DNA from: Acidobacteriota bacterium
Lineage (GTDB): Bacteria > Acidobacteriota > UBA6911 > JACQSX01
Direction of reading: 5' to 3'
Assembly: GCA_036507075.1 (NCBI GenBank)
Contig: DASXQR010000010.1
Span: forward strand, 26,485 to 90,484
Length of the DNA stretch: 64,000 nt
A program made the position numbers and the translations under genes. Each line of letters begins with the position of its first letter. Positions within the stretch are counted from its first letter, which is position 1. The notes under the pieces are model-generated. The model searched no databases, was not told the DNA's origin, and was given only the letters and a program-made list of their open reading frames with translations. Positions 1 through 64,000 of the stretch are shown here, one piece after another.

Positions 1-130
1 GTTAACGAATAAACGATACTGAACGGAAACCAGCATCACAAACCGGCGGGCACCGGCGCTGGTTTTTGGGAACAGTTCCGTGCCACACACTGCAGAACCG
101 CGCGCGACAACAATCCTTAATTCGTTAGGC
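1..130 (-). repeat. attC-like recombination site (full length, ~130 bp) at the 3' end of the ParE/antitoxin cassette. Read on the minus strand it runs GCCTAACGAATTAAGG ... internal inverted repeats (AAACCAGCGCCGGT/ACCGGCGCTGGTTT) ... GTTAAC.
   Basis: RYYYAAC-type core (GCCTAAC) at one end and a GTTRRRY-like core at the other, with internal imperfect palindromes. The first 16 nt are identical to the truncated site at 3790-3812. It lies immediately downstream of a cassette ORF in the minus orientation. Confidence 0.5.
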
Positions 131-424
131 GTCTCGTCTCCTTCTCTTCCAACTGCGCGGGTCCCGAGCACAATGATAAAGGCCATACACGACTAATTCA
201 TTCCTCTCTATTTCATAGAAAACTTCATACGGAAACCGTCGGACCAGAGACCGTCGCATATGTCGGTGAACCATCGGGTATGCCTGGGGATATCGTTCAA
301 TACCCGCGATGCAGGTATCAACACAACGCAGGAATTCATCACCAAGTCCTCGGCCTCTCCGGTCGTACCAGTCGACGGCTCGGTCGAGGTCCTTTTCAGC
401 CTCAGGTGTAAGTCGCGCCTTCAC
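125..424 (-). CDS. Type II toxin, RelE/ParE family (ParE-like)
   Basis: 99-aa ORF with a typical ParE/RelE C-terminus (..RRFPYEVFYEIERNELVVYGLYHCARDP..). It overlaps the upstream antitoxin by 4 nt (ATGA). Confidence 0.85.
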   Translation of the reverse strand: MKARLTPEAEKDLDRAVDWYDRRGRGLGDEFLRCVDTCIAGIERYPQAYPMVHRHMRRSLVRRFPYEVFYEIERNELVVYGLYHCARDPRSWKRRRRDA

Positions 425-639
425 CTTCGGCGTTCAAGCCGCGCACGCACTTCTGACCAGGGCTTTGCTGCAGATGGGTCACGGCGATGTGCCCGCTTGC
501 GTCGATCCAGTTCTTTGCGCTGAGCTGCAGTTACAGGAATTAACTCGGGTTCGGCCAATATGCTGTCCCAAATCTCTTCAATCAACTGAATCCGCTCAGA
601 AACGCTCAATGCCAGGATGTCCTTGACCGATACACTCAT
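421..639 (-). CDS. Putative addiction-module antitoxin (TIGR02574-like component)
   Basis: ..LSVSERIQLIEEIWDSILAEPELIPVTAAQRKELDRRKRAHRRDP..PWSEVRARL matches the 'putative addiction module component' family. The start was trimmed to the internal Met (MSVSVKD); the ORF extends to 678. Confidence 0.7.
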   Translation of the reverse strand: MSVSVKDILALSVSERIQLIEEIWDSILAEPELIPVTAAQRKELDRRKRAHRRDPSAAKPWSEVRARLERRR

Positions 640-691
640 ATCGCCATTGTCCATCAGGAAACAAGATTCGACAAGCACGCTCTCTCGGTGC

Positions 692-780
692 GCCTAACGC
701 TTGGCATCAGCCGCGCGCCCCATTCAATGTTGCGATCCAATGCACCGGCGGTGGCGCGTCGGCATGCCGTTGGTCAGGCC
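692..780 (-). repeat. attC-like site, long class. On the plus strand: GCCTAAC ... GGCATCAGCCGCGCG ... GCGGTGGCGCGTCGGCATGCC ... GTTGGTCAGGC.
   Basis: Shares the conserved L''/L' arms GGCATCAGCCGCGCG / GCGGTGGCGCGTCGGCATGCC with the sites at 1498-1590, 6403-6493 and 7165-7249. Has RYYYAAC/GTTRRRY-like ends. Confidence 0.6.
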
Positions 781-859
781 TTTTTTTCCACCAAGCGTCC
801 CGAGACATACTTGTGCAGAAGGCTAGCGACAATGCCGCTCCCTGGAAAGGAGATACTGT

Positions 860-1306
860 ATGACACCGTTACGGCAACGGATGATTGAGGATATGCAGTG
901 CATCGACAACGACCAGGTCACCTTTCGTTATCGCGATAATCGCTGCCAACAGATGCGCTCAGTCAAGCTGCCGGCTGTCGAGTTTATTGGCCGCTTCCTG
1001 CAGCATGTACTGCCGCGCGGTTGTGCCAAGGTGCGCTACTACGGAATCTGCAGTCCTTCCTGCCGCAAGCAACTGGATCAGGCGCGCACTCTGCTAACGG
1101 TACCCATCGACCACTCCCAGTCCACTCCCATCGCGCCCTCCCCCGAGCCACCCGGAACCGCTCCACCGCTGTCCCCATTGCCACATCGGACAGTTCATCA
1201 TCATCGAGATGATCCGTCCGCAACGTATCTACCCTCCATGACATCGCCATTGAACCCATGCGCTCTATCCTGTTGGGTCTGCCATCCTGGGCCGCCATGC
1301 GAGTGA
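860..1306 (+). pseudogene. IS91-family (Y2/HUH rolling-circle) transposase C-terminal remnant. Homology is confined to roughly 860-1090.
   Basis: ..[47 protein letters not shown].. resembles the conserved C-terminal region of IS91/IS801 transposases (..[21 protein letters not shown]..). There is no N-terminal HUH domain, and the gene is in opposite orientation to the cassettes. Confidence 0.55.
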
Positions 1307-1467
1307 AGTACTCGATAAATGCTTCTTTTCCGTCAGCCACTGCTGGGTTGTGTTGAATGTAGACGCGCCCGACGTACTTCTCGATCGCCTCTGCAGGCTT
1401 CGGACTGGTTAAATATCAAGTCATAGAAGGCTTGCACGGCCTTTTTGTTTTGATCGAGGCTCCGCAT
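984..1467 (-). pseudogene. SnoaL/NTF2-like (ester-cyclase-like) cassette gene, frameshifted and 3'-truncated by the IS91 remnant
   Basis: The N-terminal piece ..[16 protein letters not shown].. (ORF 1333..1521) continues in another frame as ..[45 protein letters not shown].. (ORF 984..1340). The frameshift lies near 1390, and homology ends near 1210 where the IS91 fragment begins. Confidence 0.4.
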
Positions 1468-1497
1468 TGAGATTCTCCCAGATCCAGAGGGTGGCTC

Positions 1498-1590
1498 GTT
1501 AGGCGGCCTAACGGCAGGCATCAGCCGCGCGTCAGGAACTGTAGCAATCCAAGGAAACCGCGGTGGCGCGTCGGCATGCCGGGGTTAGCC
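1498..1590 (-). repeat. attC-like site, long class (GTTAGGC GG GCCTAAC ... GGCATCAGCCGCGCG ... GCGGTGGCGCGTCGGCATGCC ... GGTTAGCC)
   Basis: Same conserved arms as the sites at 692-780, 6403-6493 and 7165-7249. Both GCCTAAC and GTTAGCC cores are present. Confidence 0.6.
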
Positions 1591-1602
1591 TGCGTCGCCG
1601 AT

Positions 1603-1914
1603 TTATTCTCCTTGCCGCCACTTTGCGAAGTCACGAGCTCCGTGCACGAAAGCTAAGATCCGCACTTCGGTAGATGTAACTTCATAGATTAGTCGATAGC
1701 GCTGGATAAAAAGTTCACGAGTGTCGGAATTTCCAATTTCGGGAACCACCCTACCGCGTTCGCTGAAAGACGCTAGAGTAGCCGCCGTTGCCAGAGTCTG
1801 ATCGAGAAACTGCTCGGCAGCGATGGGAGAGTTCTGGGAGATATAACTGAGTACTTCGTCAAGCGCCGAGCGTGCCTCTCTTGACCAGATTACTTGGCGC
1901 TGCCGACTATCCAT
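1603..1914 (-). CDS. Type II toxin, RelE/ParE family (ParE-like)
   Basis: ..RQVIWSREARSALDEVLSYISQNSPIAAEQF..ERGRVVPEIGNSDTRELFIQRYRLIYEVTSTEVRILAFVHGARD.. shows the canonical ParE fold signature. It is overlapped by the upstream small antitoxin ORF. Confidence 0.85.
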   Translation of the reverse strand: MDSRQRQVIWSREARSALDEVLSYISQNSPIAAEQFLDQTLATAATLASFSERGRVVPEIGNSDTRELFIQRYRLIYEVTSTEVRILAFVHGARDFAKWRQGE

Positions 1915-2126
1915 TTCTTGCGCAGCTCTTCGACTACCTGCTCGTGTGGGATCGTGCGGCCGGCAGCTACGTCCTCTTGGCCCCGGTTCACAGCTTGAAT
2001 TACATAGAGGTGGTACAAAACGTCGTCTATGCTGCAGTCGTCAGGGAGTCGGTCCAGCAGGGCCTTGACAGTCTGTTTCGTTCGCAAGTTGTCCTCCGGT
2101 TCGTTCAAGTCGTTGGAGCTTATCAA
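1890..2126 (-). CDS. Putative antitoxin partner of the ParE-like toxin
   Basis: 78-aa ORF directly upstream of and overlapping the toxin, which is the typical antitoxin-toxin operon arrangement. Family not identified by eye. Confidence 0.55.
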   Translation of the reverse strand: MISSNDLNEPEDNLRTKQTVKALLDRLPDDCSIDDVLYHLYVIQAVNRGQEDVAAGRTIPHEQVVEELRKKWIVGSAK

Positions 2127-2170
2127 AATTATGACCCCATTATAAGCACTCGACCATGATCGCCCAAGCA

Positions 2171-2230
2171 GGCTAACGATTCTGGGTTTGAGCCGCGCGT
2201 TCTTTACGTCGGTTCCAAACCCGTGTTAAC
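2171..2230 (-). repeat. attC-like site, short class (~60 bp): GCTAACGATTCTGGGTTTGAGCCGCGCGTTCTTTACGTCGGTTCCAAACCCGTGTTAAC
   Basis: RYYYAAC / GTTRRRY-type ends (GCTAAC ... GTTAAC) with an internal inverted repeat GGGTTTG...CAAACCC. It sits between two cassettes. Confidence 0.45.
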
Positions 2231-2265
2231 CCGTCCAAGTCCACATTTCTGACCAGTACTGCATC

Positions 2266-2619
2266 TCACCCGCTGAACTCCGAAGCAGAGAGATAGGCTT
2301 CAGCAGTTTGTGACGCATGACGACGCACTCGATCAACCACGTCCGCGAGGCCCATCATGCCGCCGAGAACAAGATAGATATGCTCGTGATCCAACAGGAG
2401 AAGCGGGGTTCTTTCACCTGACGCCTCTTGTCGAGCTACCGCAGAGTATCCGGATATCGAAACCATGACGCCCATAGTATTGTCTGCTTTGGTGGTGACC
2501 TTTTTGTGGAATGTGTCAATATCGGTGGCGGCCGCTTGTTTCGCCGTGAACATCCATTCGATCAAATAAGTAGTACCGGACACAGTGAGAGAACCATCTA
2601 TCTGCGTTCCATTATGCAC
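2266..2619 (-). CDS. Stand-alone Mrr-cat-like (PD-(D/E)xK) restriction-endonuclease domain protein, probable fragment
   Basis: ..IDGSLTVSGTTYLIEWMFTAKQ...GVMVSISGYSAVARQEA.. resembles the Mrr/restriction-endonuclease catalytic domain (D...E.K). Only 117 aa with no N-terminal recognition domain. Confidence 0.4.
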   Translation of the reverse strand: MHNGTQIDGSLTVSGTTYLIEWMFTAKQAAATDIDTFHKKVTTKADNTMGVMVSISGYSAVARQEASGERTPLLLLDHEHIYLVLGGMMGLADVVDRVRRHASQTAEAYLSASEFSG

Positions 2620-2717
2620 ATAGGGTTTTCTGTTCGAATTTCGGAGAAATCGAGCAGATTACATTGATTTCACAATCCCGAATTGTGACAGGCATCTATC
2701 ATCCTATCCCATGGACC

Positions 2718-3763
2718 TCATCTCCGCGTCGCTGCCACCACGTCCCGAATCGCAGTAACCACGATGTCAGGCTGCGAGATCAGAATCTCATGGCCGCTGT
2801 GCCGGGCGATGACCTGCTTGCCGGCGCTCGATAGAGCCACCAACGCCGCCTGGTTTCTCTTGTGCTCATCTTCACTCACGCGGCCCTCCGGACCTTCATT
2901 TTCGGGAATCCCTCGCGACAGCACGATAAGCGGCATGTCGCCCAAGGGATGTTCCTTCTTGCCTTGCTGGGCGAGCATGGCCGCCAGCTCTTCACCTTCG
3001 AACGGGTTGTCATTGGTTGCCCAGTGCTTGATTTGCGAGAACGCCCATGCGCGCATGCGCTGGGCTTCGGCTGGAAGCTTGTTGCGTGGCGTGTCGTTCG
3101 CGTGCGGAGCCATCTGCCGGACAGCCGCTTCAATCTGACTTCGGATGTTCCCGGTAAGGTCGCTTTCGCGCAGTGGATCCGAGGTCTTGACCGCCGGGAT
3201 GGGTCTTCCAGTTGCGGTCTCCACCAAGCGGACCATGCGGCTATCTCTGAAGACCGCCACACCACTTTCATGGCCACTCTCCTCGAGTACCATGCCACCG
3301 ACCTCCGATGGATATGTGAAAGCGTAGAGGCGAGCCAATATGCCACCGTACGAGTGCCCCACAAGCACATAAGGAGGCCGAACGCCAGTCTTCTCGAGGA
3401 CGGCATGCACTCCCACACGACCTGGCGCAACGTTCGTGGGCGTGGACCCAGGTCGCTCCAACCGAGCCCGGCGCGATCGTACGAACACACGCGCGCGAAG
3501 CGGGCGACTTCTGGCTGGACGAGACTCCAATCCACCGAGAAACCACCGGCCCCGGCTTCGAGGATGACAGTCGGCTGTGACGCGCTGACCTGGCCCGTGC
3601 AATTGAGGTGGACTCGCCACCCGCCGAGATCTACTAGCTGGCCGGGCGCAGAAATGGGTGGCGAACTGGGTGGTGTCTGGGCTGTCGCCGGCATCGAAAC
3701 CCAGATGAGCAGAACGGCTGATATCGGCACCAGCAATCGACACCAAGCGAGCGTTTGTTGCAT
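2718..3763 (-). pseudogene. Secreted alpha/beta hydrolase, frameshifted
   Basis: The signal peptide and N-terminus (MQQTLAWCRLLVPISAVLLIWVSMPATAQ..GWRVHLNCTG..VILEAGAGGFSVDWS..) are in the frame of ORF 2876..3763. The catalytic part (..PYVLVGHSYGGILARLYA..) is in the frame of ORF 2718..3746. The shift is near 3430. Confidence 0.65.
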
Positions 3764-3785
3764 CTCACTCCCCTCTATCGAAACG

Positions 3786-3812
3786 ATGTCGCGGCCTTAA
3801 TTCGTTAGGCGT
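3786..3812 (-). repeat. Truncated attC-like site (GCCTAACGAATTAAGG...). It shares its first 16 nt with the full site at 1-130 but lacks the distal half.
   Basis: Exact 16-20 nt identity with the 114-133 region. It directly abuts the start codon of the hydrolase pseudogene. Confidence 0.4.
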
Positions 3813-4044
3813 CTCCACCGAACAGCTCTACAAGGAGACGTTCAGCTTCTTGAAGACCCTGTTCGGTGAACACAACTGATTTTGCCTTGCCGACAGGGTC
3901 TGAGATATATCCCTTTTCGTGAAGGCGCCTCATTGCATCCCAATCAAAGCCTTTCCACGCTCGATTATCTTCATGCAGCCCAAGAACGAGCAGCGCTAGA
4001 ACTGCACGATCGATCTTGTCTGTATTGAGTTTCATTTCTTTCAA
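3805..4044 (-). CDS. DUF6429-family small protein
   Basis: ..DKIDRAVLALLVLGLHEDNRAWKGFDWDAMRRLHEKGYISDPVGKAKSVVFTEQGLQEAERL.. matches the conserved pattern of DUF6429 proteins. Single-gene cassette. Confidence 0.65.
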   Translation of the reverse strand: MKEMKLNTDKIDRAVLALLVLGLHEDNRAWKGFDWDAMRRLHEKGYISDPVGKAKSVVFTEQGLQEAERLLVELFGGDA

Positions 4045-4056
4045 TAAATGCCAGAT

Positions 4057-4120
4057 GCCTAACGCTCGCGGTCAGCCGCGGTGGGTGCGCTCGAGTGCGA
4101 CTTCGCTGCTATCCCCCCGT
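4057..4120 (-). repeat. Degenerate attC-like site (GCCTAACGCTCGCGGTCAGCCGCGGTGGGTGCGCTCGAG...)
   Basis: RYYYAAC core followed by imperfect palindromic arms related to the long class. No clear GTTRRRY end. Confidence 0.3.
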
Positions 4121-4507
4121 CCCACTGGCGGCTGCACCGCGTCCTTGGGCGGCAGCCAAGCCTTGCTGCGGAACCAATCGCCTATTGACCACATATTGCA
4201 AGTAGAAGATTCCAAAGAAGAACACCGCCATTACAGATAGGGGGGTCTGAGCCTGAATGCTCCTCAGCGGGCTCTGGGGATCCTGAATCCTCCTCAAATG
4301 GGACAAGTGAGACTCCAGAATACGGCTCACCTTGAAGCATTGTACGATCAAGGTGATCCCTGCAGTGAGTTGCAACAGTTTTGTTACAAGGTTGACGGAT
4401 TGAGAGGCGTCAACCTCGCCAGCGCCCTCAAGAGCGCCTAAAAGCCAGTAAAGAATAAGGTTAATGCTGAGTATAACTATCGCGAACACGAATGGCCCAA
4501 CTCCCAC
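4109..4507 (-). CDS. Hypothetical small membrane protein (2-3 predicted TM helices)
   Basis: ORF with hydrophobic N- and C-terminal segments. It is co-cassetted downstream of the zinc-ribbon protein, and its 3' end runs into the attC-like site. Confidence 0.4.
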   Translation of the reverse strand: MGVGPFVFAIVILSINLILYWLLGALEGAGEVDASQSVNLVTKLLQLTAGITLIVQCFKVSRILESHLSHLRRIQDPQSPLRSIQAQTPLSVMAVFFFGIFYLQYVVNRRLVPQQGLAAAQGRGAAASGTGG

Positions 4508-4567
4508 CTTCTCCTTCGCTTGGAGACTGTTGAATGCCCCACGTCGCGACAGGAACCAACAGGGATA

Positions 4568-4771
4568 CTAAATGCTGGCCGTGATGATGACGAGCAAAAT
4601 GGTCAACAGGATACTCTGTCTCCTTAGCGTCGGCGATTCCGTGTCAGTATTTGGGCCGGCGTGTGGTGCAAGTGGAGTGCTGTTATGAAGGGCTGTACCG
4701 CACTGCCCACAGTATTTCGTGCCGTCCTGGAGGCTGGCTCCGCAATGTGTGCAGTACATAGGTTCCTCCAA
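4568..4771 (-). CDS. Zinc-ribbon domain protein with C-terminal transmembrane anchor
   Basis: CTHCG..(x10)..CGQCG double CxxC zinc-ribbon at the N-terminus and a hydrophobic tail (ILLTILLVIITASI). Confidence 0.55.
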   Translation of the reverse strand: MEEPMYCTHCGASLQDGTKYCGQCGTALHNSTPLAPHAGPNTDTESPTLRRQSILLTILLVIITASI

Positions 4772-4835
4772 CGATAGATTTCAGGCGTCCGATCGGCATC
4801 AGCGGCGCGGTTTGCCGTCTGCTGCATGCGTCAGG
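4768..4835 (-). repeat. Short hairpin repeat (GGCATCAGCGGCGCGGTTTGCCGTC). Second copy of the attC-related short class also seen at 7690-7735.
   Basis: ~30 nt near-identical to 7699-7730. The palindromic core resembles the GGCATCAGCCGCGCG arm of the long attC class. Confidence 0.3.
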
Positions 4836-4869
4836 CAGCACCCGATCGTGTGGTCGGAGGGTAGTATAT

Positions 4870-5459
4870 CTCAACATTCTGACTGGCAATGTCGAGCGGC
4901 CCGAACAGGTTCTCAGCTACCGCTTTCGAAGTGTGAATGAGTTCGTCATAGGTGAGAATGCGCAGCCTTGGAATCTGACCCTGGAGCGTGACGGCTTCCA
5001 GCGATCATCGGCCGAAAGAGCCGCAGACCTGCCGATTACTATTAGTTAGCGATCTGGGATTGGCGGAGATGCCGGCCAGCCCGAGTTCTTGTTGCACGCT
5101 GGGAAGGTTGTCCTCAATGAAAATGCGCCAGTCGATAATCTGATTGATTGCGTGAGTCAATTCCTCCCGGCTAGAAGGTCGGTTTCGGCCCACAGTGGGG
5201 CGAATTCAAGCTTCCAGTAGTCGCTTTGGAATTTGGGGTACACTTCGAGGGCTTGCCAGCCAACCTGCAGCTTGATAGCGCCTTTCGCGAGAAACTCGCG
5301 AGTTCGGTCAATGTTCCCGGCGGGGTCTGCAGGCACGATGATTCCCGACATGACGAGTTGCAGCTCGTTAGTGCAAGACACCAAGCAGGGAGGCCGAATC
5401 GGAGGAGGTGGAATGGAAATGCTTGGATCAAAATCGAGACTGGCCATGATTACCAGCAT
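4870..5459 (-). pseudogene. Decayed cassette ORF of unknown function, split over three frames
   Basis: Consecutive minus-strand ORF pieces 5157..5459, 5005..5193 and ~4870..5000 each have plausible protein-like composition but are interrupted by frameshifts and stops. Confidence 0.25.
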
Positions 5460-5844
5460 AATTGTCCGCTACGACCTCGGCACCGAGGGCGCTACCAAGA
5501 TTCGAGCGGCGGCGATCGACTCCGGCTTGACAGAACTGGCTCCGAAGTTCTCGAGCCTCTACATACATCGCCGTTTTGCGTGCTCTAAGTTCTTGCGGCA
5601 GACGTTTCACGAACATGCAGAACAATCCATCAGCCAGTCCACTTGGGCACGAGCCTTCTATCAACTGCAAAAAGCAGAGGCAAGGGCTATCATGCAGCCG
5701 TTCGGGCGTTCGCTTTTAAATGGATCCGGATTATTTTTCACTGCTGGAAAGACAGCACCCTTTACAACGAGGAGCAGTACCTGCAGGCACTGCGTCGCAG
5801 AAACTCACCGCTGGTCCCGCTGCGGCAGGCGAGTGCTTAACTAA
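5440..5844 (+). pseudogene. IS110-family transposase C-terminal remnant, frameshifted
   Basis: The C-terminal ORF 5643..5840 (..KGYHAAVRAFAFKWIRIIFHCWKDSTLYNEEQYLQALRRRNSPL..) matches the conserved IS110-family transposase C-terminus. The upstream piece (..KIRAAAIDSGLTELAP..) is in another frame. No DEDD N-terminal domain. Confidence 0.55.
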
Positions 5845-5893
5845 AAAAACTATTGACTAAAACACCTCAGATGTCTGGATGCAATTGTTAGGC
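5834..5893 (-). repeat. attC-like site, short AT-rich class (GCTTAAC ... GTTAGGC)
   Basis: RYYYAAC and GTTRRRY cores spaced ~60 bp apart, at a cassette boundary. Confidence 0.35.
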
Positions 5894-6334
5894 GCGTCGT
5901 GAATATAGCATCCGGCCCCGTTCGCTGAACGTGAACCAGGTCAAATAGATCCCCAATAGCAAGCCACCAGGAAGATAGTAAACCTGTGCAGAACAAATAT
6001 AGAACAGGAGCGATGATTGCCATTCTAGATCGGCAATTGGGACTCGGCTGCTGTAAGTTTTAAGCTGCTTAAGTAGAGCAAGCGTCTGTAAGAATGGCAG
6101 CGCGATTCCAGCCCACCTAACCCAGCCCTTGCGGCGCAGCAAGCCGCTGCCAATGACCAGCATGGGAAGAGGCGATGTAAACGCAATGACAAAGATCAGT
6201 AGTAAGGGTGTCTCGCCGCTTGCACCCTGGGAGTTCACCAATACCACAAAGAAGAGAAATAACCCAGCCAACAGACTGTAAACAAGGTAGCACTTGGCCA
6301 GTAGATTGTTATGCCAAATAGTATTACGGTTCAT
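5888..6334 (-). CDS. Hypothetical integral membrane protein (~4 TM helices), low GC
   Basis: 148-aa ORF with hydrophobic helices. Its GC (~45%) is well below the window average, as expected for a cassette gene. Confidence 0.5.
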   Translation of the reverse strand: MNRNTIWHNNLLAKCYLVYSLLAGLFLFFVVLVNSQGASGETPLLLIFVIAFTSPLPMLVIGSGLLRRKGWVRWAGIALPFLQTLALLKQLKTYSSRVPIADLEWQSSLLFYICSAQVYYLPGGLLLGIYLTWFTFSERGRMLYSRRA

Positions 6335-6402
6335 TTCAACACCGCCTCTTTTCCAGATCTCAGGATTAACTACTGTGCGTCAGGATATTGGTTAACAGAA
6401 GC

Positions 6403-6493
6403 GTCTAACGCCGAGGCATCAGCCGCGCGCCAGGAAAATCTGTCAGTCCAAGGGAATCGCGGTGGCGCGTCGGCTGCATGCCCGTGGTTAGCT
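6403..6493 (-). repeat. attC-like site, long class (GTCTAAC ... GGCATCAGCCGCGCGCC ... GCGGTGGCGCGTCGGCTGCATGCC ... GTTAGCT). Read on the minus strand, R' = GTTAGAC.
   Basis: Conserved arms shared with 692-780, 1498-1590 and 7165-7249. On the cassette coding strand it is a canonical R''(xGCTAAC)...R'(GTTAGAC) arrangement downstream of the DUF2442 gene. Confidence 0.6.
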
Positions 6494-6513
6494 GGCGTCT
6501 CACTAGGCACGTC

Positions 6514-6810
6514 TCATGCCTGTACTAAATCCCATCTTCGAGCACGGGCGGTCAACGCTTCGACAAATTGCGGCCAGTCGTGTAACGTGGCTGGATCAAA
6601 GTCGGCGCCACTGGGCCAAACCAATGTGTGAACCTCAGGATCAATCCGAACCTGATTGAAGAGCGACAAGTCACGCAACGGTTTGTATAGCTCGCCTGCC
6701 AAAACCGGCTCCAAGTTGATCGTCTGCTCGGTATTGTCATCGAATTGGACACGCACCGTGTAGGGCGCCACGATTTCAAACGACTCGACACGATAGATTG
6801 GGTGAATCAT
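6514..6810 (-). CDS. DUF2442 domain protein
   Basis: ..YRVESFEIVAPYTVRVQFDDNTEQTINLEPVL..LRDLSLFNQVRIDPEVHTLVWPSGADFDPATLHDW.. is the typical DUF2442 pattern. Paired with DUF4160. Confidence 0.8.
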   Translation of the reverse strand: MIHPIYRVESFEIVAPYTVRVQFDDNTEQTINLEPVLAGELYKPLRDLSLFNQVRIDPEVHTLVWPSGADFDPATLHDWPQFVEALTARARRWDLVQA

Positions 6811-6820
6811 TGCTTATCCG

Positions 6821-7090
6821 TTATTTGAGCGGGTCGATCGGTAAGGGCTTCCGGCCCACTTGCAACCTTTGCCAATCGGTGACTAATTCCGATTGGTGTA
6901 ACTCCGCCCAAGCCTCAACTAAGCGTTGTTGCCGTTTGGGCAGTGAACCAGCGATCAACTCGATTGGATCAATGCTATAGATCCCCACACCCTCCTGATA
7001 GTACGCGTGAAAATGTGGTCTATGGTGTGGCGTCTCTGCCTCCGCATACATGCGAATAATGATACCGAAAAACCGGCTGATTTCTGGCAT
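6821..7090 (-). CDS. DUF4160 domain protein
   Basis: MPEISRFFGIIIRMYAEAETPHHRPHFHAYYQE.. is the canonical DUF4160 N-terminus. It lies immediately upstream of the DUF2442 gene, a known two-gene module. Confidence 0.8.
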   Translation of the reverse strand: MPEISRFFGIIIRMYAEAETPHHRPHFHAYYQEGVGIYSIDPIELIAGSLPKRQQRLVEAWAELHQSELVTDWQRLQVGRKPLPIDPLK

Positions 7091-7164
7091 GCACGCATCT
7101 TATTGTTCAATGAAACGGCGAGAAACGCACTGGAAATCAATTGCCCGCCCAGGGACCGTGAGCC

Positions 7165-7249
7165 AGCTAACGCTCAGGCCCGCGCGCCAGGAAATCTATC
7201 AATCCCAGGGAATCGCGGTGGCGCGGCGGCTGCATGCCGGGGGTTAGGC
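7165..7249 (-). repeat. attC-like site, long class (AGCTAAC ... GCGGTGGCGCGGCGGCTGCATGCC ... GTTAGGC)
   Basis: The conserved right arm and both core motifs are present. The left arm is degenerate (CTCAGGCCCGCGCGCC instead of GGCATCAGCCGCGCG). Confidence 0.6.
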
Positions 7250-7313
7250 GGTACAGCTGTCGAACAATCCCGGGCGTGATCAGCACGACATAAGAGCCAA
7301 TCCGCCGTTCTGG

Positions 7314-7613
7314 TTAGGGTGTGTTAGTCCTTTGAATCCGAGTCAATCTCATGGACTTTGAAAACTCCAACATATAAATGGGCTCTCCGGTCTTCAGATT
7401 GCTTGTTTCAACGCCAGCTGGGGAAAAGACGACGAAGAGACCGTCACTATCGGGCGTGCTACTGTAGGCATCGTGTGGAACTGTTTCCTGGAAACTCTTG
7501 AAAGTCATACCCAACTGCAATGTCCTCCCGACCCATCGCTGTACGCGCCGGCGATGCTTGTAGAGAACGTAGATGCCCCGCATCCCACGCGGAAGAGCGT
7601 TAACGTTCTCCAT
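7314..7613 (-). CDS. Hypothetical cassette protein with a weak GIY-YIG-like N-terminal motif
   Basis: 99-aa ORF. ..RGIYVLYKHRRRVQRWVGRT.. is reminiscent of the GIY..(x9-11)..YIG motif. No further confirmation is possible by eye. Confidence 0.3.
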   Translation of the reverse strand: MENVNALPRGMRGIYVLYKHRRRVQRWVGRTLQLGMTFKSFQETVPHDAYSSTPDSDGLFVVFSPAGVETSNLKTGEPIYMLEFSKSMRLTRIQRTNTP

Positions 7614-7689
7614 TGGAACGAATTCTTCACGGCGCTTGAGCCGAAGTGGACTTATGATCGCTTTGATTTTCTCAGCAACCTCTCAGAGC

Positions 7690-7735
7690 CGCCCAACGCC
7701 CGGCATCAGCGGCGGCGCGGTTTGCCGTCCGGGAT
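7690..7735 (-). repeat. Short hairpin repeat (GCCCAACGCCCGGCATCAGCGGCGGCGCGGTTTGCCGTCCGGG), attC-related short class
   Basis: RYYYAAC core plus a palindrome CCCGG...CCGGG. ~30 nt shared with 4775-4810. Confidence 0.3.
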
Positions 7736-7885
7736 TGAAGAGCTGCACAGATATCGGGCAAGCACACGGTGACGTGGAGAAGGCACCAGTACGCTTTGCC
7801 AGCACGACATCGGTTCATGTCTTCCCAGTAGATAGTAAAGGCGGAAGACAGCGTTCCTTTCTGCAACATCTAGTTCCTCAGCGCC

Positions 7886-8035
7886 GCCTAACTTTAAGTA
7901 AATGTCGCAAATTATAAGGCTATTACGCCGTGTAATCAACGTGGGACCCACAGTTCCAGTTGCAATCTATGAACGGATGCGGATAGATATACGGCGTGTG
8001 AAATTTTTTGGTGCCAGGCCTGGCGACGAAGTTTC
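7886..8035 (-). promoter_or_regulatory. Putative attI / integron promoter region. Core GTTAGGC (minus strand, 7892-7886) sits at the first cassette boundary, and the AT-rich segment contains candidate -35/-10 hexamers (TTGCAA ...18 nt... TAGATA) facing the intI remnant.
   Basis: Position between the intI remnant and the first attC-bounded cassette. The GTTRRRY core is oriented as expected for attI. Confidence 0.35.
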
Positions 8036-8038
8036 TCT

Positions 8039-8254
8039 GTGCCTGAACTGCTGGAGCAGGCGCGCGATTTGATCCGCGTCAAACATTACAGTGTCGGGAC
8101 CGATCAGGCGTACCTGCGATGGATCAGAGAATTCATAACGGTGCAGGAATTACTGGGGCACAAAGACGTCAGCACGACGATGATTTACACCCATGTTCTA
8201 AATAGAGGAGGGCATGGGGTTCGCAGTCCAATCGACTTAATTTCAAAGCTGTGA
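8039..8254 (+). pseudogene. intI: Integron integrase (IntI, tyrosine recombinase) remnant. An in-frame internal deletion leaves N-terminal ~33 aa fused to C-terminal ~38 aa.
   Basis: [30 protein letters not shown] aligns with the IntI1 N-terminus ([33 protein letters not shown]). [35 protein letters not shown] aligns with the IntI1 C-terminus ([35 protein letters not shown]). The RHR/box I-II region and the integron-specific insertion are missing. Confidence 0.85.
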
Positions 8255-8264
8255 TCCAAACATC

Positions 8265-9980
8265 ATGTCCGGGGAGATTTCAATGAAGAAGTATTACCGC
8301 CTGCTTGGCTTCCTGCTTGCATTTCCTGCCGTATTGGGCTTTCTTGGCGCGCCGGAGAAGAAGGTTTATCCCTATCGCTGGGTGCGCGTCAGCAGCGGGC
8401 TGAGAGACGATGCGGAAGTCGAGCGCGTCCGCAAGATTGTCCAGGCGGCCTCCGGGCACGGGCTGAACGGGATCGCGCTTTCGGCGGGCCTGGATCAGCT
8501 CGATATGAAGCAGCCCGAATATTTTCGACGACTGGAGCAAGTGCGGCAGATATGCGCCGAGGCCAAAGTCGACGTCATTCCGTCGTTCATGTCGGCCGGA
8601 TACGGCGGAGCCGTCCTGGCACACGACAAGAACCTGGCCGCCGGGCTTCCGGTGCGCGACGCGCTGTTCGTTGTTCATGAAGGCAAGGCCGATTTTGCCG
8701 CCGATCCGGCGGTGAATCTTGAAAACGGCGGTTTTGAAGGGACAAAAGAGGGGCTGCCCATGTCATGGCGTGTGGCCCAGCCCGGGACCGCCTCGATTGA
8801 TACGGCTGTTTTTCATGAAGGCAAATCCTCACTGCGATTCCACAATCTGGAAGATCCAAGACAGCCGGCGCGCGTCAGCCAGACGGCGCGGGTCCGCCCC
8901 CACCGCTGCTACCGGGTCAGCTTCTGGATCCGCACCGAAAGCCTCGGCGCGTCGGATCCTTTCGGCTCGGGCAACGTCCAGCTCGATGTGCTGGGAGGCG
9001 AGGAGAAACGCCCGCTTCAGTACGAAAATCCGCGTTTTCCCAACGACGATCAGTGGCACCGCGTCGCAGTCGGATTCAACAGTTGGGGATATGACAGGGC
9101 CGACATCTCGCCGAAAGTCCGGGGCAGCAAAGGCGGCACAGTCTGGATAGACGATTTGCGAGTCGAAGAAGCCGGCCTGGTTAATCTGCTGCGCCGCGCA
9201 GGGACTCCGCTCGTGGTCCGCGGCGAATCGAACAGCACCGTGTATGAAGAGGGGCGCGATTTTGCGCCGGTGTCTGACCAACGGCTGAATTTCCGATACG
9301 ACCATGACGGGCCATCCATTCAGATTCTCCCGGGCAGCCGCATCGTGGAAGGAGAGCGCCTGCGCGTCAGTTTTTTCCACGGAACAAACATTTACAACGG
9401 CCAGACTCCGGTATGCATGTCCGAGCCCAGGCTGTACGAAATCTGGCGCACCCAGGCGCGCCTGGTACATCAGGCGCTCGCGCCGGGAAAGTACCTTCTC
9501 AATATGGATGAGATCCGTACCGGAGGATCGTGCGAGGCGTGCAAAAAGCGAGGCGCGACGATGGGCCAGATCCTGGGCGACTGCCTCACAAAACAGGTCA
9601 ATCTGCTGCGGGAAGTGAATCCGAAAGCGGAGATTTTTGTCTGGTCGGACATGCTCGATCCCAATCACAACGCCAATCCAAACAAGAAGTACTATTACCT
9701 GGCGGAAGGGATTTTCACCGATTCATGGAAGCATGTCCCCAAAGACTTGAACATCGTCTGCTGGTATTACGAGAAACGGGCCGAGAGCCTGCGACATTTC
9801 TCGAACCTCGGCTTTCGCACCGTTGCGGGCGCGTATTACGACGCCGATAATCTCGACAACCCGCGCGGCTGGCTCGAATCGCTCGACGCGACTCCCGGAG
9901 CGGCGGGAATCATGTATACCACCTGGTTGAACAAATACGATCTGCTGCCCGGGTTTGGCGATCTTGTTTCGGGCCGCTGA
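8265..9980 (+). CDS. Secreted hypothetical protein with a central CBM4/9-like carbohydrate-binding module, possibly a glycoside-hydrolase-like protein
   Basis: Signal peptide (KKYYRLLGFLLAFPAVLG). The central ..NLENGGFEG...WIDDLRVEE.. block resembles CBM4_9. Coding-like codon usage over 571 aa. Confidence 0.55.
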   Translation: MSGEISMKKYYRLLGFLLAFPAVLGFLGAPEKKVYPYRWVRVSSGLRDDAEVERVRKIVQAASGHGLNGIALSAGLDQLDMKQPEYFRRLEQVRQICAEAKVDVIPSFMSAGYGGAVLAHDKNLAAGLPVRDALFVVHEGKADFAADPAVNLENGGFEGTKEGLPMSWRVAQPGTASIDTAVFHEGKSSLRFHNLEDPRQPARVSQTARVRPHRCYRVSFWIRTESLGASDPFGSGNVQLDVLGGEEKRPLQYENPRFPNDDQWHRVAVGFNSWGYDRADISPKVRGSKGGTVWIDDLRVEEAGLVNLLRRAGTPLVVRGESNSTVYEEGRDFAPVSDQRLNFRYDHDGPSIQILPGSRIVEGERLRVSFFHGTNIYNGQTPVCMSEPRLYEIWRTQARLVHQALAPGKYLLNMDEIRTGGSCEACKKRGATMGQILGDCLTKQVNLLREVNPKAEIFVWSDMLDPNHNANPNKKYYYLAEGIFTDSWKHVPKDLNIVCWYYEKRAESLRHFSNLGFRTVAGAYYDADNLDNPRGWLESLDATPGAAGIMYTTWLNKYDLLPGFGDLVSGR

Positions 9981-10270
9981 TTTGCGCGGAATTGCGCGGA
10001 TTGATATCGGCCGCCGATTTACGCGGAATTGCGCGGATTGATATCGGCCGCCGATTTGCGCGGACTGCGCGGATTGATATCGGCCGCCGATTTACGCGGA
10101 ATTGCGCGGATTGATATTGGCCGCCGATTTGCGCGGACTGCGCGGATTGATATCGGCCGCTGATTTGCGCGGACTGCGCGGATTGATATCGGCCGCCGAT
10201 TTACGCGGAATTGCGCGGATTGATATCGGCCGCGGATTTGCGCGAAATGCGCGGATTGACATCAGGCCGC
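9979..10270. repeat. Tandem repeat, about 8 units of 36-37 bp (GATTTRCGCGGAMTTGCGCGGATTGATATCGGCCGCC), each unit containing the palindrome ATCGGCCGCCGAT
   Basis: Strict head-to-tail periodicity between the stop of the upstream gene and glyA. Alternating unit variants (TACGCGGAATTG / TGCGCGGACTG). Confidence 0.9.
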
Positions 10271-10313
10271 TGCGCCTTGAAAACCACCGTCGCCTGCGGT
10301 AACCTCGACCCAC

Positions 10314-11600
10314 TTGGAGAATTTGATGACGCATCTAAAGCGGACTTTAGAACAGATTGACCCGCAAGTGGCCGAGGCCATTGCCAATGAAGCGCGCCGG
10401 CAACACACGCATCTGGAATTGATCGCCTCAGAGAATTTCGTCTCCGAGGCGGTGCTGCAGGCGATGGGCTCTGTGTTCACAAACAAGTACGCCGAAGGAT
10501 TGCCGGGTAAGCGTTATTACGGAGGATGCGAATTCACCGACATTGTCGAGTCGCTGGCGATCGAGCGCGCAAAGCGGCTCTTCGGCGCCGATCACGCCAA
10601 CGTTCAGGCGCATGCGGGAAGCCAGGCCAATATGGCGGTATATCTTGCGGCCCTGCAGCCGGGCGACAAGGTGCTGGGAATGAATTTGTCGCACGGCGGC
10701 CACCTCACTCACGGCCACCCCCTGAACTTCTCCGGAAAAATGTTCCAGATTGTTCCCTACGGCGTCAGCCGCGAGACCGAAACGATTGATTACGAAGCGC
10801 TGCAGCTTCTGGCCGAACGGGAAAAACCTAAGATGATCATCACCGGCGCCAGCGCTTACTCAAGGACCATCGATTTCAAAAGAGTGGGCGAGATCGCCCG
10901 CTCGGCAGGCGCCGTTCACATGTCCGATATCGCTCATATCGCGGGACTGGTAGCAACCGGCCTGCATCCCAGTCCGATACCGCACGCCGAGTTTGTCACC
11001 ACCACCACGCATAAGACGCTGCGCGGTCCCCGCGGAGGCCTGGTCCTGTGCCAGGCATCTCGCGCCAAGGAACTCGATAAAGTAGTATTTCCCGGAATTC
11101 AAGGCGGCCCGCTGGTTCACATTATTGCCGCCAAGGCGGTCTGCCTTCAGGAAGCTCTGCAGCCTGAGTTCAAGACCTATCAGCAGCAAGTGATGCGAAA
11201 CGCGGCTACCCTGGCCCGCGTCGTCGCTTCCCGGGGATTCCGGATTGTTTCCGGAGGCACGGACAATCACCTGCTGTTGGTGGATGTGTTCGCGCGTGGA
11301 ATCACGGGCAAACAGGCGGAAGAAACTTTGGAGCACGCCAATATTACGGTCAACAAGAACACCATTCCTTTTGAAACAAATTCGCCTTTTGTGGCCAGCG
11401 GGATTCGAATCGGATCACCGGCGCTCACGACCCGAGGAATGAAGGAAGCTGAGATGGAGCTGATCGGCGAGTGGATCGCCTATGTGCTGGAGGATATTCA
11501 GGACGAGGCGCGGCAGCGAAGGGTGAAGGAAAAAGTACTGCAGCTTACCGACCGTTTTCCGCTGTATCTCTCGCGCCAGCAGGTGGTCGGTAAGATATAG
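10314..11600 (+). CDS. glyA: Serine hydroxymethyltransferase
   Basis: ..[61 protein letters not shown].. are diagnostic SHMT motifs, including the PLP-binding lysine region. Confidence 0.97.
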
Positions 11601-11616
11601 CTTTTCCTTTGTGTTC

Positions 11617-11662
11617 TTTGTGTCTTTGTGGTGAATCAATTTCTCACCACAAAGACACAAAG
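11617..11662. repeat. Perfect 19-bp stem hairpin (CTTTGTGTCTTTGTGGTGA ...9 nt... TCACCACAAAGACACAAAG). Member of the 'CACAAAG' palindromic repeat family and a possible terminator of glyA.
   Basis: Exact inverted repeat in the glyA-dinG intergenic region. Related motifs recur at 24225-24379, 28407-28527, 45690-45725 and 63130-63270. Confidence 0.55.
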
Positions 11663-11681
11663 GGCACAAAAGATATTACAC

Positions 11682-13580
11682 ATGGATTTCAAATCAATCT
11701 TCGGCCCGCGGGGGACTCTGGCCCGCCACCACCCGCATTACGAATACCGCCCCAGCCAGGCGACCATGGCCGAAGCCGTCGACGCCGCGATTCACGGCCC
11801 GCATCATCTTTGCGTGGAAGCCGGCACCGGCATCGGAAAAAGCATTGCCTATCTGCTCCCTGCCATTGGCACGCACAAGCGCACCATCATCAGCACCGCC
11901 ACCCGGGCGCTCCAGGAACAGCTCTTCTTCAAAGACATCCCCCTGCTGCGGCAGATTGCGGGCGCCGAGATTAAAGCAATATATATGAAGGGGCGGAACA
12001 ACTATCTGTGCCTCAAAAAGCTGGAGACACATCTACAAAACCCGGAACTCCTGCCTGGAGATCGCGGCGAACAGATCGACGCGATCGGCGACTGGGCGCA
12101 GAAGACCGCCACAGGGGACCGGGCCGAGCTTGACTTTCTGCGCGACGACGATCCGGTATGGCGGCAACTGGACGCCCGGCGCGAGACCTGCCTGGGGCAG
12201 AAGTGCTCGCACTTTGAAGCGTGCTATATCACCCGGCTTCGCCAGGACGCGCTCGCCTCGGATCTGATTGTTGTCAACCACGCGCTTTTCTTTGCCGATC
12301 TGGCTTTGCGGCGCCAGGGTACGGCCGGCGTTCTGCCTGATTATGCAACCGTGATATTTGACGAGGCCCATGAGATTGAAGACGTGGCGACTTCGTTCTT
12401 CGGCCGGCAGGTGAGCAGCTACCGATTTGAAGATTTCGAGCGAGACGTGATTCGCTCCTTTCAGAAGCATCCCGCGATCCTGCGTTATAGCCCCAAGCTG
12501 TTTGAAGCTGCGCGCTGGTTTTTTGACCTCTTCGCGGTATTTCACAACGATCAGCGCCAAAGCATCGGGCTTCTGGCGCGCCGGCCTGACTTCATCCGGC
12601 TGGCTGCGGCCGTGGATGAATTGCTGCAGCTTTTCATTTCAATGGCTGGAAAACTGGGAAGCCGCGACGATGAGCAGGACGCGCTGCTGGACCGCGCCCA
12701 GGAACTGCGGTCCGATTTTTCTTTCATCAGCTCGGCCGCCGATCCGGCTTACGTCTACTGGATTGATAAAAGGCACCGTGGGGTTTTCCTCAATGCTTCA
12801 CCCATCGACCTGGCTCCCATCCTTACCGAATGTCTTTTCAGCAAGACTCACAGCGTGATTTTGACATCGGCCACTCTCACCGCCGGCGGCAGTTTCCGCT
12901 ATCTGCGGGAGCGACTGGGCATTACCCAGTCAGAAGAACTGGTTTTGGAATCCGAATATGATCTGAACGCGCAGGCGGTGCTTTACATTCCGCCTCTGCC
13001 CGATCCACGCCAGGTGCAATTTGTCGAGACGGCTTGCGAAGCAATCGAGCAATTGCTCGAAATCTCGGAAGGACGCGCCTTCCTCCTCTTCACCAGCTTT
13101 GCCCAGATGGAGAAATGCTACGACAGACTGGCTCCGCTGCTGAGGTTCCCGTTGTTGAAGCAGGGGGACTTCCCGAAAAAAGTGCTGCTGGAGAGATTCC
13201 GACAAACGCCCTCTTCGGTGCTCTTTGCCACGGCCAGCTTCTGGCAGGGAGTCGACGTGCAGGGCGATGCTCTCAGTTGTGTTGTGATTGACAAGCTGCC
13301 TTTTGCCGTTCCCACCGATCCCATCGTTTCGGCCAGGTACCGTCTTCTTGAGCAGCAGGGGAGAAACGCATTCGAGGAATACAGCGTGCCCCAGGCCGTA
13401 ATCCTGCTAAAGCAGGGCCTTGGACGGCTGATCCGCAGCAAACAGGACCGCGGAATCTTGTCAATTCTGGACAACAGGATTCTCACCAAAAGTTACGGCC
13501 GCCACTTCCTCGAGAGCTTGCCAAAGTGCCCTCTTACCGATAACATTGAAAACTTGAGAAACTTTTTCGACATCAAGTAA
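11682..13580 (+). CDS. dinG: ATP-dependent DNA helicase, DinG/Rad3 (XPD-like) family
   Basis: ..YEYRPSQATMAEAVDAAIHGPHHLCVEAGTGIGKSIAYLLPA.. (Walker A), a 4-Cys cluster region (..CLGQKCSHFEACY..), a DEAH box (VIFDEAHEIED), and the C-terminal helicase motifs (..TSATL.. / ..GQGLGRLIRS..). Confidence 0.88.
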   Translation: MDFKSIFGPRGTLARHHPHYEYRPSQATMAEAVDAAIHGPHHLCVEAGTGIGKSIAYLLPAIGTHKRTIISTATRALQEQLFFKDIPLLRQIAGAEIKAIYMKGRNNYLCLKKLETHLQNPELLPGDRGEQIDAIGDWAQKTATGDRAELDFLRDDDPVWRQLDARRETCLGQKCSHFEACYITRLRQDALASDLIVVNHALFFADLALRRQGTAGVLPDYATVIFDEAHEIEDVATSFFGRQVSSYRFEDFERDVIRSFQKHPAILRYSPKLFEAARWFFDLFAVFHNDQRQSIGLLARRPDFIRLAAAVDELLQLFISMAGKLGSRDDEQDALLDRAQELRSDFSFISSAADPAYVYWIDKRHRGVFLNASPIDLAPILTECLFSKTHSVILTSATLTAGGSFRYLRERLGITQSEELVLESEYDLNAQAVLYIPPLPDPRQVQFVETACEAIEQLLEISEGRAFLLFTSFAQMEKCYDRLAPLLRFPLLKQGDFPKKVLLERFRQTPSSVLFATASFWQGVDVQGDALSCVVIDKLPFAVPTDPIVSARYRLLEQQGRNAFEEYSVPQAVILLKQGLGRLIRSKQDRGILSILDNRILTKSYGRHFLESLPKCPLTDNIENLRNFFDIK

Positions 13581-13673
13581 TCATTGCAATTGGCGGAGTG
13601 TGTGTCTGCCCTTCCGCGCCCCGGTTTGACGCGTGAAAACACAATCTTCGGATTAGCTTCAGAGGGAAATAAC

Positions 13674-14702
13674 ATGAATACATTATCCAGAAAGATCTCC
13701 TTTTTGGTGTCAGCGGCGCTGTTCCTGGCCATTTCGGTTCCGGCGTTCGGACAGGTTCGCGGCATCAAAGGGAAAGTAGTGGACGAAGAGGGTAAGCCGA
13801 TTGTCGGCGCCAAAGTGACGATCGAAGGCATCGATATCAAGCGCAATTACTCGACCAAGACGGACAAAAAGGGCGAGTACATTCACATGGGCCTGACCTT
13901 CGGGAAATACAGAGTGGGCATCGAGGCGGAGGGATTCCAACCCGACATGGTTTCCGGCATCACTCCGGCGGTGGGCGAGCCTACGGTCGCCGATTTTCAG
14001 TTAAAGAAGGGGAGCGGCAAACTCGCGCTCGGAATGACAGACGAGCAAAAGAAAAAAATGGCGGCCGAACAGGAAGAGGCCAAAAAGCAGGCCGCAGCGG
14101 CGGAAGCAGTAAAGACCGATTTCCAGGCCGGTATTGCCGCCTCCCAGGCGGGCAAGCTGGATGAAGCGGTTGATCTCTTCAAGAAGGCGATCGAGAAAGA
14201 TCCAAGCCAGCCTTATGTTTGGGCCAATCTGGCAGACACTTATGGAAAACAAAAGAAGTATCCCGAAGCCATCGAAGCCTTCAACAAGGCAATCAGTCTG
14301 AAGCCGGATGACTCTGCGCTGATCCAGAATCTTGGCAACATCTATGCCGCCAGCGGTGACACCGCGAAAGCTCAGGAGCAATACAACAAGGCGGCCAGCA
14401 TGGCTACCGCTTCGGCAGCCGCAGGAGGGAGCGGGAACGCGGCGGTCAGCTATTACAACCTGGGAGTCACCATGGTGAATGCCGGCAAGTCTCAGGAAGC
14501 AATCGACGCCTTTACCAAGTCGATCTCCGCCGATCCCACGTACGCCGAAGCTCACTACCAACTGGGCATCGCCTACATCAGTATCAGTAAGAACGATGAT
14601 GGCGTGAAAGCGCTCAAGGAATACATAAAGCTGGTATCCACCGGCCAGAATGCCGACACGGCCAAATTGCTGATTCAGGAACTGGGTAAAACGAAGAAGT
14701 AG
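13674..14702 (+). CDS. Secreted protein with N-terminal carboxypeptidase-regulatory-like (Ig-like) domain and C-terminal TPR repeats
   Basis: Signal peptide. GKVVDEEGKPIVGAKVTIEG is the CarboxypepD_reg-like motif. Multiple TPR-like AxxxFxKAIxxDP repeats follow. RBS GAGGG is upstream of the chosen ATG. Confidence 0.75.
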   Translation: MNTLSRKISFLVSAALFLAISVPAFGQVRGIKGKVVDEEGKPIVGAKVTIEGIDIKRNYSTKTDKKGEYIHMGLTFGKYRVGIEAEGFQPDMVSGITPAVGEPTVADFQLKKGSGKLALGMTDEQKKKMAAEQEEAKKQAAAAEAVKTDFQAGIAASQAGKLDEAVDLFKKAIEKDPSQPYVWANLADTYGKQKKYPEAIEAFNKAISLKPDDSALIQNLGNIYAASGDTAKAQEQYNKAASMATASAAAGGSGNAAVSYYNLGVTMVNAGKSQEAIDAFTKSISADPTYAEAHYQLGIAYISISKNDDGVKALKEYIKLVSTGQNADTAKLLIQELGKTKK

Positions 14703-14824
14703 CGGGTGATCCGTTGTCCGTGGTCAGTTGTCCGTGGCCAGAGGGTTTGAGTCAGTTGAGACTCGAAGGGTCAGCAGGGAATAGGTCCCGCGGTCAGGGT
14801 ACAAGGCATCATCATTCCTTCACC

Positions 14825-15541
14825 CTACTCCTTGCCAGCAGCGTCAAAGTAGTGCTCGGCCTTCTTGCATCCCAGGTCGGCCAGATTCGCCAGGGAGGCG
14901 ACCGCTGCGGATCGAACCTCGCTGTATTTGTCACGCGTCAGCTTGAGGAAGGACTCGAGCACGTCATCAGGGATCTGATTGGGCCGGTGCCAGTAAGCCA
15001 CAGACAGTTCGGTGACAGCATGGGCGCGCATCGCGGGATCATCGCAGAACAGGTATTCATTCAGAAATTCCACGGCCTCCTGGCCTCCCTGCTGCGCGAT
15101 TGACGCGGCAGCCGAGAGAATCATCTTTTGGCGCTTCTTAAGAAAGTTGTCGCGTTTGAAAGTGAAGTCCATCGCCTTACGCAGATAAGGGATGGCGCGA
15201 TCCTCTCCCACTTCACCCATGGCCACAATCAAGGCCGCCTGCAAAGACTGCGTCCCTGTCCCCGCGTGCGTTTTGTCTTCAAGCAGCGCCTGGAAGAGCG
15301 GGTCTAGAGTCTCTGTTCTTTCAAGGGTTCCAAGGGCGAGAGCGGCGAATTCCTTCTCTTTGCGCGAACCTTGTTTGAGTATTCTTAGTAAAGGCTGCAG
15401 AAACTTCCTGTTCCGGAGAACACTGATCTCAGGGAGGATATTGTATTTTTCGGCGGTAGTCCCAGTTTCGATAACTCCAACGCAGCGATCAACTGCATCA
15501 TCCTGCCTTTCATCGGGAGCAGCGGTTGTATCGAAACTCAT
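14825..15541 (-). CDS. HEAT-repeat (PBS-lyase-like) protein
   Basis: Repeated ..AVxALGxIGDxRAIPxL.. type HEAT units, e.g. RSAAVASLANLAD, RAHAVTELS, AALALGTL. Confidence 0.7.
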   Translation of the reverse strand: MSFDTTAAPDERQDDAVDRCVGVIETGTTAEKYNILPEISVLRNRKFLQPLLRILKQGSRKEKEFAALALGTLERTETLDPLFQALLEDKTHAGTGTQSLQAALIVAMGEVGEDRAIPYLRKAMDFTFKRDNFLKKRQKMILSAAASIAQQGGQEAVEFLNEYLFCDDPAMRAHAVTELSVAYWHRPNQIPDDVLESFLKLTRDKYSEVRSAAVASLANLADLGCKKAEHYFDAAGKE

Positions 15542-15649
15542 TACAAGCCTTAAGTCGCGGCCCATTATAGTGCTGCAAGGGTTTCCTGCAAAAGAAAAAA
15601 CCGGTTTGAGGCTGTTCGAGGTAGTGAACGTATCATGCCAATGTTGATC

Positions 15650-15760
15650 GTGAGCGTGAACGTAGTCGTTAACGTCTAACGTTGACGTGCACGTGGCCGT
15701 CCTCGGCTTTTTTTCTTTAGTTGCGGCTCTGCCGGGCTGTGCCTCCGTTGCGTGTTAGAA
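15650..15760. repeat. Dispersed palindromic repeat family B copy (..GACGTGCACGTGGCCGTCCTCGGCTTTTTTTCTTTAGTTGCGGC..CGGGCTGTGCCTC..)
   Basis: ~80-90% identical to the segments at 28440-28527 and 47555-47635. It forms a long stem-loop. Confidence 0.6.
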
Positions 15761-15767
15761 TAGTCGG

Positions 15768-16388
15768 ATGCAGAACAGAACACTGCCGGCAGTCATTGTC
15801 AGCCTGGTTGCCGGGTTGATCATCGGCTTTTTCGGCGGAGTGGCTTACGACTCGCAGAAGGCCGTATCAGCGCAAACGACAGCCGACCGTTCTGCTCCTG
15901 CCGACGCGACCCAGCCGGATAATTCCAAGCTTCCGGAAAACCATCCTTCCAAGGAAGTGATGGAAAAGGTCACCCATCTGCTGGAGCACGCCCAGAAGGA
16001 TCCCAATGACAAGGATTCGCGCATCGAACTGGGCAATATCTTTTATAACCTCGGCCAGTTCGAGCAGGCGATCAACTATTATGGCCAGGTCCTGGAGCTC
16101 GATCCCCGCAACGTAAACGTGCGCACGGATATGGGAACGTCATATCACTTTCTAGGCGATCATGACCGTGCTCTGAAAGAGTTTGCCATCTCGCTGAACC
16201 TGGATCCGACACATGCGGAAACCCTGCAGAACATGGGATGGGTGAAGTACAACGGAAAAAAGGACTACAAAGGCGCGCTCGAGGCCTGGAATAAGCTGCT
16301 TGCCACGCATCCGGACTATCGGCATGCCGATCAAATCCGCAAGCAGATCGAATTGGTGAAGAAAGAAATGGCGGGTGGAAAGAGTTAA
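15768..16388 (+). CDS. Membrane-anchored TPR-repeat protein
   Basis: N-terminal TM helix followed by 3-4 TPR units (..GNIFYNLGQFEQAINYYGQVLELDP.. etc.). Confidence 0.75.
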   Translation: MQNRTLPAVIVSLVAGLIIGFFGGVAYDSQKAVSAQTTADRSAPADATQPDNSKLPENHPSKEVMEKVTHLLEHAQKDPNDKDSRIELGNIFYNLGQFEQAINYYGQVLELDPRNVNVRTDMGTSYHFLGDHDRALKEFAISLNLDPTHAETLQNMGWVKYNGKKDYKGALEAWNKLLATHPDYRHADQIRKQIELVKKEMAGGKS

Positions 16389-16648
16389 TGCTCGGGCTGC
16401 TGATTCGACTAATCCTGATCCTTTTTATTCTTTACTTCATCCGCAAGGCGCTGCGAAGCCTGATGGGCGCGAGCACCGGGTCGCGCATGCCGCGCCAGAA
16501 TCGGGCTCGCGAGATCCGGGGAACGATGATGAAAGACCCGGTCTGCGGCACATACGTTGATACTCAAGCCTCGATTCGCGTCAACAGGAACGGTAAAGAT
16601 TTTTATTTTTGCTCGGAAGCCTGCAGGCGTCAGTTCGCGGCCAATTGA
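16388..16648 (+). CDS. YHS/TRASH-domain membrane protein
   Basis: N-terminal TM helix and a C-terminal DPVCGTYVD...GKDFYFCSEACRRQF metal-binding YHS motif. Start overlaps the upstream stop (ATGA). Confidence 0.7.
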   Translation: MLGLLIRLILILFILYFIRKALRSLMGASTGSRMPRQNRAREIRGTMMKDPVCGTYVDTQASIRVNRNGKDFYFCSEACRRQFAAN

Positions 16649-16665
16649 TTACCGGCAAGCTGGCC

Positions 16666-16714
16666 GGGAAAAAGGGGACAGTCCCCAATTGGAAAAAGGG
16701 GACAGTCCCCAATT
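16666..16714. repeat. Two tandem copies of a 24-bp palindromic unit (GAAAAAGGGGACAGTCCCCAATT)
   Basis: Exact duplication. The core GGGGAC-A-GTCCCC is a perfect palindrome. Confidence 0.6.
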
Positions 16715-16784
16715 AGTCTGCTCTTGTGCGTTCCTGGCGGCCTTGGCGGTTAAGGTTTTTGAATAATCCGCGCAAAAACCATTC

Positions 16785-17651
16785 GTGGCCAAAAAGAAAA
16801 TCCGCACCATAGGCATTGTCGCGAAGCTGAAACCCGAAATCGGCGATATCGTCGCCGCTGTCGTCCAATGGTGCCGCGAAAAAGGAATCAAGTTTTTTGT
16901 TGATTCCGAGTCGGCTGCGTTCCTTCCTTTCGAAGTCCCTGCCCTGCCCCGCGACCGACTTCCCTTCCGAACCGAGGTCATCGTGGTCCTGGGCGGCGAT
17001 GGCACGATCCTAGCGGCGGCGCGATCGCTCAAGAACAGCGGCACTCCCATGCTGGCAGTCAATGTCGGATCCCTCGGCTTCCTGACCGAAGTGAAACTGC
17101 AGGAGCTTTATCCGACGCTGGAGCGAGTGATCGAGAACAAGTTTTTTGTCGATGTTCGCTACATGATCGACGCACTGGTGAAACGGAAGCGAAAAGTTGT
17201 GGCAAAGTACACTGCCTTGAATGACGCAGTAATCAACAAAGGAGCGCTGGCGCGAATTATCCAGTTTGAGGCCTTCAGCAACCAGGACCAGATCGGCACC
17301 TTTCTGGCGGACGGTCTGATCATCGCCACACCAACGGGATCGACGGCATACTCGCTCTCGGCGGGTGGGCCTGTGGTGTTCCCCAACATGGAATGCCTGG
17401 TTCTTACTCCGATCTGCCCGCACACGCTGACCAACCGCCCGCTGGTGATTCCGCTCGACACAACAGTTCGCGTTGTCCTGACGCAGGGAGAAGAAGTCAT
17501 GCTGACTGTTGACGGCCAGGTCGGAACCCGTCTCCAGTTGCACGATGAAGTGGTTGTTTCCCGTTCTCGCAGCACGGTGAAACTGATTCATCCCGCCAAC
17601 AAAAACTACTTCGACGTGCTGCGCGAAAAGCTCAAATGGGGAGAGCGGTAG
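16785..17651 (+). CDS. nadK: NAD(+) kinase
   Basis: ..VVLGGDGTIL.. (GGDG motif), ..NVGSLGFLTE.., and ..GLIIATPTGSTAYSLSAGGP.. are conserved NadK motifs. Confidence 0.93.
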   Translation: MAKKKIRTIGIVAKLKPEIGDIVAAVVQWCREKGIKFFVDSESAAFLPFEVPALPRDRLPFRTEVIVVLGGDGTILAAARSLKNSGTPMLAVNVGSLGFLTEVKLQELYPTLERVIENKFFVDVRYMIDALVKRKRKVVAKYTALNDAVINKGALARIIQFEAFSNQDQIGTFLADGLIIATPTGSTAYSLSAGGPVVFPNMECLVLTPICPHTLTNRPLVIPLDTTVRVVLTQGEEVMLTVDGQVGTRLQLHDEVVVSRSRSTVKLIHPANKNYFDVLREKLKWGER

Positions 17652-17679
17652 GTAGCAAGCCGGAACATCCAAGAAAACT

Positions 17680-17853
17680 TTAACCGCCAAGATCGCCAAG
17701 AACGCTAAGAATGGCGCAAAGGACGGGGGCTGAAACTTGAAGGATGAAGGCCATAAAAGCCGTGTCACGCAGCGGTACTGTGCCTTCATCCTTCAAGTTT
17801 CAGCCCCCGTCCTTTGCGCTCTCTTGGCGCTCTTGGCGATCTTGGCGGTTAAG
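17680..17853. repeat. Palindromic MITE-like element family C (TTAACCGCCAAGATCGCCAAGAACGCTAAGA..GGACGGGGGCTGAAACTTGAAGGATGAAGGC ... mirror image)
   Basis: ~65-bp arms form a near-perfect inverted repeat around a ~40-bp loop. A second copy lies at 25745-25914 and a partial arm at 16725-16760. It sits between convergent nadK and the DHS-like gene. Confidence 0.7.
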
Positions 17854-18940
17854 TTTTCTTGGCCGCATTCTCATACTCCTGTTGCAACTGCTCCATCAGA
17901 CTGTCGAGTTTCTCCAGGAGTCGTTTCGGCTGCCTTGGTTTCCGTTTGTTGAGGGCGTAGGCGGCCATCAGCGGGAGCGCGATGGTGCAGTCCAGATAAC
18001 AGACGACCGCGTCGGGCAGCCGATCGGGATCAATCTTCCCCCAGCTCACCGCTTCTCCCGGGGTCGCTCCCGACAGACCTCCCGTGTCCGCGCGGGCGTC
18101 GGTCACCTGTAGGAAGTAATCATGTCCCTTCTCTTCAATTCCAAGAACCTCCTGAATCTGAGGCTCAGTTTGCAATACGAAATTCTTGGGCGAACCACCG
18201 CCCAGAATGACTACGGCGCTTTTTCCACCGGAACGCTTCGCTCCCAGCACGATCGCCGCCGTCTGATTTACGTCGCGGTTGACATCGAACACGAGCTTGT
18301 TACCGCTGAGAGCTTTCGCAGCCACGTTCATGCCGATTGAGCTGTCACCCGGCGATGAGGTAAAGATCGGAACCGCGTGCGTGTAAGCTGCAGACAAAAG
18401 GGAGCGGCGGTCCAGTTTGAGCATCCGCTCGCGTTCCGCCATGTAGCGGCCGATCCGATGATGAAATTCAGCCGTGCTCATGGAAGACTGAAACTCCGGG
18501 GCTGAAATCACTTCACGGTAGAAGGCGTCGGTGGACAGCAGCACGTCATATTCGAAAAAGATGTCATAAATTCGGACTACCCCTTCTTCACGCAGCACCA
18601 CGTCGCTCACGTTAGGAGTTCCGCGATGCATTTTCAGCCCGATGCCGAAGTGCGTGTCATGGTACAGATTGGCGCCCGTGCTTACAATCCAGTCTATGAA
18701 GCCCGCCTCAATCATCGGAATCAACGCGCTCCGCCCCAAGCCTGCGGGAGTAAGGGCCCCTGTGATGCCGACACCTACGGTCACGTCCGCCTCCAGCATC
18801 TTTTCGGCAAACAGATGGCATGCCTCGCGGAGCCGTGCCGCGTTGTAAGCCAGAAATGTCTGATCAATGAGCTCGACCAGAGACGTATCACCGCGGATGA
18901 TCAGCGGATCAATGGGCTTGCCTGTCAGGTATTTGCTCAT
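17849..18940 (-). CDS. Deoxyhypusine synthase family protein (homospermidine-synthase-like)
   Basis: ..[14 protein letters not shown].. / ..VFDVNRD.. / ..[10 protein letters not shown].. / ..[13 protein letters not shown].. are conserved DHS-like motifs, including the active-site Lys region. RBS GGAGGA is upstream of the trimmed start (MSKYLTG). Confidence 0.88.
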
Positions 18941-19748
18941 GATAAGGGAGTCCTCCAAGTTCCGAGCCGCCGGCGCTGCGGTGCAATCATATCTTGAACA
19001 GCTCGAATGTGGTGATCCCACCGGCAACGCATAAAAAATCCGAAAAAGCCGGGACCACGAAGGCGCGAAAGCGCGAAATGAGTCAGATCCCTTGGCTACC
19101 AAAAGGGACTGAGTATCGAAATGTTTGCGGTTCGGGTCATGCAGGAAGACTGGAACAATTTTCGATTTCGCGGCTTCGCGCCTTCGCGGTGGGTTTCTTC
19201 ATACCTTTCAAGCCCAATGGAGCTTGAGACACTGCTTGCATGTATACTGTCCTTCTGAGGGCCTCATTCAGGCCGCCTTGAATGAAAAGAATACGGTTCT
19301 GGGAACCGACAGGAAGATTGCGGCGCAAGCTGCTGGTGCTTGTGTTGACATCTTTCTTTGTGTCGGTTTTGACTGCAGAGTGTGTCCATCTCATCGACGA
19401 AACGATCGATCACGCCAGAGGTCACGCTTCAAGCGGCAGGCAGGGACCTGGCGGAGACTGGTCGCACCGCTGCCACAGTTGCCCCACCTCTCAGCCCCAG
19501 AGTCAGGGTCCGACACTGGATTTTCACATCGGGCTCAGCCCGACGCCTCTCGAACGCCCCACAAACAATGGGGGTCGTGGCTCCCTCTCTCTTGTAAGGC
19601 TTCCCGCCAAGCGCGCACCGCCCGTTTCAGTCTGACGTATCCTGAGTGCAGGACAACGACAACGCGTCCTGCTTAATCCATGCCGACTCTTCGGGCCATA
19701 CCAGGCGCCGGATGAAGTCGGCTCCTGAGTTTTCATTGGAGAAGCCGT

Positions 19749-21149
19749 ATGTATCGTGTCAGACAGAAATTGGCATTTGCCATCATTTTCTTCTCTTCTC
19801 AGATGGTGTGGAGTCCAGCGGCGCCAGCCGGTCAGCAGCCGGCCGAGCCGCGGAAGAATGAAGCACGACAAGATTTGACCCCTTCAGACGCCGCCGCTTT
19901 GAATGTGATACGCACCCAGATAGAGGCAATGAAGGCGGATTACGAAAAACGCATCAAGGACCTGGAGGACCAACTCGCACAGCTCCAATCCCGCCTGTCA
20001 CAGCAACCGGCAAGCGGCGAAATGGTGCAGGAGCCGCAGGCCCCGCAACCCGTGGTGCAGTCGATTCCCGGCGCGCTCAATCCCGCCATTTCTGTGATCG
20101 GGAATTTCGTGGGGAGAGGCGACACTCAAAAAGTGTTCAACGAAGACGGGGACCGCCTCGACAATAAAATGAACCTGCGGGAAGGCGAAATCGACATGAG
20201 AGTGCCGATCGATCCTTACGCGGATGGAGTATTGATCACGTCTTTGGAATCGGAAACTCCCGGAGCCTTTTCCGTCGACGCTGAAGAAGCCTACGTGAAC
20301 ATAAAAAAGCTCCCGTTCCTGGACCGCACACCACTGGGGCTGAGATTGAAGGTGGGCCGTTTTCGACCTGCGTTCGGCAAGATAAACATCCTGCACACGC
20401 ACGATCTTCCGCAGAGCTTTCGCCCGTTGCCGGTTGAAGAATTCATGGGTCCCAAAGGATTCAATCAGAACGGCATCTCGGCGAGTTTCTTCATTCCAAC
20501 GCCATGGGACGCCAATTCCACGTTGGATGCAACAGTAGAATTCCTGGGCGGCGGCGACGTGGCCATCTCTCCGCAAAAGCAAGCGCGAAATGCCTACCTG
20601 GCGCACCTGCGATGGTTCCGGACCGCCCGCGACACACACAATTTTGAGCTCGGCCTTTCCAGCTACTATCACCCCCGAGGCAATGACATCCGTTCCGCCA
20701 ATTTTAATGGCGTCGATTTTCTCTATCGCTGGAAGCCTTTGCGCCAGGGCGAATGGAAGTCATTCCTGCTGGGCGGTGAAATGATGTTTGCCGGTCGCGC
20801 TTACCCCGATGCGGGAGAACCGCCGGAGGTTGCCCGACTTTCCGATGAGATCCAGCCCGGATCCGGCAAGCCGTTCGGCTACACGGCATTCACTCAGTAT
20901 CAGTTCGACCGACGGAAATACGCCGGTATTCGGTGGGACCAGACCACCGCGCTTGTGAACCCCGGCTTGCGTCGCCGTGGGTTAACGCCGTACTTCTCAT
21001 ATTATTTCAGCGAGTTCCTGCGTTTCCGGCTGAACTACGAGCACCGCTGGAGCGATTTCTCGACCGAGGACCGCCGAAACTCGGTATTTCTTGAGTTGAA
21101 CTGGGTTTTCGGCGCCCATCCGCCCGAGCCGTTTTGGGTAAACAAATGA
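19749..21149 (+). CDS. Outer-membrane protein: signal peptide, N-terminal coiled coil, probable C-terminal beta-barrel (porin-like). First gene of a metal-uptake locus.
   Basis: Signal peptide, then a heptad-like IEAMKADYEKRIKDLEDQLAQLQSRL. The C-terminus has alternating hydrophobic beta-strand patterns ending ..NWVF. Confidence 0.55.
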   Translation: MYRVRQKLAFAIIFFSSQMVWSPAAPAGQQPAEPRKNEARQDLTPSDAAALNVIRTQIEAMKADYEKRIKDLEDQLAQLQSRLSQQPASGEMVQEPQAPQPVVQSIPGALNPAISVIGNFVGRGDTQKVFNEDGDRLDNKMNLREGEIDMRVPIDPYADGVLITSLESETPGAFSVDAEEAYVNIKKLPFLDRTPLGLRLKVGRFRPAFGKINILHTHDLPQSFRPLPVEEFMGPKGFNQNGISASFFIPTPWDANSTLDATVEFLGGGDVAISPQKQARNAYLAHLRWFRTARDTHNFELGLSSYYHPRGNDIRSANFNGVDFLYRWKPLRQGEWKSFLLGGEMMFAGRAYPDAGEPPEVARLSDEIQPGSGKPFGYTAFTQYQFDRRKYAGIRWDQTTALVNPGLRRRGLTPYFSYYFSEFLRFRLNYEHRWSDFSTEDRRNSVFLELNWVFGAHPPEPFWVNK

Positions 21150-21194
21150 TCCCAAACAACATTTTTCGTTTGTAAACATCGGAACGCTTATCAG

Positions 21195-22223
21195 GTGGTG
21201 CATATGAAATTTTTTAGATACGGCTTGGTTTTGTTCCTTTCTGTTCTCAATTCAGGACCGGCATTCGGGGCGGCGCAAAAAGTGCGTGTGGTATGTACTC
21301 TTCCAACCCTGCGGGCACTGACCGAGGAAGTAGGGGGTAATCGCGTCGATGTGATCAGCCTTGCAAAGGGAGATCAGGATCCGCACTTTGTCACTCCTAC
21401 CCCGGTTTTGATGAAAAAGACCCGGGAAGCGGATCTGTTCCTTGAAAACGGATTCTCGCTCGAATTATGGGCCGATGAGGTGGTCAACGGTTCCGGAAAT
21501 TCGAAGATCTTTCGGGGTACGCCGGGTCGGATTATCGCCGGAAGGAGGATTTCGGCACTCGAAATTCCGTCCGTCATCTCCCGCGAGCTGGGTGACATCC
21601 ATCCGCAGGGAAATCCACATGTCTGGCTCGATCCATTGCTGGCGAAAGTGGAAGCGGAAAACATCGCCGAGGCTCTCAAGTCAGCCGATCCGGCAGGGGC
21701 GAGCTATTATGACTCGCGGCTCGCCGATTTTGAAAGACGGATTGACCTGGCTCTATTTGGGTCGGAGCTTCTCAAGTCGGTGGGAATACAAAAACTCACT
21801 CGACTGGCGATGAGCGGCGAGCTGCATCGTTTCCTGGAGTCCAACAAGCTTACCGGCCAGGCCGGGGGCTGGCTGAAAGCTGCCGAACCTCTTCGAGGAA
21901 AGAAAGCGTACGAGTTCCACAAGGTATGGGTCTATTTCGCCCGTACTTTTGGCCTGCAGTTGGCCGGCACGATCGAAGAGCGGCCGGGGATCCCTCCGGG
22001 ACCGCAACACGTTCGGCAAGTGACCGAAAGAATAAAAGCGGAAAAGATCCCGCTTATTCTGGTGGATAATTTTTACGACGCCGCGCTGCCGCGAAACATC
22101 GCACGGCAAACAGGAGCAAGCGTTGTGGTGCTTCCCAATCAGGTGGATGGCGAGCCGGGGATCAAGACCTACTTTGATCTGATCGACCATATAATTCAGA
22201 AGATCGCGGCGGCGGTTAAGTAG
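21195..22223 (+). CDS. Metal (Zn/Mn) ABC transporter substrate-binding protein, ZnuA/TroA family
   Basis: Signal peptide. ..VVCTLPTLRALTEEVGG..VDVISLAKGDQDPHFV.P.. and ..DPHVWLDP.. are hallmark cluster-9 SBP motifs. Confidence 0.85.
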   Translation: MVHMKFFRYGLVLFLSVLNSGPAFGAAQKVRVVCTLPTLRALTEEVGGNRVDVISLAKGDQDPHFVTPTPVLMKKTREADLFLENGFSLELWADEVVNGSGNSKIFRGTPGRIIAGRRISALEIPSVISRELGDIHPQGNPHVWLDPLLAKVEAENIAEALKSADPAGASYYDSRLADFERRIDLALFGSELLKSVGIQKLTRLAMSGELHRFLESNKLTGQAGGWLKAAEPLRGKKAYEFHKVWVYFARTFGLQLAGTIEERPGIPPGPQHVRQVTERIKAEKIPLILVDNFYDAALPRNIARQTGASVVVLPNQVDGEPGIKTYFDLIDHIIQKIAAAVK

Positions 22224-22229
22224 AAAGTT

Positions 22230-22722
22230 TGCGAGTTGCGGGTTTGCGGGTTGCGGGTTTGCGCGTTGCGGGTTTGCGCGTTTGCGGGTTTGCGCGTTGC
22301 GGGTTTGCGCGTTTGCGCGTTTGCGGGTTTGCGGGTTGCGGGTTGCGGGTTTGCGGGTTACCGGGTTGCGGGTTTGCGCGTTTGCGGATTTGCGGGTTTG
22401 CGGGTTACCGGGTTGCGGGTTTGCGCGTTGCGGGTTTGCGCGTTGCGGGTTTACGGGTTGCGAGTTTGTGGGTTGCGGGGTTTGCGGGCTCAAACGATTC
22501 AGAGCCAGTCGCCGGTTGAAAAGCAGAGATTAAAAATTATTAAAAATTAAAAATTCCGAAAATTTCGAATTTTCAATTTTGAACCCGAACCTAAAGCGAA
22601 ACCCGAAACCTCATAATCCGGAAACCCACAACGTGGAACCCGTAACCCGTAAACTCGTAACCCGGAAACCCATAACCCGTAGACCTGGAACCCGTAACCC
22701 GGAAACCCGTAACTTGTAACTC
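22230..22722. repeat. ~490-bp inverted microsatellite: (GCGGGTT/GCGCGTT)n over ~270 bp, an AT-rich loop, then the complementary (AACCCGY/AACCCGTA)n array
   Basis: Heptamer periodicity is directly visible. The second half is the reverse complement of the first, giving a giant potential hairpin between the metal-binding-protein gene and the permease gene. Confidence 0.9.
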
Positions 22723-22742
22723 AAGCTGTAGCGCGAGGGCGC

Positions 22743-24194
22743 ATGCTCAGTTTTTCAGAACTAGCCTGGATGGTGACGCCGTTTCTGGCGTGTCTGGTGC
22801 TGTCCATCAACCATGTATATCTCGGTATTCACGTAATTGCCAGGAAGGTAATCTTCGTCGATCTGGCGCTGGCTCAAATCGCGGCTCTGGGCGCCACCTA
22901 CGCCATTACGCTTGGATATGATGCCCGCGAAGACGCGCTTAGAGTTTCGCTCTTTTCCCTTGCCTTCACGTTTGCGGGGGCGGGCGCATTCGCCATCGCC
23001 CGCATGCGCAAGGAAAGAGTTCCACAGGAAGCATTCATCGGAATCATTTATGCCGCAGCCTCCGCAGCAGCGATACTGATCCTTTCCAAATCCACCACCG
23101 GCGGTGAAGAACTCAAGCACATGCTGGTCGGCGATGTCCTGCTGGTGACAAACAAAGAAGTGCTTGAGATGGCTCTGCTGTACGCGGCTATCGGACTGTT
23201 TCACGTGATCTTCCGCCGGCAGTTCCTCACTATTTCTCTCGACCCCGAGACTGCGGAGAGGAAGCTCAATATTCGATTCTGGGACATCCTGTTCTATATG
23301 TCCTTTGGCGTGGTGATTACCAAGTCGGTAGCGATCGTCGGCGTGCTTCTGGTGTTCTCTTACCTGGTGGTGCCGGCCGTCATAGCCCAGATGTGGAGCA
23401 ATACGGTTCGCGGAAGACTTTTCCTGGGGTGGCTTGTGGCCATCGTTGCCAGCACCTTCGGCATTCTCTGGTCGTTCCGGGCTGATTATCCGACCGGCCC
23501 AGCCGTGGTTGTAATGCTCTTCCTGTTTCTGGTGCTTTCCGGCGTTATCTATTATCTGCAGCATGCGCCGTCGAAGCTGCGCGCCGCCGGCAACGTTGCC
23601 GCGATTTCACTGGCTGCCGTGCTCTTCTTTGCGGTTCTCTCTCATTTCCGCAAAACCGCTCCAGCGGAAGCCGGTCCGCGCCCGGGGGCGGTGGAGCTGT
23701 TGTTAAACGAGCTCAAGCACGATGATGAAGCGCGCCAACTGGACGGCATTCGCCATTTGGCGGAAATGCGCGATCCCCGCATTGTCCCGGCTCTGGAAAA
23801 TCTGTTAAAGCGCGCGCAGTCCGAGCAGGTCATCGAAGCCGCGGTGGATGCGCTGGCAAAGCAGGAAGATCCCCATGCCGCTCCGGCGCTGCGAGCGGCG
23901 GCACAAACTACTCATGACGATTTTCTGCAGCTTTCCATCGCAAGAGCCCAACTGGCGGTCGGGGACAAAGCGGGCTTTGAGACATTGATGCGGATTCTCA
24001 GCGGCCAGGGAGTAACCGTGGCGCGCCGGCAGGCCAACGAGTTAATCGAACGGTATGCCGGACGCTCATTCGGCTACAATGCCGACTATCCGGCGGCCCA
24101 GAATCGCGCAGCGCTGCAGCGAATCGAAGAATGGTGGAAAAGAGAAGGCAGCCGGCTGCGCTGGGACGCGAAAGCGAAGCGCTTCGTCGGCTAG
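22743..24194 (+). CDS. Metal ABC transporter permease (ZnuB/TroCD family) fused to a C-terminal HEAT-repeat domain
   Basis: N-terminal ~300 aa with 8-9 TM helices typical of ABC-3 permeases. The C-terminal ~170 aa carries PBS-lyase HEAT repeats (..RQLDGIRHLAEMRDPRIVPALENLL.. / ..AAVDALAKQEDPHAAPALRAA..). Confidence 0.8.
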   Translation: MLSFSELAWMVTPFLACLVLSINHVYLGIHVIARKVIFVDLALAQIAALGATYAITLGYDAREDALRVSLFSLAFTFAGAGAFAIARMRKERVPQEAFIGIIYAAASAAAILILSKSTTGGEELKHMLVGDVLLVTNKEVLEMALLYAAIGLFHVIFRRQFLTISLDPETAERKLNIRFWDILFYMSFGVVITKSVAIVGVLLVFSYLVVPAVIAQMWSNTVRGRLFLGWLVAIVASTFGILWSFRADYPTGPAVVVMLFLFLVLSGVIYYLQHAPSKLRAAGNVAAISLAAVLFFAVLSHFRKTAPAEAGPRPGAVELLLNELKHDDEARQLDGIRHLAEMRDPRIVPALENLLKRAQSEQVIEAAVDALAKQEDPHAAPALRAAAQTTHDDFLQLSIARAQLAVGDKAGFETLMRILSGQGVTVARRQANELIERYAGRSFGYNADYPAAQNRAALQRIEEWWKREGSRLRWDAKAKRFVG

Positions 24195-24224
24195 CGCTTG
24201 ATTCTGCAGGTTCGGCAAGGATTG

Positions 24225-24379
24225 TTCACCACAAAGGCACACAGAACACGAAGCAAGAGGCGGGGCGGGCAGAGACCGGTCAGCTTTAAAAACTCGTCGC
24301 TACGGGTCACCTTATTTTCGCTGACCGGTCTCTGCCCGCCCCGCGTCTTACTTTGTGCCCTTTGTGCCTTTGTGGTGAA
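24225..24379. repeat. 155-bp near-perfect palindrome (TTCACCACAAAGGCACA...GGGCGGGCAGAGACCGGTCAGC ... GCTGACCGGTCTCTGCCCGCCCC...TGTGCCTTTGTGGTGAA), a bidirectional-terminator-like hairpin
   Basis: Long inverted repeat between convergent genes (permease-HEAT on + and HAD hydrolase on -). Its arms carry the CACAAAG family motif. Confidence 0.65.
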
Positions 24380-24396
24380 AAGGCTTTTCCGAATTT

Positions 24397-25005
24397 TCAA
24401 ATGAGCACGCCACGCCTTCTAAACTCCGCAAGCAACTGTTCCTCGTTCTCGAAGCGGATGCTGAAAATCCCCATGCTGCGCGCCGCAACTAGGTTCTCCT
24501 CCAAATCATCCACGTAAACTGTCTCATCCGGTCTGGACGCGGCGCGCGCCATGGCTGCCTGGAAGATTTCCGGTTCCGGTTTCATCGCTCCCACTTCGAA
24601 AGAAAGAATGGCATCGTCAAATTCTCCCAGAACTGGATATCTTGTCCGCATAAAACCAAAATGCAGCGGGTTGGTATTGGACAACAGCATCAGTCGATAA
24701 CGTTCCTTCAGCGACCGCAGTGTCTCGGGTCTTACCAGCATTTCTTCATGGAAAATCGCGCTCCAGATATCCGCAAACTGCTGCGCCGTGATATCGCACA
24801 GTTTCAGGCGCGCGCAGATCTCATCAAAGAAATCCTCATTTTTCACTCTGCCGCTTTCAAAATCATTGATTCGCGGCCAGCCTCGAAGCAGGTCCACCAT
24901 TTCAGCAGTGGAGTACGAGGTTCTTCCCTGCAGGCCCTGCAGCGCTAAGCGGGGATCGAACTTGATCAGGACATTCCCGATGTCGAACAAAATCGTGCGG
25001 ATCAT
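24397..25005 (-). CDS. HAD-superfamily hydrolase (subfamily IA-like)
   Basis: ..ILFDIGNVL.. is the DxG/D-type motif I. ..LLSNTN.. and ..VDDLEEN.. resemble HAD motifs II and IV. Confidence 0.8.
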   Translation of the reverse strand: MIRTILFDIGNVLIKFDPRLALQGLQGRTSYSTAEMVDLLRGWPRINDFESGRVKNEDFFDEICARLKLCDITAQQFADIWSAIFHEEMLVRPETLRSLKERYRLMLLSNTNPLHFGFMRTRYPVLGEFDDAILSFEVGAMKPEPEIFQAAMARAASRPDETVYVDDLEENLVAARSMGIFSIRFENEEQLLAEFRRRGVLI

Positions 25006-25013
25006 GGAAGGTG

Positions 25014-25694
25014 TTATACCTGACCTTCGCGTGACGGAGCTGCGTTGCCGGTGAGTGAAAACTGAATGAAGGGGATGGCCAGGCCCGACAAAAGGCGCTG
25101 CAGGGCATCAAGCTGGGATTCGAAAAAATGGTCCGCGGGCAAAGTCACTTTCAAATTTGGAGCGCCCACCCATCCTCCCAGTTCCGATCGCTGAGCCGCG
25201 CTGCTGAAAGCGTCATTCTCGGCAAAAACCAAAACCGTCGGAAGCCGCAACTGCCGCAGAAAATCAAACGCATAATGCTCGGCCGGCGGGGCGATCAGCA
25301 CCAGGGCGGCGACAGCCTCGGAGCGGGCCACACTTGCTGCCACGAAGGAGCCAAAGGAGTAGCCGCACAGTACGATCTCGGTTTGCAGCGATCGCTTCCG
25401 GGCTTCGTGCAGCACGATTTTGAGGTCATCCTGCTCGCCCCTTCCCTCGTCAAATGAGCCGCTGCTCTGTCCTACACCCCGGAAATTGAAACGGATCACA
25501 TCAAAGCCGTTTTCAAAGAAAGCCTTTGAGGCGTGAAATACGACTTTGTTGTGCATTGTGCCGCCGTGCGTCGAGAGCGGATGGCAAATGACGACCATGC
25601 GACCCGCGGGCACAGGTTGATGCTTCCATTGCACCTCGAGCTTTCCGGAAGGCGAAGGTAAGAGCAAGCTCTCAATTTTTCCGAGATGAGACAT
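25014..25694 (-). CDS. Alpha/beta hydrolase
   Basis: ..VLCGYSFGS.. is a GxSxG nucleophile elbow. 226 aa with compact alpha/beta-fold pattern. Confidence 0.8.
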   Translation of the reverse strand: MSHLGKIESLLLPSPSGKLEVQWKHQPVPAGRMVVICHPLSTHGGTMHNKVVFHASKAFFENGFDVIRFNFRGVGQSSGSFDEGRGEQDDLKIVLHEARKRSLQTEIVLCGYSFGSFVAASVARSEAVAALVLIAPPAEHYAFDFLRQLRLPTVLVFAENDAFSSAAQRSELGGWVGAPNLKVTLPADHFFESQLDALQRLLSGLAIPFIQFSLTGNAAPSREGQV

Positions 25695-25744
25695 GTCACG
25701 TTACCGGTTTCCGGGCGCGCAAGCCTGGATTATTCACAAATCTC

Positions 25745-25914
25745 AACCGCCAAGAACGCTAACAGCGCTAAGAAAAGCGCCAAGGACGGGGGCTGAAACT
25801 TGAAGTATGAAGGCACCACGCATAGGCTTGACGCGGTTGATAACTTTCATACTTCAAGTTTCAGCCCCCGTCCTTGGCGCTCTCTTGGCGTTCTTGGTGT
25901 TCTTCGCGGTTAAG
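25745..25914. repeat. Palindromic MITE-like element family C, second copy
   Basis: Arms ..CCGCCAAGAACGCTAACAGCGCTAAGAAAAGCGCCAAGGACGGGGGCTGAAACTTGAAGTATGAAGGC.. and their mirror image. ~80% identical to 17680-17853. Confidence 0.7.
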
Positions 25915-25954
25915 ATTTGTGAATAATCCAGGTTTACGCGCCTGGCAGCCAATG

Positions 25955-27478
25955 TTATCGTGCCGCGCTTCTGCCGGCGGCGGCCCGGTCCCTGTTTGAA
26001 CGGGCCAGGTGGCTGTGCTTCCTCCCATAACCGAAGTAAATCAGAAACCCGAGTCCCAGCCAAACTATCAGCCGCAGCCAGTTTTCCGCCGGCAGCGAGA
26101 ACATCAGCAGCATGCAGGTCGCCATTCCCATGATCGGAACAAAGGGAACCAGCGGGGCCCGGAAAGGCCGCTCCGCTTCGGGATGCTTGCGACGCATGAT
26201 CAAAACCGCGGCGCAGACCATGACAAAGGCCAGCAGCGTGCCGATATTTACAAGCTGCGCCAGTATCCGCAGCGGCAGAAATGCGGCCATGATGGCGACA
26301 AATATTCCGGTCAGGATGGTTGATTTCCATGGTGTTCGGAAACGCTCATGGACCGCGCCGAAGAAACTTTCCGGTAGCAGGCCGTCTCTTGCCATCGCCA
26401 GAAAGACTCGGGGCTGGCTGAGCATCATCACCAGCAGCACGGATGTGATGCCCGTGAGCGCTCCCAGGGCAACCAGGTACTGTGCCCAAGGCAGACCGAC
26501 CTGCTTGAACGCGTCCACCACCGGGGCATTGATATCTATCTTGTTGTAGGGGACCATTCCCGTCAGGACAGCCGCGACGGCGATGTACAGCACCGTGCAG
26601 ATCAGCAGAGAGGAAATCAAGCCGATTGGAACGTCGCGTTGCGGCCGGCGTGCTTCTTCCGCGTGCGTAGAAACCGAGTCAAAACCAATGTAGGCAAAAA
26701 AGATGATGGCGGCACCGGCAAGCATGCCCAGCGGCTCACCCCCCGCATCCGCCTTCCCGAACAGGGTCTTCCCAAAGAAACTGATCCCGGTAAGGCCATA
26801 GGGAGCGAAGGGATGCCAGTTTGCCGGGTTCACGTACCGGATGCCTACCACGATCACAAAGATAACGATCGCCAGTTTCGTGATCACCATTCCGGCATTG
26901 ATGCTGGCGCTCTCTTTGATGCCAATGACCAGAATCATGGTCACCAGGCCCGCGATGATGATGGCGGGCAGATCAAAGTACGTCCCCGTTGCCACCAGCT
27001 TACCCTGCACCGGATCGTAGTCGAAGGGCGCGGTAGAGAAGACGTGAGGCACCTTCCAGCCGAATACCTGGATGAACTCCTGAAAGTGGGCCGACCAGCC
27101 ATGCGCCACCGTCCCTGACGCCACCGCGTACTCGAGAATCAAGTCCCAGCCGATGATCCATGCGAAGAGTTCTCCCATGGTGGCGTAGGAGTAGGTGTAG
27201 GCGGAGCCCGCGACCGGCACCATCGAGGCGAACTCGGCGTAACAGAGGGCCGCAAACACGCAGGCTACTCCGGCGGACACAAACGACAACATCAGAGCCG
27301 GACCCGTTTTGTCATGCGCGGCCTGCCCTGTCAGTACGAATATGCCCGTACCGATGATCGCGCCCACCCCCAGGCCCGTCAGTTGCACCGGACCCAGTAC
27401 TCTCCTGAGGCGGTTCTCTCCTCTCATCTCCTCCAGCAGCAGAGCCAGTGGCTTCCTGCTAAAATATTGGTTGGCCAT
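25955..27478 (-). CDS. Amino acid permease (APC superfamily)
   Basis: 12-TM pattern. The N-terminal ..GLGVGAIIGTGIFVLTGQAA.. is the APC signature. Confidence 0.9.
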   Translation of the reverse strand: MANQYFSRKPLALLLEEMRGENRLRRVLGPVQLTGLGVGAIIGTGIFVLTGQAAHDKTGPALMLSFVSAGVACVFAALCYAEFASMVPVAGSAYTYSYATMGELFAWIIGWDLILEYAVASGTVAHGWSAHFQEFIQVFGWKVPHVFSTAPFDYDPVQGKLVATGTYFDLPAIIIAGLVTMILVIGIKESASINAGMVITKLAIVIFVIVVGIRYVNPANWHPFAPYGLTGISFFGKTLFGKADAGGEPLGMLAGAAIIFFAYIGFDSVSTHAEEARRPQRDVPIGLISSLLICTVLYIAVAAVLTGMVPYNKIDINAPVVDAFKQVGLPWAQYLVALGALTGITSVLLVMMLSQPRVFLAMARDGLLPESFFGAVHERFRTPWKSTILTGIFVAIMAAFLPLRILAQLVNIGTLLAFVMVCAAVLIMRRKHPEAERPFRAPLVPFVPIMGMATCMLLMFSLPAENWLRLIVWLGLGFLIYFGYGRKHSHLARSNRDRAAAGRSAAR

Positions 27479-27553
27479 CCGTTAACCTCCGCGTCATTGA
27501 CAGCGCCCAAGAATATCAGTGGGATATCGCGCTAGCAAGCGCGGATCATCGCC

Positions 27554-28393
27554 ATGAAAATCATTGACACGCATCGGCACCTGTGGGATCTGGATCTGTT
27601 CTCGTACTCCTGGTGCAGGAACATCCCCGCTCTGAATCGCAGCTTTCGAATGAACGATTATAGGGAAGCGATTCAGCACCTGAACGTAACCAAGTCCGTT
27701 CATCTGGAAGCCGATGTGGATGAACCCTGGATGCTTCAGGAGACACGGCACATTCTCGCGCTTGCCGCACAGGACAACCTCTTGCAGGGAGTGGTGGCCT
27801 GCTGCCGTCCCGAGAAAAAAAGTTTCCGGGCATACCTGGATCAAATCGCAGGCGAGCCGGCATTAAAAGGAGTTCGCCGCGTACTGCACACCCAACCCGA
27901 CGAGCTATCGCAGAGCAGTCTATTTATCGAGAATATTCGCTCTCTCGCCGATTATGGCCTCTGTTTCGACATTTGTGTGTTGGCCCGCCAGCTTCCATTG
28001 GCTTTCCAGTTGGTCCGGGCATGCCCGGACGTTTCTTTTATCCTGGACCATTGCGGCAATCCACTGATCAGGGAAGGATTGGCGAAACCGTGGCGCGCTC
28101 AGATGGGCGAGATGGCTTTGCTGCCCAACCTGGTTTGCAAGATTTCGGGAATTGTGACGAACGCGGATCTAGACCACTGGTCTACCGAAAATCTGCGTCC
28201 CTATGTAGAGCACGTGCTGGAGCGCTTTGGTTGGGACCGCGTGATATTTGGCAGCGATTGGCCTGTGTGCACCCTTGCCGCAAGCTTGACGGAATGGGTC
28301 GAGGCTTTGATGAAAATCACCGGAACGGCTTCTCTGCAGGATCAGGAAAAACTCTTCTGGCGCAATGCGGAGAGAATTTACCGGCTTGGCTAG
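27554..28393 (+). CDS. Amidohydrolase-2 family metal-dependent hydrolase
   Basis: MKIIDTHRHLWD... HxH start. ..ILDHCGNP.. and ..FGSDWP.. are amidohydrolase_2 metal-ligand motifs. Confidence 0.85.
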   Translation: MKIIDTHRHLWDLDLFSYSWCRNIPALNRSFRMNDYREAIQHLNVTKSVHLEADVDEPWMLQETRHILALAAQDNLLQGVVACCRPEKKSFRAYLDQIAGEPALKGVRRVLHTQPDELSQSSLFIENIRSLADYGLCFDICVLARQLPLAFQLVRACPDVSFILDHCGNPLIREGLAKPWRAQMGEMALLPNLVCKISGIVTNADLDHWSTENLRPYVEHVLERFGWDRVIFGSDWPVCTLAASLTEWVEALMKITGTASLQDQEKLFWRNAERIYRLG

Positions 28394-28406
28394 GAGAACC
28401 CAAAGA

Positions 28407-28527
28407 ATCACCACAAAGACACAGCCCGGCCGCTGGCTGCAACCAAAAAGCCGTCGACGTGCACGTGAGCCTCCTCGGCTTTTTCTTTGGTTGCGGCCTA
28501 CGGCCGGGCTGTGCCTCTGTGGTGAAA
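28407..28527. repeat. Dispersed palindromic repeat family B, complete hairpin copy (CACCACAAAGACACAGCCCGGCCG..GCAACCAAAAAGCCGTCGACGTGCACGTGAGCCTCCTCGGCTTTTTCTTTGGTTGCGGC..CGGGCTGTGCCTCTGTGGTGA)
   Basis: Left and right halves are reverse complements. The right half is ~85-90% identical to 15680-15750 and 47560-47635. Confidence 0.7.
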
Positions 28528-28534
28528 GAGTCAA

Positions 28535-29596
28535 TCACTCGCGCCAGGCAAAGGCGACTTGCTCAGGCATTTCCGCATTTTTGTCTTGCAGCAGCTCCTC
28601 GCTGCCGCCTCTTTTACCGGCGGCGCCCCGCGGAGGCATGCCGTGACGCTGCTGCAGCATTCGCACAATGGATTGCACTTGGGCAATGTAGCCCTTTGGC
28701 GCGTATTTCTTTGCGTATAAAGTTTTGTACTTTGGCAATAACTGGGGAAACTCCGTATTCAGAAAGCGGAGAAAGTGATCGCGCGTGCCGCCTTCCAGAT
28801 AAAGCACATTGGCGCCGACAAAACGAGCCCCGTGCCGCGCGATCTCGCAAATGGTGCGCTCCAGTTTGGAGCGGTTAGAAGTGATGCCGGGCACGATTGG
28901 CGCCATCAGAACGCCGGCATTCACTCCCGCATTCACCAACTCGCGCACCGCTCTCAAGCGCTGCAAGGGATGTGCTGTTCCCGGCTCCAGCCTCCGCCAG
29001 GCTTCTTCGTCTACCGTGGGGACGCTGAAGTAGACGGTGCACCCGGCTGCCCGGGTAAGGTCGGCCAGCACATCACAGTCACGTACAATCATCGGCCCTT
29101 TGGTAACCAGACCGACGGGAGTATGAAAATCGCGCAGAGCTTCCAGCGACCGCCGGCTCAGTTTGTAGTGACCTTCGATGGGTTGGTAAGGGTCTGTGGC
29201 CGTCCCGAACGCTACCAACTCCCGGTTCCATGAGGATTTCCGGAGCTCGCGCCGCAGGACGTCTGTAAAATTCGTTTTTACCAGAATCAACGAGGAGAAC
29301 TCATCTCCCGGGTTTAATTCGAACTGAGTCTGATATCGCCGGGCGAAACAGTAATGACAACCGTGCGTGCACCCCCGGTAAGGGTTGAGCGTCCAGCCAA
29401 AGGGCATTCCTTCGACCCGGTTAAGAGCCGAACGACAGACCACTTCCTGGTAAGAAGCATCGTCGGATCGGTGGACGGCACCCGTCAGGGCGGCAACTCC
29501 ACCTTCTTTTACCAGCCGCGCAATAGTGCGCGTGGTTGGCTTTTCGGAAGCCAGGTCAAAGAGAAACGGGGTTTTTTGGGTCCGGTCCGGCGGCAT
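28535..29596 (-). CDS. Radical SAM protein (Rv2578c / SPL-like family)
   Basis: ..LNPYRGCTHGCHYCFAR.. is the CxxxCxxC radical-SAM cluster motif in the family-typical context. The start was trimmed to Met52 (MPPDRTQ) and is preceded by an AGGTGG RBS. Confidence 0.85.
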   Translation of the reverse strand: MPPDRTQKTPFLFDLASEKPTTRTIARLVKEGGVAALTGAVHRSDDASYQEVVCRSALNRVEGMPFGWTLNPYRGCTHGCHYCFARRYQTQFELNPGDEFSSLILVKTNFTDVLRRELRKSSWNRELVAFGTATDPYQPIEGHYKLSRRSLEALRDFHTPVGLVTKGPMIVRDCDVLADLTRAAGCTVYFSVPTVDEEAWRRLEPGTAHPLQRLRAVRELVNAGVNAGVLMAPIVPGITSNRSKLERTICEIARHGARFVGANVLYLEGGTRDHFLRFLNTEFPQLLPKYKTLYAKKYAPKGYIAQVQSIVRMLQQRHGMPPRGAAGKRGGSEELLQDKNAEMPEQVAFAWRE

Positions 29597-29923
29597 TACC
29601 ACCTTTTTTTCACCTCTCTGGTCATTGTCCTCCCAGACGCACATTCGAGTCAAGCTGTCTCTGGCGCAGGTAGTGATCTGGCTTGTGCCCGTCGAGAAAA
29701 AGACTTCACCACAGAGGTTTAGCGCGGCAGAGCCGCAACCAAAAGTCAAGGAGAGACGGCCTGAGGGCCGTCTCTCTGCGGTGCCCTGCCAAGCTGAGAC
29801 GGCCGTCAGGCCGTCTCTCCGCTCCCGAATGATTTGCGCAGGCCCCGAAAATTCTCAATGGTGCACGCCAGGAGAAACTGATAGAGACGGGCGGGAGAAC
29901 AAAGTAGCCGATAGGAGGTCCGA

Positions 29924-31294
29924 ATGAAATACGACGCGATCGTGATAGGGTCCGGTCAGGGCGGCAATCCTCTTTCCCACAAGCTGGCCGACCTTGGCTG
30001 GACGGTGGCTTTGATCGAGAAAGAACATCTGGGCGGCACCTGCATCAACACCGGATGCACCCCCACCAAGACCATGGTGGCCAGCGCTCAGGTAGCCCAC
30101 TACGCGCGCAACGCGTCTCGCTGGGGCGTACACACGGGCGACGTCAAGGTCGATCTGCCTGCCGTTGTGGCCCGCAAGAACAAGATCGTGCAGTCATTCC
30201 GCTCCGGGCAGCAGCGCCAGGTGGACGCGCGCAAAAAACTGCACCTTCACCACGGGCAGGCCCGATTCACGGGTCCCCATCAGATCCAGGTCGGAGAAGA
30301 AAGGCTGGACAGCGAGCGAATCTTTATTAATACCGGCACCCGTCCTGACATTCCCCGCCTTGCCGGGCTCGATACGGTCGATTACCTCACAAACGCGAGC
30401 GTCATGGAATTAAGCGAGATTCCGGAGCATCTCCTTGTAATCGGCGGTGGTTACATAGGCCTGGAATTCGGCCAGATGTTCCGGCGCTTCGGAAGCCGCG
30501 TCACGGTCGTCCACCGTGGTGATGTCCTTCTCGGACGCGAAGATGCCGATGTCGCACAGGAACTGCAGAAGGCGCTCGAGAGCGAAGGGATGCACTTTGT
30601 GCTCAACTGCCGGACGACTCGCGTCGAGCGCAAGAACGGGCGCGTCAACTTGGCTGTGGAGACCAGCCAGGGATCGGAAGAAATCACAAGCTCGCATCTG
30701 CTCATCGCCACGGGACGCCGTCCCAATACCGACGATCTCGGACTGGACCAGGCTGGAATCGCGACCGATGAGCGCGGTTTCATTCATGTCAACAATCGAC
30801 TAGAGACCAATGTGCCGGGTGTCTGGGCGCTGGGGGATGTCAAAGGCGGACCGGCCTTCACCCACATCTCCTACAATGACTTCCAGATAATTTACGGGAA
30901 TTTGATCGAGGGCAAAAACCTGAGCATCAAAGATCGATATGTGCCGTACTCCGTCTTCACGGACCCGCAACTGGGTCGCGTCGGCCTCACGGAAAAAGAG
31001 GCGCGAGCCTCAGGCCGCAAGCTCAAGATGGGAACCAACCGAATGGAGCGCGTCGCTCGCGCCATTGAGCGCGATGAAACAGCGGGCATGATGAAGCTCC
31101 TCGTTGACGCGGAAACCGACAAGATCCTGGGCGCCGCCATACTCTCCACAGAAGGCGGCGAGCTGGTTCAGATTCTTGGCGCCCTCATGCTTGCCGGCGC
31201 GCCGTACACGGTGCTGAAAGGGGCGGTTTACATACACCCGACATTGGTCGAAGGATTCTTTGGACTGATGGATAGCGTAAAGCCGGCGAACTGA
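29924..31294 (+). CDS. FAD-dependent pyridine nucleotide-disulfide oxidoreductase (class I, mercuric-reductase/dihydrolipoamide-dehydrogenase-like, no NmerA domain)
   Basis: ..YDAIVIGSGQGG.. (FAD GxGxxG), ..GGTCINTGCTPTK.. (redox-active CxxxxC), ..LLVIGGGYIGLEFG.. (NAD GxGxxG), and a C-terminal dimerisation domain with ..HPTL.E.. Confidence 0.85.
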   Translation: MKYDAIVIGSGQGGNPLSHKLADLGWTVALIEKEHLGGTCINTGCTPTKTMVASAQVAHYARNASRWGVHTGDVKVDLPAVVARKNKIVQSFRSGQQRQVDARKKLHLHHGQARFTGPHQIQVGEERLDSERIFINTGTRPDIPRLAGLDTVDYLTNASVMELSEIPEHLLVIGGGYIGLEFGQMFRRFGSRVTVVHRGDVLLGREDADVAQELQKALESEGMHFVLNCRTTRVERKNGRVNLAVETSQGSEEITSSHLLIATGRRPNTDDLGLDQAGIATDERGFIHVNNRLETNVPGVWALGDVKGGPAFTHISYNDFQIIYGNLIEGKNLSIKDRYVPYSVFTDPQLGRVGLTEKEARASGRKLKMGTNRMERVARAIERDETAGMMKLLVDAETDKILGAAILSTEGGELVQILGALMLAGAPYTVLKGAVYIHPTLVEGFFGLMDSVKPAN

Positions 31295-31309
31295 AAGGGC
31301 AGGGCCGGC

Positions 31310-32125
31310 TCAGCTTCTTGGTTGCGGCCAAGCCGTGTGGCTCTGCAGTGAATTTTTCGCGCGTTGTGCCGCTCGCGGCTCTGTGAGTGCCGGCGATGAA
31401 AGTGCGGCGAATTCTCTCATCGCTTTCCATGCCTCGCGGCGAACCACCAGCGACGGGCGTGCCAGGCGCAGCCGATCTACAGCCGCTTCTACGGTCGTGG
31501 CGAAGCCATTTGCCAGCAGATAAGCGCCCAACACTGCCGCACTGCGTGAATACCCGACCTTGCAGTGCACATAGACCGTGCCTCGATTCGATTGTTCGGC
31601 AATGAAGGCCACCGCTTCCCGTAACTGGTTCTGCGTCGGACCCGTCAAGTCGAGAATCGGAATGTGTCGGCGCGTGATCTCCAGGAATGGCGACGACTCC
31701 GAAAACTCCGCGGTCAGATCCAACACAGACGTTACTCCGTGGCGGAGAGCTTCGGCGGCCTCCTTATCCGTCAGCTTGCGCCCCATCCACACTCCCGGGA
31801 TAACGACATCCCAAGGACGACATTGACGCCGGTAGTACGCGAGGGAGAGCTGCTGGCCAAAAAGATAGGGTGCGAGCAGGATTCGTCCGCTGAGCGGCAG
31901 GTACCCTTCCTTCTTCCGGAAGACTTTCGCGCCTGCTCCACAGTAGGCCACCGTCACCACAGCCAGCGAGAGAGCCGGCCAGAGAAAGATCGCCGTCCAG
32001 GGTCGCCCGAGAAAGGCCAATCCACACATTGCCAAAGTTCCGATCGCATAACAGGCTGCCACCGTGACGCTGCCAGGCAGCAGCGACAGAAACATCGACG
32101 CCCTGGCCGCTGATAAGGCCTTCAT
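31310..32125 (-). CDS. Membrane-anchored dual-specificity (PTP-family) phosphatase, PTPMT1-like, a candidate lipid-phosphate (PGP) phosphatase
   Basis: Two N-terminal TM helices. The catalytic P-loop VYVHCKVGYSRSAAVLGAYLL is HCxxGxxRS, resembling PTPMT1 HCKAGRSRSAT. Confidence 0.7.
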   Translation of the reverse strand: MKALSAARASMFLSLLPGSVTVAACYAIGTLAMCGLAFLGRPWTAIFLWPALSLAVVTVAYCGAGAKVFRKKEGYLPLSGRILLAPYLFGQQLSLAYYRRQCRPWDVVIPGVWMGRKLTDKEAAEALRHGVTSVLDLTAEFSESSPFLEITRRHIPILDLTGPTQNQLREAVAFIAEQSNRGTVYVHCKVGYSRSAAVLGAYLLANGFATTVEAAVDRLRLARPSLVVRREAWKAMREFAALSSPALTEPRAAQRAKNSLQSHTAWPQPRS

Positions 32126-33882
32126 GTCCGAATTCGCCGAGCAGCGGATACAGTGAATATTCCCCACCGATCAATTTCCTGCGAACTTTTCACGAACCCT
32201 GCGGCCCGGACCAGTTCATCCATCTCTGCCTGCGTGCGGCGACGCATTCGCCAGGGCTTCCCTTCACGATTGGTCAGGACACCCGCGATGAAGTTCAACT
32301 GCGGATGCCAGGGTTGATTGGTGTAGATAAGATGCCCTTCGGGTTCGATCGCGTCCGTGAGCCCATAAAGCGATTCGAGCACCTGCCGGTTGCCCGGAAA
32401 CAGCTCGTACAGTCCCGACACGATGCCGATCGTGGATCGAGGCACGGCAGCCGCCAGAGAGGCGCGGTCGAAGGCGTCGCCCTGAAGTGTGATTACGTTT
32501 TCCAGACCCAGTTCGCGAGCCAGCCGGCGCGCCGCGTCAAGGTTTTCCGTCTTATAATCGCACAGTACTGCCGTAATCGGAATGTGCCTGAGCTCCTGCA
32601 TGGTCTGCAAGATGTAACGCCCCGGGCCTGAAGCGACGTCGAATATGCGGACCGGCCGGCCGGCAGCGTGCGTAGCCAGGATGGCATTACGCAGCGTCTT
32701 TTGAAGATGATTGCGGCGCTGACGGATGCCTCGCCATCCGACGCTGTTCAAGTACGCGCGATCGATGGAACAGCCGAGCGGCGTCACCCCCTGCGGCCTG
32801 TTGTCATAGACGTAGTCGAGTGTCATCCCCGAGTCGAATCCCGTCCGCCATCCGAGTCGAATTCCGGCGCTCAACCGGCCGACGGTCTTCAGGGCAAAGC
32901 GCATCGCAGCGTACGAGACGCGCCTCTCGCGCCGAAGACAGTCGTACTCGGCTCTGGTGTAGCCATGTTCATCGGCATCGAGAAGCGACGCGTGTCCGTT
33001 AGGTCTCTGGAATTGTTTGAGCATGAATTCACGGAGAACCGCGATCAGGCGACGGCGATCCTTCTCGTGGAAGACCGCATGATGAAAGCCGCGAAAGATC
33101 AGCAACTGTTTGCTATGCGATGAGAGCCCTTCCAGGAACTTCTGCTGGGCCCCAAGCTTCACAATCCAGTCCGAGCCGGCGCTCACCATAAGAGTCGGCA
33201 CCGTGATCGCGCCTGCATCCGACAGCAGGCGCGTGGAAGTATCGTGCAGGTCCAGCAGGACATTGACGGCGATCTGGCGAAAGATAAATTCGTCGTCCTG
33301 GTACCGCCTGGCTTCCTCCAGATCGTGCGTCAGCATTCTCGCTTTTACGTAACTCTTTACGTAACCCGGCCCCAGCAGCTTCTGCCGCAAACGTAAGAGC
33401 GTCACCGCGAAGGGGAAGTACAATTTGACGCGAAACGCCGGCGTCGCCAGGATCAGGGCGCGAATCGGCGGCGCATAGTCATGCACCCACGCGGCGACTA
33501 TCACCGCGCCGACGCTATGCGCCATCACAATCATGTCTTCCGTTGCGATTCCATACCGCTCTGAGACATGACGCACAAAATCATCCACGTCCTTGACCAG
33601 CATGGACAGGTTCACGGCCGAGCCTCTTTCACCTGATGAACGCCCGTGCCCGCGGGCATCCCAGGCGAAAACAGCCACATCGTCGAGTGCAAGCGCTTCC
33701 ACTGTCTGCTGCCAGCGGGCAGAGTGCTCGTGCCCGCGATGGAACAGCAGAAGCGCTTTCTTTGCGCGCATTGACGGAAGCCAGACACGATAAAACAATT
33801 CCCCACCATCGGGAAGCGCCAGGGTGTGCTCTGTTTGTCGGAAGGACGTTGCCCTGTTCGGGCTTGTTTCAACTTCGATCAT
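32122..33882 (-). CDS. Bifunctional alpha/beta hydrolase (lysophospholipase-like) / class I SAM-dependent methyltransferase fusion
   Basis: N-terminal ..VMAHSVGA.. GxSxG hydrolase region. C-terminal ..IFDVASGPGRY.. is methyltransferase motif I. Start trimmed to MIEVETSP. Confidence 0.7.
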   Translation of the reverse strand: MIEVETSPNRATSFRQTEHTLALPDGGELFYRVWLPSMRAKKALLLFHRGHEHSARWQQTVEALALDDVAVFAWDARGHGRSSGERGSAVNLSMLVKDVDDFVRHVSERYGIATEDMIVMAHSVGAVIVAAWVHDYAPPIRALILATPAFRVKLYFPFAVTLLRLRQKLLGPGYVKSYVKARMLTHDLEEARRYQDDEFIFRQIAVNVLLDLHDTSTRLLSDAGAITVPTLMVSAGSDWIVKLGAQQKFLEGLSSHSKQLLIFRGFHHAVFHEKDRRRLIAVLREFMLKQFQRPNGHASLLDADEHGYTRAEYDCLRRERRVSYAAMRFALKTVGRLSAGIRLGWRTGFDSGMTLDYVYDNRPQGVTPLGCSIDRAYLNSVGWRGIRQRRNHLQKTLRNAILATHAAGRPVRIFDVASGPGRYILQTMQELRHIPITAVLCDYKTENLDAARRLARELGLENVITLQGDAFDRASLAAAVPRSTIGIVSGLYELFPGNRQVLESLYGLTDAIEPEGHLIYTNQPWHPQLNFIAGVLTNREGKPWRMRRRTQAEMDELVRAAGFVKSSQEIDRWGIFTVSAARRIRT

Positions 33883-33910
33883 GACAATACTCCTCGCCTG
33901 CGACGCGCGA

Positions 33911-34639
33911 TCATTGTGAGTCGCCGGCCAGCGCGAGCACTTCATTGCGAAGTTCCGCGCAAATGTGACGTGCCGAATCGATTCCGCCCTCGCGGTCGGA
34001 GTAAGTGCGCGGCTCTCCGATTGTCAACCGGATTTGACCCGGCCTTGGAAACCATCGGTGCCTCGACCATGATTCGTAGGCGCCTGCCAGGTAACAAGGG
34101 ACTACCGGGTACCGCGTTCCTGCCAGCAGCAGCCCTACACCCGACTTGAATTCAGCGATTTCTCCCGCCGCCGATCGCGTCCCTTCAGGAAAGAAGATCA
34201 GGACGTTACCGGGGGCCGCGAGCAACTGCCGGCAAAGATTCAGGCTCTCGCAGGCGCGCGCCTGCCGGTCGAACGGCAGGGCGTTTACCGCAACCACAGC
34301 GGCGATCAGGCGCGAACTTCTAACAAAGAAGTAGTCCTGCGCAGCGGCCGGAAAAGCGTGGTGCACTCTTCTTAACTGCAGCGCCGCCAGCAGGCAGAGC
34401 GCATCAAGATGGCTCGAGTGATTGGCGACCATCACGAACGATTCGCTTTTTGGAAGTTTTCCTTGACCCGTAATCGACAGACGATGGTACGTGCGAAGCC
34501 ACAAACGCATCAGGAGTGCGGAGATCAGTCTTGCCCCATATACCAGCATGTCCGGCTCGCGCGGAAAAATTCGGAGCCGCTCAAGCGGCGTCACATCCAA
34601 ATCTCGCGCCGAATCATATTGCCATGCGCTCATAATCAA
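33911..34639 (-). CDS. plsC: 1-acyl-sn-glycerol-3-phosphate acyltransferase (lysophospholipid acyltransferase)
   Basis: ..FVMVANHSSHLDAL.. (HxxxxD) and ..IFFPEGTRS.. (FPEGTR) are canonical PlsC motifs. Confidence 0.85.
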   Translation of the reverse strand: MIMSAWQYDSARDLDVTPLERLRIFPREPDMLVYGARLISALLMRLWLRTYHRLSITGQGKLPKSESFVMVANHSSHLDALCLLAALQLRRVHHAFPAAAQDYFFVRSSRLIAAVVAVNALPFDRQARACESLNLCRQLLAAPGNVLIFFPEGTRSAAGEIAEFKSGVGLLLAGTRYPVVPCYLAGAYESWSRHRWFPRPGQIRLTIGEPRTYSDREGGIDSARHICAELRNEVLALAGDSQ

Positions 34640-34731
34640 TCTCGCTCGCTTCCGCGAATAATCGCCCGGCCAAGAGCAGTCAAAGATTTATCCACAATGA
34701 TGCGACCCATACCCACCGATCCACGACACTC

Positions 34732-35679
34732 TCAATAGAGATCATGAAAATATCGGATCATATGGAGGAACAATGGCGCCGTATAAACGAGGCTGTCCAC
34801 GCGATCCAGGATGCCTCCGTGTCCGGGAATGCAGGCGCCCATGTCTTTGATTCCCAGATCACGCTTAATCACACTCACAGCCAGGTCTCCCAACTGCCCT
34901 CCCACGCCGATGATCAAACCGGCCAGCAGGCAGTCGCGTGGTTGAAAATCAGGAAGCGTAAACCGCAGCAGCCACGGCAGGGTCATGGAGACCGCCAGCG
35001 CGGCCAGCGATCCTTCCCAGGTTTTGTTGGGACTGATGTTGCTCCTGAGCGGATGAACGCCAAAGAACTTCCCGCAGACGTACCCAGCCACGTCATTCAG
35101 CTCCACCGCGAACAGAACGAAGAGTAGATAGCTGTACGCGTGAACGGCATTCGTTAGAAAAGCCAGGTGGCCGAACATCCAGCCGAAGTAAATGAATCCC
35201 ACGATCGACAGAGCCAGCGACTGCAACTGTCCGCGCACCCGGTTCCGCGCGATGGGGATGATCAGAATTGCAGCAATCACATAAACAGGCAGCGCCATAA
35301 AGAGTCCGTACCAGCCGGGCACGTGTGCGTGGGGGTCAGAGACAAATGAAATCACGCCGGCAGCGACGATTCCGAGGTAAACGACCGCGGTCATCAACCA
35401 GTCGCGGTAAAGCCCGGTAGCGCGGGCGAACTCTTTAAAGGCGATCATCGCGACAATGGTAAAGAACAGGATGGACGTGCCCCGGCCCAATAAAATCGAG
35501 AAAACCAGCACGGGCATCATCATCAGCCAGCCGCGGTACGCCCTTAGAGCCTGGTCCACCTTTGCGCCGAATCCCCATTTCAACAGCGCAATCACTCCCC
35601 CGGCCAATACCAGAGCCTCCAACGTGATAACCAAATAAAATCTGAAGACGTCACTCTGCAGCGCTGCATGCACCGACAT
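34732..35679 (-). CDS. cdsA: Phosphatidate cytidylyltransferase (CDP-diacylglycerol synthase)
   Basis: Multi-TM protein with the C-terminal signature ..SVIKRDLGIKDMGACIPGHGGILDRVDSL... Confidence 0.88.
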   Translation of the reverse strand: MSVHAALQSDVFRFYLVITLEALVLAGGVIALLKWGFGAKVDQALRAYRGWLMMMPVLVFSILLGRGTSILFFTIVAMIAFKEFARATGLYRDWLMTAVVYLGIVAAGVISFVSDPHAHVPGWYGLFMALPVYVIAAILIIPIARNRVRGQLQSLALSIVGFIYFGWMFGHLAFLTNAVHAYSYLLFVLFAVELNDVAGYVCGKFFGVHPLRSNISPNKTWEGSLAALAVSMTLPWLLRFTLPDFQPRDCLLAGLIIGVGGQLGDLAVSVIKRDLGIKDMGACIPGHGGILDRVDSLVYTAPLFLHMIRYFHDLY

Positions 35680-35682
35680 GAC

Positions 35683-36431
35683 TCATGCCTCCCGCCACGC
35701 AGCGGACGAAGCCGGCTTTTTCGGGCTTCCAGCCAGCACACGCCTGATTCGGATCAACCTGACGCCGATGGTTTCAACACACCCGAAAATAATGGAGAGA
35801 TTCGTCCAGTCCAGGACCGACAGGCCTGCATAAATGATTTGCCCGCTTCCCCACCAGAGCAGCCCCAACGTGAGCCACCCCCCCAGATGCAGCGCAACAA
35901 TTCGCCAAGGTTTGGACATAACACCGCTGAACTCACGCTGCGCGCCCACGGCCTGGCCGAGTGTTCCGACGTAGGCAACCAGCAGCGCGAAAATTGCGGA
36001 CCAGTAACCGCCGAGCGGCCGGCAAAGACCGCTGTGCGCCACACCTGCAAAAGTGATGACGTCAGAAAGGCGATCCGGCAATTCGTTGACAATTTCGCCG
36101 GCGGGGCTCCCCGTGCCGGAGGCCAGGGCCACCATCCCGTCGAGCATATTCAGCCAAAGCCGCAAGTAGCAAAACACAACCGCCGCGATCAGCAGTGAAG
36201 GCATGGCCTGTGACTGCCAGAAGCACACTCCGGCCGCCGACGCAGCCAGGATTGAGGTGTAAGAGATCAAGTCCGGATGGATGCCGACAGCCACACAGAA
36301 ACGAACCGCGCCGCGCGCAGTGCGACGAACCAGGTCCGATATCGGCCGTCGAGAACGGGGCCGGTAAGATCCGGACTCCCAGTCCCCGGACTTCCGTGGC
36401 GGCGCGACTATCTTCACTGTTCCATAGCGCA
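35683..36431 (-). CDS. CDP-alcohol phosphatidyltransferase family protein (PgsA / PIP-synthase-like)
   Basis: Multi-TM. ..NMLDGMVALASGTGSPAGEIVNELPDRLSD.. fits D-G-x2-A-x8-G-x3-D-x3-D. The start was trimmed to MRYGTVK; the upstream 124 codons of ORF 35683..36804 have no protein-like features and overlap the neighbouring gene. Confidence 0.7.
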
Positions 36432-36646
36432 TGTTGAAACACCCCTGTCCTCCGAAGGCAAATCTGGGACCATTCGCCAACCGGCGACTGTCTTCTGGCA
36501 GCAGGCGAATCGAGACGGGCAAATGAGTTTCTAAAGCCTTGCAGCCGTGCCTATTCGAACTTTCTCTCCAACCTGAAGGGATACCGTCGGCGGGGGGACT
36601 GCTGGTTGTGACTCCCGCGGTCACAGATGTGAACTCAAATTCGGTC

Positions 36647-39600
36647 TCAACTGATGCTGCCGGTACTGAGCTCGATTGCCTGGCGCCGGACAGCAGAAAG
36701 ATCCAACTTGCCGGTTCCCAATAACGGGATGTTTTCAATGCGAAAAAATGCGTTCGGGCGGGGTATCCAAAGGTTTGGAAGGCCTGACTTGTCCAGGTTG
36801 GCAAGAAGCCGCTCCAGCACCTGGTCGGGCAAGGTATGCAGAACGACGAGCTTTTCTCCTTTGCGATCGTCTGGAACGCCCACCACAGCCAAAACCTGCT
36901 CGCCGATTCCCGTCAACTCCTGCAGCGCTTCCTCGATGCGTAAATGCGGGACCATCTCACCTCCAATCTTGCTGAAGCGCGAAAGCCGGTCTGTAACGTG
37001 AATGAAGCCATCCTCGTCAACCATGGCGATGTCACCGGTTACGTACCATCCGTCGCGAATCACCTCGGCGGTTTTATCCGGCCTGTTCAGATAACCGATC
37101 ATCACATTGCCCCCCTTGACCAGAAGCAAACCGGGCTGTCCGCTGAGAACCGGCTGCAGGGTCGCAGGATCGACAATTTGTACGCTCACGCCCGGAAGAG
37201 GTTGTCCGATGGTTCCGCTCCTGTGACCTGCCTGGTAAAAGCCGGCGCTTCGAAAATCGGGCACGTTTACCGAGACGACAGGCGAGCACTCCGTGCAGCC
37301 ATAACCCTCCATGACGTGAATACCGAATCTCTCTTCAAACGACCGGGCAACGGCGGCGCTCAACTTTTCGGCCCCCGCGATGACATATTGAAGACCCCCC
37401 AGCAACTCGGGCTCGCAGCGGCGGATCAGGCTCTGGAGCATTGTGGGCGTGGCAAGAAGCATGGTGGCGCGGCAACGCGCCGCCAGCACTCCCACAGCGC
37501 GTGAATCAAAAGGATTCGGATGGTAAATCGCAGCCATCCCGTTCAGCAGCGGAAACCATATGGTTGCGGTAAACCCGAACGAGTGGAAAAAGGGAAGAAT
37601 CCCCATGATCCGATCGTGACGGGTCGGGGCAAAGACTTGCGCCAGCCCTTCCAGATTTGAGCGGATATTGCGATGCGAAAGCATCACTCCCTTGGGCTCG
37701 CCCGTACTCCCGCTGGAGAAAATGATGGTGGCCAGAGTGTCCACACCCTTTGATTCAGCGGCGCTCAGACGGCGGGCAAGGAAACCAGCAGGCAGCAATA
37801 TGGCGGAGAGCAGAGCGAACGCGAACCGGAAGACCGTCTTCTCGCCCGCCAGGTCTTCCATCAGGAGGGAGGACGCGGGAACAGCCAGCCGCACTTTTTC
37901 AAGGAACTGACGAGAGGTGATGATCGTTCGTATTTCGCATTGGCGGACGCACGAGTCAAAGATCGGCTGAGATACGGTGTAATTGAGATTTACCGGCACC
38001 TTGCCGCACAGCAGAGCGGCGATATTGGCGACGGCGCCCGCCACGGAAGGCGGCAACAGCAACCCGATTTTTTCGTCCGCCGCAAACCGGCTCCGCAGCA
38101 GGCGCGCCAGAAAGACCGAACGCACCAGCAGCCCAAGGTAGCTCACGCGCGGGTTGAGTCCGTCGGCGACCGCCAGGCGGAAAGGATGGCGTCGTGCCTG
38201 TCGCGCAAAATCGACGTGAAGCGGTTTCAGATACTGTTGGCGAAGGCTGAATGCCTCGGCGGCAAGCCTCTGTACTTCCTGGCGTACTTCCGCCGCGCCG
38301 GAAGCTGCCCGCATGGGAGCTCCAAACGTGACAGTGACCGGATACGGAATGCGGCGGGGCCGCTTCCACAAGAACCGCCCCCGCTGAAAGCTGAAAATGC
38401 TGCCCCAGACGCCGTCCAGATGGACAGGGATAATCGGCGCATCGACACTTTTCATGATGCGCTCGAATCCTCGGCGAAACGGCAGGAGCTGGCCGGTGCG
38501 CGTGATTTGTCCTTCGGCAAAAATGCATACCACGCGGCCTTCCTGAATGGCGCGCGAAGCCTGACGCAACGATCGGATGACTTCGCGAGGGCCTCCGGTC
38601 GACGAAATCGGGATCGATTTCATCATGCGCGCAAATGGCCGAATCAATTTCTGGTCATAAAAGCCCTTGAACATCACAAAACGGATGCGCCGGTCGGTGG
38701 AGGCGAGCAGCAGCAGCGCATCCACAAATGAGAGATGGTTGCAGACAAACAGCGCGCCGCCGCGCTCCGGAATGTTGTCGCGGCCGATCACCCGGATCCT
38801 GTAAACCGTGTGGACCAGTACCCACAAACAAAACCGCAGCAGCGCTTCGGGCAAAAGCACGCAAAGATACGCGGTGACGGCAGCCGTGATGCAGCCGGTA
38901 AGGAGAAAAATCTGGGAGGGCGACCATCGCAGATGCACCGTCACGATCCAGTAAACTCCGGCCGAGACGAGCATCCCCACAAAGGTCATCAGATTGGCGG
39001 CCGCGATCATGGCGCCCTTGCTTTCAGGCTGGGGCCGATGCTGAATCAGCGCGTTGACGGGAACGGCAAAAAAACCCGCCGAGAATCCAACCGCCGCCAG
39101 CAACACGCCGGTCTGAAGGAAGGTGGTGGCGTAAAACGCCAGCGCGGTCGCGAACAGCGCCAATCCCGCGGACCCGAGCGGCACCAGGCCATATTCAATT
39201 TTGCTGTGCGAAAGATAACCGGCGACGTAGCTTCCCAGCCCGATGCCGACGGCCAGGATGGCCAGCAAATATCCGATGCGGGTTTCCGGAAGGTGAAGCT
39301 GGTCCTTTCCCAGCAGAATAATGTTCAACTGGAAAAGAAAACCCAGGAACCAGAAATAGATATTCCCCAGAATGGCCAGCCATAGGACGCGGTCCCGGCG
39401 CGCCAGCGACAAATTGCGCCAAACGTCTTTTAGAAAGTTCCATTGGAACGCGGCCTTCGGGTTAGCCGCAGGAACAGCGGTAATCGCCAGGCTGGTTATA
39501 ACTCCCGCCAAAGCTAGGATCGTGAGGGCGATTCCCGACAGGTAAAGCCTCGACCGCAGGTGTTCCACCGGGAATGCGCCTGCAACCGTGCCGAGTATGA

Positions 39601-40120
39601 TCGCCACGAAGGTGGTCAGTTCCAAAACGCCGTTGCCCCAGGAGAGCTCCTTTTCAGGAAGGAGTTCCGGGAGGATCCCGTATTTGCTGGGGCTGAAAAA
39701 GGCGGCCTGCGCTCCGGTCAGGAACAACAACGCCATGGAAAAGTACAGGTTTCCGTACCAGAAAGCGATGGTTGCAAAGATCATGATGACCACCTCGACC
39801 AGCTTGGTCCAGATGGTCACAGAGCGTTTGCTGTATCGATCGGCCAGAAATCCGCCATACATGGAGAAAAACAGAAAAGGCAGAATAAACAGCGCTCCGA
39901 TGGCGGAGACTCTTTGATTCCCCTGAATCTCGGACGAAGCGGTCAGCAGTGCCAGCAGCGTGATCACGTTCTTGTAGGCGTTATCGCTGAAAGCACCCTG
40001 AAACTGCGTCGCTATCAAAAACCAAAAGCCCCGCTTCGATTGAGCGGAAGGGATTTCAGACCGGCCCACAGAGTTAACGACCTGCTGATTTGGAGTCGGC
40101 GGAGTTGTATTGCTGTTCAT
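36647..40120 (-). CDS. Triple-domain fusion: LplT-like MFS lysophospholipid transporter, then PlsC-type acyltransferase, then Aas-type AMP-binding acyl-ACP synthetase
   Basis: N-terminal ~430 aa with 12 TM helices (MFS). Middle: ..LFVCNHLSFVDALLL.. (HxxxxD) and FAEGQITRTG. C-terminal: ..TIIFSSGSTGEPKGVMLSHRNI.. AMP-binding motif and ..GYGCTE.. / ..TGDIA...DGF..TDR.. adenylation motifs. Confidence 0.85.
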   Translation of the reverse strand: MNSNTTPPTPNQQVVNSVGRSEIPSAQSKRGFWFLIATQFQGAFSDNAYKNVITLLALLTASSEIQGNQRVSAIGALFILPFLFFSMYGGFLADRYSKRSVTIWTKLVEVVIMIFATIAFWYGNLYFSMALLFLTGAQAAFFSPSKYGILPELLPEKELSWGNGVLELTTFVAIILGTVAGAFPVEHLRSRLYLSGIALTILALAGVITSLAITAVPAANPKAAFQWNFLKDVWRNLSLARRDRVLWLAILGNIYFWFLGFLFQLNIILLGKDQLHLPETRIGYLLAILAVGIGLGSYVAGYLSHSKIEYGLVPLGSAGLALFATALAFYATTFLQTGVLLAAVGFSAGFFAVPVNALIQHRPQPESKGAMIAAANLMTFVGMLVSAGVYWIVTVHLRWSPSQIFLLTGCITAAVTAYLCVLLPEALLRFCLWVLVHTVYRIRVIGRDNIPERGGALFVCNHLSFVDALLLLASTDRRIRFVMFKGFYDQKLIRPFARMMKSIPISSTGGPREVIRSLRQASRAIQEGRVVCIFAEGQITRTGQLLPFRRGFERIMKSVDAPIIPVHLDGVWGSIFSFQRGRFLWKRPRRIPYPVTVTFGAPMRAASGAAEVRQEVQRLAAEAFSLRQQYLKPLHVDFARQARRHPFRLAVADGLNPRVSYLGLLVRSVFLARLLRSRFAADEKIGLLLPPSVAGAVANIAALLCGKVPVNLNYTVSQPIFDSCVRQCEIRTIITSRQFLEKVRLAVPASSLLMEDLAGEKTVFRFAFALLSAILLPAGFLARRLSAAESKGVDTLATIIFSSGSTGEPKGVMLSHRNIRSNLEGLAQVFAPTRHDRIMGILPFFHSFGFTATIWFPLLNGMAAIYHPNPFDSRAVGVLAARCRATMLLATPTMLQSLIRRCEPELLGGLQYVIAGAEKLSAAVARSFEERFGIHVMEGYGCTECSPVVSVNVPDFRSAGFYQAGHRSGTIGQPLPGVSVQIVDPATLQPVLSGQPGLLLVKGGNVMIGYLNRPDKTAEVIRDGWYVTGDIAMVDEDGFIHVTDRLSRFSKIGGEMVPHLRIEEALQELTGIGEQVLAVVGVPDDRKGEKLVVLHTLPDQVLERLLANLDKSGLPNLWIPRPNAFFRIENIPLLGTGKLDLSAVRRQAIELSTGSIS

Positions 40121-40227
40121 CGCACACGAAGCGGCCCAACTCGGCGAGCGAGGCTTGAGACAATATCGGAAATACAAGACGGCGAGTTGATCACGAATTT
40201 CACGAATGCGCGAATTTCGTGCTCAAC

Positions 40228-41769
40228 CTACGGTTCCGAGAACGAATAACTGACGAACGCAAAGCGCCGGCTGTCCGGTGACCACGACGCCACGTTGATC
40301 GTCCCCTGCCCGCCGAAGAGCTTTCCCAACTCCAGGGTTTTTGCGCCGGCCGGCCTGTCCATCTTGTCCCCAGGCAACGGCATGATGCGCAGCAGCACGT
40401 TTTGATTGGCGGGATGGCCCTGCGTACCTTTGCGATAAGAGAGAAAGAGCAGCCATTTGCCGTCCGGCGAGGGGTGCGGGAACCAATCGACATAGTCGTC
40501 GCTGGTAACCTGCTCGGCTTTGCTGTCGCCCTCTCCCGCGCCCTGCGCCGGGATGCGCCAGATGTCTCCGCCTCCGGCCCGGTCCGAGTTGTAGTAAATC
40601 CATTTCCCATCCGGGGAAAAATCGGGGCCGTCTTCATGGGCCGGGTTGATAGTAAGCCGCTTCGCTGTGCCGCCTTCCAACGGGATACTGAAAATGTCGT
40701 AGCTCTCATGCTGCCTGGCTACGTATGCAAGCTCTCTGCCGTCGGGAGACCATCCATGGAAGTAGCTCGGTTTGTGCTCGGTAACCTGACGTGCCTGACC
40801 GCCCGAAACGGGTAAGACAAAAATAGGACCGCTGTTCACCGACACGGCCAGCAGTTTCCCGTCCGGAGAAATCCCGTGATCGTTGTTAATCGCCCCGATC
40901 GATCCCAGGGAAATGTTTTGTGGCTCACCTCCCGCAACGGGAATGCGCCACAGTTTGCCTTCGGAGTTCACGAGCAGATACTCGCCGTCATGCGACCAAT
41001 TCGGCGCTTCAAAGCGTCTCGCGGCCGAGAAGACCACTCGCTTATCTTTCCCGTCGACGCTCATGATGGTGACATGACTGTTGAGAACAGAGGTCCCGGC
41101 CGGATTGGGCGCGAGCTTCACCTGATCCAGAGTTGAAGTGCTTAACACATCTTTCCGATGTGATGAAGCGACGAGACCGACCAAGATGCTGCGTCCCATA
41201 GTGATTGTGTCCGAACCTGTGAACTCCCAGCTCATCCCGTCCGTGGATTCGTAGCCGGTGAATTGATCTCCGCGCCGAACCAGTTTGACCCAGTAAGGCA
41301 ACCTGCCTTTGTTGATGCGGGGATTATTCGGATAGGTGATATCTCCCGGAGCGAGGCGGCGCAGAAACTGCACGCCATCGGTTGGAGTAACGACAACAGT
41401 GGCGTGCCTGGCGCCAGGGGCGAGATCCTCGCGAAACATGACGCCCGCCTTGGCGTGATCATTCGTGTTTTCCACCTGTGTGATTCGAGCAATGATCTGG
41501 CCATCGCCGGTGAAGGGCTGGTGCACGAAATGAAAACCATCGCTGTTTCCCCAGATATCCAGCGTTCCCTGCAGCGTAAATCTTTCATCTGCGCAGGAGG
41601 CGCGCCCTGCTACTTGCACACTCCCGACGTCCTGGCTGGCCCAGGGCCGGGGAAGCGAACTCTCCGGGCGGACTCGCGCTTCAGGATGGGACAGGTGCAG
41701 CGAAACAATGAATATCAGGCAACCCGCGAAGATCCACGTTGTTCGAGGAATTGTCAGTCTGATTTTCAT
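40228..41769 (-). CDS. Secreted protein: N-terminal jelly-roll (DUF1349/LamG-like) domain plus C-terminal TolB-like PD40 beta-propeller
   Basis: Signal peptide. Repeated ..SPDGK.. / ..SWSPDG.. / ..FSPDGKWIYY.. WD40-like-beta-propeller (PD40) motifs. Confidence 0.7.
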   Translation of the reverse strand: MKIRLTIPRTTWIFAGCLIFIVSLHLSHPEARVRPESSLPRPWASQDVGSVQVAGRASCADERFTLQGTLDIWGNSDGFHFVHQPFTGDGQIIARITQVENTNDHAKAGVMFREDLAPGARHATVVVTPTDGVQFLRRLAPGDITYPNNPRINKGRLPYWVKLVRRGDQFTGYESTDGMSWEFTGSDTITMGRSILVGLVASSHRKDVLSTSTLDQVKLAPNPAGTSVLNSHVTIMSVDGKDKRVVFSAARRFEAPNWSHDGEYLLVNSEGKLWRIPVAGGEPQNISLGSIGAINNDHGISPDGKLLAVSVNSGPIFVLPVSGGQARQVTEHKPSYFHGWSPDGRELAYVARQHESYDIFSIPLEGGTAKRLTINPAHEDGPDFSPDGKWIYYNSDRAGGGDIWRIPAQGAGEGDSKAEQVTSDDYVDWFPHPSPDGKWLLFLSYRKGTQGHPANQNVLLRIMPLPGDKMDRPAGAKTLELGKLFGGQGTINVASWSPDSRRFAFVSYSFSEP

Positions 41770-41774
41770 GGTTA

Positions 41775-42860
41775 TCAGGTTCTCACACCCAAGCCAAGTA
41801 TCTCTTTGCAGTACCGGATGCTCTTCTCCAGCTCTGATTTCTGGAATTCCCTTTCCGCCGACGCCCGATCCTGACCTGTGGGAATCGCAAAAGCAGTCAT
41901 CGGCCTGCCTCTTTTGGCCAAAGCAAGGAATTTCGCGAAGTCACTTGCCTTCGCTTTGGGGTAAGGCTTCCAGAATTCTGGTTTCAAATACGGAAAGCGT
42001 CTTTGAGATCCCGAAATGATTTCCAACACGAAGGCAACTCCCGGGCAAAGCTGCGCAAATCTGTCGACGTAGGCATGGAAATCCACCGAGCCTTCGCCGA
42101 TTCCTGTCCACTGAACCGCAGCTCCTTCATCGGTTTCCCACACCACAGAATTACGCAGGCCGGTGGTAACGGCATACGCGCCCAGAACCTCCAGGTTTGC
42201 CAGCGGATCCTCCAGCGTCCAGACCGCATTTCCGGAGTCCATCGTTGCGCCTACGTAATCTCGGCCTGCCTCTTCAATCAGGGTGACAAGTTCCCAGGCC
42301 TGCATATCTCCGGCATGATTTTCAACAGCGATCTTGATCCCTGCGTCGAGCGCCAGACTGCGCGCGCTCCGGCAAACCTTGACAGTGTTCTTAATGTGGG
42401 TTTCGATTCCTCCCTCTGACTTTCGGTCTTCACTGTTTCCCAGATAACAACGTGCCACGGGCGAGCCGACCACTTTGGCCACGCGAATAGTCAGCGCCAG
42501 GTGCTCTTCGGCAGTGCCGAAACGATTGCTGAACGTCCTGGAAGAAGGACAGATGCTGCCGGTGCCGGCATGAATTTCAAGACCCAGATGGTCGGCCTTC
42601 GCTTTAACCTCTTTGAGGTAATTGTCTGAATGACTTTCGTACACATCGAGGTCGGACAGAAGCAGAGTATCGACCTTTAACCCAGCAGCATAATCGAGCA
42701 ATTGCGGAGCTTTCCATCCAAAGGCGCGAATGGAGAAATTGTCGAAGCCGAGCTTGATATTTCTGCGCGAGGATTGTGCCCGACTCGAAGTAGTGACAGC
42801 CAATGATGCACCGCCAACAACCGCCTTTTTCAGGAAATCACGACGCGGTTGGGAATTCAT
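41775..42860 (-). CDS. Tat-secreted sugar phosphate isomerase/epimerase (xylose-isomerase-like TIM barrel)
   Basis: Tat-type signal ([21 protein letters not shown]). ..IAVENHAGD.. / ..EIHAGTGS.. are TIM-barrel metal-site motifs. Confidence 0.8.
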
Positions 42861-43022
42861 CTGTTTCTATTCTTCTTCTTATGTCCGGAAAATTCCAGCG
42901 CATTCATTACTTCAAAGAGCAATCCAAGCTACAAATAAAATTAGGTTCGTAAAAACACCCTGGCAAGTACTCCGCTCGTAGATACCGGACATTATAAGCG
43001 GAAGTGGAAGAAAGGGGACAAT

Positions 43023-44273
43023 TTGAAGATCAAAGTCATTGTACTCCTGCTATTTGCGATGATCATGCTCGCTATAGTAGGTGAGGCGCAGGTACCTAAA
43101 CCAAAATTTAGACGCGTGGCTCAGCGAATGCCCGACAACTATATTGTTGTCTTTAAGGACACTGTATCGACTGCTGATGTTCCCTCAATTGCCCGGCAGA
43201 TCGCTAGCGCACACAATTCTGTGGCCCGCTTTATCTATCAATACGCCCTTAAGGGTTTTGCAGTTCAGGTGTCTGAAGCTGACGCTATTGAGATCAGCAA
43301 CGACTCTCGCGTTGAATGGGTAGAGGAAGATGCCGTCGGATCCATTGTTGAGCAGTGGGGCCTGGATAGGATCGATCAGCGGTATCTACCATTGGACAAT
43401 GTCTATTCCTTTTGGCAACTTGCGGCAAACGTAAACATTTATGTCCTAGATACCGGCATTCGGGCCACTCACTCAGAGTTTGGGGGACGAGTAGTTTCTG
43501 CTTTCGATGCTGTTCAAGCAAACTGCTATTGTGGTTTCACATGTGACAATGCATTCGCTGCTACCCGAGGGCATGGGACGGCTGTTGCTAGTGTTGCTTC
43601 AGGGGCAACATACGGCGTGATTAGAAACGCGACCCTTTATGACGTCAGAGTGGTTAATTGTGACGGCGGTGTGGATTCTGCAAAACTCATCAGCGGAATC
43701 AATTGGGTTACTCAGAATTTCGTCGGTCCTGCGGTTGCGAATATTAGTAGCGCTATCGCTGCGAATGACTCGGTCGATACCGCGGTGCGAAATTCGGCAG
43801 CGGCAGGGGTTCTCTATGTTGTTGGTGCGGGCAATGACAGTACAGACGCAATAGGTTATTCCCCTGCCCGCATGGCCGACATTGAGGTTCTCACCGTTGG
43901 CGCAACCGACATTGTCGATCGACGCGGCCATGACTGGGATCCCCAGAATCCGATAAAAGGTTCGAATTGGGGCTCCGTAGTGGATATCTTTGCGCCAGGT
44001 ACGAATATTAATGTCGCATGGTCAGATAGCGACTCTGATACGCGGACGGGTATAAATGGCACCTCCTTGGCAAGCCCGTACGTTGCAGGAGTTGCGGCGC
44101 ATTACAAGCAGCAGCACCCCGGGGCGAGCCCGACTACGGTTGCTAATTGGATCATCGGTATCGCAACTTCAGGTGTTGTAACTGATCAGCGTCCAGACGG
44201 ATGGATTCTCGGAATTGACCAAGTTCATCCGGGCACGCCCAATCGGCTGCTGTTTCAACCGTTCTCGTTCTGA
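43023..44273 (+). CDS. Secreted subtilisin-like serine protease (S8 family, proteinase-K-like) with N-terminal I9 inhibitor propeptide
   Basis: Signal peptide. Propeptide ..YIVVFKD.. Catalytic triad in context: ..VYVLDTGI.. (D), ..HGTAVASVASG.. (H), ..GTSLASPYVAGVAA.. (S). GC ~48%. Confidence 0.9.
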   Translation: MKIKVIVLLLFAMIMLAIVGEAQVPKPKFRRVAQRMPDNYIVVFKDTVSTADVPSIARQIASAHNSVARFIYQYALKGFAVQVSEADAIEISNDSRVEWVEEDAVGSIVEQWGLDRIDQRYLPLDNVYSFWQLAANVNIYVLDTGIRATHSEFGGRVVSAFDAVQANCYCGFTCDNAFAATRGHGTAVASVASGATYGVIRNATLYDVRVVNCDGGVDSAKLISGINWVTQNFVGPAVANISSAIAANDSVDTAVRNSAAAGVLYVVGAGNDSTDAIGYSPARMADIEVLTVGATDIVDRRGHDWDPQNPIKGSNWGSVVDIFAPGTNINVAWSDSDSDTRTGINGTSLASPYVAGVAAHYKQQHPGASPTTVANWIIGIATSGVVTDQRPDGWILGIDQVHPGTPNRLLFQPFSF

Positions 44274-44336
44274 GGAGCGAAGTGATCGAAGAAAAAAGGC
44301 ACTTGGCGACTTTTTTCCTGCTCTCGCATCTTTTGT

Positions 44337-45563
44337 TTGCGAATCGGCGAAAGCAAATGGTGGGGGGAGATCTTGAGGCGGAAAATATTTCAAATTAAGG
44401 CCTTCTTGCTGTTTTCAGTCTTTTTGTGGCCTAGCTATGGCCAGAATCTTGGTGGAACTGCCTATCAGCAGACCGTCGAGAACACGCTCGCTGGATCGCT
44501 TCTTTATCATTTCGTCGCTCACACCGGCACAATTGACACAGCTTTGAGCCTTTCAAACGTGCGAATAGACCCTTTGACCGCCCCGACTCCTGGTACATTC
44601 GAAATTCTCATGTTTGGCGATGATGGCACTTTTGTAAGAGCTCATTCTAATCAACTGAAGGGTGGAGTATTCAACTTGGTGGGCTCGACCGATCGGGGAT
44701 TGCAAGCAACGGCTGCCTTCTTTCTGGGAGACGTTTTCGCCGATCTCGGTTTGCCTCCAACAACCAGGTTCGTTGGATATGTCAGGATTAATCACAGTTT
44801 CACGAAGGCTGCAGGAACGGCTCAGGTCATGGATCTCGGTGCCGGCCGTGGATTCCGAATAGGCTACACGGCTTCAGAGATTTCGACAGCCCCTGTCATC
44901 AAAAGCATTTCTCCTTCACCTGTTGACGCTGGGGTTGTTGTGACACTGTCCGTGTCGGGTGAGAATTTTTTTTCCGGGCTGACTGCCTCAATTACCACTG
45001 ACGATGGCACAATCGTCGTTCCCCCAAATGATCTGTTGGTTGATTCTTCCAGCCAGATCCGTATACGCGCAATCTTTGCAGAAAAGACAGCAGCATACGC
45101 GGCGACGATTACAGTTAAGAATCCGGACGGCCAAAACAGCTCTGGAATAGTTCAAGTACGAGCATCGAAGAAACCGTTTAGTCAACTGCAAGCACAGCGA
45201 CTCCTCGGGACCTGGGTGTTCACCTACTCGAACAATCGCCCTGCTGAAACATACCGTTTCACAGAGGTCAAGGAAGGCGGGCCGGGCCAGCATCAGGCTA
45301 TTGGTGAACGCCTTCCCACTGGGTTCCCGGGATCTGCGACTACACCCCTGCCAGCCAGCGGTTATTACGATTTCAACCTGAAGAAGTTCGTAATCAATAC
45401 GTTGTATGGTGCTGTCTCCACATCTCACGTGTTTGAATTTAACTCGCCAGGAATGATTTCAGGCTGCTTTTCGAGTGCTTTCATAAAACGTTCAGACACT
45501 GCTGATAGAAACGCAGACGCTTGCGAGGTGACTTTTACCGGAAGACTTGTTTCTCTGCCCTGA
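44337..45563 (+). CDS. Hypothetical secreted protein with a possible IPT/TIG-like domain, low GC
   Basis: Signal-peptide-like LRRKIFQIKAFLLFSVFLWPSYGQ. ..ISPSPVDAGVVVTLSVSGENFFSGLTASIT.. resembles an IPT/TIG Ig-like fold. The true start codon is uncertain. Confidence 0.45.
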   Translation: MRIGESKWWGEILRRKIFQIKAFLLFSVFLWPSYGQNLGGTAYQQTVENTLAGSLLYHFVAHTGTIDTALSLSNVRIDPLTAPTPGTFEILMFGDDGTFVRAHSNQLKGGVFNLVGSTDRGLQATAAFFLGDVFADLGLPPTTRFVGYVRINHSFTKAAGTAQVMDLGAGRGFRIGYTASEISTAPVIKSISPSPVDAGVVVTLSVSGENFFSGLTASITTDDGTIVVPPNDLLVDSSSQIRIRAIFAEKTAAYAATITVKNPDGQNSSGIVQVRASKKPFSQLQAQRLLGTWVFTYSNNRPAETYRFTEVKEGGPGQHQAIGERLPTGFPGSATTPLPASGYYDFNLKKFVINTLYGAVSTSHVFEFNSPGMISGCFSSAFIKRSDTADRNADACEVTFTGRLVSLP

Positions 45564-45735
45564 CGAAAGCCCAACTCCTTCACCAAACAGAAATTTTCTC
45601 TCAATCGGATTGACTCCGGGCCCGTGCATCGCTGACTGCATTTCGCTGAAAATTCACCATTTGCATCTCCGGCTGACTCCTAAAAGCTAAAAGATTCTTT
45701 GTGCCCTTCGTATCTTTGTGGTGATATTGGGAGTG

Positions 45736-47292
45736 ATGAACTCAAACTTTTCAACTATCGCCACGCGCCTTTCAGGCAAACGCGGCATCTGGCCGGTGCT
45801 GGTACTTCTTGCCATCCTGCACAGCACAGTGCCGCTGGCGCCGCAAAGCTTCGATGCCCGCTCCATCGATGACATGGTTCAAGACGGGCTCAGGATTTGG
45901 GAGGTGCCGGGCGCTTCACTGGCGATCGTCCGGGATGACAGGCTGATTCACTTAAAAGGATACGGCGTCAAGCGGCTGGGTACCGCCGACCCGGTCACCA
46001 CGGAAACCTTATTTGCGATTGCGTCCACAACCAAAGCCTTTACAACAACCGCTATGGCGATGCTTGTCGATGAACGCAAGATGGAATGGGACGAGCCGGT
46101 TCGCAAACACCTCGAGTATTTTCATTTGTCCGATCCGCTGGCCGATCAAAATGTGACATCGCGTGATTTGGTTACTCATCGCACCGGCTTGAGCCGTAAC
46201 GATGCGCTCTGGGACCGGTCTCCCTGGTCGCGCGAGGAAATCATTCGGCGGATTGCTTTCGTCAAACCGGCGCGACCGTTCCGCACGACCTATCAATATA
46301 ACAACATCATGTTTGTCGCCGCCGGGGAAGCAGTGGGAAAAGCTGCGGGCATGACCTGGGACAATTTTGTACGCCGCCGGATTTTCATTCCACTGGGAAT
46401 GAGCAGTGCCAATTTCAGCGTTTCGGTCGCGGAAAAAGCCGCCGATCATGCCACGCCCCATCGAAAGAACAAACAGGGCAGGATCGAAGTTACGTCCTGG
46501 CACAACGTGGACAATATCGGCGGGGCGGGCTGCATCAATGCCGGCGCCAGAGATATGAGCCAGTGGCTCCGCTTTCAGCTTTCAGACGGAGTTTTCAACG
46601 GAAAGCGCCTGGTATCGAGCGAGAACCTTGCAGAAAGCCACACTCCTCAAATTGTGATCCGTATGGACACACCCACTCGTGCACTTAATCCTTACACTAC
46701 GCAGATGAGTTATGGCATGGGATGGATCGTTCACGATTACCACGGACGTCGGTTGCTTTCGCATACGGGGGGATTGAATGGCTTTCGGGCTCGCATCGTG
46801 CTCGTTCCGGATGAAAAACTGGGAATCGTGATCCTGACAAATTCCAGTGTCGGGACCAGTAGCGCTTCCATGCATGTCGCGGTCACAAACAACCTGCTCG
46901 ATCTGCTGCTGGGCTTCACCCGGACGGACTGGAACGTCCTGCTGATGCAGCAGGCCGGCAAGTTTCTTTCAGAAGAGCGGGCCAGGATTGAAGAAAGGCA
47001 GGAGAAAAGACAGAAGGACACCCGGCCGTCTCACCCGCTTGCCGATTATGCGGGAAGCTACGAAGAACCTGCCTACGGCAAAGCGACCATCAAGATGCAG
47101 AATGGAAACCTTGAGCTGCATTGGAGCAGTTTTACGACACGACTGGAACATTTCCACTACGATACGTTCGTGGCTGCCGAGACAGATGAACTTCAGGACG
47201 AGCAGGTGCAGTTTGGTTTGGACATGAGCGGAGAGGTTGCCCGGATTAATTTTCTGGGAATGGATTTTGCCAGGATTAAAGCAAAGCAGTAG
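45736..47292 (+). CDS. Serine hydrolase of the beta-lactamase/transpeptidase-like superfamily (class-C-like) with C-terminal DUF3471-like domain
   Basis: Signal peptide. ..FAIASTTKAFTTTAM.. is the SxxK active site. ..YQYNNIM.. (Y-x-N) and ..HTGG.. (KTG-like) are present. Start trimmed to MNSNFS (RBS GGGAG). Confidence 0.85.
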   Translation: MNSNFSTIATRLSGKRGIWPVLVLLAILHSTVPLAPQSFDARSIDDMVQDGLRIWEVPGASLAIVRDDRLIHLKGYGVKRLGTADPVTTETLFAIASTTKAFTTTAMAMLVDERKMEWDEPVRKHLEYFHLSDPLADQNVTSRDLVTHRTGLSRNDALWDRSPWSREEIIRRIAFVKPARPFRTTYQYNNIMFVAAGEAVGKAAGMTWDNFVRRRIFIPLGMSSANFSVSVAEKAADHATPHRKNKQGRIEVTSWHNVDNIGGAGCINAGARDMSQWLRFQLSDGVFNGKRLVSSENLAESHTPQIVIRMDTPTRALNPYTTQMSYGMGWIVHDYHGRRLLSHTGGLNGFRARIVLVPDEKLGIVILTNSSVGTSSASMHVAVTNNLLDLLLGFTRTDWNVLLMQQAGKFLSEERARIEERQEKRQKDTRPSHPLADYAGSYEEPAYGKATIKMQNGNLELHWSSFTTRLEHFHYDTFVAAETDELQDEQVQFGLDMSGEVARINFLGMDFARIKAKQ

Positions 47293-47534
47293 TGGCATAC
47301 GCCTGGGAGGACTCGGTGTGAAACTTTCGGGCTGACCACTGTAAGCTAAAAGAAAACATCCGATCACGTCAACGTCGACGTTTATCGTCTACGGCCACGT
47401 GCACGTCAATGTCCACGGAACACGTCCAAGCTGATTGACAGATTACGAGCTTAATCATTTTGGCAACATGGACATGATGCGTTGTCTTGTGGCACACCTG
47501 ACCGGCTGGCAGGCAAACTCGCGATTTTTTCTTC

Positions 47535-47635
47535 GTGACCGTTGACGTAGTCGTTAACGCGCACGTGCACGTGGCCGTCCTCGGCTTTTTCTTTGGTTGC
47601 AACCTACAGCCCGGGCTGTGCCTCTATTGGAAAGC
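47535..47635. repeat. Dispersed palindromic repeat family B copy, preceded (47380-47530) by ACGT-rich degenerate direct repeats
   Basis: ..GTTGACGTAGTCGTTAACGCGCACGTGCACGTGGCCGTCCTCGGCTTTTTCTTTGGTTGCAACCTACAGCCCGGGCTGTGCCTC.. is ~90% identical to 15660-15750. Confidence 0.6.
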
Positions 47636-47687
47636 CTTTTCTTGGGTAGCACCAAACTGGATCACTACACGGACCAGGACCAGACCC

Positions 47688-48491
47688 TTACTTCCCGAGC
47701 CGCTTTGACAATATCCAGGGAATCAAGCGTGACTCTGCGTAGGCCCGATCCCAGGAATTATGACCCACTCTTTCATACTCGGTGTAGGTGACCTCTCCGC
47801 CGGCGTCCTTCAAAGCCTGGGCCATCCTGCGGGATTCGGAAACTGGAACAGTGTTGTCCGCGCCGCCGTGAAAGATCCACACCGGTGTTTTACCGACCTT
47901 TTGCGCGACCAGTTTGTAGGGGTTGGGCGCTTCAGAGAGCCGAACGCTCTCCCGGTTCAGCTTCAGGGTTGTCAGGGTTGATGGAAGGCGAACCCCTCCG
48001 CAGACTGGTGCAAGCGCAGCAAAACGACCGGGATAGTCTGCAGCAATGCCCCACGTCCCGTAACCACCCATTGAAATCCCGGTCAGGTAGGTGCGTTGTG
48101 GATCGCCTTTGAATTCCTTGATCGCCTGTGCGAGAGCCTTTAACGCCATCGCCTCCATTTGGGGGTCGGTCCACCAGAGCCCTGTTCGGCACTGCGGAAA
48201 AACCACCACACAGGGAAATCGCCCCGTATACCTGCGGACAGCGGTACCGATGCCCACTTCCGTTTGAATGATGCCGTCGTCTCCGCGCTCTCCGGCTGCG
48301 TGCAGGAAGAGAATCACGGGCCAGCGCTGACGCTTGTTCCAATTGGAAGGGACGTAAACCTGGTATTTGAAGACCTTTTTTTCAATGGTGATCGTGCGGT
48401 TCAGAAAACCGGTTTCCTGCCGGGCGCCAAAAGTTGGGAACTGGGGCATGGTTGCCAAGATCAGCAGCGAGACTATCCCTAAACTAAACAT
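47688..48491 (-). CDS. Secreted esterase / alpha/beta hydrolase (phospholipase/carboxylesterase / PHB-depolymerase-like)
   Basis: Signal peptide MFSLGIVSLLILA. ..YLTGISMGGYGTW.. is a GxSxG elbow. ..IFHGGADNTVP.. and ..GHNSW.. are catalytic D/H motifs. The GGAGGA RBS is 7 nt upstream. Only the last 267 codons of the 671-codon ORF are coding-like. Confidence 0.8.
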   Translation of the reverse strand: MFSLGIVSLLILATMPQFPTFGARQETGFLNRTITIEKKVFKYQVYVPSNWNKRQRWPVILFLHAAGERGDDGIIQTEVGIGTAVRRYTGRFPCVVVFPQCRTGLWWTDPQMEAMALKALAQAIKEFKGDPQRTYLTGISMGGYGTWGIAADYPGRFAALAPVCGGVRLPSTLTTLKLNRESVRLSEAPNPYKLVAQKVGKTPVWIFHGGADNTVPVSESRRMAQALKDAGGEVTYTEYERVGHNSWDRAYAESRLIPWILSKRLGK

Positions 48492-48575
48492 GCAGCATTC
48501 CTCCGAAAGCCGTCCAGGAAATGCTATATTTTCACATCTGCGTCCCCTTTCCGATGCAAAAGTTGCGGAGGTCCC

Positions 48576-50303
48576 ATGACAGTTAAGAACAAACCCGGAA
48601 TAATCTTTTGTGCAGTGACGCTCTTTGCCGTTGCGGCCGCCATCGGTTTCTTGCTGCCAGTCGGATCCGCGGCGGCCGGGGAGGCGTCGCTGGGCAAGAT
48701 CGATTTTCCCACATCCGGCTCGCCTGAAGCTCAGGCGCACTTCCTGCGAGGCGTGGCCGCTCTTCATTCCTTCTGGTTTGAGGAAGCGCTGGAAGAGTTT
48801 CAGAAAGCCACGCAAGTCCAGCCTGATTTCATGATGGGGTACTGGGGCGAGGCAATGGCCCACAACCATCCACTTTGGGCCGAACAGGATACCGAAGCTG
48901 CACGCAAGGTTGTGCAGAAAATCCGGGACAATGAAAAGTTGACGGCCAAAGAGCGCGCTTATCTGGGCGCAGTGAAGGCGCTCTACGGAGAAGGGGACAA
49001 ACTGACGCGCGACAAGGCGTACTCGGCAGCGATGGAGAAGATGTATCGTGACCATCCCGACGACCTGGAAGTAGCCACTTTCTACGCGCTTTCTCTGCTG
49101 GGAACAGTCCGTCCCGACGACAAGGGTTTCCGCCGCCAGATGCAGGCGGGCGCCATTGCAATGGACGTGTCTGCAAAGAATCCAAACCATCCCGGGGCGG
49201 CGCATTTCATCATCCATTCCTTTGATGATCCCGAGCACGCGATTCTGGCGCTTCCGGCGGCGCGTCGCTATGCTCAGATCGCGCCCGAGGCGCATCATGC
49301 GCGCCATATGCCCGCGCATATTTTCCTTCAGCTCGGAATGTGGCCGGACGCGGCTGCTTCCAACGAGTCGGCCTGGTCGGCGTCCGACGCGTGGGTCAAG
49401 AGCAAGTCCCTTCCGCTCATCCGGCGGGATTATCACAGCCTTCACTGGCTGACCTATGTTTACCTGCAGCAGGGCCGCTACGCCAAAGCCGACCAGCTTC
49501 TGAACCTGATGCGAAAAACCATGACCGAATCGACCGATGATTCCAAGTTTCGGCCTAATTACTACGCCAACAACTTCGCCGACATGGCATCCATTTTCGT
49601 GGTGGAAACGGAGAAGTGGAACCTGGCCGAGACGATCTTCCAGTCCGCGAACAAGGCCTCCGAACCTGAAGCCGCCGGCGCTTCCGGCGGGCATGCCGGC
49701 CACGGCGGGAATCCAACCGACGCGACGGCCGCAGTGACGCGGCGATCCAACGCCAGCCAGGTGCTGCCCGTTTTTGTGCGCGGCCTGGCGGCGGCCAGAA
49801 CCTCGCCCGCGCAGGCGGAAAAGGCGATCGCGGAATTGAAGTCGTTAATGGCAAAAGGCAGCAGCGCGGACAACGCGAGCAATCGGAATGCCGGCGTGGG
49901 GGAGATCAGAGTGCTGGAAGTGGGCGCGCTGGCCAGTGCCTACAACGGGGATTATGCGGCGGCGATTGAAGCGATGAAAAAAGCAACCGCGCTGGAAGAA
50001 AGTTTGTCGCCCCCTTCAGGACCGCCACCGCTGATCAAGCCGTCACATGAACTCTTCGGTGAAATCCTGCTGCGCGCGGGGCAGCCAAAGGAAGCTTCCA
50101 GGCAGTTTGCCGTTTCCCTTCTCCGCCAGCCCAATCGCGCGCGGTCGCTGCTCGGAGCGGCGCGCGCCGCAGCCATGGCCGACGACCGGCCGGCGGCCGC
50201 CGGCGCTTACTCCAGTTTCCTGGCTAACTGGAAGCAGGCCGATGCCGGCTTGCCGGAGATTGCCGAGGCGCGTAATTACGTGGCCCAGGCCAACAGGCCG
50301 TGA
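48576..50303 (+). CDS. Secreted TPR-like repeat protein, function unknown
   Basis: Signal peptide/TM anchor. Alpha-helical repeat composition throughout. Coding-like, with good RBS (GGAGG). Confidence 0.65.
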   Translation: MTVKNKPGIIFCAVTLFAVAAAIGFLLPVGSAAAGEASLGKIDFPTSGSPEAQAHFLRGVAALHSFWFEEALEEFQKATQVQPDFMMGYWGEAMAHNHPLWAEQDTEAARKVVQKIRDNEKLTAKERAYLGAVKALYGEGDKLTRDKAYSAAMEKMYRDHPDDLEVATFYALSLLGTVRPDDKGFRRQMQAGAIAMDVSAKNPNHPGAAHFIIHSFDDPEHAILALPAARRYAQIAPEAHHARHMPAHIFLQLGMWPDAAASNESAWSASDAWVKSKSLPLIRRDYHSLHWLTYVYLQQGRYAKADQLLNLMRKTMTESTDDSKFRPNYYANNFADMASIFVVETEKWNLAETIFQSANKASEPEAAGASGGHAGHGGNPTDATAAVTRRSNASQVLPVFVRGLAAARTSPAQAEKAIAELKSLMAKGSSADNASNRNAGVGEIRVLEVGALASAYNGDYAAAIEAMKKATALEESLSPPSGPPPLIKPSHELFGEILLRAGQPKEASRQFAVSLLRQPNRARSLLGAARAAAMADDRPAAAGAYSSFLANWKQADAGLPEIAEARNYVAQANRP

Positions 50304-50452
50304 CGAATGGGGAATGCGGAATGCGGAATGGGGAATGCGGAATGTGGAATGAGGAATGAGGAATGAGAAGTGGTTTGCTCCAAGTTGTGAAGAGATAACT
50401 TGAAGTTATTCCGTATTCCGCATTCCCAATTCCGCATTTCGCATCCCCATTT
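50304..50452. repeat. Inverted microsatellite: (GAATGSG)n x ~9, loop, (CSCATTC)n
   Basis: GAATGGGGAATGCGGAATGCGGAATGGGGAATGCGGAATGTGGAATGAGGAATGAGGAATGAG ... TTCCGTATTCCGCATTCCCAATTCCGCATTTCGCATCCCCATT. The halves are reverse complements. Confidence 0.85.
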
Positions 50453-50455
50453 GAT

Positions 50456-50746
50456 TCACCCCAGGTAGTCGAGCCTTTTGATCTCTTCTGCCAGCGGTTT
50501 TACGATCTCCTCAACGAAGCGCAGGTGGTCGGGATGGACTCGATACCGGTCCAGCGCCGCTTCATCCTCAAAGTACATCACCAGCGCGCACTGGTAAGGA
50601 TCGTCTTTGTAGATGGAAACCCCCGCCGTCAGGTTTCTCACACCCGGCACTGCAGGCAAGCGCGTGCGAGCCTGGCGCAACAGATTCTCTCGCTGGGACG
50701 CCGTGGTCGATGACTTCAATTTATACAGTACGATGTGGGTCAGCAT
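50456..50746 (-). CDS. Dabb-family stress-responsive protein (dimeric alpha/beta barrel)
   Basis: MLTHIVLYKLK...L..VPGV......YDCALVMYFEDEAALDRYRVHPDH..FV is the typical Dabb pattern. Confidence 0.75.
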   Translation of the reverse strand: MLTHIVLYKLKSSTTASQRENLLRQARTRLPAVPGVRNLTAGVSIYKDDPYQCALVMYFEDEAALDRYRVHPDHLRFVEEIVKPLAEEIKRLDYLG

Positions 50747-50756
50747 TTGTCCGTGT

Positions 50757-51045
50757 CCGTGGTCGGTTGTCAGTTGTTACAGGTTTTCCGGTTGCGGGTT
50801 TTCGGGTTACGAGTTTTCACGTAGGGCGCGTTCGATGGTTACGTGATGTTTGTGGGTTTCAAATCCTGCCAAAGCATCGAATCTGACATCTTTGGATCCG
50901 CCATTTTCAATCGAACCGAATCCGCAACCGGTGACCCGAAAACCCGTAACCTGAACACTCGTAACTCGAAATCTCGTAACCCGAAAACCCGCAACTCGAA
51001 AACCCGCAACCCGAAAACCTGTAACAACTGACCACGGACAACGGA
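50757..51045. repeat. Inverted microsatellite related to 22230-22722: (GGTTTTCGG/GGGTTACGA)n, unique ~130-bp loop, (CGAAAACCCGYAAC)n, flanked by GTTGTCCGTGG-family motifs
   Basis: The repeat arms are reverse complements. The flanks (CCGTGGTCGGTTGTCAGTTGTTACAG / CTGTAACAACTGACCACGGACAACGGAC) are also inverted copies. Confidence 0.85.
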
Positions 51046-52839
51046 CTACTTAGGAATCATCCAGGGGAAAACGTAGGCCTGCAGCAGCACAATCAATCCC
51101 ATGATGCAGGCCAGGGCGACTGAGTGCCAGAATACAAAACGCAGGATTGCTCCCTCATGACCGCTCTGGTTGGTAGCCGCCGTGCTCACCACGATACTTT
51201 GCGCGTCCACCATCTTGCCCATTACCCCGCCGGTGCTGTTGGCGACAGTGATCAGGACCGGATCCAGAGAAAGCTGCTGGGCCGTGATCTTCTGCAGGCT
51301 TCCGAACAGAACGTTGCTGGAGGTATCCGAGCCGGTCAGCGCCACGCCCAGCCATCCGAGCAGCGCGGCAAAAAACGGGTACGCCACTCCGGTGTGAGTG
51401 AATGCCAGACCCAGCGTCGCATCCGTCCCGCTGTAGCGCGTGACATACCCGAGCGCCAGCATGCAGGCGATGGTCAGCAGCGGCCACTTCATGCGGACCA
51501 GCGTTCTTCCGGCCACGCGCGCCAGAATGCGCAGCCGGATTCTCAAATATAGGGCGGTGGCCAACGCAGCCACGAGAATTCCCGTGCCTGAGGCGCTCAG
51601 CCAATTGAAGCTGTACACGGCAGCTTCGGCGTTTTTCTGGCGATAAGGGCCGCTTCCGATTTGACCTCGATCAATCTGAACCGGAACTACGGGAAAGTCC
51701 CGGTACACCATTTTATGCAGCAGCGGCACCTGGATCTGCGGACTGAGCGCCGGGTTCGGCGGACTTGGTTTTCCGGTGGCGCGATAAGCGCGCAAACTGG
51801 CCGGACCGCCATTCAGAAAGGCCTTCACCGGAGGCAGGCCCCAGCAGAAGACGAAAACGCTCAGAAACACCCAGGGCATCCACGCTTTTACAACCTGCCC
51901 CCGCGAATAGGTTGCCGTCTCAGAGGATCGGCTCGCCGGCATCGCCCGGGCCGGAACCGGGACATTCGGCGCCGCTGCATTTGCGTCCGGCATCTTATTA
52001 AGATTCTCCGGAAATTCCCAATTGTCTTTTGGCTTCCACCAGGCTGCAAATCCCGCCGTGATAAAGAGACTCACCAGCCCCCCCAGGATGTCCACCAGCT
52101 CCGGACCAACGTAATTACTCCAGAAAAACTGAACCACAGCGAAGCTTCCACCGCTGACAAGCACCACCGGCCAGACGCCCTTGAAGCCTTTCCAACCGCT
52201 CATGGTCACGACCAGCCAGATCGTCACCAGCAAAGAAACAAACGGCAACTGCCGGCCTGCCATCTGTCCCAGAATGAAGGGGTCCTGCTGGGTCACGGCG
52301 GCCAGCGTGAGAATTGGAGTTCCGAGGGCGCCAAACGCCACGGGCGCCGTGTTGGCGATCAGGCAAAGACCGGCGGCATAGAGCGGCGGGAATCCCAGGC
52401 CCATCAACAGCGCCGCGCAAATGGCAACAGGTGTTCCAAAGCCGGCGGCGCCTTCGATAAACGCGCCAAAGCTGTAGCCGATCAGCAGCGCCTGCACGCG
52501 GCGATCCGCCGACAGCGATGCCACCGAATGCTTGATGATTTCAAACTGGCCGGTTTCCACCGTCAGGTTGTACAGGAAGACGGCCGTGATAATGATCCAG
52601 CCGATCGGAACCAGGCCAAATGCCGCTCCATAACCGGCCGAGGCCAAAGCCGTGGCAGCAGGCATTCGATAGAACACAATCGCGATCAGCAATGCAGCAG
52701 CCAGGCCACTCATCGCCGCCCACTGCGCCGGCACTTCAAAAGCAGCGAGCAGGACGAGCAAAACCACGATTGGCAGCGCCGCCAGCAGCGTGGAAATTAC
52801 AGCGTTACCTGCCGGATTATAAATCTGGATCCATTCCAT
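51046..52839 (-). CDS. lctP: L-lactate/glycolate permease (LctP family)
   Basis: MEWIQIYNPAGNAVISTLLAALPIVVLL.. / ..GYSFGAFIEGAAGFGTPVAICAALLMGLGF.. are hallmark LctP motifs. ~14 TM helices. Confidence 0.92.
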   Translation of the reverse strand: MEWIQIYNPAGNAVISTLLAALPIVVLLVLLAAFEVPAQWAAMSGLAAALLIAIVFYRMPAATALASAGYGAAFGLVPIGWIIITAVFLYNLTVETGQFEIIKHSVASLSADRRVQALLIGYSFGAFIEGAAGFGTPVAICAALLMGLGFPPLYAAGLCLIANTAPVAFGALGTPILTLAAVTQQDPFILGQMAGRQLPFVSLLVTIWLVVTMSGWKGFKGVWPVVLVSGGSFAVVQFFWSNYVGPELVDILGGLVSLFITAGFAAWWKPKDNWEFPENLNKMPDANAAAPNVPVPARAMPASRSSETATYSRGQVVKAWMPWVFLSVFVFCWGLPPVKAFLNGGPASLRAYRATGKPSPPNPALSPQIQVPLLHKMVYRDFPVVPVQIDRGQIGSGPYRQKNAEAAVYSFNWLSASGTGILVAALATALYLRIRLRILARVAGRTLVRMKWPLLTIACMLALGYVTRYSGTDATLGLAFTHTGVAYPFFAALLGWLGVALTGSDTSSNVLFGSLQKITAQQLSLDPVLITVANSTGGVMGKMVDAQSIVVSTAATNQSGHEGAILRFVFWHSVALACIMGLIVLLQAYVFPWMIPK

Positions 52840-53049
52840 CGTATTCGAAGGGGAACGAAGCCGGACTATACCAGTGGAATTTCGAATTCAAAATTGAAAA
52901 ATTATCAAAGTTAAAGTTTCGTACTTTGGTGGTCAAAGAATTTGAAACCGGCTGAGAGCGATAGGGTAGGGAGAGCCGCTAGGCTCCCCCACCCCTTCGA
53001 ACCGGACGAGCGGATTTCCCGCATCCGACTCTCCAGTTGATAGGTCACC

Positions 53050-54186
53050 TCATAGAGGATTGACAGGCTGCGTGATGGGCTGCTTCCAGCGAAAGCAGTC
53101 CTTCAGCAGCAAAGAAAGCGTTGGTCCAGCGTTGATGATCCTGCCAGCCGCGTGAAACTCCTTTCCTGCCACTCCAAGCCCATTACGGCCCCTTCCTAGC
53201 TCGTTCGGAAGTGTAAACATTCTGACTCCCCCGCCTATTAGTGGGTCATTAGGATTCAAAAAAGTTCCGCTTGCCACTGTTTCTGGGGGTGACCAATGAA
53301 CTCCGTGATCCAGGGATGTGGCCATTCTAATGGAATTGGTAGTGAAATCAGTCCACAAAAGATAGACATCACCGGTTGTTGAATTTACGACAATATCAGG
53401 GCCTTGAACCCAGCCAGTCGTTGCGGTATATGAGCCGAGAAAGCTGTTTCCACCATCTAAACTAACTGCCACGAACAGTGTGTTTTGGTTTGCATCCAGG
53501 TTATCAACTCGGTTCCACGTGACATAAACATACCCGAGACTCCCTGGATCCCAAGAGACAGCGCAGAACGGCTTGTCTAAAACGTAGCGGTTGCTTCCAT
53601 TGGATACGATAACAGAAGCCGAAAGCCATGAAACTCCTCCGTCATCCGATCGCCAAAGCACGATCGCGTTAGGTGGGTCGTGAGCCGGACCATTACTGAC
53701 AAGCCCAGAGCAATACATCCGAAGTGGCGCTATGCCTGTTGTGTATGGATTGATATCCAGCCAAGGATCCGCTGACACCCAGTAGAATGGAGGCATTTGA
53801 AGCTGACCGCGGCTGAAATTCAGAAAGTCGGTCGTAGTCGAGTACCACACGGTCGGGATACCTTGCGCGTCATACTTAATGTGGCTCACGGTTGTGAAGT
53901 CAATTGAATTACGTCTCAAAGAGCAAATCGATGGTTCGACATCTTGAAGACTGTCCGATGTAGCGTTAATCGTATAGAGTGACGACGTTGACGGAGTCGT
54001 TGGGCCCCGAGGTTGTACTGATGTCGGTGGAAATTGTGGCGACCGTCCCAAGGCTCTAAGAGTGATGAAGTAAAGTGTCCCGCTGAGGGTATTCAGGCTC
54101 TTCTCGCTTATTTGAAAAGCCTGGCCATGGATACCTAGAATTAGTATGATTATTGACAATAAAATAAGAATAGGAAGTCTTTTCAT
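53050..54186 (-). CDS. Secreted BNR/Asp-box repeat protein (sialidase/glycosyl-hydrolase-like beta-propeller), low-GC island
   Basis: Signal peptide. Asp-box-like motifs SDDGGVSW, SLDGGNSF and SLDHGVHW (S-x-D-x-G-x-T/S-W/F). GC ~45%. Confidence 0.6.
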   Translation of the reverse strand: MKRLPILILLSIIILILGIHGQAFQISEKSLNTLSGTLYFITLRALGRSPQFPPTSVQPRGPTTPSTSSLYTINATSDSLQDVEPSICSLRRNSIDFTTVSHIKYDAQGIPTVWYSTTTDFLNFSRGQLQMPPFYWVSADPWLDINPYTTGIAPLRMYCSGLVSNGPAHDPPNAIVLWRSDDGGVSWLSASVIVSNGSNRYVLDKPFCAVSWDPGSLGYVYVTWNRVDNLDANQNTLFVAVSLDGGNSFLGSYTATTGWVQGPDIVVNSTTGDVYLLWTDFTTNSIRMATSLDHGVHWSPPETVASGTFLNPNDPLIGGGVRMFTLPNELGRGRNGLGVAGKEFHAAGRIINAGPTLSLLLKDCFRWKQPITQPVNPL

Positions 54187-54225
54187 AAGAGCTCTCCAAG
54201 ATTCAGAATATTAGAACCTATAGCC

Positions 54226-55056
54226 TTACTGGCTAATTAAACCAGAATTGGCCTCCTGAAAATGTTCTCCAGCACTGCTGGTCGAAACGTCAACCGCGGT
54301 AACTCCGATATCGCGGTTGGCACGTATTTCGAGCGTCCCTCCAAAGAACAATGTCACTTGGGGGAATAAGTCAGTTAGAGTCTTAAGCGTGTTGCCACCC
54401 GCCGGAATGGATACCGCTGCTTGACCTACCTGATTACCAGATCCGTCTCGAAGAACCAAAATTACGTCTGCCTGACCGTCAGAGCCCAGGGGAAGCGCAA
54501 GCCCAATGCCCAGACTCTCGAAGATATTTGGGTCAGCTTGCTGGCCGAGAGGCACGAATCTAGCATCCATAAAAAACCGCTTGCCTAGACTGCCTGGCCG
54601 TAAGAGCAATCGAGCACTTACGATAATAGAGGGAGGATTAAAAAGAGTATCGGAGCTATGAGTGATTTCTTCTTGGACAATGACTGGCACATTCGAGGTT
54701 ACGAGCATGCACCCCGCAATGATAGAGTCTCGAAAGTCAAAGTCTATGTTGCGCCTAAATGAGAACGGAGCAATCTGGAAGGTCGTTACGAACACAGGAA
54801 GTGGTTTGATTTCCTTCCCTAACGGATCAAGAATCATAAAAGAAATCGTCGCCGTCGATGAGTTTGGGTTAACTACATTAAAATACGAGTGATAGGCATC
54901 ATAAACAGAGAAAGCGGGATTGCTTGGATTCCGCGCTATTGAGACACGTACATAAAGTGGAAAGAAGGCTGTGGTGGCTGCCCCTGATTGAGCCATCATC
55001 AGACTAGGGCAAAGGCTTAGGATTCCGAGTAGGCAAAATACTGGCTTCATGGTCAA
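54226..55056 (-). CDS. Hypothetical secreted protein (low-GC island)
   Basis: Signal peptide (MTMKPVFCLLGILSLCPSLMMAQS). Protein-like composition, no recognisable motifs. Confidence 0.45.
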   Translation of the reverse strand: MTMKPVFCLLGILSLCPSLMMAQSGAATTAFFPLYVRVSIARNPSNPAFSVYDAYHSYFNVVNPNSSTATISFMILDPLGKEIKPLPVFVTTFQIAPFSFRRNIDFDFRDSIIAGCMLVTSNVPVIVQEEITHSSDTLFNPPSIIVSARLLLRPGSLGKRFFMDARFVPLGQQADPNIFESLGIGLALPLGSDGQADVILVLRDGSGNQVGQAAVSIPAGGNTLKTLTDLFPQVTLFFGGTLEIRANRDIGVTAVDVSTSSAGEHFQEANSGLISQ

Positions 55057-55129
55057 GGTCTCCTTTTGACCTTTAGATTGGTCTTTGAGTGGTGGGCATG
55101 CCGGTAACGCAAATGAGGAAGGTCACCTG

Positions 55130-55228
55130 CACCAAAATACCGGCAGATATGTCTTGATAACATCCAGACCTGCAAAAGCTCGGCGGATGATATATACTAA
55201 GGATGCCGCGGCATTAAAAATGTCTAAA
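55130..55228. repeat. Direct repeat copy 1 (~100 bp, ..CCAAAATACCGGCAGATATGTCTTGATAACATCCAGAC..TAAGGATGCCGCGGCATTAAAAATGTCT..)
   Basis: ~80% identical to 55659-55760. Together they flank a ~430-bp segment carrying the lctP 5' fragment. Confidence 0.55.
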
Positions 55229-55519
55229 GAAAACTTTATCTTAGATCCTACGTGGGCCCCCCCACGACCCAGCGGAAGGCCTCCAAACGGCCTCGCCCTA
55301 ATATTTAAGTAGCATGATTTCTGTTCCTAAACCATGTCAACTCTCTTTTTTGTGAAAATCATTAAAATTGGCCACGGCCTGCCCAAAACAGTACCGAACT
55401 GATTAGATATCTAGATCGTAGAACCTCATGATGGCATAGCTTTGGGGACAGTATTTGGGGTCAAGGGGTTCCAGCCTGAATCTACGTTGACCGAGTGCCG
55501 ACGGCCGGAAACGGTGCTT

Positions 55520-55640
55520 CTCACGACCATGTTCACCAGCAGCGTGGAAATTACGGCGTTACCTGCAAAATTGTAGATTTGAACCCACTCCATGGTGAGC
55601 GAAGGGAAACGAAGTCGGACAAAAGAATTGGAACCAGCGC
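55520..55640 (-). pseudogene. Diverged duplicate of the lctP 5' end (first ~19 codons MEWVQIYNFAGNAVISTLL plus ~40 bp of leader)
   Basis: ~80% nucleotide identity to 52780-52880 over ~100 bp. The reading frame is preserved for 19 codons, then unrelated sequence follows. Confidence 0.6.
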
Positions 55641-55658
55641 ATCCAGCGGTAGGATCTG

Positions 55659-55760
55659 CACCAAAATTACGGCAGATATCTGCTGATAACATCCAAACGC
55701 CCAAAAAAGCCTAAGGATGCCCTACTTCGCTAAGGATCCTGCGGCGTAGGAAATGTCTGC
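55659..55760. repeat. Direct repeat copy 2 (see 55130-55228)
   Basis: Sequence similarity to copy 1. Confidence 0.55.
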
Positions 55761-55845
55761 TCGGCGGCAACTCGGGTGGCCATGTTAGACCGCCCTACGA
55801 GCGCTTTTCAAAGCTCAGTCACGCGACTTGAGTCATCACACCAAT

Positions 55846-56258
55846 AGTGCCGCGTGGCGTAAGCCCGCGTCCAGCGAATCGACCCGCCTTCTCCACGTCA
55901 GTGGTCGCGTGGCGTGAGCCTGCGGCGCGCGCATCGAGCGGCCTGAGGCTAAAGTGCGACACTAATGGATCAGAGATGACGGTCGTAAGAGCGCCGCGGG
56001 TTGAAGAACCTGTAAAAAAATTGGACGCCACCGGGCTTGTCCCGCTGGTGAACGCGATTCTTCACTAGGATACAAACCCCTACGGAGCTCCCGGAACACT
56101 GGCGAAGTATTTGTGGGCACGCGTTCTAGTGAAGAATCATACTCACCAGCGGGACGAGCCCGGAGGCGTCGATTTTTTCGCAGGTTCGACGTCACGTGGT
56201 ACTGACGGGGAGGAAGTGGGTCGATTCGCCACACGCGGGCTGACGCCACGCGGTACTG
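55846..56258. repeat. MITE-like element: ~70-bp terminal inverted repeats (AGTGCCGCGTGGCGTAAGCCCGCGT..GAATCGACCCGCCTTCTCCACGTCAGTGG.. and its reverse complement) flanking a ~260-bp core, with an internal GCGTGGCGT subrepeat
   Basis: 55846-55915 is ~80% identical to the reverse complement of 56175-56245. No ORF of significance lies inside. Confidence 0.5.
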
Positions 56259-56285
56259 CAAGAGGCAGAGCCGGCTCAGCGCCTG

Positions 56286-59200
56286 TCACCGTACGGTCGC
56301 TTCCGAGGGGCGCTTTGTTTCCTTCAGGCTGCTCAGGAATTCGAGCAGGTCGGCCAACTGCTGTTCCGTCATGGTGGAGACGAGATCTTCGGGCATTAGA
56401 GAGAGCTTGCTGCGGCGCCGCGATGTGATCTCGGACGGCTTGAACCGCAGGATTTCGTTTGCGTCCGTCCGCACAGCGACGCGCTGCGGCGTGTCTTCCA
56501 TGATGATCCCGATGACATCGCCTTGCGTTTTGGTTTCCAGTATCCACACGTAGTACTCCGGCGCGATGCCGGCGCTCGGATTTAGAATGGAGTCGAGCAG
56601 GGCGTCCTTGCCCAATTTGCTGCCGATTACCGACAGATCCGGACCAACCAGCCTCTTGCCTCCGATGCTGTGGCAGGAACTGCATTTCGGACCTGTGGCG
56701 GACAAAAAGACCCTGCGTCCCCTTTCCCGGTCGGCAGGACGCGAGAACAACGCCCACGAAGGCGGAAGCGGGGTTTTGCCTCTGGTAGTGGCAAGCGGCA
56801 ACAGCTTTTCCGCCCGCGACTTGATCGCAGGATTGCGGCTGGCGTTGGTGACCACGCTTGCCGCGCGTTTCAACTCCGGCGGTAATTGGCCGTTCTGTTC
56901 CAGGTTCAGCAGCAGGGTCATTCCCTGTTCGGATCGACCCAGCACCTTTACCGCTTCAGTGCGGATCTCGTTGGGCGCGTCGCTGCGAATCAGGCGTCCA
57001 AAACGCGTCTCCAGATCTTTGGGCCGGGAAAAACCGATGGCACGTATCGCCGCCAGCCTGATGGGCATCGGTCCGGTATGGGAAAAGCGCTCCAATTCCG
57101 GCAGATAAACGGGGTCGCGCGTCTTCCCCAACGCGTGAATCGCGGTGATGCGGACTTCATCGGCGGTGGACGCGGCCTGGATAATGGCGATCAGCTCCGG
57201 TCCGTAAGATGTATCCTCCATGTCATCGGCCAGTTCCAGGGCGCGGGCCTGCAACTCCGGAGTGTGCAAGGCTTTTTTAATTACCGCTGCGGTGGCGGGA
57301 TGCTTGCGAAGCGGAATCCACAGGCTGAAAAGCTGGCGGGAAAAAACGTCGAAGGCATGCTGCGACAACTCGGGCGGGTTCCCTTCGATGTTGAGAAATT
57401 CGGCGACCGCCTTTCCCGCTTCGACATCGGGCATCACGGCCAGCGCGTCGAGCGCCTCTGTCCTTTGGGCGATGGAGAGCTCGGGACTCTGGAAGCTGGC
57501 AATCAGGTAAGGCACGGCATCGGAGGGCCTGAATTCCCAGATAAAGCGAGCCAGCGTGGAATCCCACTTTCCCGGATACAGATCTCGCAGCCGGCCATAC
57601 AGCAGATTCTCTTTGCCGCGCGCGCTGATTCCCAAAGCTTCAAGGTACCAGCGGTCCTTTCCGTCATACCGCCGACAGAGCTCAATTAAGGGACCGACAG
57701 CCATCTGAGGTTCCGCGTGCTGCAAAGCGATGGCGACCTCACGGCGAACCTGGGGCGAAGGATCCTTCGCAAGGGAACTGATCAGCCGGTTCGCGTCATT
57801 CTCTTTGCAGGCGCGCAGTATCCGGGTCGCCAGGATGCGAAAATCAGGATCCGGATCCTGCAACGTCTCCAGCACCTTCTTTTCTCCTTCACCGGGAATC
57901 CCACCCAGCAACCAGAGAGCGCGAGCCCTGAGAATTCTGTCTCCGCTTCCCAGCATGGATTGAAGCATGCCTGCGGCGGCCGGGCCCCGCTTTTTGAATT
58001 CCATGTAGGCGAGATAACGAACCGACTGCGCCGGAGAGCTCAACGCGGCCGCCAATCCTTCACTCGACTTGAGATCGACCACGGGATTGCGGCTTCTGAA
58101 GCCTGCGGGGGCGAGCCTGTAAATCCTACCCTGGCTGATGTCCACCATCTGATGGCCGCCTACACCCGGATCGTACCAATCGCTGATATAGACGGCGCCA
58201 TCCGGTCCGACGCAAACATCCGAAGGACGGAACCATGTGTCCTGGGACTCTACGGTGTTTTCGATGTCAATCGCGTACCCTGCTCCGTCCCGGGAAAGGG
58301 AATAAGTATTGATCAGCCGCTTCCCTGCTTCGGCGTGAATCAGCTGGCCCCGGTGCTTCTCCGGCAGAAGCCTTCCTTCGTAAACCAGGAGACCGCAGGG
58401 AGCGCCCGCGCCGGTTCTCTTGATATTGGGAACAACTCCGGGATTCTCAGAATGAAAATGAGTTCCCTTGTCTTCCCGCCAGCTCCTGCCGCCGGGTCCC
58501 CAGTAACCAAAATTTCCGCCTTCCATCACGTAATTCACCCGCACCCAGGCGTTCCCATCGTCGTCATTGTCGGTCTGCCAGATATTGCCGAATGAATCCA
58601 GTGCCAGCTCATAAGGATTGCGGAAGTTATGCGCCAGGACAGTGAGCCCCGTGCCGTCCGGGTTCACTCTTAAAGCACAACCGGCAAAGTACGGACCTGA
58701 TTTGGAACTGACCAAGCGGGTTCCGGACCGGTCTGTGATGTCAAACCCCTGGTCTCCGTTGTTCAGGTAGTAACGTCCGTCATGACCAAACACTACGGCA
58801 TGCACGCCATGGTCGTGATCGATTCCGCGCCACCCGGTCAGCAATACCTCTTTCTTTACAATGTTGTCCTGATCGTCCTTGGTAAAGATGATCAGGTCCG
58901 GTGATTGTGAAACGATTACCTGGTTACCGAGAACGGCGATGCCCAACGGCGAGCGAAGACTGGGATCCTGGGCGAAAACTTTGGTCTTATCCGCTTTTCC
59001 GTCACCGTCGGTGTCTTCCAATATCAGGATGCGATCACCCTTGGCGCGATAGTCCGGCTTGCCAAAAAGAGTGCGCCGATAATTGACAGCCTCCAGGACC
59101 CAGATTCTGCCGCGCGCATCAACATCAATGTTTGTGGGATTGACCATGCTCGGCTCGGAAGCCCACAGCGTGATTTCCAGGCCATCGGCAGTCTTCAATC

Positions 59201-59303
59201 CGGCAAGGGTCTGCTGCGGCGACTTCTGAGGAAGCAGGACTGCGGTGAGCGAGATGGAAAAACAAAGGAAAAGGATGAATGGATAAGTGGAAGGTCTTTG
59301 CAT
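56286..59303 (-). CDS. PVC-type 'putative membrane-bound dehydrogenase' domain protein with HEAT repeats and a C-terminal cytochrome c domain (Pirellula/Verrucomicrobium-type heme-binding domain)
   Basis: Signal peptide. The N-terminal beta-propeller-like dehydrogenase domain (..GLEITLWASEP..NPTNIDVDARGRIWV..) is characteristic of the TIGR02604-like family. A central HEAT region follows. The C-terminal CSSCH heme-binding motif (..GPKCSSCHSIGGK..) is followed by ..SLMPEDL.. Start trimmed to Met53 (MQRPSTYP). Confidence 0.85.
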   Translation of the reverse strand: MQRPSTYPFILFLCFSISLTAVLLPQKSPQQTLAGLKTADGLEITLWASEPSMVNPTNIDVDARGRIWVLEAVNYRRTLFGKPDYRAKGDRILILEDTDGDGKADKTKVFAQDPSLRSPLGIAVLGNQVIVSQSPDLIIFTKDDQDNIVKKEVLLTGWRGIDHDHGVHAVVFGHDGRYYLNNGDQGFDITDRSGTRLVSSKSGPYFAGCALRVNPDGTGLTVLAHNFRNPYELALDSFGNIWQTDNDDDGNAWVRVNYVMEGGNFGYWGPGGRSWREDKGTHFHSENPGVVPNIKRTGAGAPCGLLVYEGRLLPEKHRGQLIHAEAGKRLINTYSLSRDGAGYAIDIENTVESQDTWFRPSDVCVGPDGAVYISDWYDPGVGGHQMVDISQGRIYRLAPAGFRSRNPVVDLKSSEGLAAALSSPAQSVRYLAYMEFKKRGPAAAGMLQSMLGSGDRILRARALWLLGGIPGEGEKKVLETLQDPDPDFRILATRILRACKENDANRLISSLAKDPSPQVRREVAIALQHAEPQMAVGPLIELCRRYDGKDRWYLEALGISARGKENLLYGRLRDLYPGKWDSTLARFIWEFRPSDAVPYLIASFQSPELSIAQRTEALDALAVMPDVEAGKAVAEFLNIEGNPPELSQHAFDVFSRQLFSLWIPLRKHPATAAVIKKALHTPELQARALELADDMEDTSYGPELIAIIQAASTADEVRITAIHALGKTRDPVYLPELERFSHTGPMPIRLAAIRAIGFSRPKDLETRFGRLIRSDAPNEIRTEAVKVLGRSEQGMTLLLNLEQNGQLPPELKRAASVVTNASRNPAIKSRAEKLLPLATTRGKTPLPPSWALFSRPADRERGRRVFLSATGPKCSSCHSIGGKRLVGPDLSVIGSKLGKDALLDSILNPSAGIAPEYYVWILETKTQGDVIGIIMEDTPQRVAVRTDANEILRFKPSEITSRRRSKLSLMPEDLVSTMTEQQLADLLEFLSSLKETKRPSEATVR

Positions 59304-59356
59304 TTGGTTGTTGTGTTTGCCGGTAGAGCATAACAAAAGAAAATGTGGAAAGTCAC

Positions 59357-59460
59357 ATTGCTTCACCGCAGAGGCGCAGAGAACGCAGAGGTTGCGCAGA
59401 GACATGCAAGCGAAACACTGCGCATTCTCTGCGTCCTCTGCGCCTCTGCGGTGAAGCAAT
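59357..59460. promoter_or_regulatory. ~100-bp hairpin (arms TTGCTTCACCGCAGAGGCGCAGAG / CTCTGCGCCTCTGCGGTGAAGCAA with nested GCAGAG/CTCTGC sub-repeats) between the response-regulator gene and the dehydrogenase gene. Terminator/operator candidate.
   Basis: 24-bp perfect inverted arms separated by ~50 bp that itself contains inverted copies of GCGCAGAG. Confidence 0.4.
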
Positions 59461-59623
59461 GCAGGCGCCAGACAAAACTTTGTTAAAAAAGCGAGAAGTT
59501 GTCAACAGGTTACAGAGAGGACACAGAGTTTTGTCCGTTGTCTGTGGTCAGTGGTTCTTGCATGCTAGTCGTCAGGAGCGACAACTGACAACGGGCCACG
59601 GACAACGAACAAAACGCTTTCGT

Positions 59624-60088
59624 TTACGCCACGGCAGTGGGATCGTTTCTTTTCAGGAAGGGATCAAAGGACAGAAGATATTCCAGCTCTTTCACCTGTT
59701 CCGACAGACGCTGCTGCAATTCAACCACGCGCTCGCCCACCCTCACCCGGGCCAATAACTCCTCGCGATCGAAGGGCTTTGTGATGTAATCATCTGCTCC
59801 GGCCTGCAAGCCGGTGATGATATTTTCCTTTCCGGTCTTGGTAGTCAGCAGAAGAAGGTACGTCGGACTCTTTTTGTTATGTTCACGTACATACCGGCAA
59901 ATCTCAACGCCGCTGAATTCCGGCATGTCCCAATCAAGAATGGCAAGCGGCGCCGGGTCATCTCTCTGGAGAGCCTCCATGGCCTCCCTGCCATTGCAGG
60001 CGATCTCGACCTGGTATCCTCGTTTTACCAGTGTTGTCTCGAGAAGGCGGCGTGAAACCAAATCATCTTCAGCAATTAAGATTCTCAA
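59624..60088 (-). CDS. Stand-alone response regulator receiver protein (CheY-like)
   Basis: MRILIAEDD (D-D), ..LAILDWDMP.. (phospho-acceptor D), ..LLLTTK.. (T), ..ADDYITKPF.. (K). Confidence 0.85.
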
Positions 60089-62850
60089 ACTACACCTTCC
60101 TGTATGAAAGCGCTCAGCTCGGGTTTGAGCCGCGCTATTTCAGCTTCCAGTCCCTGGCAGGCTTCATGTATACGCGCCAGGTCCTGCCCGAAAGCCATCT
60201 TCTCGAGCACGAGCGCCGCGTTAAACGCCGCGTCGGCTGAGAAATTTCCCACCGAACCCTTTAGTTTGTGCGCGGCGCGTTCCAGCGACTGCACATCGCG
60301 CCTGCTGATCGCCTCACGGATGTCAGACAACAGCCTCGGGCAATCCTCAAAGAACAAACCGACCACTTCCTTCATCAGCGCCATGTCTCCCTCGAATCGA
60401 TCCAGCGCAGCGGTTGGGTTGAAGGCAGCAATTTGTGCCATTACCTGGCGCGGACGCGCTCCGGATTCAGCGGCAGATGCTGCATTTGTCGTCAGCTTGT
60501 CGATGGCGGCAAAGAAGGCTTTTGTCTGGATCGGCTTGGCTAAATAATCATCCATTCCCGCTTCAAGGCACCTCTCGCGATCGCCCTTCATGGCATGGGC
60601 CGTCATTGCCACGATCGGCACATGCGCGCCGGTTGCCGCCTCTCTCCTTCTGATTTCCGCCGTGGCTTCGAACCCTCCCATTTCGGGCATCTGCACATCC
60701 ATCAGCACCAGATCAAAAGCCTCTCTGGCAAGCGCTGCCAGCGCTTCGCGGCCGTTGTTTGCCACCACCACGCTATAGGCCCGCTTGTGAAGCAGGCCCA
60801 GCACCAGTTTTTGATTAACCTCGTTATCCTCGGCAAGAAGGATGTGAAGGCTGCGCCGGTTCTCGCGCAGCGTATGACGAGTAACCAGTGCCTGCTCGCC
60901 CTGCAGGGTTTCGGCTTTGTTGATCACGGTCATGATGGCGTCAAACAGATCCATTTGCCTGAAAGGCTTGGTCAGGTAAGCCGAAATGCCAAGCTCGCGG
61001 CAGCGCGACGCGTCGCCATGCTGGCCGACTGAGGACAGCATCATGATGGTCGGGCCTGTAAGCTCGGGTTGAGTTCGAATCTTCTCTGCCAATGCGAACC
61101 CATCCATGCCGGGCATGTGGGCGTCGACAAGAACCAGGTCATAGAGCTTGCCCGAGCGACGGGCCTCCTGCAGCACAGCAATGGCGGCCGGGCCTCCATC
61201 AGCCAAGTCGGGAACCATCTGCCAGTTCATGAGTGACTCCTGCAGCACGCGGCGATTGGTTTCATTGTCGTCAACCACCAGCACCCGCAGGCCTTTGAGA
61301 TTAACCGGTTGCGTGCGGGGTGGAGCCGCTGCATTCTGCTTTGGTAACCCAAAACGGGCAGTGAAATGGAAGGTGCTGCCCTTTCCCGGTTCGCTTTCCA
61401 GCCAGATGGCGCCTCCCATCATCTCCACCAGACGCGCGGAAATCGTCAATCCCAAGCCGGTCCCGCCGTACTTGCGCGTGGTGGAGCCATCCACCTGTGT
61501 AAATGCTTCGAAAATGGCAACCTGCTTTTCGGGCGGTATTCCAATTCCTGTGTCGCTGACATCGAAACGAAGAACCACCTCATTCTTCGCGCGGGACTCC
61601 TCTGTTACGCGAAGAGCCACTTCGCCTCGCTCGGTAAACTTGATGGCGTTGCCTACCAGGTTCACGATCACCTGGCGCAGGCGCCCGGGATCCGCGCTTA
61701 GCATTTCCGGTATCTCGGAAGGAACCTCATAGATCAGTTCCAGACCCTTCTGATGCGCGCGCAAAGAGAGAACTTTCATGGCATCATGAAGACCATCGCG
61801 CAGGTTGAAGTCCAGCGGATCCAGGTCGAGCCGGCCCGCCTCAATCTTCGAAAAGTCCAGGATATCGTCCACCAAAGCAAGCAGGGCGTCCGCCGACGCT
61901 TTCACCAGACCGAGGTATTCTCGCTGTTCGGACTTCAATTCTGTGTCGAGCGTCAGTTCCGTCATGCCCAGAATTCCATTCATGGGCGTGCGAATTTCGT
62001 GGCTCATGTTCGCCAGAAATTCACTCTTGGCGCGGCTCGCTTCCTCGGCCCTGTCTTTGGCCGCGATTAATTGCGCGTTGACTGTGAGCACTTCCGCCGT
62101 GCGGGCAGCCACCTGCTCTTCCAAATGGTTCCGGTGTTGTTGTAATTCTTCGTCCCTGTTCTGGATTTGTTCGAGCATCCCGTTGAAGCCGTCAATCAGC
62201 AAACCGACTTCATCTTCGCTTCGCTTGGGCACTCGAATGGAGTAATTCTTTTCCGCGGAGACGCTGCGGGCGGTCCTGGCCAGCTCCAGAATCGGCTCGG
62301 AGATCACCTTCTGCAATCGGGAAGACATCACGAAAGCCACAAACGAAGATGACAGCATGAACAAAAGCACGATCCCCGCGTAGCGGATCAGACGCTCGTG
62401 AAACTCGCCCAGGTCGGACTCGATGTACACGGTCCCGATTATGTTGCGGTTGACCGGGATAGTGCGAAAGAGAGCCAGCCGGTTTGAGCCGAAATAACTG
62501 CCGTCCTTCAATGGCAGCGACGGGGTGAAGTCTGCCTTCGCGTCGCTCTTTACGTATTTGGCAAAGGGCTCGCCTTCCCGCGTGTAGATACACGCCGATA
62601 TGACGTGTTCTTTCGCTTCCAGTGACTGGAGCAGATCCTGGGCAGAACGCGATTCATTGAATGTAAGTGCCGAGGCGCAGTTGGTGCCTATGATCTCGGC
62701 CAGGATCGATAGATCGCGCACCATTGACTGGCGGAAAGTGACCGCGTCGTAAACAACAAAGGCCGCGCATGCCAGCAGCAGCGCCACACTGCTTGTCAGC
62801 ATGATGATGTTTCTGAGCTTTTTCTTGATGGAAAGATCCTGGAATTTCAT
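60085..62850 (-). CDS. Hybrid sensor histidine kinase/response regulator: TM sensor, HAMP, HisKA, HATPase_c, two receiver domains, C-terminal HPt
   Basis: H-box ..[15 protein letters not shown].. N/G boxes ..VGNAIKFT.. / ..DTGIGI.. / ..GGTGLGL.. Two receiver domains (..[23 protein letters not shown].. and ..[24 protein letters not shown]..). HPt ..HKLKGS.. is at the C-terminus. It overlaps the downstream RR by 4 nt. Confidence 0.9.
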
Positions 62851-63327
62851 CTCAGCGTTTCATCGAAACGAGTGGACCTGCAAACAAATATCCGGCCTTT
62901 TTCATCAGCCTTCCCCGTCCGGTCATCTCCTCAATTGCGAAAATCAATTTTCAGTTCCCCGAGTGTCCTGAGAATATTACGGTATGGATGGGATCTTCAG
63001 GAGTGCTATCAGTCACCAAACTTGACTGTAAATAACTGAATAATAAGTAGATTGAGTCATATTATTGACGGTGAACCGTCACAATCTTGACAGAAGGCTG
63101 ACCCCGCCAGAAAATCCAGATTATTCACAAACTGATTGCCACGAAGACACGAAAACACAAAGGGTCATCATTTAACCCGAAGTGGCACTTCTGAATTAAT
63201 CTCTTTGGCTGTTGCCAGAGTATTACTTCTAATTGAAGGTTAAGAACTTCGTGTCTTTGTGGCAAGTCATGTTTGTGGATAAGTCCAAGAAAAAACGGCG
63301 GGCTCCTCTTAACTTTGGATGAACAGA

Positions 63328-64000
63328 TCAGCCGAGGCCGACTTTTTCTCTTACCGCGACGAGAGTTTCTTCGGCCACAGGCCGAACTCGATCGGCACCC
63401 TGCTTGAGGAGTGAATCGATGTGGCCCGGATCGGACTTAAGTTGCAGGTAGCGCGTCTGTAATGGTCTTAAACCTTCGATCACCGCGTCGGCAAGCTCTC
63501 TCTTCAAGTCGGCGTATCCTTTGCCTTCGAATTGAGCTTCGATTCCCGCTCGTTCCTTACCGGTGAAAAGCTCGTAAATCGTAAGCAGGTTAAAGATCTC
63601 GGGACGGTGTTTGTCGAACCGGATTTCGCGGCCTGAGTCGGTGGTGGCGCTCATTACCGACGCGCGGATATCCTCGGGCGAATCCAGCAGGTCGATAGCA
63701 TGCCCCACCCGTCGCTCGCTCTTGCTCATCTTCTTGGAAGCGTTGTCCAATCCCATGATCCGGGCCCCTTTAACCGGGATTGAGGGTTCGGGCACTTTGA
63801 AGGTCTGTCCGTAAATAGAATTGAAACGCTGCGCCACCTCCCGCGTCAACTCCAGATGCTGCTTCTGGTCCTCGCCCACTGGAACCTCGTCGGTTTTGTA
63901 AAGGAGTATGTCGGCGGCCATCAGCGATGGATAATCGAAAAGACCCACGTTGACCTGGTCTCTTCGGTTTTGCGACTTCTCCTTGAACTGCGTCATGCGC
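63328..64000 (-). CDS. trpS: Tryptophan--tRNA ligase (C-terminal part; the N-terminus lies beyond the window end)
   Basis: ..LMAADILLYKTDEVPVGEDQKQHLELTREVAQRFN.. and ..KMSKSE.. (KMSKS motif) are class-I TrpRS signatures. The ORF is open at the window edge. Confidence 0.9.
   Translation of the reverse strand, partial: RMTQFKEKSQNRRDQVNVGLFDYPSLMAADILLYKTDEVPVGEDQKQHLELTREVAQRFNSIYGQTFKVPEPSIPVKGARIMGLDNASKKMSKSERRVGHAIDLLDSPEDIRASVMSATTDSGREIRFDKHRPEIFNLLTIYELFTGKERAGIEAQFEGKGYADLKRELADAVIEGLRPLQTRYLQLKSDPGHIDSLLKQGADRVRPVAEETLVAVREKVGLG

Follow-up and report, generated by a model that had tools for sequence, protein, structure and literature searches.

Known counterparts of the protein considered here are LplT and Aas of E. 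coli, which are encoded, as the original prediction had stated, by adjacent but separate genes (overlapping by 8 bp), and which form a physical complex that depends on the Aas transferase domain (PMC11416262). Inactive forms of both are on record: the H36A exchange in Aas eliminates acylation (PMC11416262, PMC13170283), and a D30A allele of LplT serves as an inactive control (PMC13170283). Covalent joining of the two is likewise a known architecture, represented by curated protein families and described in the literature. It was drawn in a 2021 review of MFS transporters, which cites Harvat 2005 and labels the adenylation domain ‘acyl-CoA synthetase’ (PMC8154325), and fused ORFs were noted in 2024, when the functions of the fused proteins were called uncharacterised (PMC11416262). 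PA3267 (aas) of P. aeruginosa is described as a single chain with homology to both LplT and Aas of E. coli (PMC8926400), and PA3267 mutants show greater sensitivity to lipase effectors of the T6SS (PMC8926400, PMC12663445). In the literature searched, no in vitro assay of a fused LplT-Aas protein was found.

The window, a stretch of 64,000 nucleotides from an Acidobacteriota genome, encodes such a fusion on its minus strand, to which all features described below belong. An open frame runs from position 40177 to 36647, with its first ATG at 40120 and its stop codon at 36649–36647, and the complete coding sequence (36647–40120) is translated without any internal stop codon or change of frame. 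Translation, Pfam annotation and alignments thus bear out the original prediction of a single uninterrupted polypeptide that joins an LplT-like MFS transporter, an acyltransferase and an adenylation domain; the predicted figure of 1158 is right for the number of codons, the stop included, whereas the protein itself has 1157 residues. NCBI holds a protein with 100% identity, already named acyl-[ACP]--phospholipid O-acyltransferase, at a length of 1140 residues, which corresponds to initiation at a GTG codon read at 40067–40069. Conservation among homologues begins near residue 30 and the N-terminal 27 residues are unconserved. Either the ATG at 40120 (1157 aa) or the GTG at 40069 (1140 aa) may be the start, a choice that is immaterial for the fusion. 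Upstream of the gene, no sigma-70-type promoter was found, an absence that is uninformative for Acidobacteriota.

Comparison with curated models places the protein in the fused family NF006386 (PRK08633): the NCBIfam model is matched with 1378.4 bits against a curated cut-off of 1221, residues 28–1151 cover model positions 7–1144 of 1147, and the domain order of the family is found within the one ORF. A second fused family, NF005291 (PRK06814; 1140 positions), is matched over model positions 9–1132 with only 716 bits, below its cut-off of 1349, hence our assignment to the sister family NF006386. The models for the separate proteins fall short as well. NF008397, the equivalog for stand-alone LplT and the best stand-alone MFS model for the N-terminal domain, scores 149.7 bits (cut-off 297), and NF005959, the equivalog for stand-alone Aas, scores 351.5 bits (cut-off 886) over residues 432–1148 (model positions 6–711 of 719), so that orthology to the E. 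coli proteins holds at the family level only. By these scores, the MFS domain is LplT-like and not an E. coli-type equivalog. The fused form is widely distributed: 4392 database proteins match the fusion protein at E ≤ 1e-10, all three domains are present in 120 of 120 among the matches listed, and relatives are encoded in at least 591 species genomes. The original prediction had suggested a search for the same fusion in relatives, and full-length counterparts indeed turned up in about seven phyla, among the 80 loci that were kept from a genome scan and that match over nearly the whole length. We consider it highly probable that the acidobacterial protein is an ordinary member of this widespread fused LplT-Aas family (NF006386/PRK08633; TC 2.A.1.42), with a phospholipid repair mechanism of the kind suggested by homology.

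The three Pfam domains named in the original prediction are all present in one ORF and in the expected order, MFS_1 at residues 48–386 (E 1.8e-27), Acyltransferase at 441–567 (E 1.1e-23) and AMP-binding at 638–1011 (E 2e-69), followed by a weak AMP-binding_C match at 1062–1138. The putative LplT-like flippase domain spans residues 28–423 (positions 38852–40039), as delimited by MFS_1, NF008397, the BLASTP alignment to LplT, hydropathy and an AlphaFold2 (AF2) model. Both the hydropathy profile and the model give the 12 transmembrane helices of the MFS fold expected for the LplT family (TC 2.A.1.42), plus a central-loop helix at residues 229–242; in the model, twelve long helices lie between residues 30 and 422, with pLDDT values mostly of 85–95. 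The acidic residue in TM1 that is equivalent to D30 of E. coli LplT is present as D46, within an AFSDNA motif (39977–39994) that aligns with ‘AFGDNA’ of E. coli; homologues carry D in 43/54 and E in 11/54 cases at this site. K146 is invariant across the aligned homologues (n = 54). Residues near R236 and E351 of E. coli LplT we take to be functionally important too; the residues aligned to these two positions are Q and T in the fusion protein, and we did not count them as evidence.

Next in order comes a predicted PlsC-type lysophospholipid acyltransferase domain (residues ~439–632; 38225–38806; Pfam, Aas alignment and PDB 5kym), the counterpart of E. coli Aas-T (residues 1–203). Its HX4D motif, HLSFVD (H462–D467; 38720–38737), stands opposite NHVSFID of E. 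coli, with H462 aligned to H36 of Aas and both the histidine and the aspartate invariant in 54/54 homologues; E536-G537 is invariant among homologues as well. The remainder (residues ~633–1157; 36650–38224; Pfam, Aas alignment and Foldseek) is an adenylate-forming, acyl-ACP synthetase-like domain that takes in the C-terminal subdomain; the alignment with E. coli Aas extends to residue 1145. Its P-loop, SSGSTGEPK (S802–K810; 37691–37717), has S802, S803, G804, T806, G807 and K810 invariant in 54/54 homologues, and the same holds for T943-E944, D1030, R1045, K1051 and the C-terminal K1138. The adenylate-forming core expected of an Aas protein (P-loop, GYGxTE, YxTGD, hinge R/K and catalytic C-terminal lysine) is thus complete, and all of its motifs align with E. 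coli Aas. Judged from these alignments, the catalytic residues of the fusion protein are intact.

How such a protein might work can be outlined by analogy with the E. coli two-protein system. Lysophospholipids, arising from phospholipases or from the acylation of lipoproteins and lipid A, would be flipped by the 12-helix MFS domain across the cytoplasmic membrane, from its outer leaflet to the inner one. The C-terminal adenylation domain would activate a free fatty acid at the expense of ATP and load it onto a separate holo-ACP, from which the HX4D domain would take the chain to acylate the flipped lysolipid at its free hydroxyl, yielding a diacyl phospholipid. The substrate, the use of ACP rather than CoA as carrier, the direction of flipping and the physiological role of the fusion are all modelled on E. 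coli here. In the AF2 model (pLDDT 82, pTM 0.75), 12 transmembrane helices are followed by a helix at residues 424–438 that leads into the acyltransferase; because of this arrangement, the enzyme domains are predicted to face the cytoplasm, as they do in E. coli. The short helix of fixed length would keep the acyltransferase directly behind TM12, beside the transporter and at the cytoplasmic face of the membrane, a placement that would favour hand-over of the lysolipid.

The same chemistry could also serve mainly for nutritional uptake of exogenous lysolipids and fatty acids for membrane synthesis, rather than for the repair of damage. Any free fatty acid would be activated by the adenylation domain; NF004971, the model for the chlamydial AasC-type fatty-acid--ACP ligase, was also matched; and in close relatives the fusion gene has unrelated and varying neighbours, as might a housekeeping gene for uptake. 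We nevertheless regard this primarily nutritional role as unlikely, since the only in vivo data on a fused member, those for PA3267, indicate a defence against lipase effectors. The two roles are compatible with one another, and sequence alone cannot tell them apart.

A more specialised role could be read from the genes that follow. A closely spaced set of five lipid genes begins 214 nt downstream of the fusion gene on the same (minus) strand and runs from 36432 to 31310, with homology to E. coli YnbA/B/C/D and to a PlsC-like acyltransferase; their products are a CDP-alcohol phosphatidyltransferase, a CdsA paralogue, the PlsC-like acyltransferase, a hydrolase-methyltransferase and a DSP phosphatase. 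The fusion protein might then feed re-acylated or salvaged lipid into a CDP-alcohol pathway for a special lipid, a decidedly unlikely reading in our estimation. Apart from strand and proximity, it can draw on one locus in Verrucomicrobiota (L011), where a ynbA/ynbB/plsC-like trio lies 3.4 kb from the fusion gene, with another acyltransferase gene directly downstream of it. However, the ynb pairing is missing in the three closest relatives examined and, by tblastn, at 83 of 84 related loci; genes like those for YnbC and YnbD were found near no other fusion gene at these 84 loci, and the gap of 214 nt permits separate transcription. A conserved link between the fusion and ynb-like genes as a general feature was therefore rejected, given that the contexts of the three relatives together with the 84 loci yielded a single partial recurrence (L011). 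It is similarly unlikely that, within this acidobacterial lineage, the fusion was recruited as the first gene of a ynbABCD-like operon, such that salvage is channelled into a specialised lipid instead of bulk repair.

The family reading, which we prefer, receives further support from the junction between the two halves. The junction helix (PEALLRFCLWVLVHT, residues 424–438; 38807–38851), identified from the translation, the AF2 model and its fixed spacing, connects TM12 directly to the acyltransferase at its first strand, without a flexible linker; residue 9 of E. coli Aas aligns with residue 435 within it. From P424 at the end of TM12 to Y440 in the first acyltransferase strand, the distance is exactly 16 residues in 54/54 aligned sequences, and one tblastn HSP extends from query residue 60 or earlier to residue 1130 or beyond at 77 of the 84 independent loci. 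A joining of separate lplT and aas genes through a stop codon or frameshift missed in sequencing or assembly, conceivable for a metagenome-assembled genome, was rejected as very unlikely, its probability being close to nil, because the junction is of fixed length and free of any indel in all 54 homologues, because one HSP spans both halves in 77 of 84 independent assemblies, because the full-length curated HMM of 1147 positions is matched from 7 to 1144, and because loss of a stop codon between genes in the opposite order of E. coli could not have produced the order of the fusion.

With respect to experimental structures, searching the PDB with the full-length sequence returned generic adenylate-forming enzymes only, with no LplT or Aas entry among them, and with the N-terminal 640 residues only PlsC (5kym, E 3.7e-9) was found. 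Foldseek comparison of the AF2 model with the PDB matched the adenylation domain only, at query-normalised TM-scores of at most 0.38; normalised to the target, the scores of this domain against MatB and feruloyl-CoA synthetase were about 0.8. The suggestion that the protein would be useful for structural work therefore holds, as the PDB contains no entry for LplT, Aas or the fused protein. For studying by cryo-EM how lysolipid is handed over to the acyltransferase, a naturally fused protein whose junction is rigid and constant in length would be a reasonable target, since experimental structures do not exist and an artificial fusion of E. coli LplT and Aas impaired the expression of LplT (PMC11416262). 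By the same token, the natural fusion may differ in geometry from the E. coli complex. As a discovery the locus carries little weight: the family is curated, its architecture has been drawn in a review, a phenotype is available from P. aeruginosa, and the coupling has been demonstrated in E. coli. The original prediction had taken the fusion for a Rosetta-stone confirmation of LplT-Aas coupling; its reading of the domains was correct, but the argument is not new, and the coupling has since been shown directly by the LplT-Aas complex.

Set against E. coli, both LplT (b2835) and Aas (b2836) are covered end to end by the acidobacterial protein, LplT aligning over fusion residues 29–390 (28% identity, E 9e-19, BLASTP) and Aas over residues 435–1145 (31% identity, E 2e-94). 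Shared residues and motifs are D30 and K120 on the LplT side and, on the Aas side, the HX4D motif, P-loop and C-terminal lysine. Sizes are comparable, 397 plus 719 residues in E. coli versus 1157 in the fusion, which has no extra domains; what differs is that E. coli uses two polypeptides and the acidobacterium one. No carrier-protein domain was detected by Pfam in the fusion protein. The original notion of a whole pathway in one protein was in this respect overstated, since a separate holo-ACP would still be needed if the protein works like E. coli Aas. The order is also reversed, LplT preceding Aas in the fusion and aas preceding lplT in the E. coli genes, so the fusion cannot have come about simply by reading through an operon of the E. 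coli type, and the mere gain or loss of a stop codon does not connect the fused forms with the split ones. PA3267 of Pseudomonas aeruginosa is likewise a fused LplT-Aas protein, the likeness being drawn from its description, independently of assignment to NF006386 or NF005291. The nearest equivalent is NF006386 (PRK08633) itself, ‘acyl-[ACP]--phospholipid O-acyltransferase’, whose members have the same three domains in the same order and at the same length, with no notable difference except the unconserved N-terminus.

The fusion gene lies in one minus-strand frame that is open from 40177 to 36647, with its first ATG at 40120 (from which residues are numbered here) and its stop codon at 36649-36647. 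Read from this ATG, the product comprises 1157 aa; the original prediction of a single 1158-aa polypeptide was right about the single ORF and had counted the stop codon in the length. A 100% identical protein of 1140 aa, originating from an Acidobacteriota metagenome-assembled genome, is present at NCBI under the name 'acyl-[ACP]--phospholipid O-acyltransferase', and a GTG start at 40069 would match its length. As conservation among homologues sets in only at about residue 30 (54-homologue alignment), the start codon is ambiguous, which is of no importance. Pfam annotation bore out the predicted fusion of transporter, acyltransferase and adenylation domains, with MFS_1 at residues 48-386, Acyltransferase at 441-567, AMP-binding at 638-1011 and a weak AMP-binding_C match at 1062-1138. 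E. coli LplT aligns with residues 29-390 (28% identity, E 9e-19), and residues 9-708 of the 719-residue E. coli Aas with residues 435-1145 (31% identity, E 2e-94); the fusion contains no domain beyond this pair (397 + 719 aa versus 1157 aa). Against NF006386 (PRK08633), a curated full-length equivalog of 1147 positions for the same architecture, the protein scored 1378 bits (cut-off 1221; model positions 7-1144 matched), while its matches to the sister fused family NF005291 and to the stand-alone equivalogs for LplT (NF008397) and Aas (NF005959) all remained below cut-off. Judged by these profile scores, it belongs to the fused family as an ordinary member and is related to the E. coli proteins at the family rather than the equivalog level, and its reading as an LplT-like MFS transporter, an acyltransferase and an acyl-ACP synthetase was correct in substance.

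The junction itself argues against an artefactual join as the origin of this frame. P424 (end of TM12) and Y440 (first acyltransferase strand) are spaced by exactly 16 residues in 54/54 homologues of the alignment, whose members are 55-75% identical to the query. A single tblastn HSP extended from query residue 60 or earlier to residue 1130 or later in 77 of 84 independently assembled loci; of the seven exceptions, three are truncated by a contig end and four have a best HSP that starts deeper in the query. In E. coli, lplT and aas are adjacent separate genes, as had been stated, arranged as aas then lplT with an 8 bp overlap (2670-6015 of the K-12 locus), whereas in the fusion LplT precedes Aas. 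An operon of the E. coli type could not have given rise to the order found here by losing a stop codon, and simply gaining or losing a stop would thus not convert the fused and split forms into one another. Given the constant junction, the HSP coverage and the reversed order, an artefact is very unlikely.

By alignment, every activity residue that was checked is present in the fusion protein. D46 (AFSDNA) aligns with D30 of E. coli LplT (AFGDNA), where D30A serves as an inactive allele (PMC13170283), and 54/54 homologues have D or E there; K146 (E. coli K120) is invariant. Likewise invariant are the HX4D motif HLSFVD at residues 462-467, aligned to H36-D41 of E. coli Aas, in which H36A abolishes acylation (PMC11416262), and the E536-G537 motif. 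The adenylation domain retains the invariant P-loop SSGSTGEPK, T943-E944, D1030, R1045, the C-terminal K1138 and also K1051.

An AlphaFold2 model built from the 54-sequence alignment (mean pLDDT 82.3, pTM 0.75) places 12 long helices within residues 30-422, consistent with the hydropathy profile, plus an extra central-loop helix at 229-242. Directly after TM12, a helix predicted at 424-438 runs into the first acyltransferase β-strand without a flexible linker. MFS proteins usually adopt an N-in/C-in topology, so that both enzyme domains would be expected to lie on the side of the cytoplasm, as they do in E. coli. There, Aas is peripheral to the cytoplasmic surface and contacts LplT via its transferase domain (PMC11416262). 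Within the N-terminal adenylation subdomain, residues 761-786 form a hydrophobic helix-turn-helix, FRFAFALLSAILLPAGFLARRL (37763-37840, minus strand), confidently predicted by AlphaFold2 in a region alignable with E. coli Aas; it might be a membrane-dipping or fatty-acid entry element of the synthetase. PDB sequence searches returned generic adenylate-forming enzymes only, plus PlsC (5kym) for the acyltransferase, and a Foldseek search of the PDB with the model matched the adenylation domain only (query-normalised TM-score ≤0.38). Since neither search found a solved structure of LplT, Aas or a fusion, the suggestion that the protein is a useful construct for structural work stands.

Judged by homology, the most likely mechanism is that the MFS domain would flip lysophospholipids out of the periplasmic leaflet into the cytoplasmic one, the adenylation domain would convert free fatty acid and ATP to acyl-AMP and pass the acyl chain to a separate holo-ACP (Pfam finds no carrier domain in the protein), and the HX4D domain would acylate the lysolipid, thereby restoring a diacyl phospholipid. 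The covalent junction of fixed length would hold the acyltransferase at the membrane surface beside the transporter. ACP rather than CoA as carrier is an assumption; a 2021 review labels the adenylation domain 'acyl-CoA synthetase' (PMC8154325). According to a 2024 paper, the functions of fused LplT-Aas proteins are still uncharacterised (PMC11416262), and we found no in vitro assay of any of them in the literature.

Upstream of the fusion gene, likewise on the minus strand, lie genes for a PD40/TolB-like β-propeller (41769 to 40228) and a xylose-isomerase-like TIM barrel. Downstream, past a 214-nt gap, five tightly packed minus-strand genes (31310-36432) form a lipid operon homologous to the poorly characterised E. 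coli ynbABCD. The first (about 36432 to 35683) encodes a YnbA-like CDP-alcohol phosphatidyltransferase whose best NCBIfam matches, none reaching its cut-off, are archaetidylinositol-phosphate and PIP synthases. It is followed by genes for a CdsA paralogue resembling YnbB (35679 to 34732), for a PlsC-like acyltransferase that is an addition relative to E. coli (34639 to 33911), for a YnbC-like hydrolase-methyltransferase (33945 to 32122) that shares 47% identity with E. coli YnbC (E 1e-179), and for a DSP phosphatase resembling YnbD (32167 to 31310), which aligned with no more than the C-terminal portion of the E. coli protein (430 aa). This juxtaposition is not general to the fusion family: such genes were absent beside the fusion gene in the three closest relatives examined and in 83/84 related loci. 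The exception, a Verrucomicrobiota locus (L011), carries a ynbA/ynbB/plsC-like trio 3.4 kb upstream, separated from the fusion gene by an opposite-strand Ser/Thr kinase gene, and another acyltransferase gene directly downstream (lipid genes at 4171-6616 and 13503-14705), a weak hint at a recurrent lipid-gene neighbourhood. That the fusion gene is tied to the ynb-like operon for a specialised lipid has a low probability. Unrelated to these findings, the nearest homologue, 75% identical and from an Acidobacteriota metagenome-assembled genome, has a Cas1-Cas2 fusion gene (191-1585) about 1.7 kb upstream of it.

The fused architecture is already known, curated and very common. A protein search yielded 4392 proteins at E≤1e-10 among 8000 candidates scored; among the matches listed, 120/120 carry all three Pfam domains at lengths of about 1066-1183 aa. 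Scanning a single genome for each species showed at least 591 genomes that encode relatives; in the best 80 of these loci the match spans essentially the whole protein, so the same fusion does occur in relatives, as had been proposed for checking. These 80 are from Acidobacteriota, Verrucomicrobiota, Nitrospirota, Hydrogenedentota, Omnitrophota, Planctomycetia and Bacteroidota. Joining of lplT and aas as one ORF in some bacteria has been described together with a functional complex of the E. coli proteins (PMC11416262, J Biol Chem 2024), and a review figure (PMC8154325, Chem Rev 2021, Fig. 19b) shows a fused LplT-PlsC-ACS to illustrate MFS-enzyme fusions, with Harvat et al. 2005 as the source cited. 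P. aeruginosa PA3267 was noted as fused (PMC8926400, eLife 2022), and its deletion sensitises cells to T6SS attack, a result presented in a section headed as resistance to lipase effectors (PMC12663445, Nat Commun 2025). The Rosetta-stone inference of LplT-Aas coupling had thus been made before and has been overtaken by direct evidence. Compared with these systems, our analysis makes small additions only: a domain order opposite to the gene order in E. coli, a rigid junction whose length does not vary, and the adjoining ynb-like lipid operon.

Follow-up and report, generated by a model that had tools for sequence, protein, structure and literature searches.

How did a short tract of low-GC DNA with two genes for secreted proteins come to lie directly upstream of the L-lactate permease gene lctP in an uncultured Acidobacteriota genome, with a second, diverged copy of the start of lctP on its far side? 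The original prediction for this 64-kb stretch of DNA, called the window below, was that an insertion had duplicated its target and that the two copies had then diverged, leaving a small horizontally acquired island with no recognisable integrase. The parts of the locus follow each other in the order R2-L2-X-R1-orfA-orfB'-intron-L1, in which two families of direct repeats, R and L, are interleaved (Table 1). Below we describe these parts and then the history that they suggest.

Table 1. Features of the low-GC tract and of the adjoining lctP gene, in window coordinates
Feature	Position	Strand	Description	Remarks
lctP	51046..52839	minus	L-lactate permease, intact, 597 aa	Pfam PF02652 (Lactate_perm), E 7e-162
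L1	52782..52879	minus	native lctP leader (40 nt) and codons 1-19	reference copy of the 98-nt repeat
AT-rich spacer	52880..52960	minus	GC 0.33	from L086 alignment and segment GC
Group II intron 3' remnant	52961..53033	minus	domains V and VI, 73 nt	Rfam RF00029
orfB'	53050..54186	minus	3'-truncated BNR/sialidase-like beta-propeller gene, 378-aa ORF	
orfA	54226..55050	minus	intact gene, 274-aa secreted protein with two beta-sandwich domains	
R1	55127..55226	minus	direct repeat, ~100 nt	end 77 nt upstream of orfA start
X	55227..55535	minus	309-nt spacer between L2 and R1	GC 0.48
L2	55536..55633	minus	relic of lctP leader (40 nt) and codons 1-19	2.75 kb upstream of L1
R2	55656..55759	minus	partner of R1, ~100 nt	outer limit of the low-GC tract

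By segment GC, the low-GC tract upstream of lctP extends from 52880 to 55759, about 2.9 kb. The GC content is 0.47-0.50 in 1.5-kb windows across 53001-55500, which are the lowest values anywhere in the 64 kb (mean 0.559; z -2.3 to -3.2), and the tetranucleotide distance over the tract reaches z +2.9 against the 64-kb window. The GC3 values are 0.46 for orfA and 0.48 for orfB', compared with 0.67-0.71 in lctP, the DUF7133/haem gene, Dabb and TPR. The overall GC of the two genes is 48-49%, and that of the neighbouring genes is 58-60%; the contrast of 45% with 60% that had been predicted was close. R2 and L2 share the low GC of the islet. These values support a tract that is, in its composition, foreign at synonymous sites. 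A second low-GC3 tract is found at 43023-45563, with a secreted subtilase gene and a second gene without assigned function (GC3 0.49-0.50), so low GC may partly be a trait of a gene class in this genome.

Contigs that were assembled separately (L081/L090, L082, L083 and L091) show the same arrangement with 99.7-100% identity, and thus it is not an assembly artefact. Exact-protein look-ups gave matches from the same population only, with an identical islet arrangement, and the lctP product is identical to the one annotated in an NCBI Acidobacteriota MAG. The population SNPs, 9 per 12.5 kb and most of them in tandem-repeat arrays, are too few to judge constraint.

Does the tract carry any machinery for its own movement? 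No integrase or transposase domain was recognised by Pfam in lctP or the ORFs of 52840-56286, the only matches being Lactate_perm in lctP and a weak BNR_2 in orfB'. ARAGORN predicted neither tRNA nor tmRNA genes anywhere in the 64 kb, and the tract ends have no att features, no inverted repeats, and no short exact target duplications. The flanks consist of core-type genes to 10 kb or more. A promoter and terminator scan returned no more sites than were found in shuffled sequences. The predicted islet without an integrase, a compositional outlier whose genes have foreign GC3 and whose sialidase-like gene has only distant homologues, is supported by these results.

The lctP gene itself is intact from its predicted start and has a native GC of 0.60. 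Its nearest relative is an orthologue with 84% amino acid identity on a 2.6-kb contig, L086. The L1 leader includes an extended -10 element, TGGTATAGT, and conservation with L086 extends through leader and promoter to about 52903-52908 (about -65/-70), the -35 region included. The lctP-proximal 25-30 nt or so of the AT-rich spacer are native promoter, with the -35 region, and the other ~50 nt, unassigned, contain the junction with the foreign tract; the conserved promoter thus places the intron remnant within about 50 nt of the boundary. Since lctP retains its own conserved promoter, it is probably unaffected by the islet.

L2 aligns with L1 without gaps, and the two agree at 77 of 98 nt (79%); in a BLAST comparison with the 64-kb window the match has an E of 3e-17, so the diverged copy that had been predicted is significant, with slightly narrower limits. 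It translates as MEWVQIYNFAGNAVISTLL, compared with MEWIQIYNPAGNAVISTLL. L2 has a destroyed -10 element, no -35 element, and Phe in place of the conserved Pro9, and its reading frame continues for 37 codons into X and then stops. One end of L2 is cut at codon 19/20 and, because the ancestral -35 region is missing from the other, L2 is cut at both ends. The similarity of L1 and L2 stops at -40, whereas the homology of L1 and L086 continues to about -65/-70; therefore, the joint between R2 and L2 is a novel junction and not the ancestral empty site. There are no further lctP remnants in the 64 kb. As direct repeats, L1 and L2 enclose 2656 nt, with orfA, orfB', and the intron remnant.

The differences between L1 and L2 are unevenly spread, with 20 in the first 67 nt and only one in the last 31 (permutation p = 0.04). 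A three-way comparison with L086 shows that, over codons 1-9, the distance from L2 to L1 is roughly the same as that from L086 to L1. Over codons 10-19, L2 hardly differs from L1, and this holds even for synonymous sites that differ in L086. Of the 10 differences in the coding part, seven affect third codon positions (binomial p = 0.02). This bias was considered as proof that L2 originated in a working gene, but it is weak after polarisation with L086, which leaves three L2-specific coding changes at third positions and two elsewhere, and these numbers are not informative.

The second family of repeats brackets L2, as predicted, within the refined limits given in Table 1. R1 and R2 share a 51-nt core at 82% identity (E 6e-8) and are about 75% identical over ~100 nt; their gapped local alignment has 104 columns, sharp ends, and a score of 62, far above the 17.9 ± 2.1 of shuffled sequences. 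R2 contains the palindrome GCAGATATCTGC and is located 63 nt from the ATG of L2, a promoter-like distance, and the sequence that follows R1 starts with GTGAC. We rejected R as a structured RNA, as Rfam has no match to it and its folding z values range from -0.4 to -2.2. A pattern scan of viral contigs showed no other copies of R. X has no match in Pfam, Rfam, or BLAST, and Pfam gave neither an IEP remnant nor any other domain in the L2 ORF, X, or the tail of orfB'.

Both genes of the islet encode proteins with hydrophobic, signal-like N-termini, in agreement with the two secreted-protein genes originally predicted between lctP and the copy of its start. The ATG of orfA at 55050 has AAGGAG 9 nt upstream. 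No Pfam family matches orfA, but HMMER gave 36 full-length matches with 26-35% identity, and the AF2 model (pLDDT 78) has a domain that matches TM1070 (1nc7) with a TM of 0.78. The gene is intact, and its product belongs to a small family of secreted proteins with two beta-sandwiches. For orfB', the likeness is to GH33 sialidases and BNR_2 six-bladed beta-propellers. It has three Asp-box motifs (SDDGGVSW, SLDGGNSF, and SLDHGVHW), and bacterial sialidases are the best Foldseek matches (E 1e-8; TM-score by query length about 0.45) of a model whose AF2 core is residues 84-313. However, its propeller is incomplete, and the BNR_2 match, at 20.8 bits, is below the gathering score of 31.4.

The full-length homologues of orfB (P0002-P0007) are 509-539 aa long. 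From the alignment and the tblastn end-points, the homology of orfB' with them ends at about 53143-53206 (about residue 346 of 378). With some 140 residues lost from the C-terminus, the propeller is unable to close. The tail of the ORF, 53050-53147, is non-homologous and unstructured (AF2 pLDDT <40), and the stop codon is 17 nt before domain V (DV) of the intron. The homologues are only 38-46% identical and occur in lower-GC (42-52%) contigs of other organisms, in unrelated contexts. A conserved partner gene of ~160 aa lies downstream of the orfB homologue in three of four related loci; this gene is absent here. The idea of orfA-orfB as a conserved cassette was rejected, as an orfA homologue is not nearby in four BNR loci.

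What, then, is the short sequence between orfB' and the lctP promoter, at the edge of the foreign tract that faces lctP? It matches the full RF00029 model (1-77) with 42.5 bits, compared with a gathering score of 40, and an E of 5e-5 for the whole window. Its DV, GAGAGYCGGATGCGGGAAATCCGC, is 91-95% identical over 37-44 nt to the DV of full-length, plasmid-borne introns. Those introns score 46.5-48.5 bits with RF00029 and, in L171/L172, 91 bits with RF02003 (D1-D4), and their IEP stops 10 nt before DV. The bulged A of domain VI is present in the remnant. However, the DV catalytic triad is mutated from AGC to AGU (GAGAGUCGG in the window vs GAGAGCCGG in the relatives), and the bulge region carries another change. 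No group-II-D1D4 family matched at E up to 1 in 50000-57000, and the 5' parts of the related introns show no BLAST similarity to the window. An IEP or reverse transcriptase was not detected either, as no tblastn match of two ltrA proteins had an E below about 1, and Pfam found no family in any frame upstream of DV. No parent intron with the DV pattern was found in viral contigs or in metagenome contigs, the latter evidently without the source samples.

Remnants of RmInt1-type group II introns have been described in Sinorhizobium (PMC4181065), and truncations of bacterial group II introns are frequent (PMC4028801). Like such remnants, the copy in the window is a 3'-terminal V-VI fragment in an intergenic, mobile-DNA context, with no IEP, no domains I-IV, and inactivating substitutions. 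Unlike them, it has only 73 nt left and is fused to a truncated non-intron gene, and pattern scans of viral and metagenome contigs found no sibling full-length copy. Neither the intron remnant nor the truncation of the BNR gene was part of the original prediction. Both are marks of a segment associated with mobile elements, part of which has since been lost by deletion.

Is there a relative in which the site is empty? The islet sequences are absent from the 436 nt upstream of the homologous promoter in L086, where the contig ends. From the lctP side, 80 loci in genome contigs (best 74% amino acid identity) have no shared neighbours and no islet DNA. From the other flank, none of 79 DUF7133/HEAT/cytochrome c loci in metagenome contigs has lctP, orfA, or orfB downstream, and in an 83% relative of the DUF7133-side flank the contig ends inside the gene. 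Neither orfA nor orfB occurs in these 80 lctP and 79 DUF7133 loci, which belong to more distant relatives and show no synteny. The anatomy of the locus, its foreign composition, the truncations, and the incomplete group II intron identified at its edge are observations. As the searches turned up no empty site in any relative, the insertion itself (rather than a loss from the relatives), the order of events proposed below, and the mechanism of recombination are inferred.

We suggest, with a probability of about 0.6, that the sequence from ~52910 to 55760 is the eroded rest of a larger foreign segment of lower GC, which landed just upstream of the native lctP promoter in this lineage. DNA with the two genes and a group II intron would have entered with no integrase of its own, by recombination through a short patch of lctP homology that was either already present or formed in the process. 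The route would be insertion-duplication of the Campbell type or homology-facilitated illegitimate recombination. Introns of this type occur on plasmids, beside IS elements. A later deletion may have joined the truncated sialidase-like gene to the 3' end of the intron, with loss of the last ~140 codons of orfB and of its ~160-aa partner gene, and the repeats would subsequently have diverged. Besides the lack of an empty-site relative and the second low-GC3 tract at 43023-45563, two observations count against this account. The interleaved R and L repeats require more than one event under every model tried, and the repeat divergence of 21-25% fits neither a recent event nor a simple clock when set against the un-ameliorated GC3.

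In Campbell-type insertion-duplication and homology-facilitated illegitimate recombination, direct repeats of a chromosomal segment flank the insert, and an integrase is not needed. The locus is similar in that the truncated gene copy L2 is on one side and intact lctP, behind L1, is on the other. It differs in that the repeats are 79% identical, the distal flank is not recognisably native, and the R family is interleaved; the -35 region shared with L086 adjoins L1, and not L2, as a native flank there would demand. A narrower form of integrase-independent entry is decidedly improbable. A foreign circular or linear segment, bordered by a group II intron of the plasmid type, would have had ~100 bp from the lctP promoter and start of a relative, gained at a previous residence, as its sole homology for recombination beside lctP in a new host. 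L2, the mosaic identity of L1 and L2, and the intron at the junction would be its footprints, and the R elements would be a portable promoter or operator now driving orfA.

Could L2 instead be what remains of a second lactate permease gene, a resident displaced by an incoming segment with lctP or a tandem paralogue, the rest of which was deleted or overwritten by low-GC DNA? Most of the divergence between L1 and L2 would then have arisen while both genes worked. The excess of third-position differences (7 of 10), the distance over codons 1-9, where L2 is about as far from L1 as L086 is, and the location of R2 and R1 at 63 and 77 nt from the ATGs of L2 and orfA are consistent with such a history. 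However, only 19 codons are left, with no other lctP remnants in the 64 kb, the polarised coding changes are three to two, and codons 10-19 nearly equal L1 even where L086 differs synonymously. Furthermore, none of the 80 relatives' genomes has a tandem lctP pair near the locus, and we consider this origin of L2 unlikely. It is quite unlikely that a single insertion duplicated its target, the lctP leader and 19 codons, that the copies then diverged neutrally, and that the islet is all that lies between them, although L1 and L2 do flank orfA, orfB', and the intron remnant as direct repeats, one dead and one intact. A duplication of 98 nt is far longer than those made by transposases, and terminal inverted repeats and short exact target duplications are absent. 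R2, upstream of L2, is not ancestral sequence, and the -35 region is common to L1 and L086 but not to L2. R2 is also repeated, as R1, within the supposed insert and has its low GC, and the 20 and 1 differences in 67 and 31 nt are not the even spread of neutral divergence. With the repeats interleaved, L2 cut at both ends, and both R2 and L2 islet-like in GC, the target duplication is the part of the original prediction that is not borne out in its stated form.

If there had been no horizontal transfer, orfA and orfB would be old resident secreted-protein genes of low GC, and the repeats would be debris of local slippage or duplication. The gene pair at 43023-45563, one member of which encodes a secreted subtilase, has a similar GC3 (~0.49-0.50), the tract has no mobility gene, and the repeats are old (21-25% diverged). 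We nevertheless regard this as very improbable, in view of a GC3 deficit that is synonymous and accompanied by a tetranucleotide shift, nearest orfB homologues of only 38-46% identity in unrelated contexts, the adjoining remnant of a plasmid-type group II intron, and the absence of orfA and orfB from all 80 lctP and 79 DUF7133 loci of relatives. The whole tract might also be read as a group II intron in which orfA and orfB, as cargo, replace the reverse transcriptase, from the L2|X or R1 junction to ~52961. The distance from the R1 end (55126) to domain VI (52961), 2166 nt, is intron-sized, GTGAC is directly after R1, and the orfB' stop 17 nt before DV resembles the IEP stops at 10 nt in full-length relatives. 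This reading is effectively refuted because domains I-IV are absent, with no D1-D4 match at E up to 1 where the relatives score 91 bits. In addition, the 76-nt gap between R1 and orfA is far too short for domains I-III, X is unlike the 5' parts of related introns, the DV triad is mutated, and orfB' is truncated, which leaves no intact cargo.

The eroded foreign segment that we prefer resembles the small genomic islets without an integrase, with atypical GC and GC3, accessory secreted-protein genes, a location between core genes, a patchy distribution, and signs of decay. Unlike those islets, it has neither a tRNA or att site nor a mobility gene, and the repeats are interleaved, diverged, and 98-104 nt long, rather than short, exact, and flanking, and one of them is a fragment of the neighbouring gene. 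A classical site-specific genomic island has the atypical composition seen here, but its integrase and tRNA/att site are absent. The transposase, terminal inverted repeats, and short exact duplication of a transposon or IS element are absent as well, the duplication here being 98 nt at 79% identity.

What does this locus tell us? The islet is ordinary genome debris and not a new type of element. A new mechanistic question would arise only if an empty site or a donor were to show integration mediated by a homology patch. The main value of the finding is annotation hygiene for an uncultured Acidobacteriota genome, in which orfB should be flagged as truncated and the group II intron remnant and the lctP pseudo-fragment should be added. 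The locus also illustrates, within a small space, how foreign DNA that has no integrase may lodge beside a core gene, decay, and leave behind relics of gene starts and tails of introns.

The islet beside lctP, the lactate permease gene (Lactate_perm, Pfam E = 7e-162), is small, partly decayed and foreign, and carries no integrase; it is edged by a group II intron remnant and contains a relic of the lctP start. All of the elements described in the original prediction, a low-GC tract next to lctP, a duplicated lctP 5' end and direct repeats bracketing that copy, were confirmed. The lowest GC of the 64 kb falls in this tract (z = -2.3 to -3.2), and a k-mer check showed it to be an outlier in tetranucleotide composition as well. 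GC3 is 0.46 and 0.48 in the two tract genes, versus 0.67-0.71 in lctP and the flanking core genes. The repeats R1 and R2, the lctP-start copy L2 and the segment X have GC of 0.44-0.48, and beyond 55760 GC is back to 0.57-0.60. The window belongs to an uncultured Acidobacteriota population. The same DNA is present at 99.7-100% identity in independently assembled JGI and Logan contigs, and an NCBI 'MAG TPA: Acidobacteriota bacterium' has an annotated protein identical to that of lctP.

Layout of the interval upstream of lctP, in order on the minus strand, the transcription direction of all interval genes
Feature	Position	Strand
DUF7133/HEAT/cytochrome c gene stop	56286	
Near-perfect hairpin, 412 nt	56257-55846	
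R2, direct repeat	55759-55656	minus
Spacer, 22 nt		
L2, relic copy of lctP start	55633-55536	minus
X, 309 nt, origin unassigned		
R1, direct repeat	55226-55127	minus
76 nt with AAGGAG ribosome-binding site		
orfA, secreted protein gene	55050-54226	minus
orfB', truncated sialidase-like gene	54186-53050	minus
Spacer, 16 nt		
Group II intron domains V-VI	53033-52961	minus
Spacer, 81 nt		
L1, native lctP leader (40 nt) and codons 1-19	52879-52782	minus
lctP, continuing from L1	52839-51046	minus

L1 and L2 align without gaps and agree at 77 of 98 nt (BLAST E = 3e-17). The lctP promoter region, including the extended -10 TGGTATAGT and the -35, is common to the window and L086, the contig with the nearest lctP relative (84% amino acid identity), out to about 52903-52908. 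The likeness of L1 to L2 ends at -40, within this conserved region; in L2 the -10 element is gone, no -35 is present, and Phe stands where Pro9 is conserved. Thus, L2 is a fragment cut at both ends, and the R2/L2 junction is newly formed and does not represent an ancestral empty site. L2 still opens a 55-codon reading frame (MEWVQIYNFAGNAVISTLLVNMVVRSTVSG...) into X (55426-55593, minus strand). Since this frame matches no Pfam family and is without an intact promoter element, its expression is improbable. The approximately 100-nt repeats around L2 have sharp ends in a gapped local alignment, which scores 62 versus 17.9 ± 2.1 in shuffles.

A group II intron domain V-VI is the sole Rfam match above the gathering score in the window (42.5 bits; gathering score, 40). 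Over 37-44 nt, its domain V shares 91-95% identity with the domain V of plasmid introns of Planctomyces, Azotobacter, Burkholderia and Sphingobium. In the Planctomyces and Azotobacter introns, the two examined in full, the ltrA reverse transcriptase ends 10 nt before domain V, and the RF02003 D1-D4 match scores 91 bits. In the window, a D1-D4 match is lacking at E up to 1, an intron-encoded protein has left no trace, and the catalytic triad is changed from AGC to AGU; this is therefore a dead 3' remnant. Remnants and truncations of group II introns are common in bacteria, and this piece is of the same sort (PMC4181065, PMC4028801). Given how far the promoter is conserved, no more than about 50 nt separate the intron 3' end from the edge of the non-conserved tract nearest lctP.

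The orfA gene is intact. A HMMER search of 1.84 billion representatives gave 36 relatives, several full-length at 26-35% identity, and the model (pLDDT 78) predicts a signal-like helix and two β-sandwich domains of unassigned function. Homologues of orfB (38-46% identity) have 509-539 residues, and the homology stops at about 53143-53206. In the AlphaFold model, residues 84-313 are predicted to form part of a sialidase-like propeller, and the last 65 or so residues have pLDDT < 40. The orfB gene is truncated, with about 140 C-terminal residues missing. In three of the four related loci examined, the homologues are followed by a conserved partner gene of about 160 residues, which is absent here. 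Each of the loci L084, L085, L088 and L089 has a gene for a BNR_2-like secreted protein of 416-538 residues followed by a gene for about 130-170 residues, and homology can be detected among three of these partners (26-29% identity); the pair may be a conserved two-gene module of unassigned function.

No empty site was found among the best 80 lctP loci in species-representative genomes, which reach no more than 74% identity and have no neighbours in common with the window. At 79 metagenomic loci reached through the other flanking gene, no lctP, orfA or orfB lies downstream, and the sequence of the single 83% relative breaks off within the gene. Pattern scans gave no match in viral contigs (domain V and R) or in metagenome contigs (domain V; a collection evidently without the source samples). 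We therefore infer insertion from composition, homologue distribution and the mobile-element remnant, over a rival reading of the tract genes as resident low-GC genes.

The original prediction held for an integrase-less foreign islet, but its simple target duplication is at odds with the interleaving of the repeats, the truncation of L2 at both ends and the absence of inverted repeats and of a transposase. Another rival takes L2 as the stump of a displaced or paralogous lctP. Of the coding differences between L1 and L2, 7 of 10 are at third positions (p = 0.02), a statistic that loses most of its force when the changes are polarised with L086, and the differences are concentrated ahead of codon 10 (permutation p = 0.04). 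Both statistics are weak; they favour recombination between diverged lctP starts over neutral decay of one duplicate. An intron carrying the cargo is effectively excluded, the window being without a D1-D4 match. In the best-supported reading, lower-GC foreign DNA with a plasmid-type group II intron at its border would have settled immediately upstream of the lctP promoter, with no dedicated integrase involved. A deletion would later have taken the 3' third of the sialidase-like gene, the partner gene and most of the intron, and the repeats would have diverged by 21-25% since.

Other features were seen in the window. The 412-nt hairpin is an imperfect palindrome with nested arms, 69-85% complementary (DNA fold -135.9 kcal/mol, z = -13), and holds an internal sub-repeat, CGCGTGGCGTnAGCC. 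It occurs once in the window and matches no Rfam family; a MITE-like element and a giant terminator are both conceivable. Positions 1-436 of L086, upstream of lctP, are full of GC-rich palindromic repeats, with GCCCGCCCG...CGGGCGGGC units and an inverted pair of about 40-nt blocks; their sequence bears no relation to that of the palindrome in the window, yet they occupy the same relative position. The small Dabb gene (50456-50746) has palindromic arrays of short tandem units on both sides (50305-50448 and 50755-51046). One array consists of GAATGSG heptamers and contains most of the SNPs that distinguish population contigs; the other consists of 15-nt GTAACCCGAAAACCC-type units (81-nt arms, 81% complementary). 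A second compositionally atypical gene pair (43023-45563), in a 42-46 kb stretch with GC of about 0.50, encodes a 408-residue protein without a Pfam match (GC3 0.50) and a secreted subtilase that has an I9 propeptide (GC3 0.49). Either this pair is a further foreign islet, or it shows that certain genes of this genome, secreted-protein genes included, run low in GC. The strongest tetranucleotide outliers, 9000-11500 and 21000-23500 (z = 2.3-4.1), have normal GC.

The islet beside lctP thus adds one more case to known kinds of genome debris.
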